Positions 1 through 64,000 of a stretch of DNA of 64,000 nucleotides are shown here, in pieces. Each line of letters begins with the position of its first letter. The stretch's first letter is position 1. A program made the position numbers and the translations under genes. This DNA is from Pseudobutyrivibrio sp. (GTDB lineage: Bacteria; Bacillota; Clostridia; Lachnospirales; Lachnospiraceae). The notes under the pieces were generated by a model. It was given only the letters and a program-made list of their open reading frames with translations, did not search any database and was not told where the DNA came from. Location of the stretch: contig JAIKWH010000023.1 in NCBI GenBank assembly GCA_024684955.1, positions 12,624-76,623 of the forward strand. Direction: 5' to 3'.

Positions 1-288
1 CTGATATTCGTCACCGTCTTTGAGATATTTCTCATAGGCCTTTCTGATGAGGCCATCATAGGATGCATTAAGACTTTCCTCGTAGATTTTGTCCAGATTG
101 GCCTGGCACAAGTCAGTTACACTCACTATAGAAGAAAGAATCGTCTCCTTGTTCTTTTCAATATTTCTGACATAAAAAAAAGAGTAGAAGAGAACCGACA
201 GGGCTAGAAATGGTATTATCCAGCACAAAATAATCATCCCCACCATCTGGGTGGCAAGTCTAGTTCTTCTACTCTTAATTTTTTTCAT
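1..288 (-). CDS. Sensor histidine kinase, YesM-like; only the N-terminal part is in the window
   Basis: Manual translation from ATG at 288: MKKIKSRRTRLATQMVGMIILCWIIPFLALSVLFYSFFYVRNIEKNKE..., open to base 1. Basic N-terminus, one TM helix, then an extracellular region; starts 3 bp after the phosphomutase stop. The kinase core is not visible. Confidence 0.6.
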   Translation of the reverse strand, partial: MKKIKSRRTRLATQMVGMIILCWIIPFLALSVLFYSFFYVRNIEKNKETILSSIVSVTDLCQANLDKIYEESLNASYDGLIRKAYEKYLKDGDEYQ

Positions 289-291
289 AAT

Positions 292-1710
292 TTATAGCCC
301 CAGGAATTTCTCGTAAATCTGGCAAACCTTAATTGCGTCTGCCCCATCTGGCATCTCGCAGAAAATACGAATGAGTGGCTCAGTTCCTGAGAATCTGCCG
401 ATTACCCAACCACCATTTTTGAAGTAAACCTTGGAACCATCCAAATATGATACATGATCAATTTCAAATGGAAGTTCTGGCAACTTTTTCTCCTCCATGA
501 GGAGTTTGGTCATTCTCTCCTTCTCCTCTAGAGTAAAGTGATAATCCCTTTCCTCCATGTGAATTGCTCCACATTCTTCGGTTATCTCGTCGTATACCTG
601 TGAAATGCTTTTGCCTGTGACAGCAATCATCTCGATGAGAAGCATGGCTGCATAAATACCATCCTTGCCATTGATATGTCCCCTTACTGTCAGACCTCCT
701 GAGGATTCTCCTCCTATCAAAGCATTTACCTCTGTCATCTTTGCAGAGATATGTTTAAAACCTACAGGCACCTCGTAACATTTCTCCCCAAAACGCTCAG
801 CAACCCTATCAAGCATGTGGGTAGTTGCAATGTTTCTAACTACTGGGCCTGTCCACTTTTTATATTTTACCAAGTAATAATACAATAAGACAAGAATATC
901 ATTTGGATGGAGGAATCTGCCCTTGTCATCTACAACACCAAGTCTATCTGCATCTCCATCTGTAGCAATACCAATGTCAAATTTGTAATCCATCATTTGA
1001 GCAATGAGTGGCCTCAAAGTTGAAGCGCTAGGCGCTGGAAGTTTTCCTCCAAACAGGGTGTCATGGCTATCATGGATGGTAACAATATCGCACCTGCTTG
1101 TCATAAGGAGGGTTTTCAGAGGAATCTCCGAAACACCATACATTGGGTCTAAGGCCACTCGCAAGTTGGCATCTTTAATTGCTTCCATATTTACATTGGC
1201 AATAATATTATCAAGATATTCATTGAGTGGATAAATTTCTTCGATGAGGCCCTTTTCTACAGCCTCATTGTATTCCATTGAATTGATGGCTATTCCTTCA
1301 TCTTCCACTCTCTTAGCATATGCCTCGATTTCATTTGTGGTATTTTCATCAGCATCCCTGCCCCCCTTGGTAAAGATTTTAATTCCATTATATAGGGCTG
1401 GGTTGTGGCTGGCTGTGACCATCAAACCATACTCCAGGTCGTGCTTTAAAACATAGAACATAATTAGTGGAGTAGGGGCTGCCTTATTTACCAAAAAGGC
1501 CTTGATACCCTCTGCTGCAAAAACCTGTCCAAGCCACTGCATTGTTTCCTTCGAAAGGAATCTTTTGTCGTAACCTATAATTACAGGCAATTTTTCCTTT
1601 CCTTCATCCTTAATTTTCATTGAGAGGGCCTTTGCCACCAACTCAATGTTGCTTCTGATGAATTCATCTCCAATTGTGGCTCTCCAGCCACCTGTTCCAA
1701 ACTTAATCAA
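292..1710 (-). CDS. Phosphoglucomutase/phosphomannomutase family (probably acts on the GlcNAc-1-P produced by ChbP)
   Basis: FGTGGWR start, TASHNP catalytic serine loop, DGDADR metal loop, GESSG sugar loop, RFSGTEP C-terminal motif; TTG start with a GGAGG RBS. Confidence 0.93.
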   Translation of the reverse strand: MIKFGTGGWRATIGDEFIRSNIELVAKALSMKIKDEGKEKLPVIIGYDKRFLSKETMQWLGQVFAAEGIKAFLVNKAAPTPLIMFYVLKHDLEYGLMVTASHNPALYNGIKIFTKGGRDADENTTNEIEAYAKRVEDEGIAINSMEYNEAVEKGLIEEIYPLNEYLDNIIANVNMEAIKDANLRVALDPMYGVSEIPLKTLLMTSRCDIVTIHDSHDTLFGGKLPAPSASTLRPLIAQMMDYKFDIGIATDGDADRLGVVDDKGRFLHPNDILVLLYYYLVKYKKWTGPVVRNIATTHMLDRVAERFGEKCYEVPVGFKHISAKMTEVNALIGGESSGGLTVRGHINGKDGIYAAMLLIEMIAVTGKSISQVYDEITEECGAIHMEERDYHFTLEEKERMTKLLMEEKKLPELPFEIDHVSYLDGSKVYFKNGGWVIGRFSGTEPLIRIFCEMPDGADAIKVCQIYEKFLGL

Positions 1711-1724
1711 GACATTTCCTCCCT

Positions 1725-4118
1725 TTAACCCATTACTACCTTTACATTAACCTCTTTTTTGTCAGCCGAATACTTGATGCAATCCACAAGAGTATCGTCA
1801 ACATATATCTCTTTCACGCCCCTTTGGACATGATTTGGGTTCTCCACGCTAATATGGTATGTTACGTCACGCCAAACTCGCTGTGCCTCAAATCCGTCCC
1901 AATCGTGAGGAATACATGGATCAACAACAAGTTTGTCAAAGTCTGGCCTGATTCCCAACATATATCTGGTTGCTGAATAATATGCCCAACCACCAGAACC
2001 TGTCATAAATGGATGTCTGGCACGGCCGTATCCTGTGTGGTCCGGGCCCATAATAAACTGGCAATAAGAATATGGCTCAGCCTGTCTGATTTCTATCATG
2101 TCGTTTTGTCTTGCAGGACAGAGGGCATTGTAATACTCCATAGCCCTGTCCCCTCGGCCCAATGTACATTCTGCAGCCCATACCCATGGGTTTGGATGAG
2201 AGAAAATAGAACCGTTTTCCTTGAGACCTGGATAAACTCTTGTGATAAATCCAATCTCGTCATCAGGCACTGTATAGCTTGGTCCGTTTAATTTGATTCC
2301 ATAAGGCGTAAAGAGGTTTTCATAAACACTATCAAGAGCCTTCTCGCCTCTCTCCTGACCAGAGGCACCAGACAAAACTGCCCAGGCATTTGATTCAAGG
2401 TGAATCTTGCCCTCAGCATTTGCATGGGTACCAATCTTTTTGCCAGAGGCTGTAAAGCCACGGAGGAACCAGTTGCCGTCCCAGAGTTTTTCGTTGCAGG
2501 TATCCTCTACCTCTTTTTTCATCTTTGAATATTTTTCTACATCCTCAGCCCTGCCCAGTTTTTCTGCCAGGTAAAGGAAGTATTTAAGTCCTTGAATGTG
2601 AAGGTATGAAACCAAAGCAGATTCTCCACCGCCCAAATTCAAGCAGTCATTCCAGTCTGCTCTCAGGCCCTTGCAAATGCCATGGCTACCTACCTGCTCA
2701 TATGAAAAATCCAGAATCTTTTTCATGTGGTCATATACTGAGCCTGAGCCACCATCTGCATATGGAATATCCTTGTCGGCAAAGGACATATCTCCTGTTT
2801 CTCGGATATATTCTACGATTGAAGGAATAATCCACAGGGCATCATCTGCGCAGGCATCCTCGATTCCATGGACATAAGAGCCCTTATCCATAGTAGGGAT
2901 AACAGTTGGAGACTTAAATGGTTTCTTCTTGTTTTTATCCTCCTCAAACCAGGCTGGATCAAAGAGGTGGAGTCCATATCCAAAGGAAGTAAGACCATTT
3001 AAAAGCTGCTCTATTCTCTTCTTGCACATAGCAGGATTAGAATGAGGAATTGTCATTGCATCCTGGGCTGTATCTCTATAGCCCAGACCTGTTCTACCAC
3101 CTACCTCAATGAAGGAAGCAAATCTGGAGAACATTACATTCACTTCTGACTGGTAGAGATTCCATGTGTTAAGCATGGTATTCATATTATCGTTAGGGGT
3201 TTTTACCTGGAGTCTCTGCAATTTGTCATTCCAGAAATCAGCCAGTTTTTGGTATGCCATATCTACGCTTTTTGCATCGGAATATTTAGCACGGATTGCC
3301 TTTGACTCCTCTAGTCCACCTTCTCCAAGGAAGAAGAAAAGTCTAACCTTTTGGCCTGGTTCCAACCTAATATTTTTTTGCAGAGAGCCACAGTGGTTGT
3401 TTCCCAGTTCTGCACTTTCTTTGCAACGGCCAGATACAACCGCCTGAGGATTAGTCTCAGTATTATAAGTGCCAATAAATGTGTCCCTCAGGCAATCATA
3501 ACTGTCTACCTTTTCGTTGCAGGTAAAGTATTGGTAACCAAACTCTTCATAAAAGAGATCGTAGAGAATAGTGTTGTCTTCAAAACTAGAGCCTGCGCAA
3601 TAGAGACTCATTTGGAAATTCTGATTGTCAATCATTACGTGATGGAAAGAGAATTCCAAATAAGAAAAGAGGCTAAGGTCCCTGGTCTTGTCGGATTGAT
3701 TTTCAATGGTAATATCCCAAAGTTCCATTTGCTCCCCGATTGGAACTGACATTTTCTGGCTAGCGTAAAGCCCCTTATACTGGCATTCATATACAGCATA
3801 AGAAAGTCCAAAGCGGGTCCTGTATTTTGCCTCATCAAGACTTTTGCCTACAGGTTGCCATGAGATTGAAAAATAATCCCCATCCTCATTGTCTCTTATA
3901 TACATGTAGTGACCTGGGCGGTCCATTGGAATTGCGTTACCTCTGAATCGGGTAACTCTGTGATACTCTGGAGACTGGTGGAACATGTAGCCACCTGCAG
4001 TATGATTGAGAACTACACAGGTGTCTTCCACTCCGAGATAGTTGGTCCATGATACCGGCAAATCTACTCTGTCGATAACATATTCCCTTGATTCATTATC
4101 AAAATGTCCGTATTGCAT
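1725..4118 (-). CDS. chbP: N,N'-diacetylchitobiose phosphorylase (GH94)
   Basis: MQYGHFDNESREYVI...WTNYLG, SPEYHRVT, DNQNFQMSLY, EVGGRTGLGYRDTAQD, ADWNDCL (catalytic Asp), ENGSIFSHPNPW and TGSGGW closely follow the Vibrio ChBP pattern. Start moved to the ATG at 4118 behind an AAGGGG RBS. Confidence 0.88.
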   Translation of the reverse strand: MQYGHFDNESREYVIDRVDLPVSWTNYLGVEDTCVVLNHTAGGYMFHQSPEYHRVTRFRGNAIPMDRPGHYMYIRDNEDGDYFSISWQPVGKSLDEAKYRTRFGLSYAVYECQYKGLYASQKMSVPIGEQMELWDITIENQSDKTRDLSLFSYLEFSFHHVMIDNQNFQMSLYCAGSSFEDNTILYDLFYEEFGYQYFTCNEKVDSYDCLRDTFIGTYNTETNPQAVVSGRCKESAELGNNHCGSLQKNIRLEPGQKVRLFFFLGEGGLEESKAIRAKYSDAKSVDMAYQKLADFWNDKLQRLQVKTPNDNMNTMLNTWNLYQSEVNVMFSRFASFIEVGGRTGLGYRDTAQDAMTIPHSNPAMCKKRIEQLLNGLTSFGYGLHLFDPAWFEEDKNKKKPFKSPTVIPTMDKGSYVHGIEDACADDALWIIPSIVEYIRETGDMSFADKDIPYADGGSGSVYDHMKKILDFSYEQVGSHGICKGLRADWNDCLNLGGGESALVSYLHIQGLKYFLYLAEKLGRAEDVEKYSKMKKEVEDTCNEKLWDGNWFLRGFTASGKKIGTHANAEGKIHLESNAWAVLSGASGQERGEKALDSVYENLFTPYGIKLNGPSYTVPDDEIGFITRVYPGLKENGSIFSHPNPWVWAAECTLGRGDRAMEYYNALCPARQNDMIEIRQAEPYSYCQFIMGPDHTGYGRARHPFMTGSGGWAYYSATRYMLGIRPDFDKLVVDPCIPHDWDGFEAQRVWRDVTYHISVENPNHVQRGVKEIYVDDTLVDCIKYSADKKEVNVKVVMG

Positions 4119-4220
4119 AACATACCCCTTCATAATTTATTTTTCAGATACATTATGCAATTCATGACGGGCCATTTGAATGACTTGATTTGTTTAAACT
4201 TGCATTTTTTTGGCGACAAG

Positions 4221-5291
4221 TTATTTTGTAGAAATGATAAGGGGATGCTTGGCCCCAATGTCAGCAAAGATTTTGCCAAAAGTCTTGTCATATAAAAACC
4301 AGGCAAAAATGCTAAATATGTAGCAGGCCACCCCGGTGCCTACAATGTATAAAAGCATAGTAAATACATTGGCTGAGGCTGTGGTCTTGTCCAAATATCT
4401 CATTATATATGGATGAAGGAGATACATGGTAAAGGCTGCCCTGGCAACCCTATTTATAATTGGTTTTTCTCCAAGGTTAATCTGGAGAAAAATATTTAGA
4501 ACAAGATAGGCCTCTAAAATAACCAAAGGATTTGCATAGGAAAATGGAACCGAGTATATGTATGCATCTCCCTCTGGTGGGAAAAAGGCAAAGGCATGGG
4601 ACTGGGCCAGGCCCAGGACAAAACTGATTAGGGCAAGGCAAATGATTGATTGAGAAACCCCAAGCCTAGGTCCCCTTCTCCTCAAATAGGCCCCTATGAA
4701 ATAGACCAAAACAAAGTTTACTATGTTTTGTCCTGAGGATGTGCCAGACCGTGTGATGGTCCACATACCATTCCAGGCAATGCCCTTGTACTGCTGCAAA
4801 ATATCAAACAGGGTTGGCCAAAATGAGAATATAAACAAAAGGAGCCAAACCATCTGAGAAAATTTCTTGTCACTTAAATTCTCAATTACCCTATTTAAAA
4901 ATGGGGCAATCAAAAAGAGGACGCAGTAAAACATAACATAATAATTCGCAGGCATGGCTGCCATGACAAAATCTCTAACAGAAAGAGGTGATGTCTGTAG
5001 GGCCACTGTCACAAAATAATAAATAGCCGCAAATATAAAAGTCTGAAACATTAGGTCAATTGGCTTTATGGCAGACACTGATGTCCTGTGACTCATAAAA
5101 TATCCTGACACCATTACGAATAAATCTACGGCACAAATAACCAAGCCCTCCAGCATAAAGAGGACCCAGTGATTGGCAGCATGTCCTGCAGCCTCTGCAA
5201 AACCTCCTGTGCCATTGTAATGAATTATGAATACCCCAAGGGCTGCAATAATTCTAAGCAGCTCTATAGATGAATTACGCTCTTGTTTCAT
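4221..5291 (-). CDS. Acyltransferase family 3 (membrane O-acyltransferase)
   Basis: RNSSIELLRIIA...HY, AVDLFVMVSGYF, FTMYLLH; about 10 TM segments. Confidence 0.88.
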   Translation of the reverse strand: MKQERNSSIELLRIIAALGVFIIHYNGTGGFAEAAGHAANHWVLFMLEGLVICAVDLFVMVSGYFMSHRTSVSAIKPIDLMFQTFIFAAIYYFVTVALQTSPLSVRDFVMAAMPANYYVMFYCVLFLIAPFLNRVIENLSDKKFSQMVWLLLFIFSFWPTLFDILQQYKGIAWNGMWTITRSGTSSGQNIVNFVLVYFIGAYLRRRGPRLGVSQSIICLALISFVLGLAQSHAFAFFPPEGDAYIYSVPFSYANPLVILEAYLVLNIFLQINLGEKPIINRVARAAFTMYLLHPYIMRYLDKTTASANVFTMLLYIVGTGVACYIFSIFAWFLYDKTFGKIFADIGAKHPLIISTK

Positions 5292-6414
5292 CGGCTAAAT
5301 ATTTTCTCCTTAGGAAAGCAAATAATTTGTCTACAGCCTTTAGATAAATAGGCTGCAATATTTTAATCCTGGCCATATCAATCAAGGATAAAACAATGAA
5401 TAATATAAGCACTGTGGCCAGGGATGTAAATACAAAATATGGACTATTAAACTGCAGGGAATCCACCTTGAAAATATAATTCCATATGCCCTGCCTAAAA
5501 ATGGCAAAATCATGGAGGAGGTATACTCCAAAACAAGTGGAAGCAATCCCATTAATAAATCCCTTTGTACCAATATCTAATCTGCTAAACAGTAGGAATA
5601 GAGACACAGCAATTGCAGGAACTAAAAGTCCCATGGCAAAAGGCTGGCCATAGACCCTAATAATCTCAGAAAAGAGTTTGTCCGATTGAATAGTATCAAA
5701 GGCAGTGGCTACAACATAGGAGTAAAGTCCCCATCCCAAGAGGGCCAAGAGAATGCAGATAAACCTCCTAATCTTGATCTCCTCATAAAATCTTTTGATG
5801 TAAAAGCCAAACATATAAAAGAAAATGCCCTTGTAGATATTTATGAACTTGCTGCCCACCATTGCATTTAAAAGGTAGGTAAATACCCAAACAAAAAACA
5901 AGGCAAGACGAAATCCTCTTTTGTTGAGTAACAAGAGACCCTTGTTAAGCACCGGCGCCATAAACATCAGCATAAGATATACAGTGACAAACCAGTAATT
6001 TGCCCCAGATACAGGAATAAGCATGGCCCCAATAAAGGCTGATAGTTTTTCCAGCTGGGTGGTGATGGCTGGGGTGATGTAGCCAAATTTAAAGGCAATT
6101 ATGGCAAGTCCCCCTAGAAGCAGAGAATAAAATACGGTGGCGCATACCAGTTTTTCTATGGCTCTCCACCTGATTTTTTCTCCCCCGGCTACAGCAAAAT
6201 AACCTGTGATCAAAAAGAAGATAGCCACACCCACGTCTCCCCCTGGGTAATAGAGGCTGGCCAGGAATTTGTTGCTGGCAAAACCCTGTCTAAAGGCGAT
6301 ATATTTTACCGGCTCCAAAATATGAATCAAGCCATGTATAAAGAGATGATGCCCAATTATCATAAGCATTGCTATTATTCTAAGTAATTCAAAATTTGAA
6401 CTTCGTTGTTTCAT
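5275..6414 (-). CDS. Acyltransferase family 3 (membrane O-acyltransferase)
   Basis: RSSNFELLRIIAMLMIIGHH, GVAIFFLITGYF, YWFVTVY, FGVYLLH; overlaps the next acyltransferase by 17 bp. Confidence 0.88.
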   Translation of the reverse strand: MKQRSSNFELLRIIAMLMIIGHHLFIHGLIHILEPVKYIAFRQGFASNKFLASLYYPGGDVGVAIFFLITGYFAVAGGEKIRWRAIEKLVCATVFYSLLLGGLAIIAFKFGYITPAITTQLEKLSAFIGAMLIPVSGANYWFVTVYLMLMFMAPVLNKGLLLLNKRGFRLALFFVWVFTYLLNAMVGSKFINIYKGIFFYMFGFYIKRFYEEIKIRRFICILLALLGWGLYSYVVATAFDTIQSDKLFSEIIRVYGQPFAMGLLVPAIAVSLFLLFSRLDIGTKGFINGIASTCFGVYLLHDFAIFRQGIWNYIFKVDSLQFNSPYFVFTSLATVLILFIVLSLIDMARIKILQPIYLKAVDKLFAFLRRKYLADETRA

Positions 6415-6490
6415 TTTTTTACCTCACTAGAAAAAATTCTAGCATACCCTTTAATCCTCTTCCAGTATTGAAAAGTTTTCATCAAACAAT

Positions 6491-6524
6491 AAAAAACACC
6501 CTGGCCAATTATTTGCCAGGGTGT
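6491..6524 (-). terminator. Rho-independent terminator after but
   Basis: Stem ACACCCTGGC/GCCAGGGTGT followed by a T-run on the minus strand. Confidence 0.85.
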
Positions 6525-6537
6525 CTGTATTTTAAAA

Positions 6538-7878
6538 TTATTTATTGGACTTTCTCCAGATTTTCATCTTTTCAGCCTCAGCGATAAGTTCGTCTCTAAA
6601 ATCAGGATGAGCGATGCTAATCAGAGCCTCTGCACGCTCCCAAGCAGAGAGACCCTTTAGGCAAACCTTGCCATACTCAGTAACAACATAGTGAGTGTTA
6701 GCACGAGTATCTGTAACGATAGAACCATTTGCCAGGGTAGGTCTGATACGGCTGTGGAGCTTGCCCTCTTTGTCTGTAAAGGTAGATGACAGGCAGATAA
6801 AAGACTTGCCACCCTTTGAAAGGTATGCTCCAAGGACAAAGTCAAGCTGACCACCTGCACCAGAAATCTGTTTTGTGCCTGCTGACTCTGCATTTACCTG
6901 GCCATAAAGATCGATATCTACAGCGTTGTTGATAGATATAAAATTGTCCAGGGCACTGACTGTGCGGATGTCGTTGGTATAATCTACAGGAGCACTCATC
7001 AAAGCTGGGTTGTTGTCGATATAGTCGTATAGTTTTTTAGTTCCTGCAGCAAAAGCATAAGTCTGACGGAATCTATCAATATTTTTCTTGCTACCATTGA
7101 TTTTGCCAGCCTTTGCAATATCAACAAAGGCATCTACATACATCTCTGTGTGAACACCCAAATCCTTGAGATCTGAGTCTGCAATCATAGCGCCAACTGT
7201 GTTAGGCATGCCACCGATACCCAGTTGTAAACATGCTCCATTTGGAATCTCTGGAACAATAAGTCTGGCAACTGCCTTGTCTACCTCGGTAGCTTCTCCG
7301 CCACCACCCATCTCCATTGGCAGTGGGTTGTCCCCTTCTACAATGGCATCAACCTGAGAAATGTGGATACCCTCCTCAAATCCGCCAAGGCAACGAGGCA
7401 TATTCTTATTAACCTCAACAATAATATGCTTAGAATTTTCAGCTGCAGCCATAAGGTGAGAAGCCTCTGGGCCAAAGTTGAAATATCCGTGGTTATCCAT
7501 TGTGGTAACCTGAATCATCATAACATCGTTTGGCTGGATGCCATCACGATAATATCTAGGCAATTCAGAGTATCTGATTGGAGCATAGTATGCACATCCT
7601 CTAGAGATGAGTTTTCTCTCGATACCGGTCATGTGCCATGAGTTCCAGCAGAAATGCTCTCCTGCATCCTCTCTCTCAAAAATGGCTGGGAGTTTCATAA
7701 GGATACCACCGCGCACCTTTACATCTCTCAATTCATCTGTGCGGGCTGCCAATGCTCTATCCAAAGCATCAGGTGTGCCAACACACCAACCATAGTCTAC
7801 CCAGTCTCCACTTTTAACTACCTTTACAGCCTCAGCAGCAGTAGTCAGTTTTTTCTTATACTCAGCTTGAAAATCCAT
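6538..7878 (-). CDS. but: Butyryl-CoA:acetate CoA-transferase
   Basis: [11 protein letters not shown]...[52 protein letters not shown]; matches the Roseburia-type But pattern. Confidence 0.93.
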
Positions 7879-8003
7879 AAACCTGTCTTCTCCTTTTCAA
7901 ATTCTTTTGTAGCAAAAGTAATTTGTTAATTTTTTATCAATTATCCCTAGTTTATCATTCTTTAACCCTGTATTCAACTAAGACAATATATTTTTTATAA
8001 TAA

Positions 8004-8246
8004 CTATCCCTGTTTTGACCCAATCTCTACCAAAAGATTAATAAGGTCAATGTCAGACTCCTGGACCTTGAGATTGGTCTCAATCTTTTCTCCATTTGGG
8101 TCTGTAACAGCAATCTCAATGACTGAGCCTGGTGTCATCACCTTTGTTTTTGCCGCATTAAAAAATGGTAAAAGTTTTGGGTGATTTGCATTAAAGGTAG
8201 ATGCTGCGCTCCTCACCTTAAAAATATCCGCTGGATTAAATCCCAT
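8004..8246 (-). CDS. Small conserved hypothetical protein (80 aa)
   Basis: Clean ORF with a GGAGG RBS; FNANHPK and GSVIEIAVTDPNG segments look like a folded protein. Confidence 0.7.
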   Translation of the reverse strand: MGFNPADIFKVRSAASTFNANHPKLLPFFNAAKTKVMTPGSVIEIAVTDPNGEKIETNLKVQESDIDLINLLVEIGSKQG

Positions 8247-8259
8247 AATTATTTCCCTC

Positions 8260-10593
8260 CTATAATAAGTACTTTTTGATTATAGCACGAAGTTCCTCTT
8301 CCTTGATAGGTTTAGAAATATAATCAGAAAAGCCCTTTCTCTCATAATATTCTTTTGCCCCAACAATGGCATTGGCTGTCTGCATGATTATTGGAGTATC
8401 CCTGTTAGGGTTTTCCGGCTCTGAGTCTATAATCTCCTTGACCTTGATTCCATCCATGCCTGGCATCAAATGGTCCATAAATACCAGGTCATATTTGGTC
8501 CTGTTCATTTTTTTAATGGCTTCCTCACCACTTTGAGCCACCTCTGTTTTAAGTCCTGTATCCTTCAGTAGCATGGTAAACACTCTTAGATTTATAGCCA
8601 CATCATCTACCACAAGCACCCTGCCTATAAAGTCTAGGATTTCTCCTCTATCTACCGCTCTACGCTCTCCTCCCGGTCCAATGGAGAAGGAGCCACATGG
8701 CTCATCAGACCTAATGCCCTGAGGAATAACCACTGTAAAGCATGAGCCCTTTGCCAATTCTGATGAAACAGATATAGTGCCATCCATGAGGTCCACCAGT
8801 TCTTTTGTAATGAGAAGTCCCAGGCCTGTTCCCGCAATTCTCTTGTCCTTAATCGCATCTCTATTGCTAAAGGAATCAAATAGATAAGGAATATTATCCT
8901 CTGCTATTCCTACACCGGTGTCAGAAACCCCCATCTCCAGGTAAAGGAGCCCTCCCTTTATTCTGCCCTGGACCGTCAGGGTAATCCTGCCAGTAGGAGT
9001 GTATTTAACAGCGTTTGTGAGCAGGTTTGTAACCACCTGTATGATGTGCTCTCTATCTCCGTACAAGCGGGATGGGAGGACATCACTCATGTCCACTTCA
9101 AAGGAAAGTCTGCTAGCCTTGGCCCTTGGTCTCACCATGGAATAGCACTCCCTAATCATGTCCATCAGGTCATATTCCTCCTGGTGAATTTCAACCTTTC
9201 CAGCGCTGACCTTTGACAGGTCCAAAATCTCATTTACAATACCCAGGAGATAATTGCCTGCTGAGTTTACATCTCTGGCATAGTCCAAGACATTATTTTC
9301 CTTGCTCTCCCTGAGAATCATTTTATTCATTCCCAAAATAGCATTAATAGGTGTGCGCATCTCATGGGACATTCTGGTCAAAAAGGCAAAACTAGATGCC
9401 TGAGCCTCCTCTGCCGCATAGGTTTCATTCTCAATATTCCTAATATCAGCAATGGCTCTAATATAGGTCATAAGCATAAGGAACAAAAGGCCAAAGCAAA
9501 ATACAAGACTATTCATGGTAGTTGGGTTGCTGAAATATTGGATTACCATAATCAGACCCGATACAACAGCAACAATTATTCCAATAAGTTCTAGAATATA
9601 TGTCTTTATATTGCCATCTATAATATCCCTAATCATGGTGATCAAGAAGAAACTTGAGACAATAATAAAAGCAGTAAAAGTATACATAAGTGTCTCAACT
9701 AAATTTGCTCTCTCGTTAAACTGGTTTGCAACTCCAAGGATAAACTCCACAAAAACCATAATGCACATAAGCATATATAGTGGCCTGTATCTGCCCTTTT
9801 GTAAGTTGTCAAAATATAGGGCCTCTCCAAATACAGCAAACATCAAAGATACATAAGTCATGTTGCCTAAAAGCGAATGATTGCTAGTAATAAACTGTCT
9901 TACCTGTGATTCCGCTACCACCCAAAGACCTGCAAAGGTAACAACCCATCCTGCATAAAGGATGGAAAGGGTCCTGTTATATATAAGTTTGATAAGAAAT
10001 CCAATGACTACTGCCACAGTGCCAGATAGCATCATAATAATAGCGCATAAGATTTTTGGCCCCTCTTGCAAAAACAGGTGATATACAATACCAAACTGGG
10101 AACCAATGTGCATGGCATCTATTGTGCCTGTATAGTTATTGTTCCCTACCATCTCTATTCTGATAATTTTCCCATTATCCTTTGGATGAAGGGGAATCAT
10201 CATCTGTGTGCCAATGCTTTCTGAACCGAAAGCCCTAGTATCTTTTGTGGAAAACTGATATCTAGCCTTGCCACCTACATATACAAACACGTCCTGTTTT
10301 ATAGAATTAAATGAGAGATATGTATCTGATTTTTGCGATACAACCAGAGTTTTTTCCAGTACTACTGTCTGTCCCTCCTCCACCTCAAGATGGCATGGAG
10401 TAGTGATGGGGGTCCTCTCCTCTCCCACTACGTAATACCAATTCTTGTTGTAATCCTCGTAGGACAAGTCAGTATAGGTTTGCTCACTTGGCAAAGTCGC
10501 CTGGCCCCAAAAGAAATAAATAAGAGTGGCTGCAACCATTGCGGTTCCTATAGCCACCACCAATTGATACAAAAATCCACTGGTTTCTTTCAT
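8260..10593 (-). CDS. Multi-TM hybrid sensor histidine kinase with receiver domain
   Basis: Extracellular domain plus 7 TM; MSHEMRTP H-box, NLLTNAVKYT, DTGVGI, GTGLGL; C-terminal receiver VVDD...MDHLMPGMDG...KP. Confidence 0.92.
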   Translation of the reverse strand: MKETSGFLYQLVVAIGTAMVAATLIYFFWGQATLPSEQTYTDLSYEDYNKNWYYVVGEERTPITTPCHLEVEEGQTVVLEKTLVVSQKSDTYLSFNSIKQDVFVYVGGKARYQFSTKDTRAFGSESIGTQMMIPLHPKDNGKIIRIEMVGNNNYTGTIDAMHIGSQFGIVYHLFLQEGPKILCAIIMMLSGTVAVVIGFLIKLIYNRTLSILYAGWVVTFAGLWVVAESQVRQFITSNHSLLGNMTYVSLMFAVFGEALYFDNLQKGRYRPLYMLMCIMVFVEFILGVANQFNERANLVETLMYTFTAFIIVSSFFLITMIRDIIDGNIKTYILELIGIIVAVVSGLIMVIQYFSNPTTMNSLVFCFGLLFLMLMTYIRAIADIRNIENETYAAEEAQASSFAFLTRMSHEMRTPINAILGMNKMILRESKENNVLDYARDVNSAGNYLLGIVNEILDLSKVSAGKVEIHQEEYDLMDMIRECYSMVRPRAKASRLSFEVDMSDVLPSRLYGDREHIIQVVTNLLTNAVKYTPTGRITLTVQGRIKGGLLYLEMGVSDTGVGIAEDNIPYLFDSFSNRDAIKDKRIAGTGLGLLITKELVDLMDGTISVSSELAKGSCFTVVIPQGIRSDEPCGSFSIGPGGERRAVDRGEILDFIGRVLVVDDVAINLRVFTMLLKDTGLKTEVAQSGEEAIKKMNRTKYDLVFMDHLMPGMDGIKVKEIIDSEPENPNRDTPIIMQTANAIVGAKEYYERKGFSDYISKPIKEEELRAIIKKYLL

Positions 10594-10771
10594 ACTAGTA
10601 CCCCTTGAATGCTAAAACCCTAATTCTCCAGTTAAATACCTAAAATAATTATACTTTTCTCACAAAGTTCCTACAATAAATAAAGGCCTAAGACACAGAA
10701 TTTTAACGATTATTAGGCCTAGTAATGCTATAATTCATCTTAGCAAAGATAAAAAAATTATCGGAGGAGTT

Positions 10772-11719
10772 ATGGCTAGTACACAACAATTAGCAAAAGA
10801 ATATTTTGAAAAAGGCGAACAACAGATTTACAACAATGACGTGCAACCGGCATTGGATAATTTAAACCTGGCTCTATCAATATACGAAGAATTGGATGAC
10901 AAGAGGAATTATATCCTCTGCCTCAGATTAATTGCCATCGCATATAGCATCATGGGCTACAATTCTAGGATGCTTTCCAAATGTCTCATGGGAATCCAAT
11001 ACTGCGACACAAATCACATCAAAGGAGCCAAGCAGTTTTTTTACACCACCATCTGCAACCGCTACATGCTTTTAGGCGACTTTGATGGCGCCATAAATTA
11101 TGGTCTTATGGCAAAGCAAGACTTAGAGACCCACGGCAAAGAGTTTGATGTAGGCCCCCACGCCTACATGGTTGTTAACCTAAATCTTGCCTACTGTTAT
11201 ATTCACACCATGAAATACGCAGAAGCTGACGTCCATATTCAAAGAGCGGAAGCCATTGCCAAGAAAAACGACATGACAGAACATAATTTTTCTATTAATG
11301 TCATAAAGGCCAGGCTCCACTATTGTCAAGGTGACACCCAATATGTCTATGATCACCTAGGTGACCTTATGGTATTTGTAAAAGCAGCCACCCTGACCCT
11401 GCATGATTATGTTCAGGACCTGCAGATGCTTATTGAGACTTTCTGCCTCATGAAAGACTATGAAAAGGCTGAGGAAGTTGCCTATACTCTAGAGTTTTCT
11501 GCAGAAAGCAGTGGAAACCATCTCCTTAGACTAGAGGCAACCAAATTATACATGTACATCTACAAAAAGATGGCCAATCTGGAAAAATATCAAAGTGCCT
11601 GCGTAGCCTACGCAGAGTGCCATATGGATTACCTGGACAGCCAAGCCCAGGCTAGGCTCCGGGAGATGGACACTCAGATAGCTCTTTCCATCGCAGATAC
11701 GCCAACAGATTTGTTGTAA
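10772..11719 (+). CDS. TPR-like helical repeat protein
   Basis: Repeated helical motifs (ALDNLNLALSIYEEL, LGDFDGAINYG, NLAYCYIH); GGAGG RBS; no output domain. Confidence 0.7.
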   Translation: MASTQQLAKEYFEKGEQQIYNNDVQPALDNLNLALSIYEELDDKRNYILCLRLIAIAYSIMGYNSRMLSKCLMGIQYCDTNHIKGAKQFFYTTICNRYMLLGDFDGAINYGLMAKQDLETHGKEFDVGPHAYMVVNLNLAYCYIHTMKYAEADVHIQRAEAIAKKNDMTEHNFSINVIKARLHYCQGDTQYVYDHLGDLMVFVKAATLTLHDYVQDLQMLIETFCLMKDYEKAEEVAYTLEFSAESSGNHLLRLEATKLYMYIYKKMANLEKYQSACVAYAECHMDYLDSQAQARLREMDTQIALSIADTPTDLL

Positions 11720-11737
11720 TAAACTGAATCTAAAAAA

Positions 11738-11764
11738 TAAAGGGAAGCAAACGCTTCCCTTTTT
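11738..11764. terminator. Bidirectional terminator between convergent genes
   Basis: AAAGGGAAGC-AAAC-GCTTCCCTTT with A- and T-rich flanks. Confidence 0.85.
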
Positions 11765-11769
11765 GTTTT

Positions 11770-12981
11770 CTATTTCTCATCCACAACCTGAAACACTAAA
11801 AACTTGAGATAATATGAGTTCTCATCTGATGACCAAAGAATTGGATGGTCTGGCGCCTGGGTCCTGAATTCCACCTGACGAAGGCGCTTGTGGGCAGCCT
11901 GAGCCGCCTGCCCAATCACCTTGACGAACAGATCTTGAGTCATGAAATGTGAGCAGGAGCAAGTGGCAAAATAGCCTCCGTCTTTCACAAGTTTCATTCC
12001 CTTTATGTTGATTTCTCTGTAGCCCTTCATTGCATTTTTGGTGGCCTCCCTTGATTTTGTAAAGGCAGGAGGATCAAGGATTACCACGTCATATTTTTCG
12101 CCTGCTTCATTAAGTTTTGGAAGCTCATCCAAAACATTAGCCTGACGGAATTTTACTGTAGAATCAAGTCCGTTTAATTTTGCATTAGCCCTGGCCTGCT
12201 CTATTGCATATTCTGAGATATCAAGACCTGTTACCTCGCTGGCCCCACCGATACCTGCATTGAGGGCAAAAGTGCCCATGTGGGTGAAGCAGTCCAAAAC
12301 CTTTTTGTCCTTGCAAAGACGCTGGATAGCAAGACGGTTGTATTTCTGGTCAAGGAAAAATCCTGTCTTTTGACCATTTACAACGTCCACCATGTAGTGG
12401 ACTCCATTCTCTACAATCTCTACATTGGTATCAAACTCATCACCAATGAATCCTTTGTACGGAGCAAGACCTTCCTTCTTTCTCACAGAAGCATCACTTC
12501 GCTCATAGACTCCACGAATCTTAAAGCCATCCTTAGTTAGAAGTTCTTTCAAAATATCTATTATCAATTCTTTGAATTTATCAATTCCAAGTGCCAAGGA
12601 TTCCACTACCAGCACATCATTATATTTATCAACCACGAGGCCTGGCAAAAAATCAGCCTCACCAAAAATGATTCTGCAACAATTCAAGTCCACTGGAAGC
12701 AGGACTCTTTTTCTATACTCCCAGGCATTTTCCACTCTCATTTTGATAAATGCTTCGTCAATTTCCTGGTCCTTTTTGCGGGACATCATGCGAATTCTTA
12801 TCTTGGAATTATCGTTAATAAAACCCCTACCCATGACATATCCATCAAAGTCATGAACAAGGACAATATCCCCATTCTCATAAGAGCCCACGATAGTATC
12901 AATTTCATTATCAAATATCCAGGCACCCCCGGATTTTATTGTTCTGCCCTCTCCTTTTTTTAGTGTTACAATTGCTGACAT
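11770..12981 (-). CDS. RlmI/RlmK-family SAM-dependent rRNA methyltransferase
   Basis: N-terminal PUA-like domain, GEADFLPGLVVDKY, GQKTGFFLDQ, LDCFTHMGTF, ILDPPAF, TCSCS. Confidence 0.9.
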   Translation of the reverse strand: MSAIVTLKKGEGRTIKSGGAWIFDNEIDTIVGSYENGDIVLVHDFDGYVMGRGFINDNSKIRIRMMSRKKDQEIDEAFIKMRVENAWEYRKRVLLPVDLNCCRIIFGEADFLPGLVVDKYNDVLVVESLALGIDKFKELIIDILKELLTKDGFKIRGVYERSDASVRKKEGLAPYKGFIGDEFDTNVEIVENGVHYMVDVVNGQKTGFFLDQKYNRLAIQRLCKDKKVLDCFTHMGTFALNAGIGGASEVTGLDISEYAIEQARANAKLNGLDSTVKFRQANVLDELPKLNEAGEKYDVVILDPPAFTKSREATKNAMKGYREINIKGMKLVKDGGYFATCSCSHFMTQDLFVKVIGQAAQAAHKRLRQVEFRTQAPDHPILWSSDENSYYLKFLVFQVVDEK

Positions 12982-13185
12982 TTTACACCTCTAACATTTC
13001 TATTATTTCATTCAACCAAATATAACAGGATTATCTACTGTATATCCCCGCTTAGTCTATTGATTTCTGTTCTTAATCCCCTTCATCATACCACACAACA
13101 TTAAGATACTTGAATATACATCATTTATATTTATATCTAGGAATGTCAATGTCAATGCAAGTAAAGCAAAAAATACCCCCCACAA

Positions 13186-13530
13186 TTAATCATTGTTGTT
13201 CGTTAATAAATACAATACTTTAGAAATATCATTGTTATACATTTCTGACTCTGTGAAAAAGTGCAATGGTATCATTGCTTTTTTCAGTTCATCCATCCAC
13301 ATCCAATATTTTGACTCACATCCAGGAATAAAAGCAATCATCTTATATTGCTGTTTTAAGAGTTCTTCAATATCGCCAAATGTATCATCTAATTCCATCT
13401 CTATTCCAAAATCGTTTAGTTTTTGGTTTGCACTTTGAACAAATTTTTTGTATTTCTTTTTATTGAACATAGATACTATTGGCACACCAAAGTAATGTGG
13501 ATAGGTCCAAATAAGAAGTATTCTTTCCAT
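13186..13530 (-). CDS. Hypothetical protein (114 aa), possibly PTS EIIB-like alpha/beta fold
   Basis: AT-rich ORF with a GAGGGTG RBS; beta-alpha pattern ILLIW...MIAFIPG...PLHFF. The fold is my inference. Confidence 0.6.
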   Translation of the reverse strand: MERILLIWTYPHYFGVPIVSMFNKKKYKKFVQSANQKLNDFGIEMELDDTFGDIEELLKQQYKMIAFIPGCESKYWMWMDELKKAMIPLHFFTESEMYNNDISKVLYLLTNNND

Positions 13531-13663
13531 ATGTTATCACCCCTCTTTCTTAACCAAAACCATACTGTGTTTATTATTGAAAATCAATCGAGATATGATA
13601 TTCGGTTAAAATAAGTGGTATTTGGTACAGATATGTTTAAAGAAATGATATATCAAAAATAGA

Positions 13664-13742
13664 TATTTGAGGGGAAAGTCATCCCTACCCCCTCAAATAA
13701 AAAGATAAAAAAAAAGGCCGGGCACAAATAAGTGCCCGGCCT
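13664..13742 (-). terminator. Two hairpins downstream of the trx/ohrR operon
   Basis: AGGCCGGGCAC/GTGCCCGGCCT (13715-13742) with a T-run on the minus strand, and TATTTGAGGGG/CCCCTCAAATA (13664-13699). Confidence 0.8.
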
Positions 13743-13770
13743 CACATTTTAAAGTGACTTTGGTCATCTT

Positions 13771-14214
13771 TTATTCTTCTATCTCTAGGCTGCCAAGAAT
13801 CTTATACAAAATCTCGTATAATTTTTTGGTGTCATCTGGGGAAAGCTGTACGCATTTTCCCATCTGGCCAGGAATATCTGATGCTGCATTCCTCAGGTCC
13901 TCGCCATCCTTTGTCAGGGTGATGATAAGGTTTCTCTCGTCATCCTTTGAACGGCTTCTCTTGACATAGCCCTTCTGCTCCAATTTTTTGAGAACAGGGG
14001 TGAGGGTACCAGAATCCAGGAATAGTTTCTTGCCTAATTCCTTAACTGTTATTTCCTTTTCCTCCCAAACAACCATCATTGTAATGTACTGGGTGTAGGT
14101 AAGGTCCAAAGGATCAAGATAAGGTTTGTAGCGCTTTACAATTTCTTTTGAGCATGCGTAAAGCGGAAAACATATCTGATTTTGAATTTTTAAGCAATCA
14201 AATTTATCAGCCAT
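13771..14214 (-). CDS. ohrR: MarR-family regulator, OhrR-like
   Basis: NQICFPLYA (redox-sensing Cys), LDLTYTQY, LDSGTLTPVLKKLEQKG, RSKDDER. True start is MADKF at 14214 behind a GAGG RBS. Confidence 0.8.
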   Translation of the reverse strand: MADKFDCLKIQNQICFPLYACSKEIVKRYKPYLDPLDLTYTQYITMMVVWEEKEITVKELGKKLFLDSGTLTPVLKKLEQKGYVKRSRSKDDERNLIITLTKDGEDLRNAASDIPGQMGKCVQLSPDDTKKLYEILYKILGSLEIEE

Positions 14215-14227
14215 GACCCACCTCGGA

Positions 14228-14539
14228 TTAAAGATTCTTGTTGATGAAATCAGCAAGTGCTGGCTTTGGAACAAAACCAACATTCATATCAACTTTTTGA
14301 CCATCCTTTAAAAGAACAACTGCAGGGATATTCATGATACCAAACTGGCTGGCAAGCTCTGGATTTTCATCTGTATCTACTGCATAAAAGTTTACCTTGC
14401 CTGCCATATCCTCTGAAAGTTCCTCAAGTACAGGTGCAAGCATCTTGCATGGTCCACACCATGTTGCATTAAAGTCAATTACTGAAACTCCTGACTTGTC
14501 CATAGAATTGAATTCGTTCTGATTAATTTTCTTTACCAT
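14228..14539 (-). CDS. trxA: Thioredoxin
   Basis: DFNATWCGPCK active site, cis-Pro IP motif, 103 aa. Confidence 0.95.
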   Translation of the reverse strand: MVKKINQNEFNSMDKSGVSVIDFNATWCGPCKMLAPVLEELSEDMAGKVNFYAVDTDENPELASQFGIMNIPAVVLLKDGQKVDMNVGFVPKPALADFINKNL

Positions 14540-14562
14540 AATTTACTCCTTTTCTCAATAAT

Positions 14563-15429
14563 TTATTTCTTTGCTAACTCTGCTAAATAACTTACTGCTG
14601 AAAGTGCGGCTACGTTGCCCTCTCCAGCCGCCTTGATGTACTGGTATGGGGTGCCGGTAATATCGCCGCAAGCATAAAGGCCTGCAATATTTGTGGCCAT
14701 GTTTCTATCAACTGCCACATGGTTGCCATCCATTGTAAGTCCTGGGACCAACTGAGAAGGTGCAACCTGCGCTCTTAGAATAAAGATACCATCTGCACTG
14801 TATGTGTCAACATCTGTTTTTAAAACAGCCTGTCCATCTGTCATCTCGATTGACTGTGGCTTAACCTTTGGGACAACTGTAATGTTGCCACCCAGGCTTC
14901 CATTATAATCATATTGAGGCAAATATGTAACTGATGCTGCTCTCTCTGCCAAAAACTCTGCCTCTTCCTCATCCTCTGGGCTGTAGGCTACAATTGTGGC
15001 TGTACGTCCCTTGTAAAGGGCTGCATCACATGTAGCACAGTAACTAACGCCTCGGCCTAGGTTTTCCATCTCCCCTGGGAATGGTTTCATAGCAGACATA
15101 CCTGCTGCCAGGATAACTGACTTTGCCTCATAGTCTCCGCCGTGGCACTGGAGTGCAAAATAGTCTCCCATAGAATAAACTGCATTTACCTTGTCATCTG
15201 TTATCTCAACGCCCATCTCTTTGGCGTGATCCAGGAATGCCTTTGACATATCCTGACCTGTTACATTAGGAAGACCTAAGTAATTTTGAATCTGATGAGC
15301 CTTTGAAACCTTATCAGAAGATGTCTTTTGCCCTAATAATAAAACTGTTTTATTTCTAACCTTGGCGGTGATGGCGGCCTCTAGACCAGCAGGTCCAGTA
15401 CCGATAACTGCAATATCAAATCTTTCCAT
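14563..15429 (-). CDS. Thioredoxin reductase-like flavoprotein
   Basis: GTGPAG FAD-binding motif, GRGVSYCATCD, TNIAGLYACGD; lacks the GGGxxA NADPH motif. Confidence 0.88.
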   Translation of the reverse strand: MERFDIAVIGTGPAGLEAAITAKVRNKTVLLLGQKTSSDKVSKAHQIQNYLGLPNVTGQDMSKAFLDHAKEMGVEITDDKVNAVYSMGDYFALQCHGGDYEAKSVILAAGMSAMKPFPGEMENLGRGVSYCATCDAALYKGRTATIVAYSPEDEEEAEFLAERAASVTYLPQYDYNGSLGGNITVVPKVKPQSIEMTDGQAVLKTDVDTYSADGIFILRAQVAPSQLVPGLTMDGNHVAVDRNMATNIAGLYACGDITGTPYQYIKAAGEGNVAALSAVSYLAELAKK

Positions 15430-15455
15430 ATTACTACCTCACATTTCAAAACTTA

Positions 15456-15509
15456 CGATTAAATTGTGTTCAATCGATTAATGTAATTGGATTGTACACA
15501 ATTAAATCG
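15456..15509. promoter_or_regulatory. Candidate OhrR/MarR operator (20-bp inverted repeat)
   Basis: CGATTAAATTGTGTTCAATC (15456-15475) and GATTGTACACAATTAAATCG (15490-15509) are reverse complements at 18/20 positions. They contain ACAATT/AATTGT half-sites like the Bacillus OhrR box. Confidence 0.65.
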
Positions 15510-15550
15510 CCCCTGTCAACACCCTAACTACGAAAAATTTGTGAAAGAAA

Positions 15551-15602
15551 AAAAGCCGACTCAGACGAACCAAATAAATTGGTTGTCCTAAGGTCGGCTT
15601 TT
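15551..15602 (-). terminator. Terminator after the flagellin-like gene
   Basis: AAAAGCCGAC...GTCGGCTTTT stem flanked by A/T runs. Confidence 0.75.
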
Positions 15603-15616
15603 GTTATCAAAATATA

Positions 15617-16420
15617 TTATTGCATCAGTCTGTTGACTAATGATTCCTGGCTATCCATTTGATTTTTCATAGCCATATTCTGAGCGGCACCTACCACTCC
15701 TGCAGATTTGTATCTAGTAACTGATTCGTTCATTTCTGCGTCTACTTTTCTAGAGATAGCCGCAGTCACATTCTCCTCTGTGTTGAGATTTGAATTGTAG
15801 GCATGCTCAAATCCATTGACCTCAGCGCCCAGTTTGCTCCTCATGGCAGAGAGATTAGAATATGCCGAATCAATTGATTCCTTTGTGATATTGTCAGGAT
15901 TTCCTGATATATCAAAATTTTCCAATCCTGCCATGGCTGCCTTTGCATCCATCTCAGAAATCTGTGAAGATGATGAGCCTGTAAAGATATTGATATCTCC
16001 TGCACTACCATCTAAAAGTTTCTTTTCATTATAAGTAGCCTGATTAATTGAAGACTTTATTGTCTCCACACTGGCCTCATTGGCTGTCTGGAGAATCTGC
16101 CTGTCGCTTTCTGAATAAAGTCCATTCATTGCCCTGACAGTATTTTCCTCAATATCTCCAAGAGAATCCGCAATACTAGCCATTGCACCATCAGCAATAT
16201 TTGCTGCATTGATTCCATATGAAATATTGTTTGAGCCAGCTCTTAAAGTCTTTGCTTCTTTGAGAAGCTTTTCAGAAATAGAAAGGGCTACCGCATCATC
16301 AGCAGCTGTATTAACCTTTTTGCCTGTGGCAAGTTCTCTTGCTGCCTTAGAGTGCTTAGCCTCTGTTACGTTCATCTGATTAGCAAAGTGCTTTGTCTGT
16401 AAATTCGATTGAATTTTCAT
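15617..16420 (-). CDS. Short, divergent flagellin-family protein
   Basis: LATGKKVNTAADDAVALSISEK, IADGAM, YNEKKLLDGS, RSKLGAEVN, ENVTAAISRKVDAEM; flagellin N- and C-terminal domains with a minimal variable region. Confidence 0.85.
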   Translation of the reverse strand: MKIQSNLQTKHFANQMNVTEAKHSKAARELATGKKVNTAADDAVALSISEKLLKEAKTLRAGSNNISYGINAANIADGAMASIADSLGDIEENTVRAMNGLYSESDRQILQTANEASVETIKSSINQATYNEKKLLDGSAGDINIFTGSSSSQISEMDAKAAMAGLENFDISGNPDNITKESIDSAYSNLSAMRSKLGAEVNGFEHAYNSNLNTEENVTAAISRKVDAEMNESVTRYKSAGVVGAAQNMAMKNQMDSQESLVNRLMQ

Positions 16421-16523
16421 ACTACATCCTCCAATTCTTTACAAACGTTATATAAACAAAATAATATCCAAATTTCATTAAAATTATAACACTAATCAGA
16501 CCATTTGTCATTCTATTAATTTG

Positions 16524-16865
16524 TTATTCGATTTCTATGCTCTTTACCAAAAAATCGGTGTTGCGATTGAGTTTGAGATTTTCACTGCCACACTTTGGGC
16601 ATGTACCATCAAACTCGTGGCGGGTAAATTCTGCTCCGCAGTCCCTGCAAAGCACCTTTGAAGGCAAGTATTTTGCCTCCACCTTTACCCCATCTAATAA
16701 TCCATCATCTCCCATGACCTGGAGATACTCTGCAATGATCTCTGGGACATAGTCACTTTGGTCTCCCATCTCCAGCAAAATCTTGCGTACTTTAGTGGCC
16801 TTGTTTGCCTCAGCCTGTTTTCTCACTAGATTATATACATATTCAGTAACAGCTAATTCGTGCAT
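16524..16865 (-). CDS. hypA: Nickel metallochaperone HypA
   Basis: N-terminal MHE nickel motif, CRDC...CPKCGS zinc finger, VKSIEIE C-terminus. Confidence 0.9.
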   Translation of the reverse strand: MHELAVTEYVYNLVRKQAEANKATKVRKILLEMGDQSDYVPEIIAEYLQVMGDDGLLDGVKVEAKYLPSKVLCRDCGAEFTRHEFDGTCPKCGSENLKLNRNTDFLVKSIEIE

Positions 16866-16908
16866 AATTCTCCTTAATAGTAACTACTAATAGGTAGAAA
16901 GTTAGAAC

Positions 16909-18285
16909 CTATTGCATATATGGATATGCAGGAAGTTCATAATCCATAGGATTCTTTAGGGCATCCTCCTCAATTAATTCCAGCATATAGCCTGCAATTA
17001 CAGGGTCAAACTGGATGCCGCTCTTGTCTCGGAGTTCTCTCTTAATATAATCAATGTCCATGGCGGGCCTGTATACTCTTGCGGAACTCATGGCGTCAAA
17101 GGCATCTGCCACGCAGATGATTCTGGCCTCCAGAGGAATCTTGTCTCCAGCAAGACCTATAGGATAGCCCTTGCCATTGTACCATTCATGGTGGAACATG
17201 GCTGCAGACTTGGCTGTTTTAATAGTGCTAAGGGACTTGAGCATCCTGCCACCTGTAGTGGTATGACTCTTGATGATCTCGTATTCCTTGCCACTTAACA
17301 CTCCCGGCTTTCTGAGAATCTCATCGGAAATACCAATCTTTCCAACATCATGGAGAATACCGTCATAGTAAATTTCCATGCACTCATCTGTGGTCAGTCC
17401 CATCTTCTCTGCCAGTTTCATAGAATAAAAGGCAACTCTGCTGGAATGGCCGGCTGTATAGGTATCTTTGGCGTCAATGAAAGAGACAAATACTTTCATC
17501 AACTCGTTGAGCCTTTTTTGGTCCCTGTCCCACTCGGTTTTCATCCTGCGTCTTCTATATAAATAACCAAGTTCGAAGAACAAAAAGAGGAACCATACAC
17601 CAGCGCCGACAAGTAAGATAACAAAACCTGTTTGGCTGACAAGGGGAGTGACAATTACATAATCTATTGTGCCATTAAATGACTGGATATCTAATTCATC
17701 AAAATAGAAAATACCACCGACTGTTACGGTGCCCCTGCCATTATTAGCATTATAAATAGGATATTCTCCAATCTCCTCTGATGGATAATAAACAAGGTAA
17801 TCTCCTATGTTTAACTCTATCATTATATTTTCATCACCAGTAATCTGGCGTAATTCAATATCATCCTGACTAATGTCTCTAAAATCTATAGTTTGGATAT
17901 TTTCCTTGGAGCCTTGGAACTGATGAATTTCCACAATGCCATTCCAAAAATTGTTGAGATACATCTTTCCTGGAATATCAATTCTCATACCCCAGTGCTT
18001 AACATTTCCCTTGGAGTAATTGCCGATAGAAAAATCTACACCCTCTCCAGTAAATCGCATTGTCTCATTGCCTTCCTCATCCAGAATGCCGTGAGTCCAA
18101 CTTGCCCCGTTTTGGGTAATTTTCAGGGAGAGAACCGACCGATTGCTTTCATGATTTTTTGCCGTGGCAAAAGTCATGGTCCTGTTTCTGTTATTATCTT
18201 TTTGGTGAGCAATAACAGATGTGCCAATGGCAAGAGAAAGAAATATAAAAGAGATTAAAAGTATAAATCGTCTAAGTTTTACCAT
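16909..18285 (-). CDS. Membrane-anchored HD-GYP phosphodiesterase with an extracellular domain
   Basis: N-terminal TM, beta-rich extracellular domain, second TM; DAKDTYTAGHS, LHDVGKI, HHEWYNGKGYP, VADAFDAM. Confidence 0.9.
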   Translation of the reverse strand: MVKLRRFILLISFIFLSLAIGTSVIAHQKDNNRNRTMTFATAKNHESNRSVLSLKITQNGASWTHGILDEEGNETMRFTGEGVDFSIGNYSKGNVKHWGMRIDIPGKMYLNNFWNGIVEIHQFQGSKENIQTIDFRDISQDDIELRQITGDENIMIELNIGDYLVYYPSEEIGEYPIYNANNGRGTVTVGGIFYFDELDIQSFNGTIDYVIVTPLVSQTGFVILLVGAGVWFLFLFFELGYLYRRRRMKTEWDRDQKRLNELMKVFVSFIDAKDTYTAGHSSRVAFYSMKLAEKMGLTTDECMEIYYDGILHDVGKIGISDEILRKPGVLSGKEYEIIKSHTTTGGRMLKSLSTIKTAKSAAMFHHEWYNGKGYPIGLAGDKIPLEARIICVADAFDAMSSARVYRPAMDIDYIKRELRDKSGIQFDPVIAGYMLELIEEDALKNPMDYELPAYPYMQ

Positions 18286-18555
18286 TTAAGTCTTGTTTTC
18301 CTTTTTAAATTTTCCTGAATTTGAAGGAGTATAATAATACTCTATTCCTATTTTAACAGAAAGATGTATCAAGTGGCAGAGCAAATTCCTTAAAATGTCT
18401 GAATTTTTTCTGAAAACTTCTTTATTTTCGTACTGGATTCTGATATTATATTGTTATAAGTATGACTAAATATGTAATAATACTTTTATGTAATAACATT
18501 TTCAACATTTGCAAATACAAAAATATCATGATAGCTCCAAGGAAGGAGGAAAGCC

Positions 18556-19242
18556 ATGATTATCAATTCATCTACATATACCAATTTTGCAGTTGCTGAG
18601 TCTGAGTCAAGGATTGCTGTCTCAGTTAACGAAAAATCAAAAGAGGCTCTTGAAAGCACTAGCAAGAAGCCAATTCAAAATCCCGAGAATATCCGCTCTA
18701 TCTCATCTGATGGGGATACTTTATCTGTATCAGACCAGAGTCAGGAGCGAGAATCCCTAGGTTACGTCACTGACACATCGAGCAATCTTTCCCAGTCAAA
18801 AAGCGAAAGTGAATATTCTAATTACGCTGGTGTTACCGACAAGGAATTGGAGGACATGTACCTCCAGGGAGATATTACAAAAATCGAATATGACAAAGAG
18901 ATGCTAGTCAGAACAGAGGCAAATGCCAGCCCTGACAAAGAGGATAAGGTCACCCTCATCTCCCAAGACAAGGACAGTGAAAAGACTGAGACAGAAAAAG
19001 AGGATATTAATCAGACTAGCCCTCAAAAGTCCACGGAAGAAGCAGACACTGCAAAGCATGAGCCTGCCAAAGCCTATGAGCCAGTAGATATGGACTACAG
19101 TACATTAGAAAAAATGGAAAGACTTGATTATACAAACACCATTAACGAAAAGATTAACAAAGCCACAGAAGATCCAGAAGAGACCAGATTCAACTATCAG
19201 ATCACTTCAAATGTAACTGACGTGATGCGTGACTTGGTTTAA
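18556..19242 (+). CDS. Hypothetical acidic, low-complexity protein
   Basis: Strong AGGAGG RBS, downstream terminator; Ser/Glu/Thr-rich. Confidence 0.75.
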   Translation: MIINSSTYTNFAVAESESRIAVSVNEKSKEALESTSKKPIQNPENIRSISSDGDTLSVSDQSQERESLGYVTDTSSNLSQSKSESEYSNYAGVTDKELEDMYLQGDITKIEYDKEMLVRTEANASPDKEDKVTLISQDKDSEKTETEKEDINQTSPQKSTEEADTAKHEPAKAYEPVDMDYSTLEKMERLDYTNTINEKINKATEDPEETRFNYQITSNVTDVMRDLV

Positions 19243-19260
19243 AAACCACTTTAAAACATT

Positions 19261-19290
19261 AATGGAGCCCGAGTTATGGGGCTCCATTTT
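19261..19290 (+). terminator. Rho-independent terminator
   Basis: AATGGAGCCC/GGGCTCCATT stem followed by Ts. Confidence 0.85.
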
Positions 19291-19480
19291 ATTTACATTT
19301 TTTATTTAATTTCAGCTATATATTTTAATGAAAATCTCAGCCATAAATCACTCGTGGCGAAGCCCTCAAAAGTGCCTAAAATGCGGATGAGAGAAGTGTT
19401 TGTGAACAGTCCAAATTTATCATAATTTGGTCACAAGTAGTATATAGAATGACCTAAAGTTTTATCAAAAGGAGTGTTCT

Positions 19481-20158
19481 ATGAATCTTCTGTTTTCTTC
19501 TGCAATTACTGTTTTTTTCGTAATATTTTTCTACAAGAAAGAAAGAAATTACACTTTTTCAAAGCATTCGTATTTGATGCATCAAGAATTAATAGGGGTT
19601 GCCTTTGGCTTCTGCTCAATTCTTTCCATTGAATACTGCACCATCACAAAGGATGCCATTATCAGCACCAGGGATGCTGCCCCGGTAGTGGCAGGATTAG
19701 TTTTTGGTGGCCCATCAGGAATCATTGCCGGCATTATCTCCGGCACCTATAGACTCCTCTGGCACTCTTCCATCTCTCAGGCTGGCCTTGTCTCCTCAAT
19801 GCTGGATGCCAATAGCATGGGCGGATTTGCCAGAATAGCTGGAGCCCTGGGTAGTATTTTTGCTGGTCTAATAGCCGCACTGGCAAAAAAATATCTAGTG
19901 GACGAAAAAAAGGCAAATGTATTTCTTGCCCTTTTCATCTCGTCCCTTGTTCTTATATTTGAATTAACCATGGTCTTTTATTTTAGGTCTGGCTATTCTA
20001 TAAGAACCAACGAAGTATTAGCCCAGTGTGCAGTTCCAATTTATATAGCAAACATAGTCACTGTAGGAATAGCAATGCTGGCTGCCTGGGCCCTTTCTGT
20101 AAAAAAGGCCCCTGTGGCGAATAAAACCCAAGAAAAGTTTGATTTATCCTGGTATTAG
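19481..20158 (+). CDS. Stand-alone LytS/YhcK-type 5TM receptor domain protein
   Basis: IGVAFG, STRDAAPVVAGLVFGGPSGIIAGIISGTYR, a typical 5TMR-LYT signature; no cytoplasmic output domain. Confidence 0.75.
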   Translation: MNLLFSSAITVFFVIFFYKKERNYTFSKHSYLMHQELIGVAFGFCSILSIEYCTITKDAIISTRDAAPVVAGLVFGGPSGIIAGIISGTYRLLWHSSISQAGLVSSMLDANSMGGFARIAGALGSIFAGLIAALAKKYLVDEKKANVFLALFISSLVLIFELTMVFYFRSGYSIRTNEVLAQCAVPIYIANIVTVGIAMLAAWALSVKKAPVANKTQEKFDLSWY

Positions 20159-20913
20159 TCCATATGACTTTTCCTATATTCCCTTGGATTTTGGCCTGTG
20201 TACTTTTTGAAGGTCTTTGAAAAATATTTTTCATCTTTAAACCCCACTTTAAATGCCACCTCATAGGTTTTCATATCTGTTTGAAGCAGATATGGACAGG
20301 CTCTCTCCACTCTGATTTTATTTAATTCATCGGAAAAGGAATTGCCATATTTTTTTACAAAGGCAGTGGACAGGTAAGAACTAGAAATCCCCAAGAGTTC
20401 TGCCACACCAGCCTGCCAAATGTCCTCCCTAAAATGCTCCACCAAATATTCGTGGGCCATGAGGGCAAACCTATCTCCTGAGGTTTTCTCCTCAGGAGAT
20501 TTTTTTACAATGTCCTCCTCTTTTTTAGCCCCTATACCAAAGGCCTCATTGCATATATTTTCTATTGACTCCAATATTTCTTTTGCCCTGACCGGCTTTA
20601 GCAAATATTCTTTTGCCCCCAGTTTCATAGCCTTTTGGGCATAGGAAAACTCATCATATCCGCTGAGGATTATAGTCAGTGGGTGAAGGTTTGACTGGGC
20701 CGCCTTTTTCATCACATCCAGTCCGTTCATAATAGGCATTTGAACATCAATAATTAGGACCTCAGGCTGGTTTCCTATAATTATATCCAGAGCCTGTCCC
20801 CCGTCAGCCGCCTCATATATCTTGTCAAAAATATCTGTATGCATGCTGATATATTTACTCACACCATGTCTTATGCTGTCCTCATCATCTGCGATAAGTA
20901 ATTTTAACCCCAT
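20155..20913 (-). CDS. AraC-type response regulator (YesN-like)
   Basis: IADDE, IDVQMPIMNG, SGYDEFSYA, YLLKP; C-terminal VGFKDEKYFSKTFKK HTH. Confidence 0.92.
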   Translation of the reverse strand: MGLKLLIADDEDSIRHGVSKYISMHTDIFDKIYEAADGGQALDIIIGNQPEVLIIDVQMPIMNGLDVMKKAAQSNLHPLTIILSGYDEFSYAQKAMKLGAKEYLLKPVRAKEILESIENICNEAFGIGAKKEEDIVKKSPEEKTSGDRFALMAHEYLVEHFREDIWQAGVAELLGISSSYLSTAFVKKYGNSFSDELNKIRVERACPYLLQTDMKTYEVAFKVGFKDEKYFSKTFKKYTGQNPREYRKSHMD

Positions 20914-20917
20914 AACT

Positions 20918-22585
20918 TTACTCCTCCGGTATTACTTTAGGTATTGTCAAAGTAATGATAGTACCCTCTCCCAGGTTGCTATCCACCTCAAAGACAAAAT
21001 CATCTCCATAATACATTCTCAGCCTCTCCATTATATTCCTAATGGCGAATCGGCCAATTCTCTGCTGGCGGTAATTGGCAGGATCCTTGCCCCTCTCAGA
21101 AAGAAGTTCCCGCTTGGTCTTGTTGTCCATGCCAATACCATTATCCCTAACCCTAAACAAAATATAATCTGGATTGTCAGCATCCAAAACCTGGACAGAA
21201 ACAATGCAATCCCTGTCAGCCTTTTCAAAGCCATGGACAACTGCATTCTCCACAAATGGTTCAAAAATAAGTTTTGGAATGAGAATATTTTTAATTGAAT
21301 CAGAGAGTTCTATATTGTAGCCCAGTCTCTCCCCGAATCTCATTTTTTCAATCTGCAAAAATCTGGATACAAGTTCTATCTCATCCTGGACGCTCACCAT
21401 AGAATTGCCGTTGGACAAGACATGGTTAAATAACTGGGATAGGGCATAAATATTTTCCGCCAGGTCCTCATTGTCAGCATCCATGGCCTGCCAATACAAA
21501 GAATCCAAGGTATTGAACAAAAAGTGTGGATTGATTTGGGCCTCTAGGGCCTTGAGTTCACTTTCTTTCTCGCTGATCTTTACTGCGTAGGTGATGCTGC
21601 GGCTAATAAAGAATAGGGCAAAGAATAGGGATACCAAGAGTCCCAGCAAAAGGATAAGTGGAATTACGTATATGTTTTCTATTATCTCTCGCGTGGTCAG
21701 ATTTGGCAGAATCTTGCAGACTATAGCTGAACTATTAGACCTTTGCACCAAGAGAATGTCATATCCATGGCATCTTATGAGAGAAGGTTTTTTCTTATAA
21801 GACTTCCTGAAAACATTTTTTGCATCCAGGTTATCCTTTAAATCCTCAGGAATAATTCCAGCACTGACAAGGATGTTGCCCTCATTTGTAAATACAGCAA
21901 CCCCTTCATCCTCCGAATCAACTATGTCGGCACACATTTTTTCTATCTTGGAATAGTCCACGCCAATGATGACTGCACCCTGGGTCTGACCAGTGCTCAA
22001 ATCCTTGTCCTCCCTAAATAGAACCAGTTTGTCCCTGAGATTGTATTCGAAAATATTGCTGCTGCCCCTGCCTATCTTTATCCAGGCCAAGTGATTTTTA
22101 GAATTGTGAGCCATTTTAAAATATGGGCTGGAGAGAACTATGGAGGAATCTCCTACATACACGCTGCCATCCATGCCTCTCAAATAGGGGTCCACCCCGT
22201 TGGCAGGATAAATTGCAATTGTCATAATGTAGCCCTTTACAGAAATCATATCCTGAATAATCTGCATAGGAGCCATGTCATACCAAAGTCTGGCGTTTTT
22301 ATTGAGAATCTCTGCATCCCTTTCTCCAGACATGATATATCCAATCTGATCATTGATAAGCAGATAGGTGGATATATCCTTTACCTCATTTTGGATGACA
22401 TCCAAACTCTCTGCCAAAGCTGTTGCATTAGAGAGGGCTGATATTTGCCTGTCTTTTTGCTGGCTGGAATAAATCCTGTTGCCATACATAATGGCTACGA
22501 GAATAAATACTGGAGTCAGGGTAAAATACCCCAGCAAAAATAGTCTTTTGCCAATGCTAAGTTTGTTAAATTTTTTAAAAACCAT
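20918..22585 (-). CDS. Sensor histidine kinase (YesM/LytS-type)
   Basis: Two TM helices around a Cache-like domain; ALEAQINPHFLFNTL, EPFVENAVVHG, DNGIGM. Confidence 0.92.
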   Translation of the reverse strand: MVFKKFNKLSIGKRLFLLGYFTLTPVFILVAIMYGNRIYSSQQKDRQISALSNATALAESLDVIQNEVKDISTYLLINDQIGYIMSGERDAEILNKNARLWYDMAPMQIIQDMISVKGYIMTIAIYPANGVDPYLRGMDGSVYVGDSSIVLSSPYFKMAHNSKNHLAWIKIGRGSSNIFEYNLRDKLVLFREDKDLSTGQTQGAVIIGVDYSKIEKMCADIVDSEDEGVAVFTNEGNILVSAGIIPEDLKDNLDAKNVFRKSYKKKPSLIRCHGYDILLVQRSNSSAIVCKILPNLTTREIIENIYVIPLILLLGLLVSLFFALFFISRSITYAVKISEKESELKALEAQINPHFLFNTLDSLYWQAMDADNEDLAENIYALSQLFNHVLSNGNSMVSVQDEIELVSRFLQIEKMRFGERLGYNIELSDSIKNILIPKLIFEPFVENAVVHGFEKADRDCIVSVQVLDADNPDYILFRVRDNGIGMDNKTKRELLSERGKDPANYRQQRIGRFAIRNIMERLRMYYGDDFVFEVDSNLGEGTIITLTIPKVIPEE

Positions 22586-22610
22586 TGTCCCACCAATACG
22601 AAGAACTCCC

Positions 22611-22635
22611 CACAGACAAATATATTTTGTCTGTG
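22611..22635 (-). terminator. Intergenic hairpin after the ABC permeases
   Basis: CACAGACAAA-TATAT-TTTGTCTGTG. Confidence 0.6.
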
Positions 22636-22667
22636 AGAAGTCTATATTTTATATCTTTTATAAAATT

Positions 22668-23528
22668 TTACCCTTTGACTGCTCCCAGCGCTACACCTTT
22701 TGTGATTTGCTTGTTCAAAATAATGTAGACAATAACTGCAGGGGCTGCTGTAAGTGCCATAACTGCAAACTGAGCGGCATAGTTTGATGAGTACTCACCT
22801 GTAAACTCCAATACGGAGAATGGTAAAGTCTTCCACTTGTCTGAGGAAAGATAGGTGGATGCCATCATAAATTCATTCCAGTTGTTAAGGAATGTCATGA
22901 TGGAAACTGTTGCAATTGATGGTTTCATCATAGGCATATCTATTCCAAATACAACCCTAAATATACCGCAGCCATCTATTACCGCAGCCTCCTCTAGAGA
23001 TTTTGGAATGGACTCCAAAAATCCTGTCATAAGAAAAAGGGCCTGGGGCATTGAAAATGCCACGTAAGGAATGAGCAGGGACCACATAGTGTCTGTCATA
23101 TTTATTGTTGAATAAATTTTGTAGTTCGGTAACAGTGTGGCATGAATTGGAATCATCATTCCCATTAAAAGAATCATCTTTACCAAACCTGACATTTTCC
23201 AGTGCATTCTGGTGATTGCAAAGGCAGCCATAAAGGAAACCAAAACAACTATGACTACTGCAAGTACATTTATAAGGAATGAATTCTTTAAATACCAAAG
23301 AAAGTTTCCATCTACAAAGGCCTTTACATAGTTATCAAAGCGGAATTTTTCCGGAATTATCAAAAGACCGTTTGTAAACATCTCTGTGCTGGATGCCAGA
23401 GAAAAATCCAGAAGCCAAACCAGTGGGAATATCTGAATAATCGCCACAACAATAAGGAGAATCCAGATGACTGCCCTTGAGAAAGGCGACCCATGTTTGA
23501 TGGCACTTGACTTTGCTTTTGTATGCAT
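22668..23528 (-). CDS. Carbohydrate ABC transporter permease
   Basis: EAA loop SIPKSLEEAAVIDG, FLNNWNEF, GAVKG C-terminus. Confidence 0.93.
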   Translation of the reverse strand: MHTKAKSSAIKHGSPFSRAVIWILLIVVAIIQIFPLVWLLDFSLASSTEMFTNGLLIIPEKFRFDNYVKAFVDGNFLWYLKNSFLINVLAVVIVVLVSFMAAFAITRMHWKMSGLVKMILLMGMMIPIHATLLPNYKIYSTINMTDTMWSLLIPYVAFSMPQALFLMTGFLESIPKSLEEAAVIDGCGIFRVVFGIDMPMMKPSIATVSIMTFLNNWNEFMMASTYLSSDKWKTLPFSVLEFTGEYSSNYAAQFAVMALTAAPAVIVYIILNKQITKGVALGAVKG

Positions 23529-24448
23529 TAGATTGCCTCCTTTCTCATGCTGATTTTATTTAGTTTCTTTTCCTCTTTTAAATCTCGGTCCTCAAATACC
23601 TTGTTGGTGATTACTGTGAGGACTACACAAAGGATAATGAATACTACGCCAATGGCGTTACCATAGCCATACTTGAAGGCTCTAAAGGCCTGCTGATATA
23701 AGTAATTGGCGGTGAATTGGGTGGCGTTTCCCGGTCCACCATTGGTTAGCAGATATACCGTCTCCATCTGCTTTAGGGCTGATATCAAAGCCATTGTCAC
23801 GTTGACCTGAATAACAGGCTTCATAAGAGGAAGGGTTATACCAAAAAAAGTTTGCACTGAGCCAGCCCCATCAATTGAGGCAGCCTCATAGAGAGTTGGG
23901 TCAATATTTTTGATACCAGTGTAGTAAATCAACATGCCCCATCCAAAGCCGTGCCAAATTAAAACAATAAGCACAGACCAGATGGCAATATCCTGGCCAA
24001 GCCAGTTTACCTTTCCCTCACCGCCAAAAAACTTGATTATATTGTTAAGCAATCCAAAATCTGGATTGTAGATAAATTTCCAAAGATAAGCTATTACAGC
24101 AACTGAGATTACGTTTGGAATAAAGAAAACGCATCTGAAAAAATGCTCCGCCCTGCCGCCTAAACGATCAAGTATATATGCCGTAACCATAGCGATAGGA
24201 TGCTGGATACAAATAAATCCAAGAGCCAAAAGAGCCGAATTTCGAATAGATATAAAGAAAGCCTCATCATGTATCAATTCTTTATAATTTTTCATGCCCA
24301 CAAAATCGTAGGACCCCATGCCTGTAGAGTTCGTGAAGCCATAGTAGATACTAAGTATTATTGGTGCTAAGACAGCAAATGCAAAGAGCAACAAACCTGG
24401 TCCAACCAAGACTGCTATAACTGCCTTATTAGAATACATTTTTTTCAT
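23528..24448 (-). CDS. Carbohydrate ABC transporter permease
   Basis: FVGMKNY, IDPTLYEAASIDGA, ITLPLMKP, YGYGNA; start at MKKMY behind a GAGGA RBS. Confidence 0.93.
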   Translation of the reverse strand: MKKMYSNKAVIAVLVGPGLLLFAFAVLAPIILSIYYGFTNSTGMGSYDFVGMKNYKELIHDEAFFISIRNSALLALGFICIQHPIAMVTAYILDRLGGRAEHFFRCVFFIPNVISVAVIAYLWKFIYNPDFGLLNNIIKFFGGEGKVNWLGQDIAIWSVLIVLIWHGFGWGMLIYYTGIKNIDPTLYEAASIDGAGSVQTFFGITLPLMKPVIQVNVTMALISALKQMETVYLLTNGGPGNATQFTANYLYQQAFRAFKYGYGNAIGVVFIILCVVLTVITNKVFEDRDLKEEKKLNKISMRKEAI

Positions 24449-24500
24449 GTTACTATCCTCGTACCCTGATAAAATCCTCTCCATTAAAGATAAAATAAGA

Positions 24501-24538
24501 GCTGGGAAAACTATGACTTCTCTATTTGTTTTCCCAGC
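24501..24538 (-). terminator. Intra-operon stem-loop after the binding-protein gene
   Basis: GCTGGGAAAAC/GTTTTCCCAGC, 11-bp stem. Confidence 0.65.
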
Positions 24539-24564
24539 CCGAGTATTTATATCATAAGGGAGGG

Positions 24565-25911
24565 TTATTCTATTGAAGATGCAATGTTAGATAAAAAGTC
24601 CTCTACAGTCATGCTTCCATTAGACATATTCTGGATTGATGTCTCAATGGCTGTCTTGAATGCAGATGTTCCTCTATCGTTCATTGTTGTACCTGAGAGG
24701 CCTGTTGCAGCACCTACAGCATCAACAAACTGCATCTGAAGTTCTGTCTCATTGCCAGTCATAAAGTCAGACTCATCCTGAGCAGACATACCAACGCCGT
24801 TCTCCCAACCAATCTTTGAAAGGTTTTCTGGTAAGTACATGTAATTTAAGAAATCCTTTGCCTGATCTAGATTTTCAGAACCTGCTGCAACTGCATATCC
24901 ACCGCCGTTCCATGCTGTGATATCTGTTGCTGATGTGGCGCCGCCTTCAATCTGAGGCATTGTAAACATTCTGATGTTTGTTCTAACTTCCTCTGGGATA
25001 TCCTGGTTGAGAGCCATAGATGCATCCCAGCTACCCATGTAGTACATAGCAGCCTGACCGTTTGTAAAGAGGTTCTGTGCTGTACCATAATCCTGAGTAT
25101 CAAATCCTGTTTGGAAAAGACCTGCTGCTGCAGAATCCTGGAGGAGCTGTGCAGCCTTTGTAAATGCAGGATCAGAGAAATCCCCAGTTTCAAGAGCATT
25201 TGTTACGATGTTTGCATAATCAGATCCTGTCAGTTTGTAAAGCACGTCTGTGAGATATACGGCAAGTGGCCATCCATCTCCACCGTCCATAGCAAGTGGT
25301 GTAACACCCTTTGCCTGCATATCCTTTGCAAGTGCAAGAAGATCATCATAGGTCTCAGGCACTGTCCATCCATTGTCCTCAAAAATCTTTTGGTTGTAAT
25401 AGAAAGCAGCTACGTCTGTGTTTCTTGGCAGGCCGTATAATTTTCCGTCCTTCATAAAGCCGTCAAGAGAGCCTTCAACAAAGTCATAGTCTGCATAATC
25501 TGCTGTATTAAGTTCTGCTAAAAGTCCTGCATCAAGGACTTCATCAAGGAATGATGGCTGACCCCAAATGCTGACGATGTCAGGCATCTCATCCATTGAA
25601 TAAGCCTTGAATTTTGTCTTGTATGCTTCCTCATCCAATGTCTCAACTTCGATTGTAACGTTTGGATGCTCAGCCATATAAGCATCAACAATAGTCTGCT
25701 CAACCAAGCCCTGGCCATTCTTTCTGTCAGGCAGGTTTGAGAATAACTTTAATGTAATTTCTTCCCCATCGCTTGCAGTCTCTGTTGCAGCATCCTCTGA
25801 TGAATCAGCTGCTGCAGTATCAGCGTTTGAAGCAGAACCACTTCCACATCCTGCAAATGTGGTGGCTACAAGTGCCATAGTAGCAATCATAGACACGATT
25901 TTCTTTTTCAT
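24565..25911 (-). CDS. Sugar ABC transporter substrate-binding lipoprotein
   Basis: Lipobox FAGC, DGKLYGLP, YYNQKIF, FTNGQAAMYYMGSW; start MKKKIVS behind an AGGAGG RBS. Confidence 0.92.
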   Translation of the reverse strand: MKKKIVSMIATMALVATTFAGCGSGSASNADTAAADSSEDAATETASDGEEITLKLFSNLPDRKNGQGLVEQTIVDAYMAEHPNVTIEVETLDEEAYKTKFKAYSMDEMPDIVSIWGQPSFLDEVLDAGLLAELNTADYADYDFVEGSLDGFMKDGKLYGLPRNTDVAAFYYNQKIFEDNGWTVPETYDDLLALAKDMQAKGVTPLAMDGGDGWPLAVYLTDVLYKLTGSDYANIVTNALETGDFSDPAFTKAAQLLQDSAAAGLFQTGFDTQDYGTAQNLFTNGQAAMYYMGSWDASMALNQDIPEEVRTNIRMFTMPQIEGGATSATDITAWNGGGYAVAAGSENLDQAKDFLNYMYLPENLSKIGWENGVGMSAQDESDFMTGNETELQMQFVDAVGAATGLSGTTMNDRGTSAFKTAIETSIQNMSNGSMTVEDFLSNIASSIE

Positions 25912-26110
25912 TATATAAAATCCTCCTTTTTTCCCTAAGCCTTTGCGCAAAAGCCATTTACATTTCTTGATTATTATTTTAGGTCTCTCCTTTGTCCTGC
26001 AAAAGATAGCGTAATTTAGAAAAGGTGTAAAATTTTTAACTTCTTTTTACTAAAGCCCACTTCTGCTATACTTCTAAAGACGAGAATATTAGTACAAAGG
26101 AGAGAATAAT

Positions 26111-27010
26111 ATGTCTATTACAATGATTTTACTTAAACAGATTATCACCATGTTTTTGCTGGCCGCTATAGGCTTTCTATTATATAAGGCAAGGCTTGTT
26201 ACTGACGGAGCATCAAAAGGCCTGGGCAACATCTTGATTTATACATCACTTCCTGCAGTTATCATAAAGGGATTTCTAGTGGAGAGGACTCCTGAGAGAA
26301 TGATGGGGCTTTTGATTTCGGCTATACTTGCCTTTGTAATTCTGGCCCTCTTTTCTATCATCTCAAAACTAGTATTTAGGAAAGACGGAATCGCAGTCTT
26401 TGCCTCATCTTTCTCAAACCCTGGATTTTTTGGTGTGCCGCTTATTGCTGCCTCCATCTCCGATGGAGCCATCTTTTATGTGGCAGCCTTTATCGGATTT
26501 TTAAACATGTTCCAATGGACCTACGGTGTTGCAGTTATGACTGGCAAGTCTGGCAGAATCACAGCCAAAAAGATTTTTACTGCCCCATTTTTCATTGCTA
26601 TCCTAGTAGGCCTTGTCCTATTTTTGACAGCACTACCTCTGCCTGGCATCCTTACCAATGTCATAGGCAATGTGGCTGGGCTTAACACTCCTATCTCCAT
26701 GTTTGTTGTGGGAGGATATCTGGCTCAGGTTGATTTCAAAAAAATGCTCCTCCGCAGGGAGAATTATTTGGTCAGCCTTATGAGACTGATCATTTTGCCA
26801 GTTATTGCTGCATTGCTAATGCATTTCATCCCTGATTCCTATCCAGGATTAAAGGAGGCTATATTTATTGCCAGCGCATGTCCTGTTGGTTCTAATGTGG
26901 CTGTATATGCCCAGCTCTATGGTTGCGACCACACCTATGCTGCTGAGACGGTTGTTATCTCAACCCTGCTGAGCGTAGTTACAATACCACTGTTGATTAC
27001 ACTTATTTAA
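26111..27010 (+). CDS. AEC family (auxin efflux/malate permease-like) transporter
   Basis: FSNPGFFGVPL, NTPISMFVVG, ACPVGSN, VVISTLLSVVTIP. Confidence 0.88.
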   Translation: MSITMILLKQIITMFLLAAIGFLLYKARLVTDGASKGLGNILIYTSLPAVIIKGFLVERTPERMMGLLISAILAFVILALFSIISKLVFRKDGIAVFASSFSNPGFFGVPLIAASISDGAIFYVAAFIGFLNMFQWTYGVAVMTGKSGRITAKKIFTAPFFIAILVGLVLFLTALPLPGILTNVIGNVAGLNTPISMFVVGGYLAQVDFKKMLLRRENYLVSLMRLIILPVIAALLMHFIPDSYPGLKEAIFIASACPVGSNVAVYAQLYGCDHTYAAETVVISTLLSVVTIPLLITLI

Positions 27011-27061
27011 TCACATTTGCAAAAGACTATTTTCTTGTAATGGGGAGAAGGGAGAAAAATT

Positions 27062-28537
27062 ATGAAAGCAATCTTATCATCTGCAGAAATGAAAGCCTGC
27101 GATAAAAACACAATAGAAAAACACGGGCTGTCATCAGGGCTATTAATGGAGCGGGCAGCCTGCACTGCCGCTGATTATATCAGGGAGAAATATCCTGAGG
27201 CAGACAAGTTATCAATTCTCTGCGGACCTGGCAACAACGGGGGAGACGGAGTGGCTCTGGGACGTATCCTCTTTTTGAGGGGATATGATATCAATATCCA
27301 GGTCATTGGAGATGAGGACAAATTTTCCCAGGGTCTAAAAGATGAAATACAAATTGCAAAAAGTTATGACATAAATATCACCTATGGATTTAATCCAGCC
27401 TTTTTCTACCACACAGACCTGCTGGTGGATGCCATGTTTGGCATCGGTCTATCAAGGGGTCTGACTGGAGAATTCCTTGAGGCTGCCAATTATTTAAACA
27501 AGTCTGATATCCGGGTCCTGTCCCTGGATATACCATCAGGATACTCCTCAGACAATGGCAAATGCCTAGGTCAGGCCGGGGTACAGGCTGATGATACAGT
27601 CACTTTCTCCTATATGAAAAAGGGCCTGGTGCTGGGAGAATGTAAGGAAGCCTGTGGCAATGTATTCCTATCAGATGCCGGTATATATTTGGATGATGAC
27701 AGTGATTGCGCCAAATTATTAGATGATAGCATCTTGGAAAAAATACCACAGCGGTCACTGACCTCCAACAAGGGATCAAACGGCAAAGTACTTGTCATAG
27801 CCGGCTCAAAGGGTATATACGGAGCCTGCTATCTGTCTGCCAAAGCCGCCATGGTATCAGGGGCTGGCATGGTAAAAGTCTATACCCACACTGTTAATTT
27901 GGATTCTCTTCGCCTATCTTTGCCTGAGGCAATGTACACAGGCTATGAATCCTTCGATAAAGACCAATTAACTTTTCTGCTAGACTGGGCTGATGTAGTC
28001 CTAATAGGGCCAGGCCTAGGCAGTGACCATGTATCCAGGGAAATATTACAAGCCACCCTATCTAGTGCCACCTGCCCTCTTGTCATTGATGCAGATGGAA
28101 TCAATATTTTGTCAGAGGATTTATCTCTCTTAGAAAGACATGGAAAGGATTTTCCTCTTATTCTTACTCCTCATCTAAAGGAGATGGAAAGGCTCTGTGG
28201 CAAGGCTGCCTCAGATATTAATTATTCTATGGAAGAAACTGCAAAGGAATTTGTAGACAGATATCCATGCACTCTTCTTTTAAAAAACCACACCAGCCTG
28301 ATTGCTTCAAGGGCAGGGGTATTCTACTGCACTAGCGGCAACCAAGCCCTGGCCACTGCAGGCTCTGGGGATGTATTAGCTGGTATAACCGCCAGCCTTA
28401 TGGCCCAAGGTTTAGAAACCACAGATTGTGCCTGCGCCGCTGCCTACATCCATGGCAAGGCAGGCAGTCTTGCCGCAAAAGAATTGGGGATAAAAGGAGT
28501 TTTGGCCTCTAATATTATCAGCAGGATTAAACTGTAA
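27062..28537 (+). CDS. nnr: Bifunctional NAD(P)HX epimerase/dehydratase
   Basis: LMERAA, CGPGNNGGDG, DAMFGIG, DIPSG (YjeF_N domain); NKGSNG, IGPGLG, IDADG, TPHLKE, ATAGSGDVLAG (dehydratase domain). Confidence 0.93.
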   Translation: MKAILSSAEMKACDKNTIEKHGLSSGLLMERAACTAADYIREKYPEADKLSILCGPGNNGGDGVALGRILFLRGYDINIQVIGDEDKFSQGLKDEIQIAKSYDINITYGFNPAFFYHTDLLVDAMFGIGLSRGLTGEFLEAANYLNKSDIRVLSLDIPSGYSSDNGKCLGQAGVQADDTVTFSYMKKGLVLGECKEACGNVFLSDAGIYLDDDSDCAKLLDDSILEKIPQRSLTSNKGSNGKVLVIAGSKGIYGACYLSAKAAMVSGAGMVKVYTHTVNLDSLRLSLPEAMYTGYESFDKDQLTFLLDWADVVLIGPGLGSDHVSREILQATLSSATCPLVIDADGINILSEDLSLLERHGKDFPLILTPHLKEMERLCGKAASDINYSMEETAKEFVDRYPCTLLLKNHTSLIASRAGVFYCTSGNQALATAGSGDVLAGITASLMAQGLETTDCACAAAYIHGKAGSLAAKELGIKGVLASNIISRIKL

Positions 28538-28729
28538 TTAGTTTTATCACTTAATTTTGTACCCAATTATCAGAAATCTGTGAAATATAAAATGTTTATA
28601 AAGTTTTCTGTCAATTCATTGAATTTTCCTCTCAAGAGAGCTATAAAGGAAGGGTAGTCGGGTTTATCCCATAACTTTTTTTAGAACACGAGTGAGTGTT
28701 CTCATTTGTAGAATTGGAGGAAAAGACAA

Positions 28730-29326
28730 ATGAATACTTTAAAGGTACAAAAGAGAACCAAGGACGAAAAACCAAAGAGACTCAGACGTGAAGGCTTCAT
28801 TACTGGAAACCTGTTCGGCAAAAAAATCGACGGCAGCATTATGTTAAAATTTGACCGCCAGGAAGCAGAAAAGGCCCTGAAAGGTTGTGTAAAGGGATCA
28901 CAGATTAATCTTGATTTGGAAGGCAAAAAGTATGATGTTCTCATCAAAGAAATTGGCTATGACGCAATCAAGAGACAGACACTAGAAATTGATTTCCAGG
29001 CTTTGGTAAGCACTGAGAAATCACGTACCACCGCAGAAATTATTCTCACAAACAAGGATAAAATTAAGGCTGGTGTATTAGATCAAAGTCTTAGCGAGAT
29101 CAGTTACACTGCATTGCCTAAAGATATGGTAGACAAGGTTGAATATGATGTCAGCACAATGCAGCCTGGAGATGAAATAAAAGTTTCTGACCTGTCAATC
29201 GCCAGCAACAAAAAGATTTCTCTTCAGACTTCTCTTGATACTGTGGTTGCTACACTGTTTGTACCACATGCTTCTGCAACTACCGAAACAGAAACTGAAG
29301 AAACCGCTGAAACAAGCGAAGAATAA
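28730..29326 (+). CDS. rplY: Ribosomal protein bL25/Ctc
   Basis: KRLRREGFITGNLFG, VLIKEIGYD...EIDFQ, C-terminal Ctc domain (ALPKDM, GDEIKVSDL) and an acidic tail. Confidence 0.85.
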   Translation: MNTLKVQKRTKDEKPKRLRREGFITGNLFGKKIDGSIMLKFDRQEAEKALKGCVKGSQINLDLEGKKYDVLIKEIGYDAIKRQTLEIDFQALVSTEKSRTTAEIILTNKDKIKAGVLDQSLSEISYTALPKDMVDKVEYDVSTMQPGDEIKVSDLSIASNKKISLQTSLDTVVATLFVPHASATTETETEETAETSEE

Positions 29327-29330
29327 AAAC

Positions 29331-29358
29331 AAGGGCGCATCCAAGGATGCGCCTTTTT
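29331..29358. terminator. Terminator between rplY and the convergent response regulator
   Basis: GGCGCATCC-AA-GGATGCGCC followed by TTTTT. Confidence 0.8.
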
Positions 29359-29360
29359 AT

Positions 29361-30128
29361 TTAGAAGAAATTTCCTTCTAGTCTATTTGCTTTTAGTTTT
29401 GCAAAAAATTTGTCTACCTCTGAGATGATTCTGTCAGCCCCAGCACTTTTGAGAATATAGCCATCTGGCTTGAGACTGATAACATTTTCTATACTTTCCT
29501 TGTCATTTTTGCTAGTCAGAAAAATAACCGGAATGTCTGTGTATTCTTCGTTGCTACGAATCAACTCCAAAACCTGGCGGCCATCCATAATAGGCATCTC
29601 ATAGTCTAGCAATATTAGGTCCGGTCTATTGCTGGCCAGATATTGGATTGCCTTTAGACCACTGTCAGCAAAGTCCACCCTGTATTTTTCTCCAAGCCAC
29701 CCCTTGATATCTCTCAACATAACACCAGAGTCATCTACTACAAGAATCCGCTCTCGCTTTTCCTCCTTGCTGGTGGAGGCCCCTGCAATAATAGCCGTCA
29801 CAGCCTCTGAGGTGTTAAATGGTCTCTTGAAAACCCTAGTCACTAGGATTTCCGGGACAAACTTGTAGACATCAGTAATTTCATCGTCCTGGCCTATAAT
29901 AAAAAAATCATAGCCCTTTTCCATAATGAAATCCTTAAGGTGATACAATTCCTTTTCTTTGGCTCCTATGTCTGGGTCTGTAAACAGTACTAGCGCATCG
30001 GCATCATCTGCAGAAATTAAGTCCATAGGATTAAGGGATGTGATTTGCACATCCTCCTCTCTCTCCTTTAGATGGTCTGCCAAAGATTTGAACAGAAACC
30101 CCATTTTATCTGTCACAAGTAAAATCAT
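29361..30128 (-). CDS. Response regulator (pseudo-receiver plus receiver)
   Basis: C-terminal VVDD...LLDYEMPIMDG...FLTS...YILK; degenerate N-terminal receiver. Start set at MILLV. Confidence 0.85.
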   Translation of the reverse strand: MILLVTDKMGFLFKSLADHLKEREEDVQITSLNPMDLISADDADALVLFTDPDIGAKEKELYHLKDFIMEKGYDFFIIGQDDEITDVYKFVPEILVTRVFKRPFNTSEAVTAIIAGASTSKEEKRERILVVDDSGVMLRDIKGWLGEKYRVDFADSGLKAIQYLASNRPDLILLDYEMPIMDGRQVLELIRSNEEYTDIPVIFLTSKNDKESIENVISLKPDGYILKSAGADRIISEVDKFFAKLKANRLEGNFF

Positions 30129-30171
30129 CCCCTGCTGCCTCCCCTGCTTTCTTTTAGTATAACACAAGTAA

Positions 30172-33100
30172 TTATCCAATCACATCAAGAATAGCCTTGG
30201 CATCAGTTTTTATCAGATCCATCTTTACATCAGCCACATCCACTATCAGTTTTTCCATAATCTGCCTGCATCCTTCTGGCATAGCATACTTTTTCAGTTC
30301 TTTCATGACAGAATCCACCATGTCCATATCAAAACTATCCACAGCCTCAATCATTACTGAAAGCATGTCTACCAATTCTTCATTATCAATAGAAAGCAAG
30401 GCCGATTCGTCTGGTTTGAAATCTGAAAGGACCTCCTTCATAGACCTAAATTTTGCCATGAGAGCCGGCGTCTCTTCTTTAATCAATCCTATGTCTAAAT
30501 CATTTCCTGCCTTCTCCATTTTCTCAAACCAATTGCCCAACATAGCAGCCCCTATATACCTGGATGAATTTTTCATGGCGTGGACTTCGATGGTGTAATC
30601 TTTAATCAGGTCATCTTTGAGGCAATCCTCCATCCTGGATGCCTTTGTGTCTATCATAAGGTAATAGTTCCGCAAATTCTGCAGGAGGATATCCTTTGTG
30701 TAGGAATTTTTCATAGCCAGTTCATAGTCCAGACCCTCCGGGAAATTCTCCAGCCTGTCTATGGTTTTAGTCACCATATCCCGGTCCGGTTTCTTTGCAG
30801 ATTGTGTTGTAACCAAAAAATCACTGCGGACATCCTTTGGTCCCAGGACTATCTCGTCCTCTGGCAGCCATTTGACCAGAATCTTTGTTATCTCCTCCAT
30901 ATCGATAGGCTTGTGGGCCACATCATTCATGCCAGCCTCATAAAATCTTGCCACGATAGAATCGATCACATTGGCAGAGAGGGCAATGATTGGCAAATTC
31001 TTGTATTTTTCCCCGCCCAGTTTTCTGATAGATTCAGTTGCCTCTATACCATCCATAATAGGCATCATGTGGTCCATAAGGACTAGGTCATAATCCTTTT
31101 TCTCCACCATCTCCACTGCCTCTTTTCCATTGCTTGCCACATCCATGGCAAATCCTAGCGGCGCAAAGAGGGCCCTGGCAACCTGGACATTCATATCTAT
31201 ATCTTCTGCCAGTAGGATGTTTGCATTTGGAGCTGTAAATTCTATGATAGAATTATCTTCCTCCTCATCCCTTTCATGTCCATTTATGCAATCGCAAAAA
31301 TTCTTGGTAAATACAGGTTTGAATAGGGTGATATCTCCCAGTTTGTCCCCATCATCATCAAATGGATTCCTAGGCACAAAGACTTTTGCACCCTTGTCTT
31401 GATAGGCCTTTATCATATCCACCTTTGACCTATAGCTTTCTAGGTCAGCAAATATATAGGCAGGGCAAAGTCCTGTGTCCTTATCCTGGAATGAGAATCC
31501 ATAGCCGGTGGCTAGTTTTTCCATAAGAGGTCCCATGTACTCATCCGCAGAAAGGCAAAGTACAAGTGGACTATCAACTGTCTTTGCATCATCAATACTG
31601 GCTCCTGCCTCCTTGTCATTTACCATCTGAATAATCTCTACGATAAACTCTGACCCCTGGCCATAGACACTCTCTACTGAGATTTTGCCATTCATCAACT
31701 CTACCAGGTTTTTGGTGATGGAAAGGCCCAGGCCTGTTCCCTCAACACCAGCGTTTTTCTTTTGGTCTACCCGGGTAAAGGAGCCAAATAGTTTATCCTT
31801 GTCCTCAGGCTTGATTCCAATGCCAGTATCCTTTATAGAAAAGCACAGGATAATCTCATCCTCTTCCTCTGCTTCCTTGGTAAATACAGAGAGTTTTATA
31901 TATCCCTTCTCTGTAAATTTGATTGCATTGTTTACAATGTTTATGAGAATCTGACGGACCCTAGCCTGGTCACCAATCAAAGTCTTTGGGATATCCCTGT
32001 CCACATCATATAATAGTTCTATTGGTTTCTTATCAATCCTGCTGTAGAACATCATGGAAAGGTCTTCTAGGACAGATAGAATGTCATATTCCTGATTGAT
32101 AATATCCATCTTTCCAGACTCAATTTTGGAAAGATCTAAGATGTCGTTGATTATCTGCAGCAAGGCTGTGCCAGAACTCTTGATATTCATCAGATAGCGC
32201 TGGTCTTCCCTATTGCGCTCTTCCCTCAGCATTACATCAGTCATACCTATGACCGCATTCATAGGGGTGCGGAGTTCGTGGCTCATTTTTGCTAGGAAAT
32301 CACTCTTTGCCCTGTTGGCAGCATTTGCCTCTGACGCTGCATCTATAGCCCTATTGTTAGCCTCCTTTAAGGCCGTAATCAGTCTCTGCTCCTCCTCAGA
32401 GGCCTCCCTGACCTGCCTCCTCAGCTTGTTTCTATTTCTAATAAAAGCAACCCCAGCGATGGCAAAGGCAATAAAGAATACTGCAAAGACTACAAAACTG
32501 CTAAAGGTACTGTACCAACTGAGGCTCTCTATCACCTGCCCTGTCATTTCTGCAGGGAATATCTGTACCAAAAACCAATCGTGACCTACAATCTTGGACA
32601 CAGTGATTATTCCAGTACCAGCCCCGTCCCTATATTTTAGGACATACTTTTCTCGACCATAGCAATTCTCCAAAAAGTCCCTGAGTCCCTCGTCTGTTCC
32701 CTCTATAAACTCCACGTCGGCATACTCATCCAATATATTTTTATATTTAATGCTTGCAATAGATGACTTGGTGTAGACAATTATATTTCCCTGTGTGTCT
32801 ACAATGGCAGTGGAATCGGAGATAGAATTTTCATTTATCTCCATAGCGCTCCTGCTCAACTCCTCTGTGGTATATTTGTAAAAGAATCCCACAAAGAGAG
32901 CCCCAATAACCATAATAGCCACTACTGAAAAATAGACTTTTTCTCTGACGGTGATTGCAATTTTGTCCTTTCCCCGTCTCTCCTTGGCCTCCTTTTGAAT
33001 TATATGATAGGCCCCATAATAGGTTTCAAACCTGCCCTGACCGGTGAGAATCTGCAATTGCTTTCTCAAATCCACATTTTTAGCAATTGATGACACTATT

Positions 33101-34884
33101 ACTCCGTTATACCTAGTGCCAGATTCTTCTATTAATTCCTCCAAAACCTGATCGAAATTTTTTCCAACAGCATAATTTCTGCCCAGATAATCTGTGGCCG
33201 CATCAATAGTGTCTGCTATGGAAATAATGTCAATGCAGATTTTATATGGAGAGGATAGGTTGTCAAAAGTAGCAGGGTATCCACCCTGACCATCATAAAA
33301 TTTGTGATGACCTAATATTATGTCCCTATATATATCAAAATCCTTGTCATTCTGTATCAATTCCATGCCCTTTTGAGGATGTTTCCTAACAATTCTTACC
33401 TCATCCGATGACAAAGGTCTCATTTGCATATTTACCACCTGGCCAATAACACACTTGCCCAAGTCGTGGAAAAGGGCTGCTTTACTTATATAGTTAATTA
33501 AATCTTTGCGGAAATTCTTGTCCTTTCTCCCAGGAGGCATTTGCTCAGATGGACTCAGCCTCAGTTCCTTTAAAGGGATTAAAAGATCTGGCCTGTTTTC
33601 AAAGAGGGCCTCTGTAATTAGGACAGCTATTTCTTGCACCATCAGGCTATGAACATAGACCGATGGGTGCCTTTTTAGGGCATAGTCTAATACTATTCCT
33701 TCCTTCTCCTCCATGGTTTTTGCAAGTGGGATATTGTATGCGAATATAGCCTTTACCACTTTGTCCACATCCCCAATGAGTTCCAAATGGTCTGGAGGAC
33801 ATTTTAGGTAACAATCAATTATACTTTTAGCCGCAGTTTGGATAATGTTTCTTTTTGCATCCGGTTCCAAATCCGACGCAAAAGTCATGGTCATAACTAT
33901 GTGAATCAGGTCATTTAATTTGTCATAGTCGTCCCTTAGTCTTTCAATGTCTGGCAATTCTCCAGCAGTAATATCCAAGACATACTTGTACAATAATTTT
34001 TGTAAATCAAAAAGGACAAACTCATCCCCTCTTGGCTTGAGATAGAATTCCTTCTCAATCAAAAACAAGAGGTTTACATACTCATCATTGGAAATGATTT
34101 TTTTCTTGTCTAGAAAATCAAAAAACCGGCCCATTTCATCTGGGTGCAATGTGAGAATCTGATAGAAAACAGTTAAGATTTGTCTGTTTAGTCTATCCAT
34201 CTGAATCTTTAGAGAATCAGATTCTTCTAGTATTTTTTCGTTCTTTATATATGAATAATATTTTTGAATATTCTCGTAGCCCCACTCCAACTCAGCCATT
34301 ATGGATGGGCAGTCCTTGCTGTGATTTGTGATTAAATGTATACCTATAATGATGATGTTTAAAAGGATTTCCTCGTTTTTTGTCCTCTCGGCCTCCTTCT
34401 TTAAAACATCAACGTGTTTGATTCCCATCCTGATGGCAGCCTTGCCCATCTCCATGGCTTCCTCCACCTTGGCTGCATCGCTTTGGGCATAATGCTGATC
34501 AAAGGCGCGCAGGTAATAGCTATAGAGCCTAGCCAATTTCCCATAGTTGTGTTCTCTCTCATAATAATCTATGAGAACCTTGAGAATGAAAAGATATACC
34601 GGTGGGTCTTGGTATTCTCTTTCGTCACATATGCTGATGACATAGTCGTAAAGGGCTTCCATTCCATCATCAGTAAGCCCTTGAGATATCCTGTTTTTAA
34701 GATTCTCAACAGCATCATTATATTTAATATAAAGCTGGCGATTGTGCTCAGTTTTTCCTACAAGCATCCCCTTCCATTCTTCAAAAGAGGCCTGCCTGTT
34801 TAGCAATTCATTATATTTTCCAAACTCTCTGAATGCACTACCAACTATCTCGTTATAGTGAATGATTAGTTCTTCAACTGTCAT
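30172..34884 (-). CDS. HD-GYP / hybrid histidine kinase / receiver / Hpt fusion protein
   Basis: HSLMV, FHDLGK, HHKFYDGQGGYP, IADTIDA; two TM helices; MSHELRTP, NNAIKFT, GTGLGL; LAED...MDHMMP; YTIEVHAMKNSSRYIGA (Hpt). Confidence 0.9.
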   Translation of the reverse strand: MTVEELIIHYNEIVGSAFREFGKYNELLNRQASFEEWKGMLVGKTEHNRQLYIKYNDAVENLKNRISQGLTDDGMEALYDYVISICDEREYQDPPVYLFILKVLIDYYEREHNYGKLARLYSYYLRAFDQHYAQSDAAKVEEAMEMGKAAIRMGIKHVDVLKKEAERTKNEEILLNIIIIGIHLITNHSKDCPSIMAELEWGYENIQKYYSYIKNEKILEESDSLKIQMDRLNRQILTVFYQILTLHPDEMGRFFDFLDKKKIISNDEYVNLLFLIEKEFYLKPRGDEFVLFDLQKLLYKYVLDITAGELPDIERLRDDYDKLNDLIHIVMTMTFASDLEPDAKRNIIQTAAKSIIDCYLKCPPDHLELIGDVDKVVKAIFAYNIPLAKTMEEKEGIVLDYALKRHPSVYVHSLMVQEIAVLITEALFENRPDLLIPLKELRLSPSEQMPPGRKDKNFRKDLINYISKAALFHDLGKCVIGQVVNMQMRPLSSDEVRIVRKHPQKGMELIQNDKDFDIYRDIILGHHKFYDGQGGYPATFDNLSSPYKICIDIISIADTIDAATDYLGRNYAVGKNFDQVLEELIEESGTRYNGVIVSSIAKNVDLRKQLQILTGQGRFETYYGAYHIIQKEAKERRGKDKIAITVREKVYFSVVAIMVIGALFVGFFYKYTTEELSRSAMEINENSISDSTAIVDTQGNIIVYTKSSIASIKYKNILDEYADVEFIEGTDEGLRDFLENCYGREKYVLKYRDGAGTGIITVSKIVGHDWFLVQIFPAEMTGQVIESLSWYSTFSSFVVFAVFFIAFAIAGVAFIRNRNKLRRQVREASEEEQRLITALKEANNRAIDAASEANAANRAKSDFLAKMSHELRTPMNAVIGMTDVMLREERNREDQRYLMNIKSSGTALLQIINDILDLSKIESGKMDIINQEYDILSVLEDLSMMFYSRIDKKPIELLYDVDRDIPKTLIGDQARVRQILINIVNNAIKFTEKGYIKLSVFTKEAEEEDEIILCFSIKDTGIGIKPEDKDKLFGSFTRVDQKKNAGVEGTGLGLSITKNLVELMNGKISVESVYGQGSEFIVEIIQMVNDKEAGASIDDAKTVDSPLVLCLSADEYMGPLMEKLATGYGFSFQDKDTGLCPAYIFADLESYRSKVDMIKAYQDKGAKVFVPRNPFDDDGDKLGDITLFKPVFTKNFCDCINGHERDEEEDNSIIEFTAPNANILLAEDIDMNVQVARALFAPLGFAMDVASNGKEAVEMVEKKDYDLVLMDHMMPIMDGIEATESIRKLGGEKYKNLPIIALSANVIDSIVARFYEAGMNDVAHKPIDMEEITKILVKWLPEDEIVLGPKDVRSDFLVTTQSAKKPDRDMVTKTIDRLENFPEGLDYELAMKNSYTKDILLQNLRNYYLMIDTKASRMEDCLKDDLIKDYTIEVHAMKNSSRYIGAAMLGNWFEKMEKAGNDLDIGLIKEETPALMAKFRSMKEVLSDFKPDESALLSIDNEELVDMLSVMIEAVDSFDMDMVDSVMKELKKYAMPEGCRQIMEKLIVDVADVKMDLIKTDAKAILDVIG

Positions 34885-34895
34885 AGTTACGCCCT

Positions 34896-36212
34896 TTATA
34901 CATTCTGTTTAAATTTGCCAGCGATATTTAAAAATGCACCTGCAACAAGAGGGTCAAAATGTGTGCCAGACTCCTGCTTTATAGTTTCTATTGCCTCATC
35001 AAAAGTTCGGGCCGACTTGTAAGTGTGCTTTGATAATAGTTCGTCAAAACAATCTGCCACCGCCATAATTCTGGCAGAGACAGGTATCTCCTCCCCTTTT
35101 AACCCCTGTGGATAACCAGTTCCATCCCACCATTCATGATGAGACCAAGCCATATCAATGGCATCCGTCATATAGGAGTTTTCTCCAACAGACATAAGGG
35201 TTTTGGACAAAAGTTTCATTCCCTCTGTGGTATGAGTTTTAAGGATATCACTCTCCTCCGGGGTCAGAGGGCTTGTCTTATTTAAAATGGAATCTGAAAT
35301 GGCAATTTTTCCAATGTCATGAAGGGGAGATGCCTTTGTCATCCTTTGTATAGCGCTCCTGGTAATGACACGGGGATATTTCCTTTGTCTATGGAGTTCC
35401 TTTGCTATCTCCTCCACATAGACAGCAGTCCTTTTAATGTGCTCACCAGACCTTTCATCTCTCACCTCCACCATGTTGGCAAAGTCTAGAATGATTCCCT
35501 CCTGCATATTGGTAATTCTCTCTGCATCATTCATTGCCATGAGGAATACCATGATTAACAGTGAGGTAAAAATAGACATATTTATCATATACATGCCATT
35601 AACAAGAGTTGATAAAACAGTTGTTACAAGGGGCAAAAGAAAAAATGAGGAATAAGAAATGAGTTCCTTTCTAGACAGGTATTTTCTCTGAGTTATTATA
35701 AGAACCTGATTTAACAAAAGAGGTATTAGATATAAGTATATATAAGGGACGTAATAAGGCCCCTGTTTAAAGAGATTGTTTACATTGAAATAATATATTT
35801 GTCCCGTAAAAATATTTACAATCAGGAGAATTACAGAAATGGCAATGATAATTTGAATGAGCCAAAAGCCCCTGGCTTTCCCCTTATATCCATTCTGAAT
35901 CATATTAATATGCAGTACCTTGGCCAGAGTCCACTCCAAAAGAATACTCATGGTAAAGATTACAAAGTTGGTTATCCTAACTGCATAGTAGGCCTGACGA
36001 ATCATCTGTCCCTTGTAGAGTATTCCTAATATATCTGCCACAAAAAGGATTATGGCAAATATATTCATCATCATAAAATATGGTTTTTTCTTGTCGCTGG
36101 TCCTCATTATAAAATGGGTAATAATGAGCATAACAACAACAATGGCTGTCGCCCATCCTTCCATCCATATTTGCGCTACTGTCATTCCCCCAAGCTGTGC
36201 CATCTTAGACAT
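34896..36212 (-). CDS. 7TM HD-GYP phosphodiesterase
   Basis: Seven hydrophobic segments; RDERSGEHIKR, LHDIGKI, HHEWWDGTGYP, VADCFDEL, SGTHFDP. Confidence 0.9.
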   Translation of the reverse strand: MSKMAQLGGMTVAQIWMEGWATAIVVVMLIITHFIMRTSDKKKPYFMMMNIFAIILFVADILGILYKGQMIRQAYYAVRITNFVIFTMSILLEWTLAKVLHINMIQNGYKGKARGFWLIQIIIAISVILLIVNIFTGQIYYFNVNNLFKQGPYYVPYIYLYLIPLLLNQVLIITQRKYLSRKELISYSSFFLLPLVTTVLSTLVNGMYMINMSIFTSLLIMVFLMAMNDAERITNMQEGIILDFANMVEVRDERSGEHIKRTAVYVEEIAKELHRQRKYPRVITRSAIQRMTKASPLHDIGKIAISDSILNKTSPLTPEESDILKTHTTEGMKLLSKTLMSVGENSYMTDAIDMAWSHHEWWDGTGYPQGLKGEEIPVSARIMAVADCFDELLSKHTYKSARTFDEAIETIKQESGTHFDPLVAGAFLNIAGKFKQNV

Positions 36213-36287
36213 ATTTTTCTTACTCCTTCAAATGCTAACTAAAGTATTTAAAAGTATACTCCTCAAAGGTGAAAAAACTTTGACACT

Positions 36288-36318
36288 AAAAAAGGAACCC
36301 TTCTTAAGGGTTCCTTTT
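36288..36318 (-). terminator. Terminator after the GH30 operon
   Basis: AAAAGGAACCCTT/AAGGGTTCCTTTT stem. Confidence 0.85.
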
Positions 36319-36321
36319 CAT

Positions 36322-37641
36322 TTACATAAGTATTGTAATAATCGAGTTTGCCTTCATCATAAAGTCTGCCTGGGTGTCCTGGTCACAGAGGGTAAATGGC
36401 AAGTCCTCATCTGACTCATTTAAAACTATTACCACCTTGCTTCCATCTGGATTTGAAAAACCAACAGTCTCAAGTTTTCTATTATAACTAGATGTCAAAA
36501 ATCTCTTGGCACCTGGACGGATAAAGTGACTGAAATGTCTAATGTAATAGTAGGAAGGTTTGATATCAATCCTATCCTCATCAGTATCACACATAAGAGG
36601 GGCCCCACAATAGTTGCCTACATGGTTTGGTCCACCCTTTGCATCTAGGATTACATTCCAATCCAAAAATGCATTTGCTCCCGCTTTTAGGTCGCCAATC
36701 ATATCATGAGCATACATCTGAGCATGTGAAAGGTCTGCATTCTGGGAGAATCTTGAATATTCAACACAGCCTTCTGTAAAGATAAATTCCTTGTCTGGAA
36801 ATCTTTTGATAGTCTCAGACAGAATTTCAAAATGGTCTCCTGTGTACCAGTGAAAGGCTACTCCATCAATAACATCATTTGCCCCATCTACTGATAGACT
36901 TTCCTCAGCCCTCTCCAATATTTTTTCCTTGTTGTGGTCCCATACGGAGATTTTTACATCGGTAAGTCCTGCTTTTACCAGGGCAGGTTTTAGGAAATCT
37001 CTGGCAAAGAGGGCCTCCTCCTTGCCAGAATATATGCATGAATCCCAGGTCTGGGTGGCTGCAGGCTCATTTTGTACAGTGAGTCTCTTAATCACCACCC
37101 CTTCCTTTCTATATTCCAAAAGGAATTTTACTATGGTGTCTGCCCACATCTGAGCAAATTCATCCTTTAGTTTTCCCCCGTGATTCATCTCACCATTAGT
37201 TTTCATGAAAGGGGCAGGGCTCCAAGGAGAAGCCAAAAATTCCATATCAGGGTTTACAGCCAACACATCTTTAATAAAAGGAAGGATATATTTTTTGTCT
37301 CTGCTGATGTTAAAGCCCTCTAAATTTTTGTCATTTTCATCACTGACATAGGCGTAATTTCCCAGGGCAAAATCGCAGCTTTGGATGTGGAGGCGGCACA
37401 TGGAATATCCACTGTTCTCCTTTGAGAAATAAAGGTCAATTAGTTCTCTTTTTTTCTCGTCACTCATGCAGCTGTAGGTGTAAGCACTAGCCTCTGTCAA
37501 GGCTCCGCCAATTCCAATAAGAGACTGATAGGTCACTTCAGGATAGATGCGGATTTGCTTCATCTCGCCGCCGCTTTCCTTTCTTGACTTTACCTCCATT
37601 TCTTTCATGGCCTCTTTGCCATCTGTCACAAAATACTTCAT
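36322..37641 (-). CDS. Glycoside hydrolase family 30 (glucosylceramidase-like)
   Basis: GIGGALTE, SCDF, ASPWSPAPFMKTN, VQNEP (acid/base), AFHWY, FTEGC (nucleophile), GGPNH. Confidence 0.92.
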   Translation of the reverse strand: MKYFVTDGKEAMKEMEVKSRKESGGEMKQIRIYPEVTYQSLIGIGGALTEASAYTYSCMSDEKKRELIDLYFSKENSGYSMCRLHIQSCDFALGNYAYVSDENDKNLEGFNISRDKKYILPFIKDVLAVNPDMEFLASPWSPAPFMKTNGEMNHGGKLKDEFAQMWADTIVKFLLEYRKEGVVIKRLTVQNEPAATQTWDSCIYSGKEEALFARDFLKPALVKAGLTDVKISVWDHNKEKILERAEESLSVDGANDVIDGVAFHWYTGDHFEILSETIKRFPDKEFIFTEGCVEYSRFSQNADLSHAQMYAHDMIGDLKAGANAFLDWNVILDAKGGPNHVGNYCGAPLMCDTDEDRIDIKPSYYYIRHFSHFIRPGAKRFLTSSYNRKLETVGFSNPDGSKVVIVLNESDEDLPFTLCDQDTQADFMMKANSIITILM

Positions 37642-37659
37642 GGTATTCCCTTTCTGTCT

Positions 37660-39300
37660 TTAATTTGCTTCGCTTAATTTAGCCTTGTTAGCCTGCATCT
37701 TTTCAGACTTAACTTCTTTGATTGCATCCCAGTTGTTGTCTGCCAAAAATGTCTTGTATGTCTCAAGGACTGTGTCAAATTCCTCAGAGTTTGCAGAGCG
37801 TATGAGAGAAACAAGAGTTGTAGACCAGTTTGTCTTTATAGCGCTGTAGGATCTAGCCTCAACTGTGCCATCATCTGGGTCTGTATTCTCCAGGATAAAG
37901 TGAGGATAAAGTTTTCCCTCTCCCCATGCCTGCATCTGCTTGATTGAATCTGGGTATGAATCGTTGCTAAGTGCCTTATATCTATCGTGACCGAAGAAGA
38001 TAAATTCTCCCAGTCTGATTTCCTTCTTGAATCTGTCATTGTCAGAAACCTGCAGGTCCTTCATCTCCTGAGTGAGGGCATAGCTGCCATCCTCTAATAC
38101 TGTGTATGTCTCCCCTTCAATACCATAGGTAGTTAGAATCTGTCCCTCATCAGAAAGAAGATATGAAAAGAGCTCGATAGCTTTTGCTGGGTCAGAGCAC
38201 TCTTTTGTGATGTATGAAATCATCCATCCGCTAATACCTGACTGGTTAAGTGTAGGAGCGTTGCCTACAGTACTCTTAGGTCCGTCAACAGCAATGTATG
38301 AATTGCCTGAATCATTTGTGTATGTGGTAAGGAAACCAGACTGCTGTGGTGTGCCATCCATGAGAATTACACCGTATTTACCAATACTAATCTTTTCCTG
38401 CCACATTGTGTTGTCATCTGTAAAACTATCATCTGAGATGCATCCATTCTGGTATGCCTGATTAAGTGTCCTAAGCCATGAGAGATAATCCTCATCAAGG
38501 TTTCTGTCATAGAATGAACCATCGGAATTCTCCAGTGGTACTCCAAGGAAATCCTGGAGAACGTCTCCTAATGAGCTGGTGCCATCAGTCTCAAAGTTGT
38601 TGAAACCGAATGGGATTACATCAGGATATTGATCCTTAATCTGATTTAATACATCAAGGAATTCCTCCTGTGTCTGCATCTTTGGCTGGCCAAGAGCCTC
38701 GTATATATCAGATCTGATTACAAAAGCACTCTTTGCGAAAATATCTCCGCTCTCATAATCCTCTGCTGTATTTGAGTAATCTGGATATCCATAAGTCTTG
38801 CCATCAGAAAGTGTAAACCATGCCATGCTCTCAGGTGATGCAACTGAATAAAAATATGGATCATAGGCATCCGCCAATTCATCAAGTGGATAAGCCCATG
38901 TATTTGCTTTTTGGGCTACTGCTGATGATGAATCAAAGATAGTGATGAGGTCTGGCATATCTCCACCTGCGAAACAGGTGTTAAGTGTAGTGTCATCACC
39001 TACAATAAATTCGATATCGATATTCATATCCTCTTTGATTTTTTTAGTAACAACATCGTCACCCCATCCTGTGTTCCACCAGTCTGCATTTACATACCAT
39101 GTGAGTTTTGTTGTGTCCTCTCTCTTGTCCACTGTCCATGATGGAACTGAGGCATCCGGAGTAAAACCCAACTCCTCTGCTGTCTGTGCCTTTGTCTGGT
39201 CTGCACCGGCGCTAGAATTTCCACATCCGGTCACAAGACCTGCCGCCATCAGGGATACAAGTCCCAGGCTGGCCACCTTTTGTAAAAACATTTTTTTCAT
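37660..39300 (-). CDS. Oligosaccharide ABC substrate-binding lipoprotein (LplA-like)
   Basis: Lipobox VTGC, DGKTYGYP, YGIEGETY; start at MKKMF. Confidence 0.9.
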   Translation of the reverse strand: MKKMFLQKVASLGLVSLMAAGLVTGCGNSSAGADQTKAQTAEELGFTPDASVPSWTVDKREDTTKLTWYVNADWWNTGWGDDVVTKKIKEDMNIDIEFIVGDDTTLNTCFAGGDMPDLITIFDSSSAVAQKANTWAYPLDELADAYDPYFYSVASPESMAWFTLSDGKTYGYPDYSNTAEDYESGDIFAKSAFVIRSDIYEALGQPKMQTQEEFLDVLNQIKDQYPDVIPFGFNNFETDGTSSLGDVLQDFLGVPLENSDGSFYDRNLDEDYLSWLRTLNQAYQNGCISDDSFTDDNTMWQEKISIGKYGVILMDGTPQQSGFLTTYTNDSGNSYIAVDGPKSTVGNAPTLNQSGISGWMISYITKECSDPAKAIELFSYLLSDEGQILTTYGIEGETYTVLEDGSYALTQEMKDLQVSDNDRFKKEIRLGEFIFFGHDRYKALSNDSYPDSIKQMQAWGEGKLYPHFILENTDPDDGTVEARSYSAIKTNWSTTLVSLIRSANSEEFDTVLETYKTFLADNNWDAIKEVKSEKMQANKAKLSEAN

Positions 39301-39319
39301 CTTTTTTACCCCTCTTTTT

Positions 39320-40195
39320 TTATTCTTTGACAGCCCCAAGCATCATACCCGACACAAAATGTTTTTGTAGTAGTGGGTATATGATGATGATTGGCACTGT
39401 TGTTACCACTATAGTTGCTAGCTGTATTCCCTTTGATGTGGTAGATAAAACCACAGAACCAAAGGTGTTGTTTGCTGCCGCCATCTGTTGCACGATTATT
39501 TCGTACAGTTTCATCTGCACCGGATAGAGATCGCGGTTTGTGATGTAAAGTTTTGCAGTCATAAAATCATTCCATTGGAACACGCCGTTGAAAAGGGCAA
39601 TTGTTGCCAGGGCTGGCTTTGATAAAGGCATGATGATTGTGAGAAATACTCTCCATGCTCCCGCCCCATCTATCTTGGCTGCCTCCTCCAGGGAAACTGG
39701 TACCTGCCTAAAAAAGTTCATCAAAATTACCACGTCGTAATATGAAAACAATTGAGGCAGTATATATACCAAAAAGTTATTTAGCAATCCTAGTTTTTTC
39801 ATCAGCAAGTAAGTTGGAATCATACCTCCTGAGAAAAAGAGGGTAATGACTCCCATCACTGTGTAGATATTTCTCAATTTCAAATCCCTTTTGCTAAGGC
39901 CATAAGCCACCATGGAGCAAAAGAATACGTGGGTGACCACTCCAAAGACTGTTTTTGCCACTGATATCAAAAAGGCCTTCCAAATGGATGTATCCTTAAA
40001 AACAGCCTTGTAATTATCCAGGGTTACCCCTTTAGGAAAGAAAATAAAATTTCCCTCCGCCAAAGATTTTGCATCGGCAAAAGACTGGGCCACCACATTT
40101 AAAATTGGAATAATGATTATTAGTGTCAGCAGGCTTACAAGAATCACGTTTGTAATATCAAAAATCCTACCTGATGTTAGTTTTTTCCTTTTCAT
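39320..40195 (-). CDS. ABC permease (LplC-like)
   Basis: FSGGMIPTY, SLEEAAKIDGA, QWNDF, YPLLQKHF, GAVKE. Confidence 0.93.
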   Translation of the reverse strand: MKRKKLTSGRIFDITNVILVSLLTLIIIIPILNVVAQSFADAKSLAEGNFIFFPKGVTLDNYKAVFKDTSIWKAFLISVAKTVFGVVTHVFFCSMVAYGLSKRDLKLRNIYTVMGVITLFFSGGMIPTYLLMKKLGLLNNFLVYILPQLFSYYDVVILMNFFRQVPVSLEEAAKIDGAGAWRVFLTIIMPLSKPALATIALFNGVFQWNDFMTAKLYITNRDLYPVQMKLYEIIVQQMAAANNTFGSVVLSTTSKGIQLATIVVTTVPIIIIYPLLQKHFVSGMMLGAVKE

Positions 40196-40209
40196 TGCAA
40201 CCTCCCAAT

Positions 40210-41118
40210 CTACAGCACTGACTCTTCGTTTAGTCGAGATGTCATCCTGTTTGTTATAACCAGTAAGATGACTGAAACAATAGATACTCCTAGTCCAGCT
40301 GCTGTGGCATATGAGAAATCACCCTGGACAAGACCCATTCTATATACATATGAATCTATAACCTCAGCCTTTGGCTGATTTTGAGAATTCATTAAAACCA
40401 ATGTCTGGTCCAGATTTGACTTAAGCAAACTTGAAACTGTCAGGATAAAATTAATACTGATAATATTTCTCATCATAGGCAGGGTGATTGACATAATCTG
40501 TCTAAATCTGCCTGCTCCATCAATTCTTGCCGCCTCGTAGTAGGTAGGATCAATTCCAGCCATGGTAGCCAGGTAAAGGACAGTGCCCCAGCCCGCCTCT
40601 TTCCAGGTATCTGAAAGAGCAGCTATCCACCAATACTTGTCTGCGTCTAAAAGAAAGTTGGTTGGCTTTGCCCCATGGCCAAAAAACATCAAAACCTGAT
40701 TAACCATTCCTGTTGTCGAAAGCCAGTTGATAAGCATTCCCCCCAATATTATCCAAGAGAGGAAATGTGGCAGGTAGGAAATTGTCTGGGCTATTCTCTT
40801 AAACATTCCCTCGTTTAATTCATAAATCATGATGGAGAGAATGATTGGTGTGGTAAATCCAAATAAAAGTTTTAAAAAGCTAATGCCCAAAGTGTTTACC
40901 ACTGATTCCCAAAAATACTTATCCTGTAAAATAATCTTGAAATTCTGCATTCCAACCCAAGGTGCAGTTTCGATTGTGTCCACCACTGTGTAATATTTGA
41001 ATGCTATACTCAGTCCATAAATCGGATAGTAAGAAAAAATCAACATAAATATAATGCCCGGCAAAACCATAGCCTGAAGTGGCAACTGTTTACGAAATTC
41101 TTTAAAGTATAAACCCAT
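40210..41118 (-). CDS. ABC permease (LplB-like)
   Basis: QTISYLPHFLSW, IDPTYYEAARIDGA, VIDSYVY, FSYATAAG. Confidence 0.93.
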   Translation of the reverse strand: MGLYFKEFRKQLPLQAMVLPGIIFMLIFSYYPIYGLSIAFKYYTVVDTIETAPWVGMQNFKIILQDKYFWESVVNTLGISFLKLLFGFTTPIILSIMIYELNEGMFKRIAQTISYLPHFLSWIILGGMLINWLSTTGMVNQVLMFFGHGAKPTNFLLDADKYWWIAALSDTWKEAGWGTVLYLATMAGIDPTYYEAARIDGAGRFRQIMSITLPMMRNIISINFILTVSSLLKSNLDQTLVLMNSQNQPKAEVIDSYVYRMGLVQGDFSYATAAGLGVSIVSVILLVITNRMTSRLNEESVL

Positions 41119-41283
41119 TAATTACCCTCCCAAAACATTTGATGAATTAATCCTAACATCCTAAAAGAGATACTCACAGAGTTTATCTTGTCTTGTAATA
41201 GGTCAATATTGTCTTTTTTTATTATTTACAATAAGATTTACTGGCCTTATAATTTAAGAATAGAAATTGGAGGGAATATTGTC

Positions 41284-42153
41284 ATGGAAGAAATAGAGAG
41301 CATAACCACCGGTACGTATCATGAAAATGACCGAATAACTGACGGATTAGACATATTTTTTTGGGTATTTGACGATGAAAGAAGCTATGTATCTACCCAC
41401 TGGCACTCAGCCATAGAGGTCATGTACATAATGGATGGACAGGTTAATATTGCTATCGATGGAAAGACCACTACATTAGTTAAAGATGACATCTTTCTAG
41501 TGGATTCTGCAGTGGCCCACTCCACAAAATCTTTGCATGGAAATTATGCAGTCCTTATCCAATTCCCATACCCTCTTTTAAAGCGATACATACCGGATAT
41601 CGATAGCCTACGCTTTTCCTTTGACTGCCATTCTGGAGACCCAGAGGAGATGAGAAAGCAGGAGGAATTAAAAAAGATTACCAAGAAAATGAAAAAGGTA
41701 TTCGAGACCAATCCTGATATGGGCATCCTAAAATTTAACAGCCTGGTTTTTGAGTTTCTCTATGTAATGCACAAGAACTTCGCCCGCCAGATGCCTGCTG
41801 CCGAGGGCAAAAAAGAAGAAAAGACCTTTAAGAGAATCACCCAGGTCTTAGACTACCTGGAAAAAAACTATAACAAGCAAATCTCCTTAGAGGAGATTGC
41901 CTCCGTTGCCTGCTTTCAGAAAGAGTACTTTTGTCATTTTTTCAAAAAAAATATGGGCATATCCTACAGCAAGTACCTAAACGAGCTGAGAATATCCCAC
42001 ATTTATAAAGACCTATCGGAGACTAACATCCCCCTAAAAGACCTGCTGGAAATCCATGGTTTCACCAACTACAAACTCTTTCGCTCAATGTTTTACGAGG
42101 AATTCCACACCACACCTGGGGAATATAGAAAAAAGTTGCAAGAAAATAATTAA
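41284..42153 (+). CDS. AraC-family regulator, divergent from the GH30/ABC operon
   Basis: Cupin HWHSAIE; HTH YFCHFFKKNMG...HGFTNYKLF...TPGEYRK; ATG at 41284 behind a GGAGG RBS. Confidence 0.9.
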   Translation: MEEIESITTGTYHENDRITDGLDIFFWVFDDERSYVSTHWHSAIEVMYIMDGQVNIAIDGKTTTLVKDDIFLVDSAVAHSTKSLHGNYAVLIQFPYPLLKRYIPDIDSLRFSFDCHSGDPEEMRKQEELKKITKKMKKVFETNPDMGILKFNSLVFEFLYVMHKNFARQMPAAEGKKEEKTFKRITQVLDYLEKNYNKQISLEEIASVACFQKEYFCHFFKKNMGISYSKYLNELRISHIYKDLSETNIPLKDLLEIHGFTNYKLFRSMFYEEFHTTPGEYRKKLQENN

Positions 42154-42158
42154 AGATT

Positions 42159-42713
42159 TTATGTTTCAAGAATCTGATATTCCAACACATCATCCTTTTT
42201 GATCTGCCAGAATGTTGCCTGGACATATTGGGCCCTGCTTATGTCAAATACATGGGTCCAGGATTCTTTTAGTTCCTTGGCATATTGGGCAGGCTCTAGG
42301 GTGTCCAGTCTGTCTAATTCTTTTTCCCCATCCTCCTCGGAGAGACTAGGGTCAATTATCATTCCGTTCATCATAACAATCTGCCAAAGGTCAAAATCTG
42401 TCAGCACAAATCTGTCCTGGGATATATCCAAGGTCAAGAGAACTTTTTTCTCATTCCGCTTTAAAAACGCAGAACTGTTAGGATCAGGGCATACCCTTTC
42501 TCCCTTCCATGTATGCCAGGCCCAAATCGGATAAGAAACTCCCTCCGGTCTAGGTCCTATCCTGGACTCCATCTGGTCTATGAGCCAGCCATAATAGGGC
42601 TTTAAAGAATCTGATTTTTTTAAATTAAAGGACCTGTCCGGGTCGCAGGCCACCAGTCCCTTTTCATTTAATTCCTCAAACATGGAGAATGGCTGTATTG
42701 TCCAAATCTTCAT
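42159..42713 (-). CDS. DUF3841-like protein
   Basis: MKIWTIQ, YGWLIDQM, YPIWAW, LTDFDLW, VQATFWQIKKDDV. Confidence 0.75.
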   Translation of the reverse strand: MKIWTIQPFSMFEELNEKGLVACDPDRSFNLKKSDSLKPYYGWLIDQMESRIGPRPEGVSYPIWAWHTWKGERVCPDPNSSAFLKRNEKKVLLTLDISQDRFVLTDFDLWQIVMMNGMIIDPSLSEEDGEKELDRLDTLEPAQYAKELKESWTHVFDISRAQYVQATFWQIKKDDVLEYQILET

Positions 42714-42730
42714 TTATATTTCCTCTTGTT

Positions 42731-43564
42731 TTATATTTCAATAATCTTTCCAGTAGCTAGAGGCTCAACAATTCCTGGCAACCTCTTTTCTAATTCTGCC
42801 AGGCCTGGCAGGCCAGTGCAATGTCCTGTAAAAACATGCATTACATTCTCTGCCTTAATTTTGTCAGCCAACTCATCTAACTGGTCAGATGAGAATGTGC
42901 AGGTATCAATGCCATTCTTTCTGCCCTTCATATGGAGGCCACCAAAATAGGCATAAACATTTTTGCCAAAAGCCCTTTTTGCCTCGTCGATAATAGCCCC
43001 GGCTCCACTGTGGGAACAAGAATTAAAAACCACTAGCCCCTGGCTGGTTTCAATTACAAGACTTTGCTCATGAGAAAAATCATCCAGGATGAATTCTCCA
43101 TTTACCTTGCGATACAAGCCTGCTTTTTCAGCAATAGCAGTCAAGTCTGGGGTGGAATGTGGCAAGAGATAAACACCATCATCAATAGGGGTAAGACCCC
43201 TGGCCATCTTGAATCGGCCCTCCATGCGCAGGACATTTTCTGGCACACCTATATAGTGCATACCGCCCTTTGAGGAATAAAATTCTCCATCCATCCCCAT
43301 ATGAGCATAGCATTTTGCATGCTTGTTAATCTCAAAAAACTTTTCAAATCCCCCTGAATGATCATAGTGGCCATGGGAAAGTACTGCATAATCTACCTGG
43401 TCCAAATCGATGCCAAGTTTTTGGGCATTTTTAGCAAACAAATCAGTGCTTCCTGCATCAAGCAAAATCTTTCTATCATGGTGCTGTATAAACAGACTCA
43501 ATCCATGCTCGGCTTCAAAGTTGTCATTAATCGCCGTGTTTTCCACTAAAACTGTAATCTTCAT
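42731..43564 (-). CDS. MBL-fold metallo-hydrolase
   Basis: EHGLS, LLDAG, SHGHYDHSGG, HEQSL, SCSHSG, GGLH, GHCTG. Confidence 0.9.
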   Translation of the reverse strand: MKITVLVENTAINDNFEAEHGLSLFIQHHDRKILLDAGSTDLFAKNAQKLGIDLDQVDYAVLSHGHYDHSGGFEKFFEINKHAKCYAHMGMDGEFYSSKGGMHYIGVPENVLRMEGRFKMARGLTPIDDGVYLLPHSTPDLTAIAEKAGLYRKVNGEFILDDFSHEQSLVIETSQGLVVFNSCSHSGAGAIIDEAKRAFGKNVYAYFGGLHMKGRKNGIDTCTFSSDQLDELADKIKAENVMHVFTGHCTGLPGLAELEKRLPGIVEPLATGKIIEI

Positions 43565-43819
43565 ACTCTGCCCGCCTTCTAATTTTTAACTGAATACAAT
43601 CCTAAATGAATAACCTGAATACTACTGAGATTTTAGATATATTTTTTATTTGAATTATTATATCACTTAATTAAGGGTTTTCTGTTAAAAGAGCGATTTT
43701 TATAACAAAAAAACAGAGGTCTTACAATAGTCTAGCAAGCCGATGATACCTGCTATTTTTCATAAAACCTCTGGTCTTTTTGGTGAATTCAAATTTTTAT
43801 TGTTTTGTGGAAGACACTC

Positions 43820-44755
43820 CTAGTCGTTGAAAAGTGGTGTAGATAAATACCTGTCTCCTGAATCTGGCAACAGGGCAACAATTACCTTACCCTTGTTTTC
43901 TGGACGCTTTGCAAGAATCTCTGCTGCCTTTAAAGCAGCCCCTGATGAAATACCAACCAGGACTCCCTCTGCGCTGGCAAAATCTCTGCCCTCTGTAAAT
44001 GCATCCTCATTCTCAATAGGGATGATTTCATCATAAACAGATGTATTGAGAACATCAGGAATAAATCCTGCACCAATACCCTGAATCTTGTGAGGGCCTG
44101 CCTGGCCTGTAGAAAGCACTGCAGATGTGGCTGGCTCAACAGCAACAATCTTTACATTAGGATTCTTTGACTTGAGATATTCCCCAATGCCAGTGATTGT
44201 TCCCCCTGTACCAACGCCGGCTACAAAGATGTCTACCTTGCCATCTGTCTGCTCCCAAATCTCAGGACCTGTGGTCTGTCTATGAGCCTTTGGATTTGCT
44301 GGGTTAACAAACTGGCCTAAGATAACAGCACCGTCTATTTCATTTTTGAGTTCCTCTGCCTTTGCAATGGCACCCTTCATTCCCTTAGCGCCTTCTGTAA
44401 GTACCAGTTCTGCGCCATATGCCTTTAAAAGTGTACGTCTCTCAACACTCATTGTATCAGGCAGTGTAAGGATTGCTCTGTATCCCTTTGCTGCTGCAAC
44501 AGATGCAAGTCCGATTCCTGTGTTACCACTGGTTGGCTCGATAATTGTTGCTCCTGGCTTGAGGATTCCCTGCTCCTCAGCGTCCTCGATCATTGCCAGT
44601 GCTACACGGTCCTTAACAGATCCTGCTGGATTGAGATACTCTAACTTTGCAAGAACAGTTGCATCTACTATGCCCTTCTTTTTTGAATATCCGTTTAACT
44701 GTAATATAGGTGTCTTTCCGATTAATTCTGATGCGCTCTGTTTAATATCGCTCAT
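43820..44755 (-). CDS. cysK: Cysteine synthase A
   Basis: NPAGSVKDR (PLP lysine), [37 protein letters not shown]. Confidence 0.96.
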
Positions 44756-44854
44756 GTCTTTATCCTCCCTTTTGTCTTTTATGTGATTACGTTATCTCTT
44801 TGATTGAACATATATTATCACTATATTTCTTATTTGAAAAACAAATAAAAGTTA

Positions 44855-44880
44855 TTATCTGTGATAAGCCTGACTTATCA
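44855..44880 (-). promoter_or_regulatory. CYS-box-like LysR (CmbR/CysR) operator upstream of cysK
   Basis: Minus strand reads TGATA-AGTCAGGCT-TATCA-CAGATA, fitting TGATA-N9-TATCA plus a following GATA half-site. Confidence 0.7.
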
Positions 44881-45040
44881 CTCTTGGTATTTTAGCAGCT
44901 CCTCAATGTATGTTTGTTATAGAATATCCATTTAGGCTGGCCATCAGTTCTGCTGTGGCATCCCTATCATTTGATTTGATCAGTTTTTCAAAGTCATAAT
45001 TGCCCAGGGCTTCCTTGCCCCTTCTCGTATACCAGTTTGA
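44878..45040 (-). pseudogene. Remnant of the C-terminus of a LysR-family regulator
   Basis: Minus strand encodes EALGNYDFEKLIKSNDRDATAELMASLNGYSIT, then in another frame TYIEELLKYQE*. This resembles the NDRAT..L...LNGY and YIEEL segments of clostridial MtaR/CmbR-like LysR proteins. No HTH or start codon. Confidence 0.6.
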
Positions 45041-45144
45041 GATTATTTTTGCGTGTCACCTACCCACTAGGTTACTATGTTTTAGATTGTAAACTATGCC
45101 ACGGGTTTTGGAAAATAGTAGTATGTTATTTCTAGTTATAAATA

Positions 45145-45170
45145 GGGCTTATAGCAAAAACTATAAGCCC
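45145..45170. promoter_or_regulatory. Perfect 10-bp inverted repeat (MET-box-like operator, or terminator of the marR-HD operon)
   Basis: GGGCTTATAG-CAAAAA-CTATAAGCCC. Confidence 0.45.
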
Positions 45171-45212
45171 TTATGACAAATTATTATTTACTCTGTTCTC
45201 GGCCTAATACTA

Positions 45213-45474
45213 ATTCTCGGCTGCCTCCGGCAGATAATCGACAGTGTCCTCTATAGTTTTTCTGCCTCCGGCATTTTACAACTGGCCTTTTGCGGCTTTA
45301 TCATCCGCCTCCGGCAGATAATTCTCCTTGACTATCACGTTTTATCTGCCCCGCGCTCCTGCCCAAAACATATTCTCGGCTATCCGGCAGATAATCGACG
45401 GTGTCCTCTATAGTTTTTCTGCCTCCGGCCTTTTATAGTTGGCCTTTTGCAGCTTTATCATCCGCCTCCAGCAG
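45213..45474. repeat. Dyad cluster 1: about 104-bp direct duplication built from GGCAGATAA-N20-TTWTCTGCC units
   Basis: Copies at 45213-45317 and 45372-45474; dyads at 45229-45266, 45313-45350 and 45386-45423, with degenerate ones at 45270-45309 and 45427-45466. Confidence 0.85.
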
Positions 45475-46020
45475 TTTTTGAATTGTGTCTCTACGGATTT
45501 CCTCTCTCAATCCTGTCATGAAATCTGAGAACCCAACTCTGTCGTCTGCATATGTTAAATTAAAAGATTTTTCATGCTCGGTCCATGTAGATAGGTCCGA
45601 GAAATTATGCTGAATTAAAGCCTCTTGACTATCTATGGCCTTATATATTTTGGCCTCAAGAGTTTTCCTCTCCTCCATCTCCTGATAGAGTGCTCGCATC
45701 TCCTCGGCCTTCTTTTCAGGGAGAGAATCCACCCACTCAGAAAGAAGATTTAACTCGATATCCTCATGCTGCTGATTCTTCGCAAAGGTAGGAATATCCC
45801 CAGTAAAACATTCTCCCAAATCATGGATGATACACATTTGGATGACCTTATTCATATCTGCTTCAGGGAATTCGTCCTTTATCATAAACGCAATCAAAGT
45901 CATCATCCATGTGTGCTCTGCCACACTTTCATGGCGGCCCTTTTCAGTATAGCAATGCCTTGTTGTATCCTTTAGCCTAACTGCAACCTCTAAAGCATCT
46001 AACAATTCTCTTGGTTCCAT
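45433..46020 (-). CDS. HD-domain hydrolase (YfbR/5'-deoxynucleotidase-like)
   Basis: LKDTTRH, ESVAEHTW, IIHDLGECFTGDIP, EAKIYKAID. Confidence 0.88.
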   Translation of the reverse strand: MEPRELLDALEVAVRLKDTTRHCYTEKGRHESVAEHTWMMTLIAFMIKDEFPEADMNKVIQMCIIHDLGECFTGDIPTFAKNQQHEDIELNLLSEWVDSLPEKKAEEMRALYQEMEERKTLEAKIYKAIDSQEALIQHNFSDLSTWTEHEKSFNLTYADDRVGFSDFMTGLREEIRRDTIQKLLEADDKAAKGQL

Positions 46021-46490
46021 TATTGCCCCTCCCTTTGTGTTTCTTCTAGTTCTTCAACCCATTCATTCAGATATTCATTATATGAATTCATAAAGTCAGT
46101 TATAAAATCCAACTCTTTTTTAGAGTACCGGCTCAAAAAGTCCATATCTTTATCCTCCCATATGTTATGCCGATACTCATGGAGCTTGTATATCTCTTTT
46201 CCTTTGCCTGTCAGTTTATAGAAAATCTTTTGCTTATTGTCATTCGCTTGAAAGGATTCAATATAATTTTCAAGTTGTAATTTTTTAATAATCTTGCTAA
46301 TTGCTCCCTTTGTCATAGACAATTTATCTGCTATTACTGTGACATTGGGCATATCTAAATCCCCTATTGCCACAATCGTATGGACCTCAGAATATCCCAA
46401 ACCCTTTAGTTTAGGATTCTCTAATAGTCTGTCTAAAATTTCATGTTTTTCTAACCATTCTCCAAATGGTCTAAGGATACTTTTATCCAT
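46020..46490 (-). CDS. MarR-family transcriptional regulator
   Basis: SEVHTIVAIG, NVTVIADKLSMTKGAISKIIKKL, KIFYKLTGKG; start MDKSI behind an AGGGGG RBS; stop overlaps the start of the HD gene. Confidence 0.88.
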   Translation of the reverse strand: MDKSILRPFGEWLEKHEILDRLLENPKLKGLGYSEVHTIVAIGDLDMPNVTVIADKLSMTKGAISKIIKKLQLENYIESFQANDNKQKIFYKLTGKGKEIYKLHEYRHNIWEDKDMDFLSRYSKKELDFITDFMNSYNEYLNEWVEELEETQREGQ

Positions 46491-46612
46491 TTTCCCCCTT
46501 TGTAACAAAATCAACACTTAGAATATGTAACTTGCTTTATTTGCTATATAAATTGATATTATAAAAACAAGGGTAATCATATAATTCAATTTGATTCTTT
46601 AATTAAGATAGC

Positions 46613-46642
46613 AAAAACTTGTTTCCTTGTAAACTAGTTTTT
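46613..46642. promoter_or_regulatory. Candidate MarR operator (imperfect palindrome)
   Basis: AAAAACTTGTTTCCTTGTAAACTAGTTTTT, about 120 bp upstream of the marR start. Confidence 0.5.
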
Positions 46643-46671
46643 GTTTCTCTATTACAGACCATAAACCCCAT

Positions 46672-46843
46672 AAGAATTGTCCATAAAAGTTGGTAAGAAT
46701 TCCACATAAAAGCCAGTAAAGATTCCACATAGAGGCCGGCAAGAATTCCACATAAAGCCAGTAAAGATTCCACATAGAGGCTGGCAAGAATTCCACATAA
46801 AGCCAGTAAAGATTCCACATAGAGGCCGGCAAGAATTCCACAT
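46672..46843. repeat. Tandem repeat with a 45-bp unit made of 22/23-bp subunits
   Basis: AAGAATTCCACAT starts at 46695, 46741, 46786 and 46831; core ATTCCACAT at 46699, 46722, 46745, 46767, 46790, 46812 and 46835. Confidence 0.95.
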
Positions 46844-46903
46844 GAATGCCTGTGCCACATCATGCGTCCTCAGTAGTAAAACACTTTCTATTGTTTAGAT
46901 TTC

Positions 46904-47698
46904 TCAAATGAATATTCCTTCAATCATCCTTCTAATTGCTGTCACATCAATTGGATTCTTTGATGTTTCAAAGGTAAAAATAAAATTGGAGCCCATTACA
47001 TATCCGCTATTTTCATAATCCCTTATTTTTTTAAATGCATTATTTCTATACTCAATGTCATCCATCATCCCAAAATGCTCCCATATTATCTCTTTTTTAT
47101 CTTTCACTCTTAATACTGTAAAATCTGGATGAGTTATAATATTTCCTTTCAACTTTACAGGCCTTTCATATAAATATGGGACCTCGTATTCTGCCAGTAA
47201 ATCAGCTAGTATTATCTCCGTTTTCGAACGAACTCTTTCTCCTTTTTTAGTATAAAACTCTGGCGCATTTTCTCTAAATGGCACCCCGGCATATTCCTGC
47301 TTATGCCATTTTAGAATATACTCTTCATCAGATATAACAGGAACTTGGATTAACACTTTTTTAGCCTCAATCATTTTTTCTGCAGTCCGCTCCCACGGCA
47401 ATTTACCACTAATCTCCTTTTCAAAATCTTTCAACTTTTGTAATTCTATTTCCACCTCTTTCTTTAGCAAATTGTTATATTCCTTTTGCGCCAATAGGGA
47501 TGCCTTTTCCATATCCTTTTGCTTAATATACTTACCTTTTAAATCTTTTTCATTCTCCCTTACAAAATATTGGAAAGAATTCCTATGCCTATAGGCTCTC
47601 AATATTCCCTTTGGTTGATGCTTTTCCTCTTTAGTTAGACGGTTTTTTAATTGTAATAATAATTCTTCGTAATCCCTTAACTCCTTAAATAACTCCAT
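46904..47698 (-). CDS. Uncharacterised PD-(D/E)XK-superfamily nuclease-like protein
   Basis: N-terminal coiled coil and basic hairpin, then TKKGERVRSKTEIILADLL...YLYERP...HPDFTV...WEHFGMMD...Y...KI..Y. Start MELFK behind an AAGGGA RBS. Confidence 0.75.
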   Translation of the reverse strand: MELFKELRDYEELLLQLKNRLTKEEKHQPKGILRAYRHRNSFQYFVRENEKDLKGKYIKQKDMEKASLLAQKEYNNLLKKEVEIELQKLKDFEKEISGKLPWERTAEKMIEAKKVLIQVPVISDEEYILKWHKQEYAGVPFRENAPEFYTKKGERVRSKTEIILADLLAEYEVPYLYERPVKLKGNIITHPDFTVLRVKDKKEIIWEHFGMMDDIEYRNNAFKKIRDYENSGYVMGSNFIFTFETSKNPIDVTAIRRMIEGIFI

Positions 47699-47732
47699 TG
47701 ATTTCCCTTTCAAACTAATACCATTTATTATT

Positions 47733-48230
47733 TGCAATAAAAACATTTAAGATTTCTTATTTTTGCTGTCACTACTTCCATTACTGATTATTCCTCCTGC
47801 TCGCCGGCAGATAATGTGGCATAATCCGTCTTGTTTTGCTGCCATATTATCTCCGCTATTACTAATTCAAATACTTCGGCAGATAATGTGGCGCATTCCG
47901 TCTTATTTTGCTGCCATATTATCTCCGCTATTACTAATTCAAATGCTTCCGGCAGATAATCTAGCATCTCCATAGGGAGTTTGCTGTTAGAACAACTCTT
48001 AGACCATATCCAATCGAAGAAAAGATCCTTCAATCGACAGCAAATATAAAATAACTAATTGTAATTATCTGCCACTATGCCCATCATAGTCTGGGTTTTA
48101 AATAATCCGGCAGATATATGCAATAGATATAGTCTATTTTCTGCCGCTAATCTTTATTTCTAAATGAAACTTGGGAAATTTACAGAAAAATAACAGATAG
48201 TGAGAACTTTTTCTGCCGCTGCCGAGAATA
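47733..48230. repeat. Dyad cluster 2: phased array (period about 72-73 bp) of 9-bp inverted-repeat dyads with variable cores
   Basis: Units start at 47733 (degenerate), 47806, 47878, 47951, 48036, 48109 and 48181; each is GGCAGATAA-like / N19-20 / TTWKCTGCC-like. Confidence 0.85.
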
Positions 48231-48473
48231 AGCAGCCAATTTATTATCTCTAAAAAATGGGCCTCTGACTTTTGTGTGTCAATAGTATCTATGCAATACA
48301 AAACCCAAGCAGACTCAAACATTATTGAATGTTTGCCTACTTTATTTATAACGTAAAAAAGAACAATAAAAATTTATGACACTATATCACGATACTCAGT
48401 TTTGGTCAATACAAAGTTGATGCCATAACAATTAATTCTATCATGTATACTGGCAGACTCTCAGATTAAAAAT

Positions 48474-48508
48474 ATAACCTCTATCTCACATCACGAGATA
48501 GAGGTTAT
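48474..48508 (-). terminator. Terminator after the GNAT gene
   Basis: ATAACCTCTATCTC/GAGATAGAGGTTAT, 14-bp stem. Confidence 0.85.
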
Positions 48509-48538
48509 TTGTGCAAAATCGAGCGTGTTCTCCCCACT

Positions 48539-49018
48539 CTATAAACTCTTTATCATTACTAATACCTTAGAAGTCTTTTCACCCCATGTTAAAAAAGTCT
48601 CTTTCTGCCCAAGAAAACCCAGCGCTTCCCAAAATGGAATGACGTTAGTCTCATAATCGTTTACAACGTCAATGCGAATAGATTTTACCCCCTCATCGGC
48701 AAGCTTTCTTTCAAGATATAAGTATAAATTTGTCCCTATCCCAGCATGTTGCATTGATGAATCTAACATTAAGAGCGATAAATAAGCATCGTGTGACGGT
48801 AGAATCATATAGTCGAGTATACCTATAGGTTCATTGTCGACACATATTAGGTTTGAAGAAAAACCATGTTCCTCCATCTCCTTAACTTCATTAACTATAA
48901 AAGATTTGTCTACAAAAGTTTTGCCCAAATGATGTAAAAGGAATTCCTTGTTAGAATTATAGACTTTTAATGCTTGCTCATAATTAGAAATATTAATCTT
49001 TTTTTCAGTAAATAACAT
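48539..49018 (-). CDS. GNAT-family N-acetyltransferase
   Basis: LSLLML...QHAGIGT motif A, PFWEALGF motif B; start MLFTE behind a GGAGG RBS. Confidence 0.85.
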   Translation of the reverse strand: MLFTEKKINISNYEQALKVYNSNKEFLLHHLGKTFVDKSFIVNEVKEMEEHGFSSNLICVDNEPIGILDYMILPSHDAYLSLLMLDSSMQHAGIGTNLYLYLERKLADEGVKSIRIDVVNDYETNVIPFWEALGFLGQKETFLTWGEKTSKVLVMIKSL

Positions 49019-49119
49019 GTTGCCTCCAATTAAACAGCTCCTTTTACATGAAATAATACAATATGCCATTAGATATTCCAATTGGTTGTTGGCTTAATTT
49101 TAATTGAAATATATAGTCT

Positions 49120-49203
49120 AAAAAGGATGTAGCCATTCTGACCACATCCATCATAAATCTAAATTATCATAGAAGTTCCATATTTACAGAAAAAAATTCA
49201 AAG
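49120..49203 (-). repeat. 84-bp dispersed element, copy A (promoter-like segment plus terminator-like hairpin)
   Basis: 76/84 identical to the reverse complement of 62079-62162, with an identical 44-bp core. Confidence 0.9.
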
Positions 49204-49230
49204 TCTCATTAATTCATTGCTAATTTATAG

Positions 49231-49263
49231 AAATCCCTTTGGATTATTATCCAAAGGGATTTT
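49231..49263 (-). terminator. Terminator after the TIR gene
   Basis: AAATCCCTTTGGAT/ATCCAAAGGGATTT stem. Confidence 0.85.
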
Positions 49264-49277
49264 ATCTACAACCTATC

Positions 49278-52262
49278 CTACAATCTATACTTCATTCTTT
49301 CCTCGTTAGTGAGGACCTTATCTCCGAATCTTTCTTTTTCTTCCTGTAAAAGATCCTGGAGGTTTTTCTTTTTAAAGGTATAGACTGCGCTATTTTTTAT
49401 ACTAATGACTCTTTCCTTTCCAGGGATGTAGAGTTGTCCGTACTCAGCTCTGCCTAGGACTCCATTTGTACCTAAATCAAAGAAATACATCTGGAAGGAG
49501 TTGTAAAAGCAGATTTGATTGTTGGCTTCATCATATATTACGTCGCTCAGGTCATTCAGTTGAACATCAGATATAAATGAAAACGCCTTTATGTCTCTAT
49601 CATATATTCTAAAATAGAGGTCTGTGCCCTGGAGATAAACTTTTGTATCGTCGGCAGAAAATTTTATCAAACTGTTTGAGTTTCCAAAGAATGGCAATTC
49701 ATCTGTAATCTCAAATGTGGCGGTATCCACCAGTCTTAACACGCCGTCGGTACAAACTACAGCTATAATGTTTCCATCATTGTTTGAAGAAATATTCAGC
49801 ACCTGGTAGTCTGCCAGAATAGGCTGGTCTTCTTCCGTTTCCACGTCGGACCTGTGGAGCTTGTTTTCTCCGTCAATATAGTAAACAGCATTGCCGTCGC
49901 CAGCCACTATAATGTTTGAGATTATGCCCTCTGTCTCGTTGATGGCTACATTCTTTTTAGTTTCAAAATTAAAGAGTGTGTATTCTCTACCGTTTTCCTG
50001 AACTAAATACTTTCCATTTTCAGAAATGTAACTGTCCGCATGCTGGCTCTCTTCTCCAACTCTAGCCTCAGTGACTTTCTTAGTCTTCAAATCGTAATAG
50101 GCTACGTGACGATTATTTTTTACTGCTGCAATTGTGGAATTATCAACATATAAAACCTGTCTATATGCCGCATCCTCTACCTCAAATGTGTCACGCAATT
50201 TTCCAGAATCTGTATCATAAATATAATATTCCACATTTTGCGACGAAGAATCAGCCTGGCCTGACAGCAGGTATGTGCTTTCATCTGGGCTGGCGATGGC
50301 TGTAAAATAGTAGCGGCTAGGCAAATCAGTAGTAGATATTACAGAATTGTCCTTGCTTTCCCTCATGATCCTTACTTCTGGAGATCTGTAACTCCTTATC
50401 ACTAAAACGCCATTTGAAATAGTATAATCAATGAGGCTTAAATCAGTATTGATAGCAAGGCTGGAATAATCTGTGTTTCTAATAGAACTATATCTGTTAA
50501 TTTTGCCGTCATAGGTTCCAACAAAAAACAGTTCATTGTCCAATCCGATTCTGATACGCTCAACATAACTGTCAAAAGACAGTTCTTTTATCAATTCTCC
50601 AGTGTCCAGGTCTAAAACTCTTACAGTTTTACATGCGGAAAAAATCACCTCATTATGGACTTCATCTCCCACATTAAAACTTCTGGTCCTAATTTGAGAA
50701 TAACTGGTATCCTGAATATTTGAATTGTATACATATTCATTGCTCCAGATAGTCTCGCCTGTCTCCAGACTATATTTCTCCACATACATAGGACAATCTG
50801 TAAAAGAGAGCAGGGCATCGTTATCTACCAGATTTGCTACTAGGCAATTATCTACTGAGAAATACATATCCAAAATACTATTAGCCTTAATTTGAATAGA
50901 TTTACTTTCTCTTTTTTCCATATCAACCACTGTTATATAAGGAATGTCCTCTTCATAAAGGGTAGAATGGGATAGGGCAATATATCTGCCATCTGGAGAT
51001 ACCACCATGTCACGAGAGAAAGAATTGGTTCCCTCATTTGCCACTGTTTCAAGCAAATCTCCACTACTAGCGTCCATTATGTAGGTCATGTTTCCGTTTG
51101 TGGCAATGACATATCTACCATAAAAATCTACATATCCAAAAGTAAAAGTAGATTCTGCGTCATACCTGTACAATTCTTTCCCTGTCTCGTCCAAGCCGCA
51201 AACATATTTGTCTGTTACCACAACAATAGTATCTCCGGCAAAGCCTTCAGAAAGGATGCTATTTACAAAACCTCCAGAGTATTCTGGAGTTATTTCAAAC
51301 AATTTTTTTCCAGAATCCAAATCCCAATAATACAGGTTGTCTGAGTTGTCATATGAAACCATTTTTGTTCCATCAGACTTAACCACAAAGTCCTCTACCG
51401 ACAAATTGTGATTCAATATCTTATCATTGCTAAAGTTAAATCCAATGTCATAGGAGCCCAAAGCAGCAGAAAGGGCATTCATAGAATCAGCCACAAAAGG
51501 CCTATCCACTCCCTCTCTTGGCAATCCCTCCAGAGCCACTACGGCTGCAGTTGCTCTATCGCCATTCTCCAGAATATCCAAAGAAGTGGCTGCCAAAACC
51601 TTGGATTCATTTCTTAATTTGTCCTGATAGTTTTGATTAATCTGATTCAGGTTGTATGCTGTGTAAACACCAAAAGCTAATGCTACAACTGCAACACCAG
51701 TCGCAATGGCAAAATTTCTCCTAAGGGCGCGCTCTCTATGTCTCTGCTTCAAATCATCATAATCTACATGCAAAATAGACGCCGCAAGACGCAAGGTCTC
51801 ACTCTTTATTTTCTTATTTCTCTCTTTATTGCTAGTAGCGCGGACATCTGCTGCCAGTGGCTCCACAGGATTGCCATTTTCATCCTTTAGCAACTGTGGT
51901 GGGAATGAATCCTCAGGCTCTCCCTCCACCAATACAGCCAGGACATTCTGCCTGCCATGCATAGAAATGAAGGTATCAATCTCCTTCATGACCCAGTATG
52001 ATTCCTTGGTTTGAGGGGAACATATTACAACCAGAAAATCCGACTCAGAAAGAGCATAATCAATATTGCTGCCCAGGTCTGACCCTATAGGCAACTCCTC
52101 TTGATCTCTAAATACTCTGTTGATTCTCTTTCTTCCAGTTTCCTCCTGGATTTTTTTAGGAATCTTGACTGTCTCAAGTTCCTTGTGCACTCTTTTTGCT
52201 ACGTACATGTCTGTAGGCAGATGTCTGTAGCTTATAAATGCATCGTACTTCATTCCTTCCAT
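49278..52262 (-). CDS. TIR-domain protein with one TM helix and a large beta-propeller (WD40/PQQ-like) region
   Basis: YDAFISYRH, VFRDQEEL, SDFLVVICSP...SYWVMKEIDTF; TM FAIATGVAVVALAFGVY; repeated propeller blades (YWDLDSGK, VSPDGRYIAL, LDLDTGE, FSADDTKVY). Confidence 0.88.
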   Translation of the reverse strand: MEGMKYDAFISYRHLPTDMYVAKRVHKELETVKIPKKIQEETGRKRINRVFRDQEELPIGSDLGSNIDYALSESDFLVVICSPQTKESYWVMKEIDTFISMHGRQNVLAVLVEGEPEDSFPPQLLKDENGNPVEPLAADVRATSNKERNKKIKSETLRLAASILHVDYDDLKQRHRERALRRNFAIATGVAVVALAFGVYTAYNLNQINQNYQDKLRNESKVLAATSLDILENGDRATAAVVALEGLPREGVDRPFVADSMNALSAALGSYDIGFNFSNDKILNHNLSVEDFVVKSDGTKMVSYDNSDNLYYWDLDSGKKLFEITPEYSGGFVNSILSEGFAGDTIVVVTDKYVCGLDETGKELYRYDAESTFTFGYVDFYGRYVIATNGNMTYIMDASSGDLLETVANEGTNSFSRDMVVSPDGRYIALSHSTLYEEDIPYITVVDMEKRESKSIQIKANSILDMYFSVDNCLVANLVDNDALLSFTDCPMYVEKYSLETGETIWSNEYVYNSNIQDTSYSQIRTRSFNVGDEVHNEVIFSACKTVRVLDLDTGELIKELSFDSYVERIRIGLDNELFFVGTYDGKINRYSSIRNTDYSSLAINTDLSLIDYTISNGVLVIRSYRSPEVRIMRESKDNSVISTTDLPSRYYFTAIASPDESTYLLSGQADSSSQNVEYYIYDTDSGKLRDTFEVEDAAYRQVLYVDNSTIAAVKNNRHVAYYDLKTKKVTEARVGEESQHADSYISENGKYLVQENGREYTLFNFETKKNVAINETEGIISNIIVAGDGNAVYYIDGENKLHRSDVETEEDQPILADYQVLNISSNNDGNIIAVVCTDGVLRLVDTATFEITDELPFFGNSNSLIKFSADDTKVYLQGTDLYFRIYDRDIKAFSFISDVQLNDLSDVIYDEANNQICFYNSFQMYFFDLGTNGVLGRAEYGQLYIPGKERVISIKNSAVYTFKKKNLQDLLQEEKERFGDKVLTNEERMKYRL

Positions 52263-52308
52263 AACTTGTCTCCAAAAATAATAATTTCATATATTAAAAA
52301 CCTGTCCG

Positions 52309-53151
52309 CTAAACAGATTTAATATGATTTCCAACGATTTCTGACACCTCTGAAATGGTAGTAAAGGTGCTGCCCGGGAATTCTGTAAGAATTCTCTTGA
52401 GTTCATGTATTTCTGCTCTAGTGACAACTACATAGATGATATCTTTAGAATTATTTGAAATCAGTCCTTCACCTCTCATAAAGGTAACAGTTCTGCCCAA
52501 TTCCCTGTTAATCCTATCGGCCAAATTCCTGCCGTCATCTGTAATTATCATTACAGACTTGGCACTTTCAAATCCAATTTCAACAATGTCTATTACCTTT
52601 GATGATATGAAATACATCAAAAGGGAATACATACCCCTGTCCAAGTCAAAAACAATGCCTGCCACAGCAAAGATAAAAACATTGAAAAGGAGAATAATCT
52701 GACCTGTAGAAACAGATAAGTTTCTATTTAAAAATACTGCAATAACCTCTGTGCCATCCAAGCAGCCTCCGGCTCTTAACACAAGGCCTACACCTACGCC
52801 AAGGAGCATTCCCCCATAGGTGATTGCAAGAATAATCTGGTCGGTAGCATTCTCAATAGGCTCAAAGACTCCTGTAAAAATCGAGAATAGGGCTATGGCA
52901 TAAACTATTCTTGCCACATATGAGATTCCAAGTCTTTTGTAAGCCAAAAAAATAAAGGGAATATTTATGATGAAAATCAGAAGTCCCAGATGAATTGGCA
53001 CGAAATGGGCAACAATCATACTTATACCAGTTACGCCACCGTCAAAAATTTTGTTAGGAACCAAAAATTCCTCAATGGCAAAAGCTGCAATAATTGCACC
53101 AGCAGTAAGTTCAAGAATTGATATGAATATTTGCTTGTTCTTCTGATTCAT
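52309..53151 (-). CDS. YitT-family membrane protein (DUF161/DUF2179)
   Basis: DGGVTGIS, INIPF, GGCLDGTEVIA, GRTVTFMRGEG, VVTRAEI. Confidence 0.9.
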   Translation of the reverse strand: MNQKNKQIFISILELTAGAIIAAFAIEEFLVPNKIFDGGVTGISMIVAHFVPIHLGLLIFIINIPFIFLAYKRLGISYVARIVYAIALFSIFTGVFEPIENATDQIILAITYGGMLLGVGVGLVLRAGGCLDGTEVIAVFLNRNLSVSTGQIILLFNVFIFAVAGIVFDLDRGMYSLLMYFISSKVIDIVEIGFESAKSVMIITDDGRNLADRINRELGRTVTFMRGEGLISNNSKDIIYVVVTRAEIHELKRILTEFPGSTFTTISEVSEIVGNHIKSV

Positions 53152-53233
53152 AAGCTCCCCTTAAAACAATATATTCTCTATGGTACTATTTTTTCTCATT
53201 AAGTTCCAGCATTTAAATCTCTCTTTCTTGCCT

Positions 53234-53266
53234 AAAAAAAGGGACTGCAATTTCTCGCAGTCCCTT
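53234..53266 (-). terminator. Terminator after the GH43 gene
   Basis: AAGGGACTGC/GCAGTCCCTT with a T-run on the minus strand. Confidence 0.85.
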
Positions 53267-53283
53267 AAAATCACCTAAACAAT

Positions 53284-56200
53284 TTACTTGCTCACTTTTA
53301 CAGTTATAGTCTTTGTGACATTTCCGACTCTCACTGTTACCTTTGAACTCTTGCCAGATTTAAGTCCTGTAATCTTTCCATATCTATCAACACTTACATT
53401 TCTGTTGCTAGATCTGAGAGATACATTACCTGAATCTGTACATCCATAAGGGAGGCTGGCTGTAATTTTGCATGAATCATTTTTCTTTAACTCAATTACA
53501 AATCCTTCCTCTGTCTCCTCCATTTCCTGTCCGTTAGCCAAGAGAACTAGGTCCTCTGCCTTTAGAGGGTTGGTTACTACCACTCTGGTCAGGCCAGAAG
53601 CCTTGAAAGGTATTCCAAATATTCCTCTAGCCCTTACAGTCCAAAGCACATAGTGTACTCCAGTCTCCTCACCAGCGGTGATCTGATAGTATCCAGGTCT
53701 GCCCCCTGCAGTAGTGGATGCAATGTCTCCATCGCAATCTGTAAATGTCACCTTGCCGCCTGTAGCAAGCAATCCTCCTCTTACTCTGACACTAGCAGTC
53801 TCCCCTGCTGCAATTTCTACAGTGTCAGGAGCATCTACATAGGTCAAGAAATCAGAATAGGTCCGTACATTCTTAGAATCTATGGTCACATTCTTTTCTA
53901 CAGTAACTGTAAATTCTCTGATGATTTCTCCATCAAGGCTAGCTGTAATAGTAACAGGTTTGCTTGTTGCCCTAAGGGCCTTTACCAGTCCCTTTTCTAC
54001 TGATACATATCTGCTTCTGCTAGAAGACCACTTGATTTGTGGGTTTACCTCTAGAGAATTCATAGGATAGATTCTTCTGATCTCACCCTCTTGCATAGCA
54101 AATTCCTGCTCAGTGGTGATATCTATTGCTGGCTCCTCAGGCTCTACAGGCTCAGGGTTAGGGCTTGTAGCCTCCTCCAGATTTGCAATCTCAATGTAGT
54201 CTAGGGCTGCCTCTGCCTTGTTTCCTACCCCTGATACGAGAATTGTGTTAGCGCCTTCTATAAGGTCAACATCCAATTCATATCCAAACCAGTTGTCTAC
54301 GCAAAGCTGGTTTCCTGCTGCAGCATTAAAGTTGTATACTGCCTTCTCAAAAGTCTCATCATTAACCTGCACCAAAAGGGCTGCATCATTATTTCCTGTT
54401 GATGCACCCAGGTATAATCTGTATTTTCCAGATGCTGGTGCCTCTACAGTAAATTCTGCCTTTGTATTCTTGTCTACCAGTTTGTATAGGCAGGCATTGT
54501 TTGAAGAATTGTATGTGGTAGTAGGGCTAACTCCTGTAAGGATTGCGTCCTCAGCCTCGTACCTGTCATAGTCTGTCTGCTTTGTGCCAGTTGGTGCATT
54601 TACCAGGTCTGTAAATTCTGCTGAAGGTCCCATAAATGGGCTGCCGTCCTCGTTCCAATATGCCTGCTGGATTCTGACACCACGACCATTCCAGCCGCCA
54701 CCAGCAAATCTTGTAGCATGGAATACCAGGTAGTCCTCCTTGCCGTCTGGAGAACCAACAAAGCAAGCGTGACCTGTTGAGAATGTTGTGTTGTCATTCT
54801 TTTCAAATATTGGCTCTGCTGCCTTGCTCCAAGATGAAGCCTCCATTGGGTCTGCTCCGGCCCTCAGGGTCAGGCATCCCAGGCAATATGTGTCAGACCA
54901 AGATCCGCTGGCTGAGTATACAATGCTTGCTACTCCAGTTGGAGAAACTGCAATCTGAGGTCCCTCATTGATTGTAGGTCTCTCGTTTATTTCCCAGGCG
55001 TATTCTGGTCTTGAGAGTTCTACCCTGTCTCCAGAGATGGTCCAAGGGTTTTCCATCTTTGCGATGTAAAGTCTCTGCTCACCGTCAACAAAACCGTCCC
55101 AGCCTGACCAGATAGCATATAGGTTGCCGCCTACTTCAAGAACAGTCTGGTCAATTGCCCAGCGGTCTGTTGCTGGTGACATCTTGCCCATGAATGTATA
55201 TTCTCCTTGAGCATCCTCTGTCTTTGCCTCTAATGCGTACATCCTGTGGGCAGAACCTGCACCTGCTGTGTAGTATATGTACCACTTGCCCTGGATGAAA
55301 TGTAACTCTGGCGCCCAAAGTTCTGCTGATGGCTCATCGCCTGATGGCATGTAGACGCATACAGGTTCTACCTGTCCGATTCGATCTAATTCTGCAGACT
55401 TGGTAATGTAAATGCCCTTGTTGCTCCTGTCCATAAAGATGTAATAGTAATATCCATTCTGGTAGGTAACAAATGGGTCTGCTCCATAATTTACCAGATG
55501 TGATTCAAAAGAATCTGGTCCAACAAAACGGATGGTGTAAGACTTCATATAATTTAAGTCTTTTGTGCATGTCAGTTTTACATAGGCCTCAGGTCTATCC
55601 TTGCTGCCTTGCACTATCTGTGCAACAAAACTCTTGTCTGTTCCCTCTGCATATTCTACAGAAATCTCTGGAAGAGCATCCAGGTCGTCAACCCTTACCT
55701 GGCATATTTCCTTTGCTGCATCAAAATTCTCCATAGGCTGTCCATCTGCATAGAGGCTAAATTCTGGCTCCTCCAGCAAGTGGAGCATGATGTAGTCCAA
55801 CTCTGAGAAACTGTTGTCTCTGCCTGAGTGAGAGAATGTAATTGTATTCTCACCCTCATTTAATGCAACCTCTATTCTGTAGAGGGACCATACATCCCAG
55901 TTGCTTGACTTGTCATAGTTGATAATCTGTGCATTTGCCTCGTCCCCATTTATCCAATATCTGTGAGAAGAATTAGGGAAGGCATTTCTGTCTCCATCTG
56001 CTGCAACATCGATTGCATAGGTACCTGCTTCAGGCACATTTAATTTGAGTGTAACTGTGGAATCCATATCATCTATGTATCCAACTTTTACACCGCCAGA
56101 CGCCGCTCCATTTGTAGCTGTTCTCGCCTTGCCAGTCAGGACTCCTGTCTCTGCCTCAATCTTTTCAGCAACAGAGGTCATCTCCTTTGCATTTAATTCT

Positions 56201-59200
56201 TCCTTGGTGAGAACCCTGTTATAAATTTTTAGGTTGTCAATGTAACCTGTGTAATAGTTGGAACCAGCCACGCTTTGACCTAAAGAAAGTGCAAGCTGAC
56301 TTCCAAGTTCTGAAATATTTCTAACCTTCTGACTGCCAATGCAAATTCCATTTACATACAGAGTCAAAATGTGATCATGTAAAGTTACATCCAGGTGGAT
56401 GTTAGAATCTCTTGTGCCAGGATATCCTGTTGAAACTCCCAGTCCCTTGTTTGCTCCCCTTGCACTTACATAAGCCCTGAGACTGTCAGAGCCTACAGCA
56501 ACCTGAGCAAAATGGCTGGCATCACCAGCCAGGGTAAGGGCTGACATAAAGCCTGCTGCAGAGCCTGGGGTCAGGTCCATGCTGATGGACATATTCTCGG
56601 CTCCATCAAAAAGTCCCTGCGCAAAACTTGCAACTGCCCCCTTCTTGCCATCCAGATAAAGGGCCTTATTATCCTCAGAGGTCTTCTTTACCTCTGCTCC
56701 CTCTGACAGGCTCAGTTTGTATTCCTGTCCGGCCTCTGGAATAATTTCATCCCCTGCAGCCTTTTCAAAATCAAAGGCAACAATAGGATCTTCCTCCTGA
56801 TCTAGGGATGCAAATTTTCCTGCTGCCACTCCATACTCAGCCACTAGAGCATCATACTCTTTGGCTGTCAATGGGATAATAACACCATGCTTGCAACCTT
56901 CTGTCATAACATAATCCTGCTCATCAAGGGCGCGGATTGAGTTAGGCTCTGCTGGGTCTGATGTTACAAATGGAATGTATCCCCTGGTCTGTCCGCCGTA
57001 CTCGTCCAGCATTACGCACCACTGGTCTCTGTCATTAAATTTGAACATTGTGCCGCCTTCATAGTTGCCTCTGAAGGTTTCAAGACAAGAGTCGGCTGTA
57101 TTTTCAACGTATGTGTAGTTGCCTCCCACCATATTAAAGGTCAAGTCACCTACTTTTACTGTAGACACGTCATCACCGTAGGCTCTCAGATAATCTGTTG
57201 CCATATCCAGGCGCACATGCATATCGCTTTCAATCTTTGTCAGGCGATAATACTGTCCATCCTCTCCAGCAAGAATTGAGGTGTCAATGTTGCTGCCAAA
57301 ATTGTTGAATAGTTCTGGCTCTGAGAATGTGTAGAAATCACGAGTTCTCGATACAAAGGTGTACTGTCTGCTATAATTGTCTGCTGCAATTTTGCTTGCC
57401 CAGTAAACCAGATATTCTCCAGTATTCTCGTCATAGATTGCCTCTGGCGCCCAGGCGCATCCGCCACCAATGGAGCCAGCCACATCTACGCATCTCTCAT
57501 TTGTCCAGTGAATCAAATCGGTTGATTCAAATATGGTAAGGCAGGTGCTGCCCTGGGTGGAAAGTTTGTCCCATGCCACTGCATCCCCATATTTGTATAT
57601 GTCTTGGTCTGTTGCCAAAAGGAAGAATCGGTCTCCCTCTGCAGACCTGATAATGTAAGGATCTCTGGTGGCCTTGTCCCCAACAGAGGATTTGAGAACT
57701 GCCTCATTATTGTTTAGGGCAGTCCAGTTTAATCCGTCCTTTGAGATGCCGTAGAAAATATCCTGATTTCCCTTTACTCCCGGGAATTCTCTAAAGTGAG
57801 CATACAGGTATCCTACATAGTCATCCTCATCTTTTAGGGCCTTTGCCACGGTTACTTTAATCTTTCTAGATACAGAAACATTCTCGTATGTGCCTGTAAC
57901 AGTCAATGTAACCTTGGTGTCCTTTCTCTGACGATTTACTACACCAGCTGGGATGTCATAGTAATCATCCTGTGGAACTGCCTTGTCAGAAATAACAAGT
58001 GGCTTGTTTGACTTCCATTTCAAAACCACCTCATCCAATTCCTCTGGCAAGTAGATATTGCCCTTGATAGAATCCGCTGATGGAATTTGGATTGAATCTA
58101 AGACCTGGTTGATTTTCTTTTCCACCAGTTTGTTTCCAATGATTATATGTGCCTTTACAACAAGGGATTTGTTTCCCAGGTTTTTGATATCATCCCCCAG
58201 GACAATTCTTCCCTCTACATCTGCCTCATCATCAGAATTCTTTACATTCTTTGCATTCCATGTTACCTCTGCGGTCTTGTCGCCCTTAGAAGTCTTTACT
58301 GTAATTGATGCAGGAAGAGCTGCCTCGATCTCGGCAGCACTGGCATTGTCTGCCACCTTTACCTCTGGCAACTGGCCTGCCTCTATAAAGTTGGCTACGT
58401 CAACTGCTCCTGAAGGCAGAGACTGGGCTGTGATTGTTGGGCCTTTTGCCTCTAGGATTACATTGCCATCTGCATCCTTTGTAAAATGAATTCTGTCGAT
58501 GCAAAGCCTTCTTGGCTCTGTCTGGCTCAAGTTGTTGTGGCAATGGTAAACCATAAACATCTCGCTGCCATCTGGAGAATAGGTAATGCAGTGGTGGCCT
58601 GTGCCGTGTACAGTTGAATTTGATTTCATAATTGGGTTGCCTTCATATTTTTTGAAGTTGCCCAAAGGTGAATCGGAAACTGCAAAGGCTGAGCCATAGT
58701 TAATGCTCTGGAAATGAGCACCGGAATAGGTCAGGTAATATTTGCCCTCATATGTGAGCATGAATGGGCCCTCGTTGATGTTGCCCATATCCTGGTCCCA
58801 ACCCTGGTTGGCATTTACAATCTGGGTCAGAGTGTCCTTCTTGATTGACATCATGTCATCGCTTAACTCAGCGCCCCAAATTACATTTCCCCCGGTGAAA
58901 CGCACATAGTAAATGTAGTATTTGTCAGATGCACTATCATAGAAAATGTGAGCATCAATATTTTTCTCCGATGCATCCATTGGCTCCTTTACCTCTTGGG
59001 TGAAAGGTCCAAGTGGAGAATCTGAAGTTGCCACGCAAATCTGCTCGTTGGCAACATAGTACATGTAGTAGCTGTCATCCTTTTTGATAAGGTCTGGCGC
59101 CCAAAAATCTCCGGTTCCCCAACCATCATTCTTTGCAAAAGCAAGACCTTGGTCTGTCCAATGCACCAGGTCAGTAGATGTATAAACCTTTATTCCCTTG

Positions 59201-60261
59201 TCGTCATCTCCGGCACTAGTTGGGTAAAGGTAGTAGGTGCCATCCTCATAGAGTATGTCTGGATCTGCACATGATGGTAGAATTGGATTAGTGTAGGAAT
59301 CTGCACCTACAGACTCCTCCTCAAATTCGCTGACAACCAAATTCTCGTATCTGGTATGGCTAATCCAGTTTCTCATTCCAATTCCACCACTTGTATGGGT
59401 AGAATCCTTTATGTATAACTTTGCATAATTCTTTCCATTGTAATCTACGTAGCAGTTGATGTGGCTGCCATAGCAGGTTACTGTCAAATGATATGTTTTG
59501 CCATACTCCACTGGCAAATTCTTTGAAGCAATCTCATGCCAATTGTTGCCTGAAGACCTGCCCAATGTCAGGGTCTGGCCCTTTGCGTTGAGGCAGAGAT
59601 AATATCCGTAGTAACCATCAGCCTGGTTTCCTTCTCCACGGCTTGCCCTAAACAGAATACCGCCCTGGGCGCTGGACTGGTCACCCATGCTGGCCTGTTT
59701 TTCCACAGTTACATCTGCTTCAAAGGCAAAATTTGTAAAGTCCTGCCTCTTTGAAATGGCCTTGTTGCCGTTTCCGCCGTCGATTCTCGCAACCCCATCT
59801 TCTGCGCTAAATGTGGCAGCATTAGGTCCGTTGTAAGTGTCAAACTCTGAAAGGTCATCTAAGTCAGGCACGTAAAGGATTTCTCCCATGCCCTCTACCT
59901 TAGGCCATGTTCTTACAAATTCTTTTTCTTCGTCTTCTTCAAGGACATCCATGTCCTCTGCTAGGATTTCAAATTCAGCCTCAGGCTCTGCTGCGGGCTC
60001 CTCAGGCTCCGCTGCAGGCTCAGCCTCTGGGTCCACCTCTGGCTCTGCCTCAGGCTTTGTCTCCACTACAGGAGTTTTCTCTGAATCCTTGTCTGAATCC
60101 TCTTCTGGATTCTCTTCTGGATTTGCTTTTGGCTCTTGCAGGTCGGTCGCATTGTAGATTTCATCCAGGTCTGCCGCAGCAAAAACCATCTGCGGATTGG
60201 CAGGTTGGATGAGCATAGCTGCAGCCATAATACCAGCTAAGCACTTTTTAATCCCCCTCAT
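53284..60261 (-). CDS. Secreted multimodular enzyme with three GH43-like modules, DUF1080-like, LamG-like, CBM6/35-like and Ig-like domains
   Basis: Signal peptide and Glu/Pro linker; three motif sets: ADP..WAPD..IDAH..EGP, RDP..WAPE..IDTS..EGG and ADP..WAPE..IDQ..EGP; IDNLKIYNRVL (LamG); IEAE/YEAE...LDYI (CBM); C-terminal WSSS/SSN Ig-like repeats. Confidence 0.9.
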   Translation of the reverse strand: MRGIKKCLAGIMAAAMLIQPANPQMVFAAADLDEIYNATDLQEPKANPEENPEEDSDKDSEKTPVVETKPEAEPEVDPEAEPAAEPEEPAAEPEAEFEILAEDMDVLEEDEEKEFVRTWPKVEGMGEILYVPDLDDLSEFDTYNGPNAATFSAEDGVARIDGGNGNKAISKRQDFTNFAFEADVTVEKQASMGDQSSAQGGILFRASRGEGNQADGYYGYYLCLNAKGQTLTLGRSSGNNWHEIASKNLPVEYGKTYHLTVTCYGSHINCYVDYNGKNYAKLYIKDSTHTSGGIGMRNWISHTRYENLVVSEFEEESVGADSYTNPILPSCADPDILYEDGTYYLYPTSAGDDDKGIKVYTSTDLVHWTDQGLAFAKNDGWGTGDFWAPDLIKKDDSYYMYYVANEQICVATSDSPLGPFTQEVKEPMDASEKNIDAHIFYDSASDKYYIYYVRFTGGNVIWGAELSDDMMSIKKDTLTQIVNANQGWDQDMGNINEGPFMLTYEGKYYLTYSGAHFQSINYGSAFAVSDSPLGNFKKYEGNPIMKSNSTVHGTGHHCITYSPDGSEMFMVYHCHNNLSQTEPRRLCIDRIHFTKDADGNVILEAKGPTITAQSLPSGAVDVANFIEAGQLPEVKVADNASAAEIEAALPASITVKTSKGDKTAEVTWNAKNVKNSDDEADVEGRIVLGDDIKNLGNKSLVVKAHIIIGNKLVEKKINQVLDSIQIPSADSIKGNIYLPEELDEVVLKWKSNKPLVISDKAVPQDDYYDIPAGVVNRQRKDTKVTLTVTGTYENVSVSRKIKVTVAKALKDEDDYVGYLYAHFREFPGVKGNQDIFYGISKDGLNWTALNNNEAVLKSSVGDKATRDPYIIRSAEGDRFFLLATDQDIYKYGDAVAWDKLSTQGSTCLTIFESTDLIHWTNERCVDVAGSIGGGCAWAPEAIYDENTGEYLVYWASKIAADNYSRQYTFVSRTRDFYTFSEPELFNNFGSNIDTSILAGEDGQYYRLTKIESDMHVRLDMATDYLRAYGDDVSTVKVGDLTFNMVGGNYTYVENTADSCLETFRGNYEGGTMFKFNDRDQWCVMLDEYGGQTRGYIPFVTSDPAEPNSIRALDEQDYVMTEGCKHGVIIPLTAKEYDALVAEYGVAAGKFASLDQEEDPIVAFDFEKAAGDEIIPEAGQEYKLSLSEGAEVKKTSEDNKALYLDGKKGAVASFAQGLFDGAENMSISMDLTPGSAAGFMSALTLAGDASHFAQVAVGSDSLRAYVSARGANKGLGVSTGYPGTRDSNIHLDVTLHDHILTLYVNGICIGSQKVRNISELGSQLALSLGQSVAGSNYYTGYIDNLKIYNRVLTKEELNAKEMTSVAEKIEAETGVLTGKARTATNGAASGGVKVGYIDDMDSTVTLKLNVPEAGTYAIDVAADGDRNAFPNSSHRYWINGDEANAQIINYDKSSNWDVWSLYRIEVALNEGENTITFSHSGRDNSFSELDYIMLHLLEEPEFSLYADGQPMENFDAAKEICQVRVDDLDALPEISVEYAEGTDKSFVAQIVQGSKDRPEAYVKLTCTKDLNYMKSYTIRFVGPDSFESHLVNYGADPFVTYQNGYYYYIFMDRSNKGIYITKSAELDRIGQVEPVCVYMPSGDEPSAELWAPELHFIQGKWYIYYTAGAGSAHRMYALEAKTEDAQGEYTFMGKMSPATDRWAIDQTVLEVGGNLYAIWSGWDGFVDGEQRLYIAKMENPWTISGDRVELSRPEYAWEINERPTINEGPQIAVSPTGVASIVYSASGSWSDTYCLGCLTLRAGADPMEASSWSKAAEPIFEKNDNTTFSTGHACFVGSPDGKEDYLVFHATRFAGGGWNGRGVRIQQAYWNEDGSPFMGPSAEFTDLVNAPTGTKQTDYDRYEAEDAILTGVSPTTTYNSSNNACLYKLVDKNTKAEFTVEAPASGKYRLYLGASTGNNDAALLVQVNDETFEKAVYNFNAAAGNQLCVDNWFGYELDVDLIEGANTILVSGVGNKAEAALDYIEIANLEEATSPNPEPVEPEEPAIDITTEQEFAMQEGEIRRIYPMNSLEVNPQIKWSSSRSRYVSVEKGLVKALRATSKPVTITASLDGEIIREFTVTVEKNVTIDSKNVRTYSDFLTYVDAPDTVEIAAGETASVRVRGGLLATGGKVTFTDCDGDIASTTAGGRPGYYQITAGEETGVHYVLWTVRARGIFGIPFKASGLTRVVVTNPLKAEDLVLLANGQEMEETEEGFVIELKKNDSCKITASLPYGCTDSGNVSLRSSNRNVSVDRYGKITGLKSGKSSKVTVRVGNVTKTITVKVSK

Positions 60262-60556
60262 TTTTACCCCCTTTTCTTTTTCCTTTAACCATTTTTTCCA
60301 ATGAGTTCTTTGTAGTCCATCCCTTGGAGTATAGGGACATTCCTACATTAAGCCTTCTTAATTTTAACAATTCCCCTGCTTATGGTATTTATAATTTTTG
60401 AACATGATTTTAAAGATTTTTGTTTTCACTGAGAAAATTCACAACATAATGAAATTTTACATATTGACATAGAATTAAACAGGAAGGAAAATTAGATAAA
60501 GACTTCTTTTAGTCGCTTATTCTGTATTGATTTTTTAGCATAATTGGGAGGGGAAA

Positions 60557-62026
60557 ATGACACTAACAGAAAAACATATCATTCAAAAAAACAACAAGGC
60601 TATGCTAATAAGCACCCTTATTGTCATCGCAATGCTAGTTGTGACTCTTTTTGAATTCAACAATACCGGATTTATCCAATCCATTATCCGGCTCATCTTT
60701 TTATTCGGCACCGAAATCTTTATTGTCATAATGTATAGGGTAAAAGGAAAGGACGAATTCTTTGCTCACCTGGCAAACTATGGACTCCTATCCACCTATA
60801 TGGCCATGATGTTTACCACAAATCAATTTGGAGTCTACACATTTGGATTCCCAATTATGATTCAGGTTATTATCTTCCAGCAGAGGAAATTGCTTTTGGC
60901 TGGCTCCATTGCTTGCTCAGTTGTAAATCTGATTTTTGATATCATATTCTACAATACTCATCCAGACATGTTTGCCCCTCGAGATGTATTTCTGCAGTGG
61001 GCAACTCTTCTCATAGGCATTGCCTGCAGTTGGATTGCAGTTGTCACCATGACAGGACAAACCGAGGACATTGTAGACGAAGTGGCCAAAGGGGCGGACG
61101 AGCAAAAATCCACCTCATCTGCAGTGTTGCAACATGCCAAAAATCTCGCCCAGCAGTTTGCTTTGGCAAACTCTGCTCTAAATGAGTTAAATGAATGTAT
61201 GGAAAATAGCAGTCGTGCTACTAACGAGATAACAAATTCTGCTCAAATTTCAGCAAGAACTGTTGGCGAACAAACCTCTCAAACCAGAGAAATCTTTAAT
61301 GCCATTAGCAAAATAGATGGAAAAACATCAGAAATGGATACCCTTTCAGCATCTACAACCAGTGCTGTAAATGAAGGTGTAGAACTAATTGACCAGTTGA
61401 AAAACCAATCTGCAGAGGTTGCACAGATTAGTCGTGAGACCAGAGATATTGCAGAAAACCTCAACGACAGTATTGGAGAGGTAGCAGAGATTTCAAATTC
61501 AATCCTTGGCATTTCTGCCCAGACAAACCTCCTTGCCCTCAATGCATCTATCGAGGCTGCCAGAGCCGGTGAGGCAGGAAAAGGATTTGCAGTTGTTGCT
61601 GATCAAATTCGAGAACTTTCAGAGCAGACAAAAACTGCCACAGAACAGATTACAGCCATCGTTGAAAAACTTACAGCTGATGCCCATCATGCAGTTGAAT
61701 CCCTTTCAAAAAGCGCTGAGTATGCAGACAAGCAAAACGATTTAATCACCACCACAGGTGAAAAATTCATAGATATTAAAAATAATTCTGACAAACTTAC
61801 CAGCAGCGTAAACGAAGTTACCGATTCTGTGGAGGGCGTGGTACAGGCAAACGATTCTGTTAAGGCAAACCTGGAGAGCCTATCATCAGTCAGCGAGGAA
61901 ATTGCAAGTTCTACCGAGAATTCTCAAGAACTGAGCAATGAAAGCATGAAAAAGCTGGCAATGCTCAAAGAATACCTAAAGGCCATCAACGAAATCTCCG
62001 ACCAGATGAAGGGATTGGCAGAATAA
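60557..62026 (+). CDS. Methyl-accepting chemotaxis protein
   Basis: Multi-TM N-terminus; [39 protein letters not shown]. Confidence 0.95.
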
Positions 62027-62052
62027 AATTATTGTCACAGAGATTATTAAAA

Positions 62053-62075
62053 CAGCCAGGCTATATGCCTGGCTG
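62053..62075 (+). terminator. Hairpin after the MCP gene
   Basis: CAGCCAGGC-TATAT-GCCTGGCTG. Confidence 0.7.
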
Positions 62076-62078
62076 AAC

Positions 62079-62162
62079 CTTTGAAACTTTTTCTGTAAAT
62101 ATGGAACTTCTATGATAATTTAGATTTATGAAGGGTGTAGCCAGATTGGCCACATCCTTTTT
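62079..62162 (+). repeat. 84-bp dispersed element, copy B
   Basis: Inverted copy of 49120-49203; TGATAAT followed by the hairpin GGGTGTAGCCA-GAT-TGGCCACATCC and a T-run. Confidence 0.9.
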
Positions 62163-62336
62163 TAATATACATATACCTTAAATCTATCGTCAGTTTTTTA
62201 CATAAATAAGAAGATGGGTTTCCTACATAGAATCAGTTTATAATTTGACAATAAAAGTGTTAAAATTTTACAATTTAGAACAATTTTAAAGCACCTTTCC
62301 ATGATATATAATCAAATAATGGGAAAGGGGTTTTTT

Positions 62337-64000
62337 ATGAATTGGTTCCGCAATTTACCTATAAGAAATAAGATTTTAAGCTACATGCTGGTTTTTACAA
62401 CACTACCTATAATTCTTGTTACAGCAATAGCTTTATCTATCAGTTATCACAACGCAAAAGATCAGCTCATCTACTATCACCGTATGAGTAGTGGATGGCT
62501 TCAAGATAGTCTAAACCTTGAAATGCAAGACACCATGAAACAGATTTATAGTTTTGAAGCAGACAAGTCTGTTCGAAATGTTATCTTATCTTGGTGTGGG
62601 GCAAATCAAAATCTAACATATTCTCAAAGATGGGATTTAATTTCTGCAATGAACTCCATGATTAGTATGGAAAGTTCCATTAACTCCATTGACCTTTATA
62701 ACTATTCACAAGAACAAGTACTAGTAGCAGAACGCTCTGGTGCCACTTTGGAAGATACAGGCTCTAAATTAGGCTTTTGGTTGGATCATCCTAAGGATTT
62801 ACAAAACAATCTTGTTTATTTCCGCATGGATGATGAGATTTTACAAGTTCATGAGCTACATCGATTTGAGGATAATCAGCCAATAGGCCTTCTCGTTATT
62901 CATATTAGACCATATGCTCTTCAAAGAACTCTTAGTGATATCAAAACGATACCAGAAGAAAGTATTTTCATTTTAAATGACCAGGATGAGCTTATAGAAT
63001 CTGACCTTGGAGAAGATGCACCTGCTGTCACAGCCAAGTTAGGCAAGATTAAAGATTTACTTATATCAAAAGAGCAAAAAGAAATTTACTTTGAGAATCA
63101 ATTTTGGTTTTATAAGCCGATTAATAATGGAAAGCTTCAGTTAATAGTTTCCGTGCCAGAAAAGACAATCTCAAAAAGTTTATATCCGATGATTGCAACT
63201 GCAGTACTTATTGCAATACTAATGGCCATTGCCGACATTCTTTGCTCTGTTTGGTACTCTTCTTTGATTAGTAAACCAATACAAAAGCTTTCTCATGAAA
63301 TGCAAAATCTAAAGCTTGATAATTATCAACTCAAGCATTCTAGTGATCGCTCTGATGAAATTGGTGTTTTACAAGAAAGCTTTGATTCAATGATTCTTAG
63401 AAATAAAGAATTAATCGAGCAAGAGTATCAAAGCCAGATAGAAAAAAGAAGTGCACAACTAAAGGCATTGCAGGCCCAGATTAATCCGCATTTTATGTAT
63501 AATACCCTACAAGTTATTGGGGGAATGTCATTGCAGCACAATGCTCCAGAGATTTATCGTATAACTGTTGCACTTTGCGATATTATGCGCTATTCTTTGA
63601 ATTTTTCAAAGGAAACTGTGGCTTTAAAGGAGGAAATATCCTATTTAGAAAGCTACATAATGATTCAAAATGAAAGGTTCGGGGGACATATTAGACTAAA
63701 CCTTAATGTACCTGAAGAAACTCTTTCTTGCATGGTTCCAAAACTTATATTACAACCGCTTGCAGAAAATAGTTTTGAATATGGTTTTTCTAACCAAACT
63801 AGCGATTGTGTATTGAGTATTGAAAGCAGTTTTATAAACGATCAGGACTTAGAAATAAAGGTTATGGATAACGGAGTGGGATTTGTACCTGAACGCCTCG
63901 CGGAAATACAGGGTTCATTAAACCGAGATATGAATAGTTCACTAAATTTAAAATCACATATTGGTCTAAGTAACGTTCATAACAGAATTCGTCTACATAG
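62337..64000 (+). CDS. Sensor histidine kinase (YesM-like), truncated by the window end
   Basis: Manual translation: MNWFRNLPIRNKILSYML..., HAMP (SKPIQKL...SDEIGVL), KALQAQINPHFMYNTL, LQPLAENS, DNGVG, IGLSNVHNRIRL; runs off the edge. Confidence 0.88.
   Translation, partial: MNWFRNLPIRNKILSYMLVFTTLPIILVTAIALSISYHNAKDQLIYYHRMSSGWLQDSLNLEMQDTMKQIYSFEADKSVRNVILSWCGANQNLTYSQRWDLISAMNSMISMESSINSIDLYNYSQEQVLVAERSGATLEDTGSKLGFWLDHPKDLQNNLVYFRMDDEILQVHELHRFEDNQPIGLLVIHIRPYALQRTLSDIKTIPEESIFILNDQDELIESDLGEDAPAVTAKLGKIKDLLISKEQKEIYFENQFWFYKPINNGKLQLIVSVPEKTISKSLYPMIATAVLIAILMAIADILCSVWYSSLISKPIQKLSHEMQNLKLDNYQLKHSSDRSDEIGVLQESFDSMILRNKELIEQEYQSQIEKRSAQLKALQAQINPHFMYNTLQVIGGMSLQHNAPEIYRITVALCDIMRYSLNFSKETVALKEEISYLESYIMIQNERFGGHIRLNLNVPEETLSCMVPKLILQPLAENSFEYGFSNQTSDCVLSIESSFINDQDLEIKVMDNGVGFVPERLAEIQGSLNRDMNSSLNLKSHIGLSNVHNRIRLH

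Follow-up and report, generated by a model that had tools for sequence, protein, structure and literature searches.

A family of predicted restriction-endonuclease-fold proteins accompanied by helically phased arrays of inverted half-sites

The 64,000-nucleotide stretch of Pseudobutyrivibrio sp. DNA analysed here (the window) carries a gene for a 264-aa protein, P0001, and a row of inverted 9-bp half-sites directly upstream of it. Comparison of the loci that encode related proteins revealed that such arrays accompany most members of the family, that their spacings are multiples of 10.5 bp, the helical repeat of B-DNA, and thus whole turns, that the arms are paralogue-specific, and that whole arrays recur without the gene. 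The 10.5-bp phasing, the arms that follow protein clades, the association of array and gene, a predicted dimer and the gene-less copies together argue for binding, and it is very probable that the nuclease-fold protein recognizes its cognate array as double-stranded DNA. Beyond that, we lean slightly towards reading the arrays as phased double-stranded platforms bound by a cognate nuclease, which would cut and spread whole arrays intergenically; once binding is granted, spread or recombination is a fairly probable purpose of the arrays. The nuclease-like family with phased arrays is apparently undescribed, and no known family fitted: a search of the openly accessible literature returned no description of such a system, nor is the family described in the accessible part of bioRxiv 10.64898/2026.10.21.760802.

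Dyad arrays in the window and across the family

P0001 is encoded on the minus strand from 47698 to 46904, with a GGGA element 6-9 nt ahead of the ATG. The main array (47733..48217) consists of seven dyads, the starts of which (47733, 47806, 47878, 47951, 48036, 48109 and 48181), together with the spacings of 73, 72, 73, 85, 73 and 72 bp and the 19-20-bp cores, were all re-found as an earlier note on this DNA had given them. Each dyad spans 37-38 bp and is built from the half-site GGCAG(A/C)(T/A)AA around cores of 20/20/20/20/20/19/19 bp, while the linkers measure 35, 34, 35, 47, 35 and 35 bp, placing the units about 7 and 8 helical turns apart. The units at 47806 and 47878 are indeed recent duplicates (a 72-nt duplicate, 93% identity). 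The inverted 9-bp arms described in the note are present but imperfect, with 5-7 of 9 Watson-Crick pairs and a weak unit at 47733, as the half-site occurs in two variants on either side. Within the interval given by the note (46672..48230), the segment at 46686-46846 is a separate 45-bp tandem repeat, and a second array with main-array arms had been missed. The latter (45229..45423) comprises three dyads at 45229, 45313 and 45386, spaced by 84 and 73 bp, and begins 9 bp after the stop of an HD-domain gene.

The two arrays bracket the nuclease gene, the 45-bp tandem repeat, a MarR-family regulator gene (46020..46517, minus strand) and the HD-domain gene (45433..46020, minus strand), the last two of which were assigned from the ORF list and a Pfam scan and may represent cargo. 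A degenerate dyad pattern, which was written from the window's own units, matched eight times in the window, always within the two arrays, nine times in the 2.26-Mb genome and 0.005 times on average in the shuffled window (200 shuffles); the window's arm type makes just two arrays in its genome. The best sigma70-like site, TTGACC-17-TATAGT with TG (48381..48409, minus strand; a consensus match only), faces the array and the gene and is preceded by a terminator-like hairpin (48474-48508), and promoter-like sites numbered 23 as compared with 15.5 +/- 3.9 in shuffles. In agreement with the note, no methyltransferase, cas or transposase gene was recognized by eye among the window ORFs at 40000-56000, of which the four neighbours were also Pfam-scanned. 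Among 34 genus genomes, the syntenic neighbours of the window were matched well for cysK only, so that no close strain is at hand for an empty-site comparison.

An array detector requiring at least 3 units and a score >=75 was run on 130 loci, 50 from the genus and 80 that were the best of at least 588 loci from species genomes, with many close kin among them. Arrays were detected upstream at 98 of 123 evaluable loci, downstream at 17 of 124 and in none of 123 shuffles, which bears out the idea that the flanks of homologues carry such dyads; 107 of the 130 loci have an array on either side, and 23 have none on either side, some through short flanks. A further 21 loci, inspected with a simpler scan, yielded 14 upstream arrays with identical spacing classes. 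Conservation peaks 10-19 bp from the dyad centre. The arms differ between paralogues, and arm types follow the protein clades taken from a quick tree; L051, the closest tree neighbour of P0001 (55% identical), has a CAGATA arm core and a period of 72-73, as does P0001.

The 436 spacings cluster at 42, 52-54, 62-65, 72-75, 83-86, 94-96 and 104-106 bp. The best period was 10.50 bp with phase 0 and R 0.855 (168 per-locus distinct spacings; null maximum 0.245 in 500 uniform draws), and 59 of 63 within-locus spacing differences fell within 2 bp of n x 10.5, where 38% would be expected, the significance of the spacing test being overstated by kinship among the loci. Mixed arrays, for instance those spaced by 73,52,63 and 53,53,94,63 bp, each show the phasing singly. 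A de novo scan of the window's own genome recovered 10 dyad arrays, 10/10 of them phased within 2.5 bp, and missed the main array because its arms are too degenerate for the scan. The same genome holds a third phased family, the TTCCG arrays (43 dyads on 10 contigs, span 41 bp), for which no matching gene was found in the 86%-complete assembly and which, judging from geometry only, may belong to the nuclease-array system.

The predicted nuclease and its putative arm-reading module

Homologues of P0001 were found in 17 of 18 same-genus genomes, with up to 11 matches per genome that are mostly 30-40% identical, and in 0 of 12 genomes of other families. A profile search was positive for 21 of 151 genomes of the order, and the titles among the best 80 of the at least 588 loci in species genomes include Lachnospiraceae, Butyrivibrio, Roseburia, Eubacterium, Fibrobacter and Treponema. 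Clustered at 50% identity, the family comprises 3,509 clusters (E <= 1e-30).

The AlphaFold model of P0001 (pLDDT 95, pTM 0.67) leads from a helix through a small beta-sheet and a long helix to an alpha/beta domain, corresponding to a predicted coiled coil at the N-terminus, into which the small beta-sheet is inserted, followed by a C-terminal domain of restriction-endonuclease fold (residues 147-264; 46907..47260, minus strand). VIA-align matched the C-terminal domain to the catalytic domain of I-Bth0305I (Z 8.5, rmsd 2.9, 90 aligned), to Bax1 (Z 8.1) and to Tn7 TnsA (Z 8.0); over all structural matches the Z-scores are middling, with rmsd 2.9-3.5, 90-115 residues aligned and identities of 9-17%. 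A Foldseek search with the P0001 model returned nothing at E <= 0.001, with DrdV, Bax1, R2 and TnsA at the top ranks, and a PDB sequence search gave nothing meaningful. P0001 has no family in Pfam, no Pfam family is common to 90 members, and in the ESM Atlas its relatives fall into unnamed clusters, the nearest named one carrying DUF6788 on 14% of its members. S158, K159, E161, E178, E207, H208 and G210 are invariant in 124/124 proteins and D192 in 123/124, so that acidic residues of the active-site type (E161, E178, E207 and D192) are conserved as in PD-(D/E)XK enzymes; the third motif of the domain reads E-H-x-G, not E-x-K. Together with PADLOC PD-DEXK models, the predicted structure lends moderate support to a PD-(D/E)XK-type restriction-endonuclease fold for residues 147-264, which the earlier note had read from the motif order.

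The PADLOC matches also bring defence into view. The nuclease domain corresponds to the C-terminal end of the candidate defence protein PDC-S68 (E 4e-25; 90/90 members match), the HEAT_CxxC_PD-DEXK model matches 50/90 members, and the domain also ends plasmid-borne AAA/RecD-like helicases (31-44% identity over 63-121 residues), one of which adjoins a type ISP restriction gene. A toxic nuclease might be held inactive on its own array, a DNA antitoxin, until phage or other incoming DNA releases or triggers it, and both the high diversity of the family, in clusters and in matches per genome, and its upstream genes would suit such sequestration: comEC was found in 12/77 cases and dprA in 1 (77 of 119 called genes scanned at E <= 1e-25, short or redundant ones excluded). 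Among the other upstream genes were 8 guaA and 2 coaBC. The PADLOC matches, however, span the nuclease domain only and lie in much larger proteins; PDC-S68 and the helicase-fused nucleases are of ~1,200 aa and have no match to the N-terminal module of P0001; no relative was retrieved from viral contigs by a single-protein or an alignment query; and the gene-less copies of whole arrays with kept arms are left unexplained. We consider sequestration unlikely, though it deserves to be kept in mind.

Homodimer prediction for P0001 reached a score of 0.65, as compared with 0.00 for the best of 3 controls, and this mark was attained by 20/30 solved homodimers and 1/23 monomers; the runs share >=83% of contacts at a pLDDT of >=82, which supports a predicted homodimer. 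The predicted contacts (residue 6 with 6, 78 with 101-105, and 70 with 113-116) would fit an antiparallel coiled coil whose two ends each bear one of the beta-sheets, and a rough estimate from helix length, not coordinates, puts the sheets ~100 angstrom apart, similar to the distance of 29 bp that separates the arm centres.

The model of the N-module (residues 18-85; pLDDT 91) has a best structural Z of 3.6 and no Foldseek E below 1; it may resemble the three-stranded beta-sheet domains of the AP2/integrase arm-binding kind. For covariation, 87 arms were registered and 7 loci dropped as outgroup or doubtful, with 81 left and 66 representatives under 70% identity. With other regions corrected for, the partial correlation of arm similarity with the beta-sheet (r 0.095) and with the coil (r 0.128) exceeded all 300 permutations, and the value for the nuclease domain (0.048) lay within them. 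The strongest arm-tracking columns, H38 and F45, both belong to the beta-sheet module (residues 28-60; 47519..47617, minus strand): His38 occurs with G in 23/24 cases and Ser/Cys/Asn/Lys/Gly38 with A in 28/32, while Phe45 goes with T in 13/15 and Tyr45 in 2/49, a rule to which P0001 itself is an exception. This residue-base covariation loses significance once kinship is removed, and its direction agrees on the independent pairs, which number six for H38 (3.6 in the same direction, 0.1 opposite; median p 0.125, not significant) and three only for F45, an underpowered set. As array and N-module are physically linked, co-transfer could occur without recognition. L007 and L008 look chimeric, with a nuclease domain near that of L002 (79% identical in L007) and the N-module and arm of another clade; L007 and L002 both follow coaBC. 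Taken as a whole, these observations are suggestive, and we regard the beta-sheet module as the likely reader of the 9-bp arm.

Gene-less arrays and the behaviour of arms and cores

Dyads of the TACAGT type number 15 in G014, 22 in G005 and 11 in G009 (controls 1, 1 and 2), and 2 and 1 in G012 and G007. Their clusters keep the spacing pattern, and most lie between co-directional genes with no adjoining nuclease gene, frequently no more than 60 bp from a stop codon and followed by small accessory genes; the latter recur in other orders in other genomes, the gene types being judged by eye. Array copies resemble each other only as far as the outer dyads (72.6% over 237 bp, 77.5% over 271 and 67.5% over 292). 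One and the same two-gene gap is occupied by a TACAGT array in G005 and G045 and by an unrelated TACGG array in G012, G010 and G017; G005, G012 and G010 each have a nuclease of the matching arm clade, and the TACAGT nuclease gene of G005 contains an internal stop. Gene and cargo are flanked by same-arm arrays in the window, in L031 and in L051; L072 has this arrangement with the arrays inverted, and the gaps between cargo genes are mostly array-free. Two other arm types are nearly confined to the gene locus in G014 (8/9 and 5/6) and the window's arm forms just two arrays, and spread is therefore not general. The gene-less arrays could be left-overs of array-plus-gene insertions after loss of the gene.

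Such positions would also be compatible with transcriptional control, in which the arrays serve as operators and phased dimers, by wrapping the DNA there, repress their own gene and the accessory genes, the nuclease domain being incidental. Most arrays sit between a promoter-like site and the start codon, the gene-less ones lie ahead of small accessory genes, a shared promoter-like motif was seen by eye in the long linker of four gene-less arrays with differing arm types, and helical phasing fits repressor arrays too. An incidental nuclease domain is, on the other hand, difficult to reconcile with catalytic-type residues that are invariant in 123-124 of 124 proteins, and operators are at odds with the array being found solely 3' of the stop codon in L009, L021, L057, L083, L113 and L125, with the 33 to over 300 bp that separate the last dyad and the start codon across loci, and with array-adjacent genes that have no evident common function. 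Transcriptional control as the purpose of the arrays appears improbable to us.

Since most arrays lie 5' of the gene and follow a promoter-like site, they are probably co-transcribed, as would be required if, as the earlier note offered for one of its two readings, the array were transcribed into hairpins whose 20-nt loops guide or regulate the nuclease. A search of sequencing runs listed no RNA data set, which says nothing about expression. Arm pairing was analysed at 98 loci with 470 unique units between them. Changes confined to one arm were G.U in 111 cases and A.C in 115, i.e. without a G.U bias; the observed pairing (4033) was lower than with right arms permuted within the locus (4075 +/- 16), and compensated changes were fewer (98 vs 116). 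Total G.U pairs lay slightly above permutation (326 vs 307 +/- 7, p 0.009), which would fit RNA, and a crude count of double deviations gave 26 vs 15 expected, 18 of the 26 being compensated. Pairing within the inner cores was not beyond chance (1057/4094 vs 1064 +/- 19 permuted). Across 18 selected pairs of related loci, the identity of cores at the same position fell from 0.70-0.96 at >=92% protein identity to 0.37-0.67 at 78-84% and 0.24-0.39 at <=66%, while arm identity remained at 0.76-1.0 in 16/18 pairs; the cores decay by point mutation with no turnover of units, and cores as well as linkers are free in sequence and fixed in length.

Matches of the window cores to their own genome covered 15-17 of 20 positions, the same as shuffles, the array gave chance matches alone (E >= 2) against 50,697 phage records, and Rfam held no match for it. 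The candidate view of the cores as acquired spacers was rejected on these grounds and on their drift in place. As the arms lack hairpin compensation and the cores drift by point mutation, the guide-RNA reading is unsupported; spacings that obey the B-DNA repeat likewise speak against it, and we judge it very unlikely. It is still less credible that the arrays are functionless scars left by slippage or repair at the sites of an ordinary selfish endonuclease, since the recent tandem duplications seen in many arrays (e.g. the main array, L005, L024 and L064) would accord with slippage, but slippage fails to explain arms that persist while cores decay to background or linker lengths that shift solely by whole helical turns.

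A proposed mechanism and comparison with known systems

According to the platform reading that we favour, the array would be a row of inverted 9-bp sites at whole turns of B-DNA, bound by a homodimer of the neighbouring protein. Each beta-sheet module would contact one arm, with the antiparallel coiled coil bridging the ~29 bp between arm centres, and several dimers may load onto one helix face. If only the multi-site complex is active, stray single sites would be spared in a genome presumed methylase-free; no methyltransferase gene was found among the four window neighbours or the 77 scanned upstream genes. The phased complex would then nick or cut DNA, and whole arrays would be copied into new intergenic places; that cleavage drives array copying and recombination between arrays is the least certain step of the proposal. 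Gene and arrays would thus constitute an element that maintains itself, autonomous where array and gene occur together and non-autonomous where the array stands alone.

On our best reading, the system would work most like REPIN/RAYT, with another enzyme and another substrate, and this second alternative of the earlier note, namely phased protein-binding dyads of REP/RAYT-like logic, is the one favoured by the 10.50-bp period, the protein-tracking arms, the predicted dimer and the dispersed gene-less arrays. REPINs are inverted repeat doublets with a variable spacer that flank a cognate RAYT gene, fall into enzyme-specific groups and have non-autonomous intergenic copies; RAYTs carry HUH and Y motifs, and the spacer of a REPIN folds into a hairpin (PMC3337134). 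Inverted doublets beside a cognate nuclease gene, enzyme-specific groups and intergenic non-autonomous copies are found here as well, with gene-flanking and dispersal evident for TACAGT and weak for the two other arm types and the window arm. In contrast to RAYTs with their HUH/Y1 transposase, the enzyme has a predicted PD-(D/E)XK fold; unlike in REPINs, the cores are unpaired, the arms show no compensation, the dyad span is nearly fixed, the units are phased at 10.5 bp and the whole array is copied; and one genome can hold many paralogues.

TIGR-Tas pairs a Nop-domain protein with 36-nt dual-spacer units (PMC12045711). Short conserved elements that alternate with variable sequence beside a nuclease gene, and a predicted coiled-coil dimer, recall that system; the present arrays differ from it in having no 36-nt unit and instead periods of 42-105 bp in 10.5-bp steps, and in showing no spacer turnover and no target matches, and no Nop domain was matched in Pfam or in the fold lists, absence from the latter not excluding one. 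CRISPR arrays consist of identical direct repeats with acquired spacers and are accompanied by cas genes, whereas the repeats here are 9-bp inverted half-sites with cores that drift in place, and neither targets nor an Rfam match nor, at 40000-56000, a cas ORF was seen. I-Bth0305I combines a separate DNA-binding module with a nuclease domain, as P0001 is presumed to do, and the predicted fold of residues 147-264 resembles that of Vsr-like and TnsA-like endonucleases (I-Bth0305I, TnsA, Bax1 and R2); no intron, TnsB/C/D or helicase partner was seen (no TnsB, TnsC or TnsD/TniQ among the window ORFs or the 77 upstream neighbours), and the presumed sites are arrayed beside the protein's own gene. 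Integrons employ a tyrosine recombinase and one attC site per cassette. As in integrons and pdif-type modules, repeated sites bracket small co-directional accessory genes whose order varies among genomes; unlike in integrons, the enzyme has a different fold and a tyrosine recombinase was not seen, sites are missing between most of the cargo genes, and some array pairs are inverted.

A more far-reaching view, which we put forward tentatively and as rather doubtful, is that the system represents a new class of machinery that captures and shuffles genes in Bacillota of the gut, in Fibrobacter and in Treponema, with arrays exchanging accessory genes behind core genes such as comEC and guaA. The machine would be a dimeric nuclease with a small swappable reader, switched on only by its own phased array, and the arrays would be platforms for recombination, through which strings of accessory genes are inserted, bracketed and exchanged. 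If true, a restriction-endonuclease fold would here perform an integron-like function, offering thousands of natural specificities and a residue-to-base code that can be read.

A nuclease gene with a repeat array next to it does not by itself imply a guide RNA, and spacing statistics can separate the two cases. For a large family of hypothetical proteins, the likely DNA sites become readable from neighbouring sequence, and many natural protein-site pairs become available on which a recognition code of a 264-aa scaffold could be tested; the scaffold may be that of a nuclease whose activity depends on the number of sites and their helical phase. The arrays may also offer a testable source for the variable strings of accessory genes in rumen and gut Lachnospiraceae.

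Further phased dyads and arrays

The genome of the window, G000, carries a third phased dyad family with TTCCG arms, a 41-bp span and spacings of 73/82/93, of which 43 dyads were found on contigs C1, C4, C31, C32, C33, C39, C41, C52, C67 and C70, in intergenic positions and frequently at the ends of contigs. Exact matches to the TTCCG pattern number 30 in G000, in contrast to 0-1 per genome in 120 other genomes of the family, which were taken as one genome per genus. No nuclease gene matching these dyads was found in the G000 assembly, which is 86% complete.

Arrays without an adjoining nuclease gene were also observed at other loci. At L143 (~2830-3332) a single site holds two stacked arrays, first of the GCATCC and then of the TACAGT arm type, and no nuclease gene. 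This locus shares with three further gene-less arrays (L147, L151 and L158) of differing arm types the motif RATAATACACACTAGG, located within the long linker, which may be a promoter element. A common promoter-like sequence together with a short leader hairpin precedes the arrays of L011, L023, L030, L026 and L027, whose arm types differ.

Small repeats near the window nuclease

Just beyond the stop codon of the window nuclease (46686-46846) lies a tandem repeat with a 45-bp period, in which two units of 22/23 bp alternate; no counterpart of it was noticed at homologous nuclease loci. A ~90-bp non-coding repeat with a hairpin occurs at 49106-49200 and 62082-62162; it is MITE-like, and copies with 85-93% identity adjoin varied small genes in many genomes of the genus. 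Together with segment 48436-48530, this repeat brackets a GNAT gene (48539-49081), and similar pairs bracket different genes in other genomes. The segment is 77-85% like sequence overlapping the end of a 414-aa ORF in three loci, an ORF that resembles an IS256-type transposase.

Neighbouring and fused genes

The 994-aa protein encoded at 49278-52262 has a TIR domain at its N-terminus and also contains beta-propeller repeats and a hydrophobic segment; it possibly functions in signalling or defence. On plasmid NZ_CP115765.1 (locus L381, 1213-4821), an AAA ATPase ends in a nuclease domain of the type found in P0001, the 264-aa window nuclease, and its gene immediately follows a type ISP restriction-modification gene. 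Among the upstream genes scanned at nuclease loci from the genus and from species genomes, comEC was the commonest neighbour (12/77) and dprA was encountered once; a link to natural transformation is possible.
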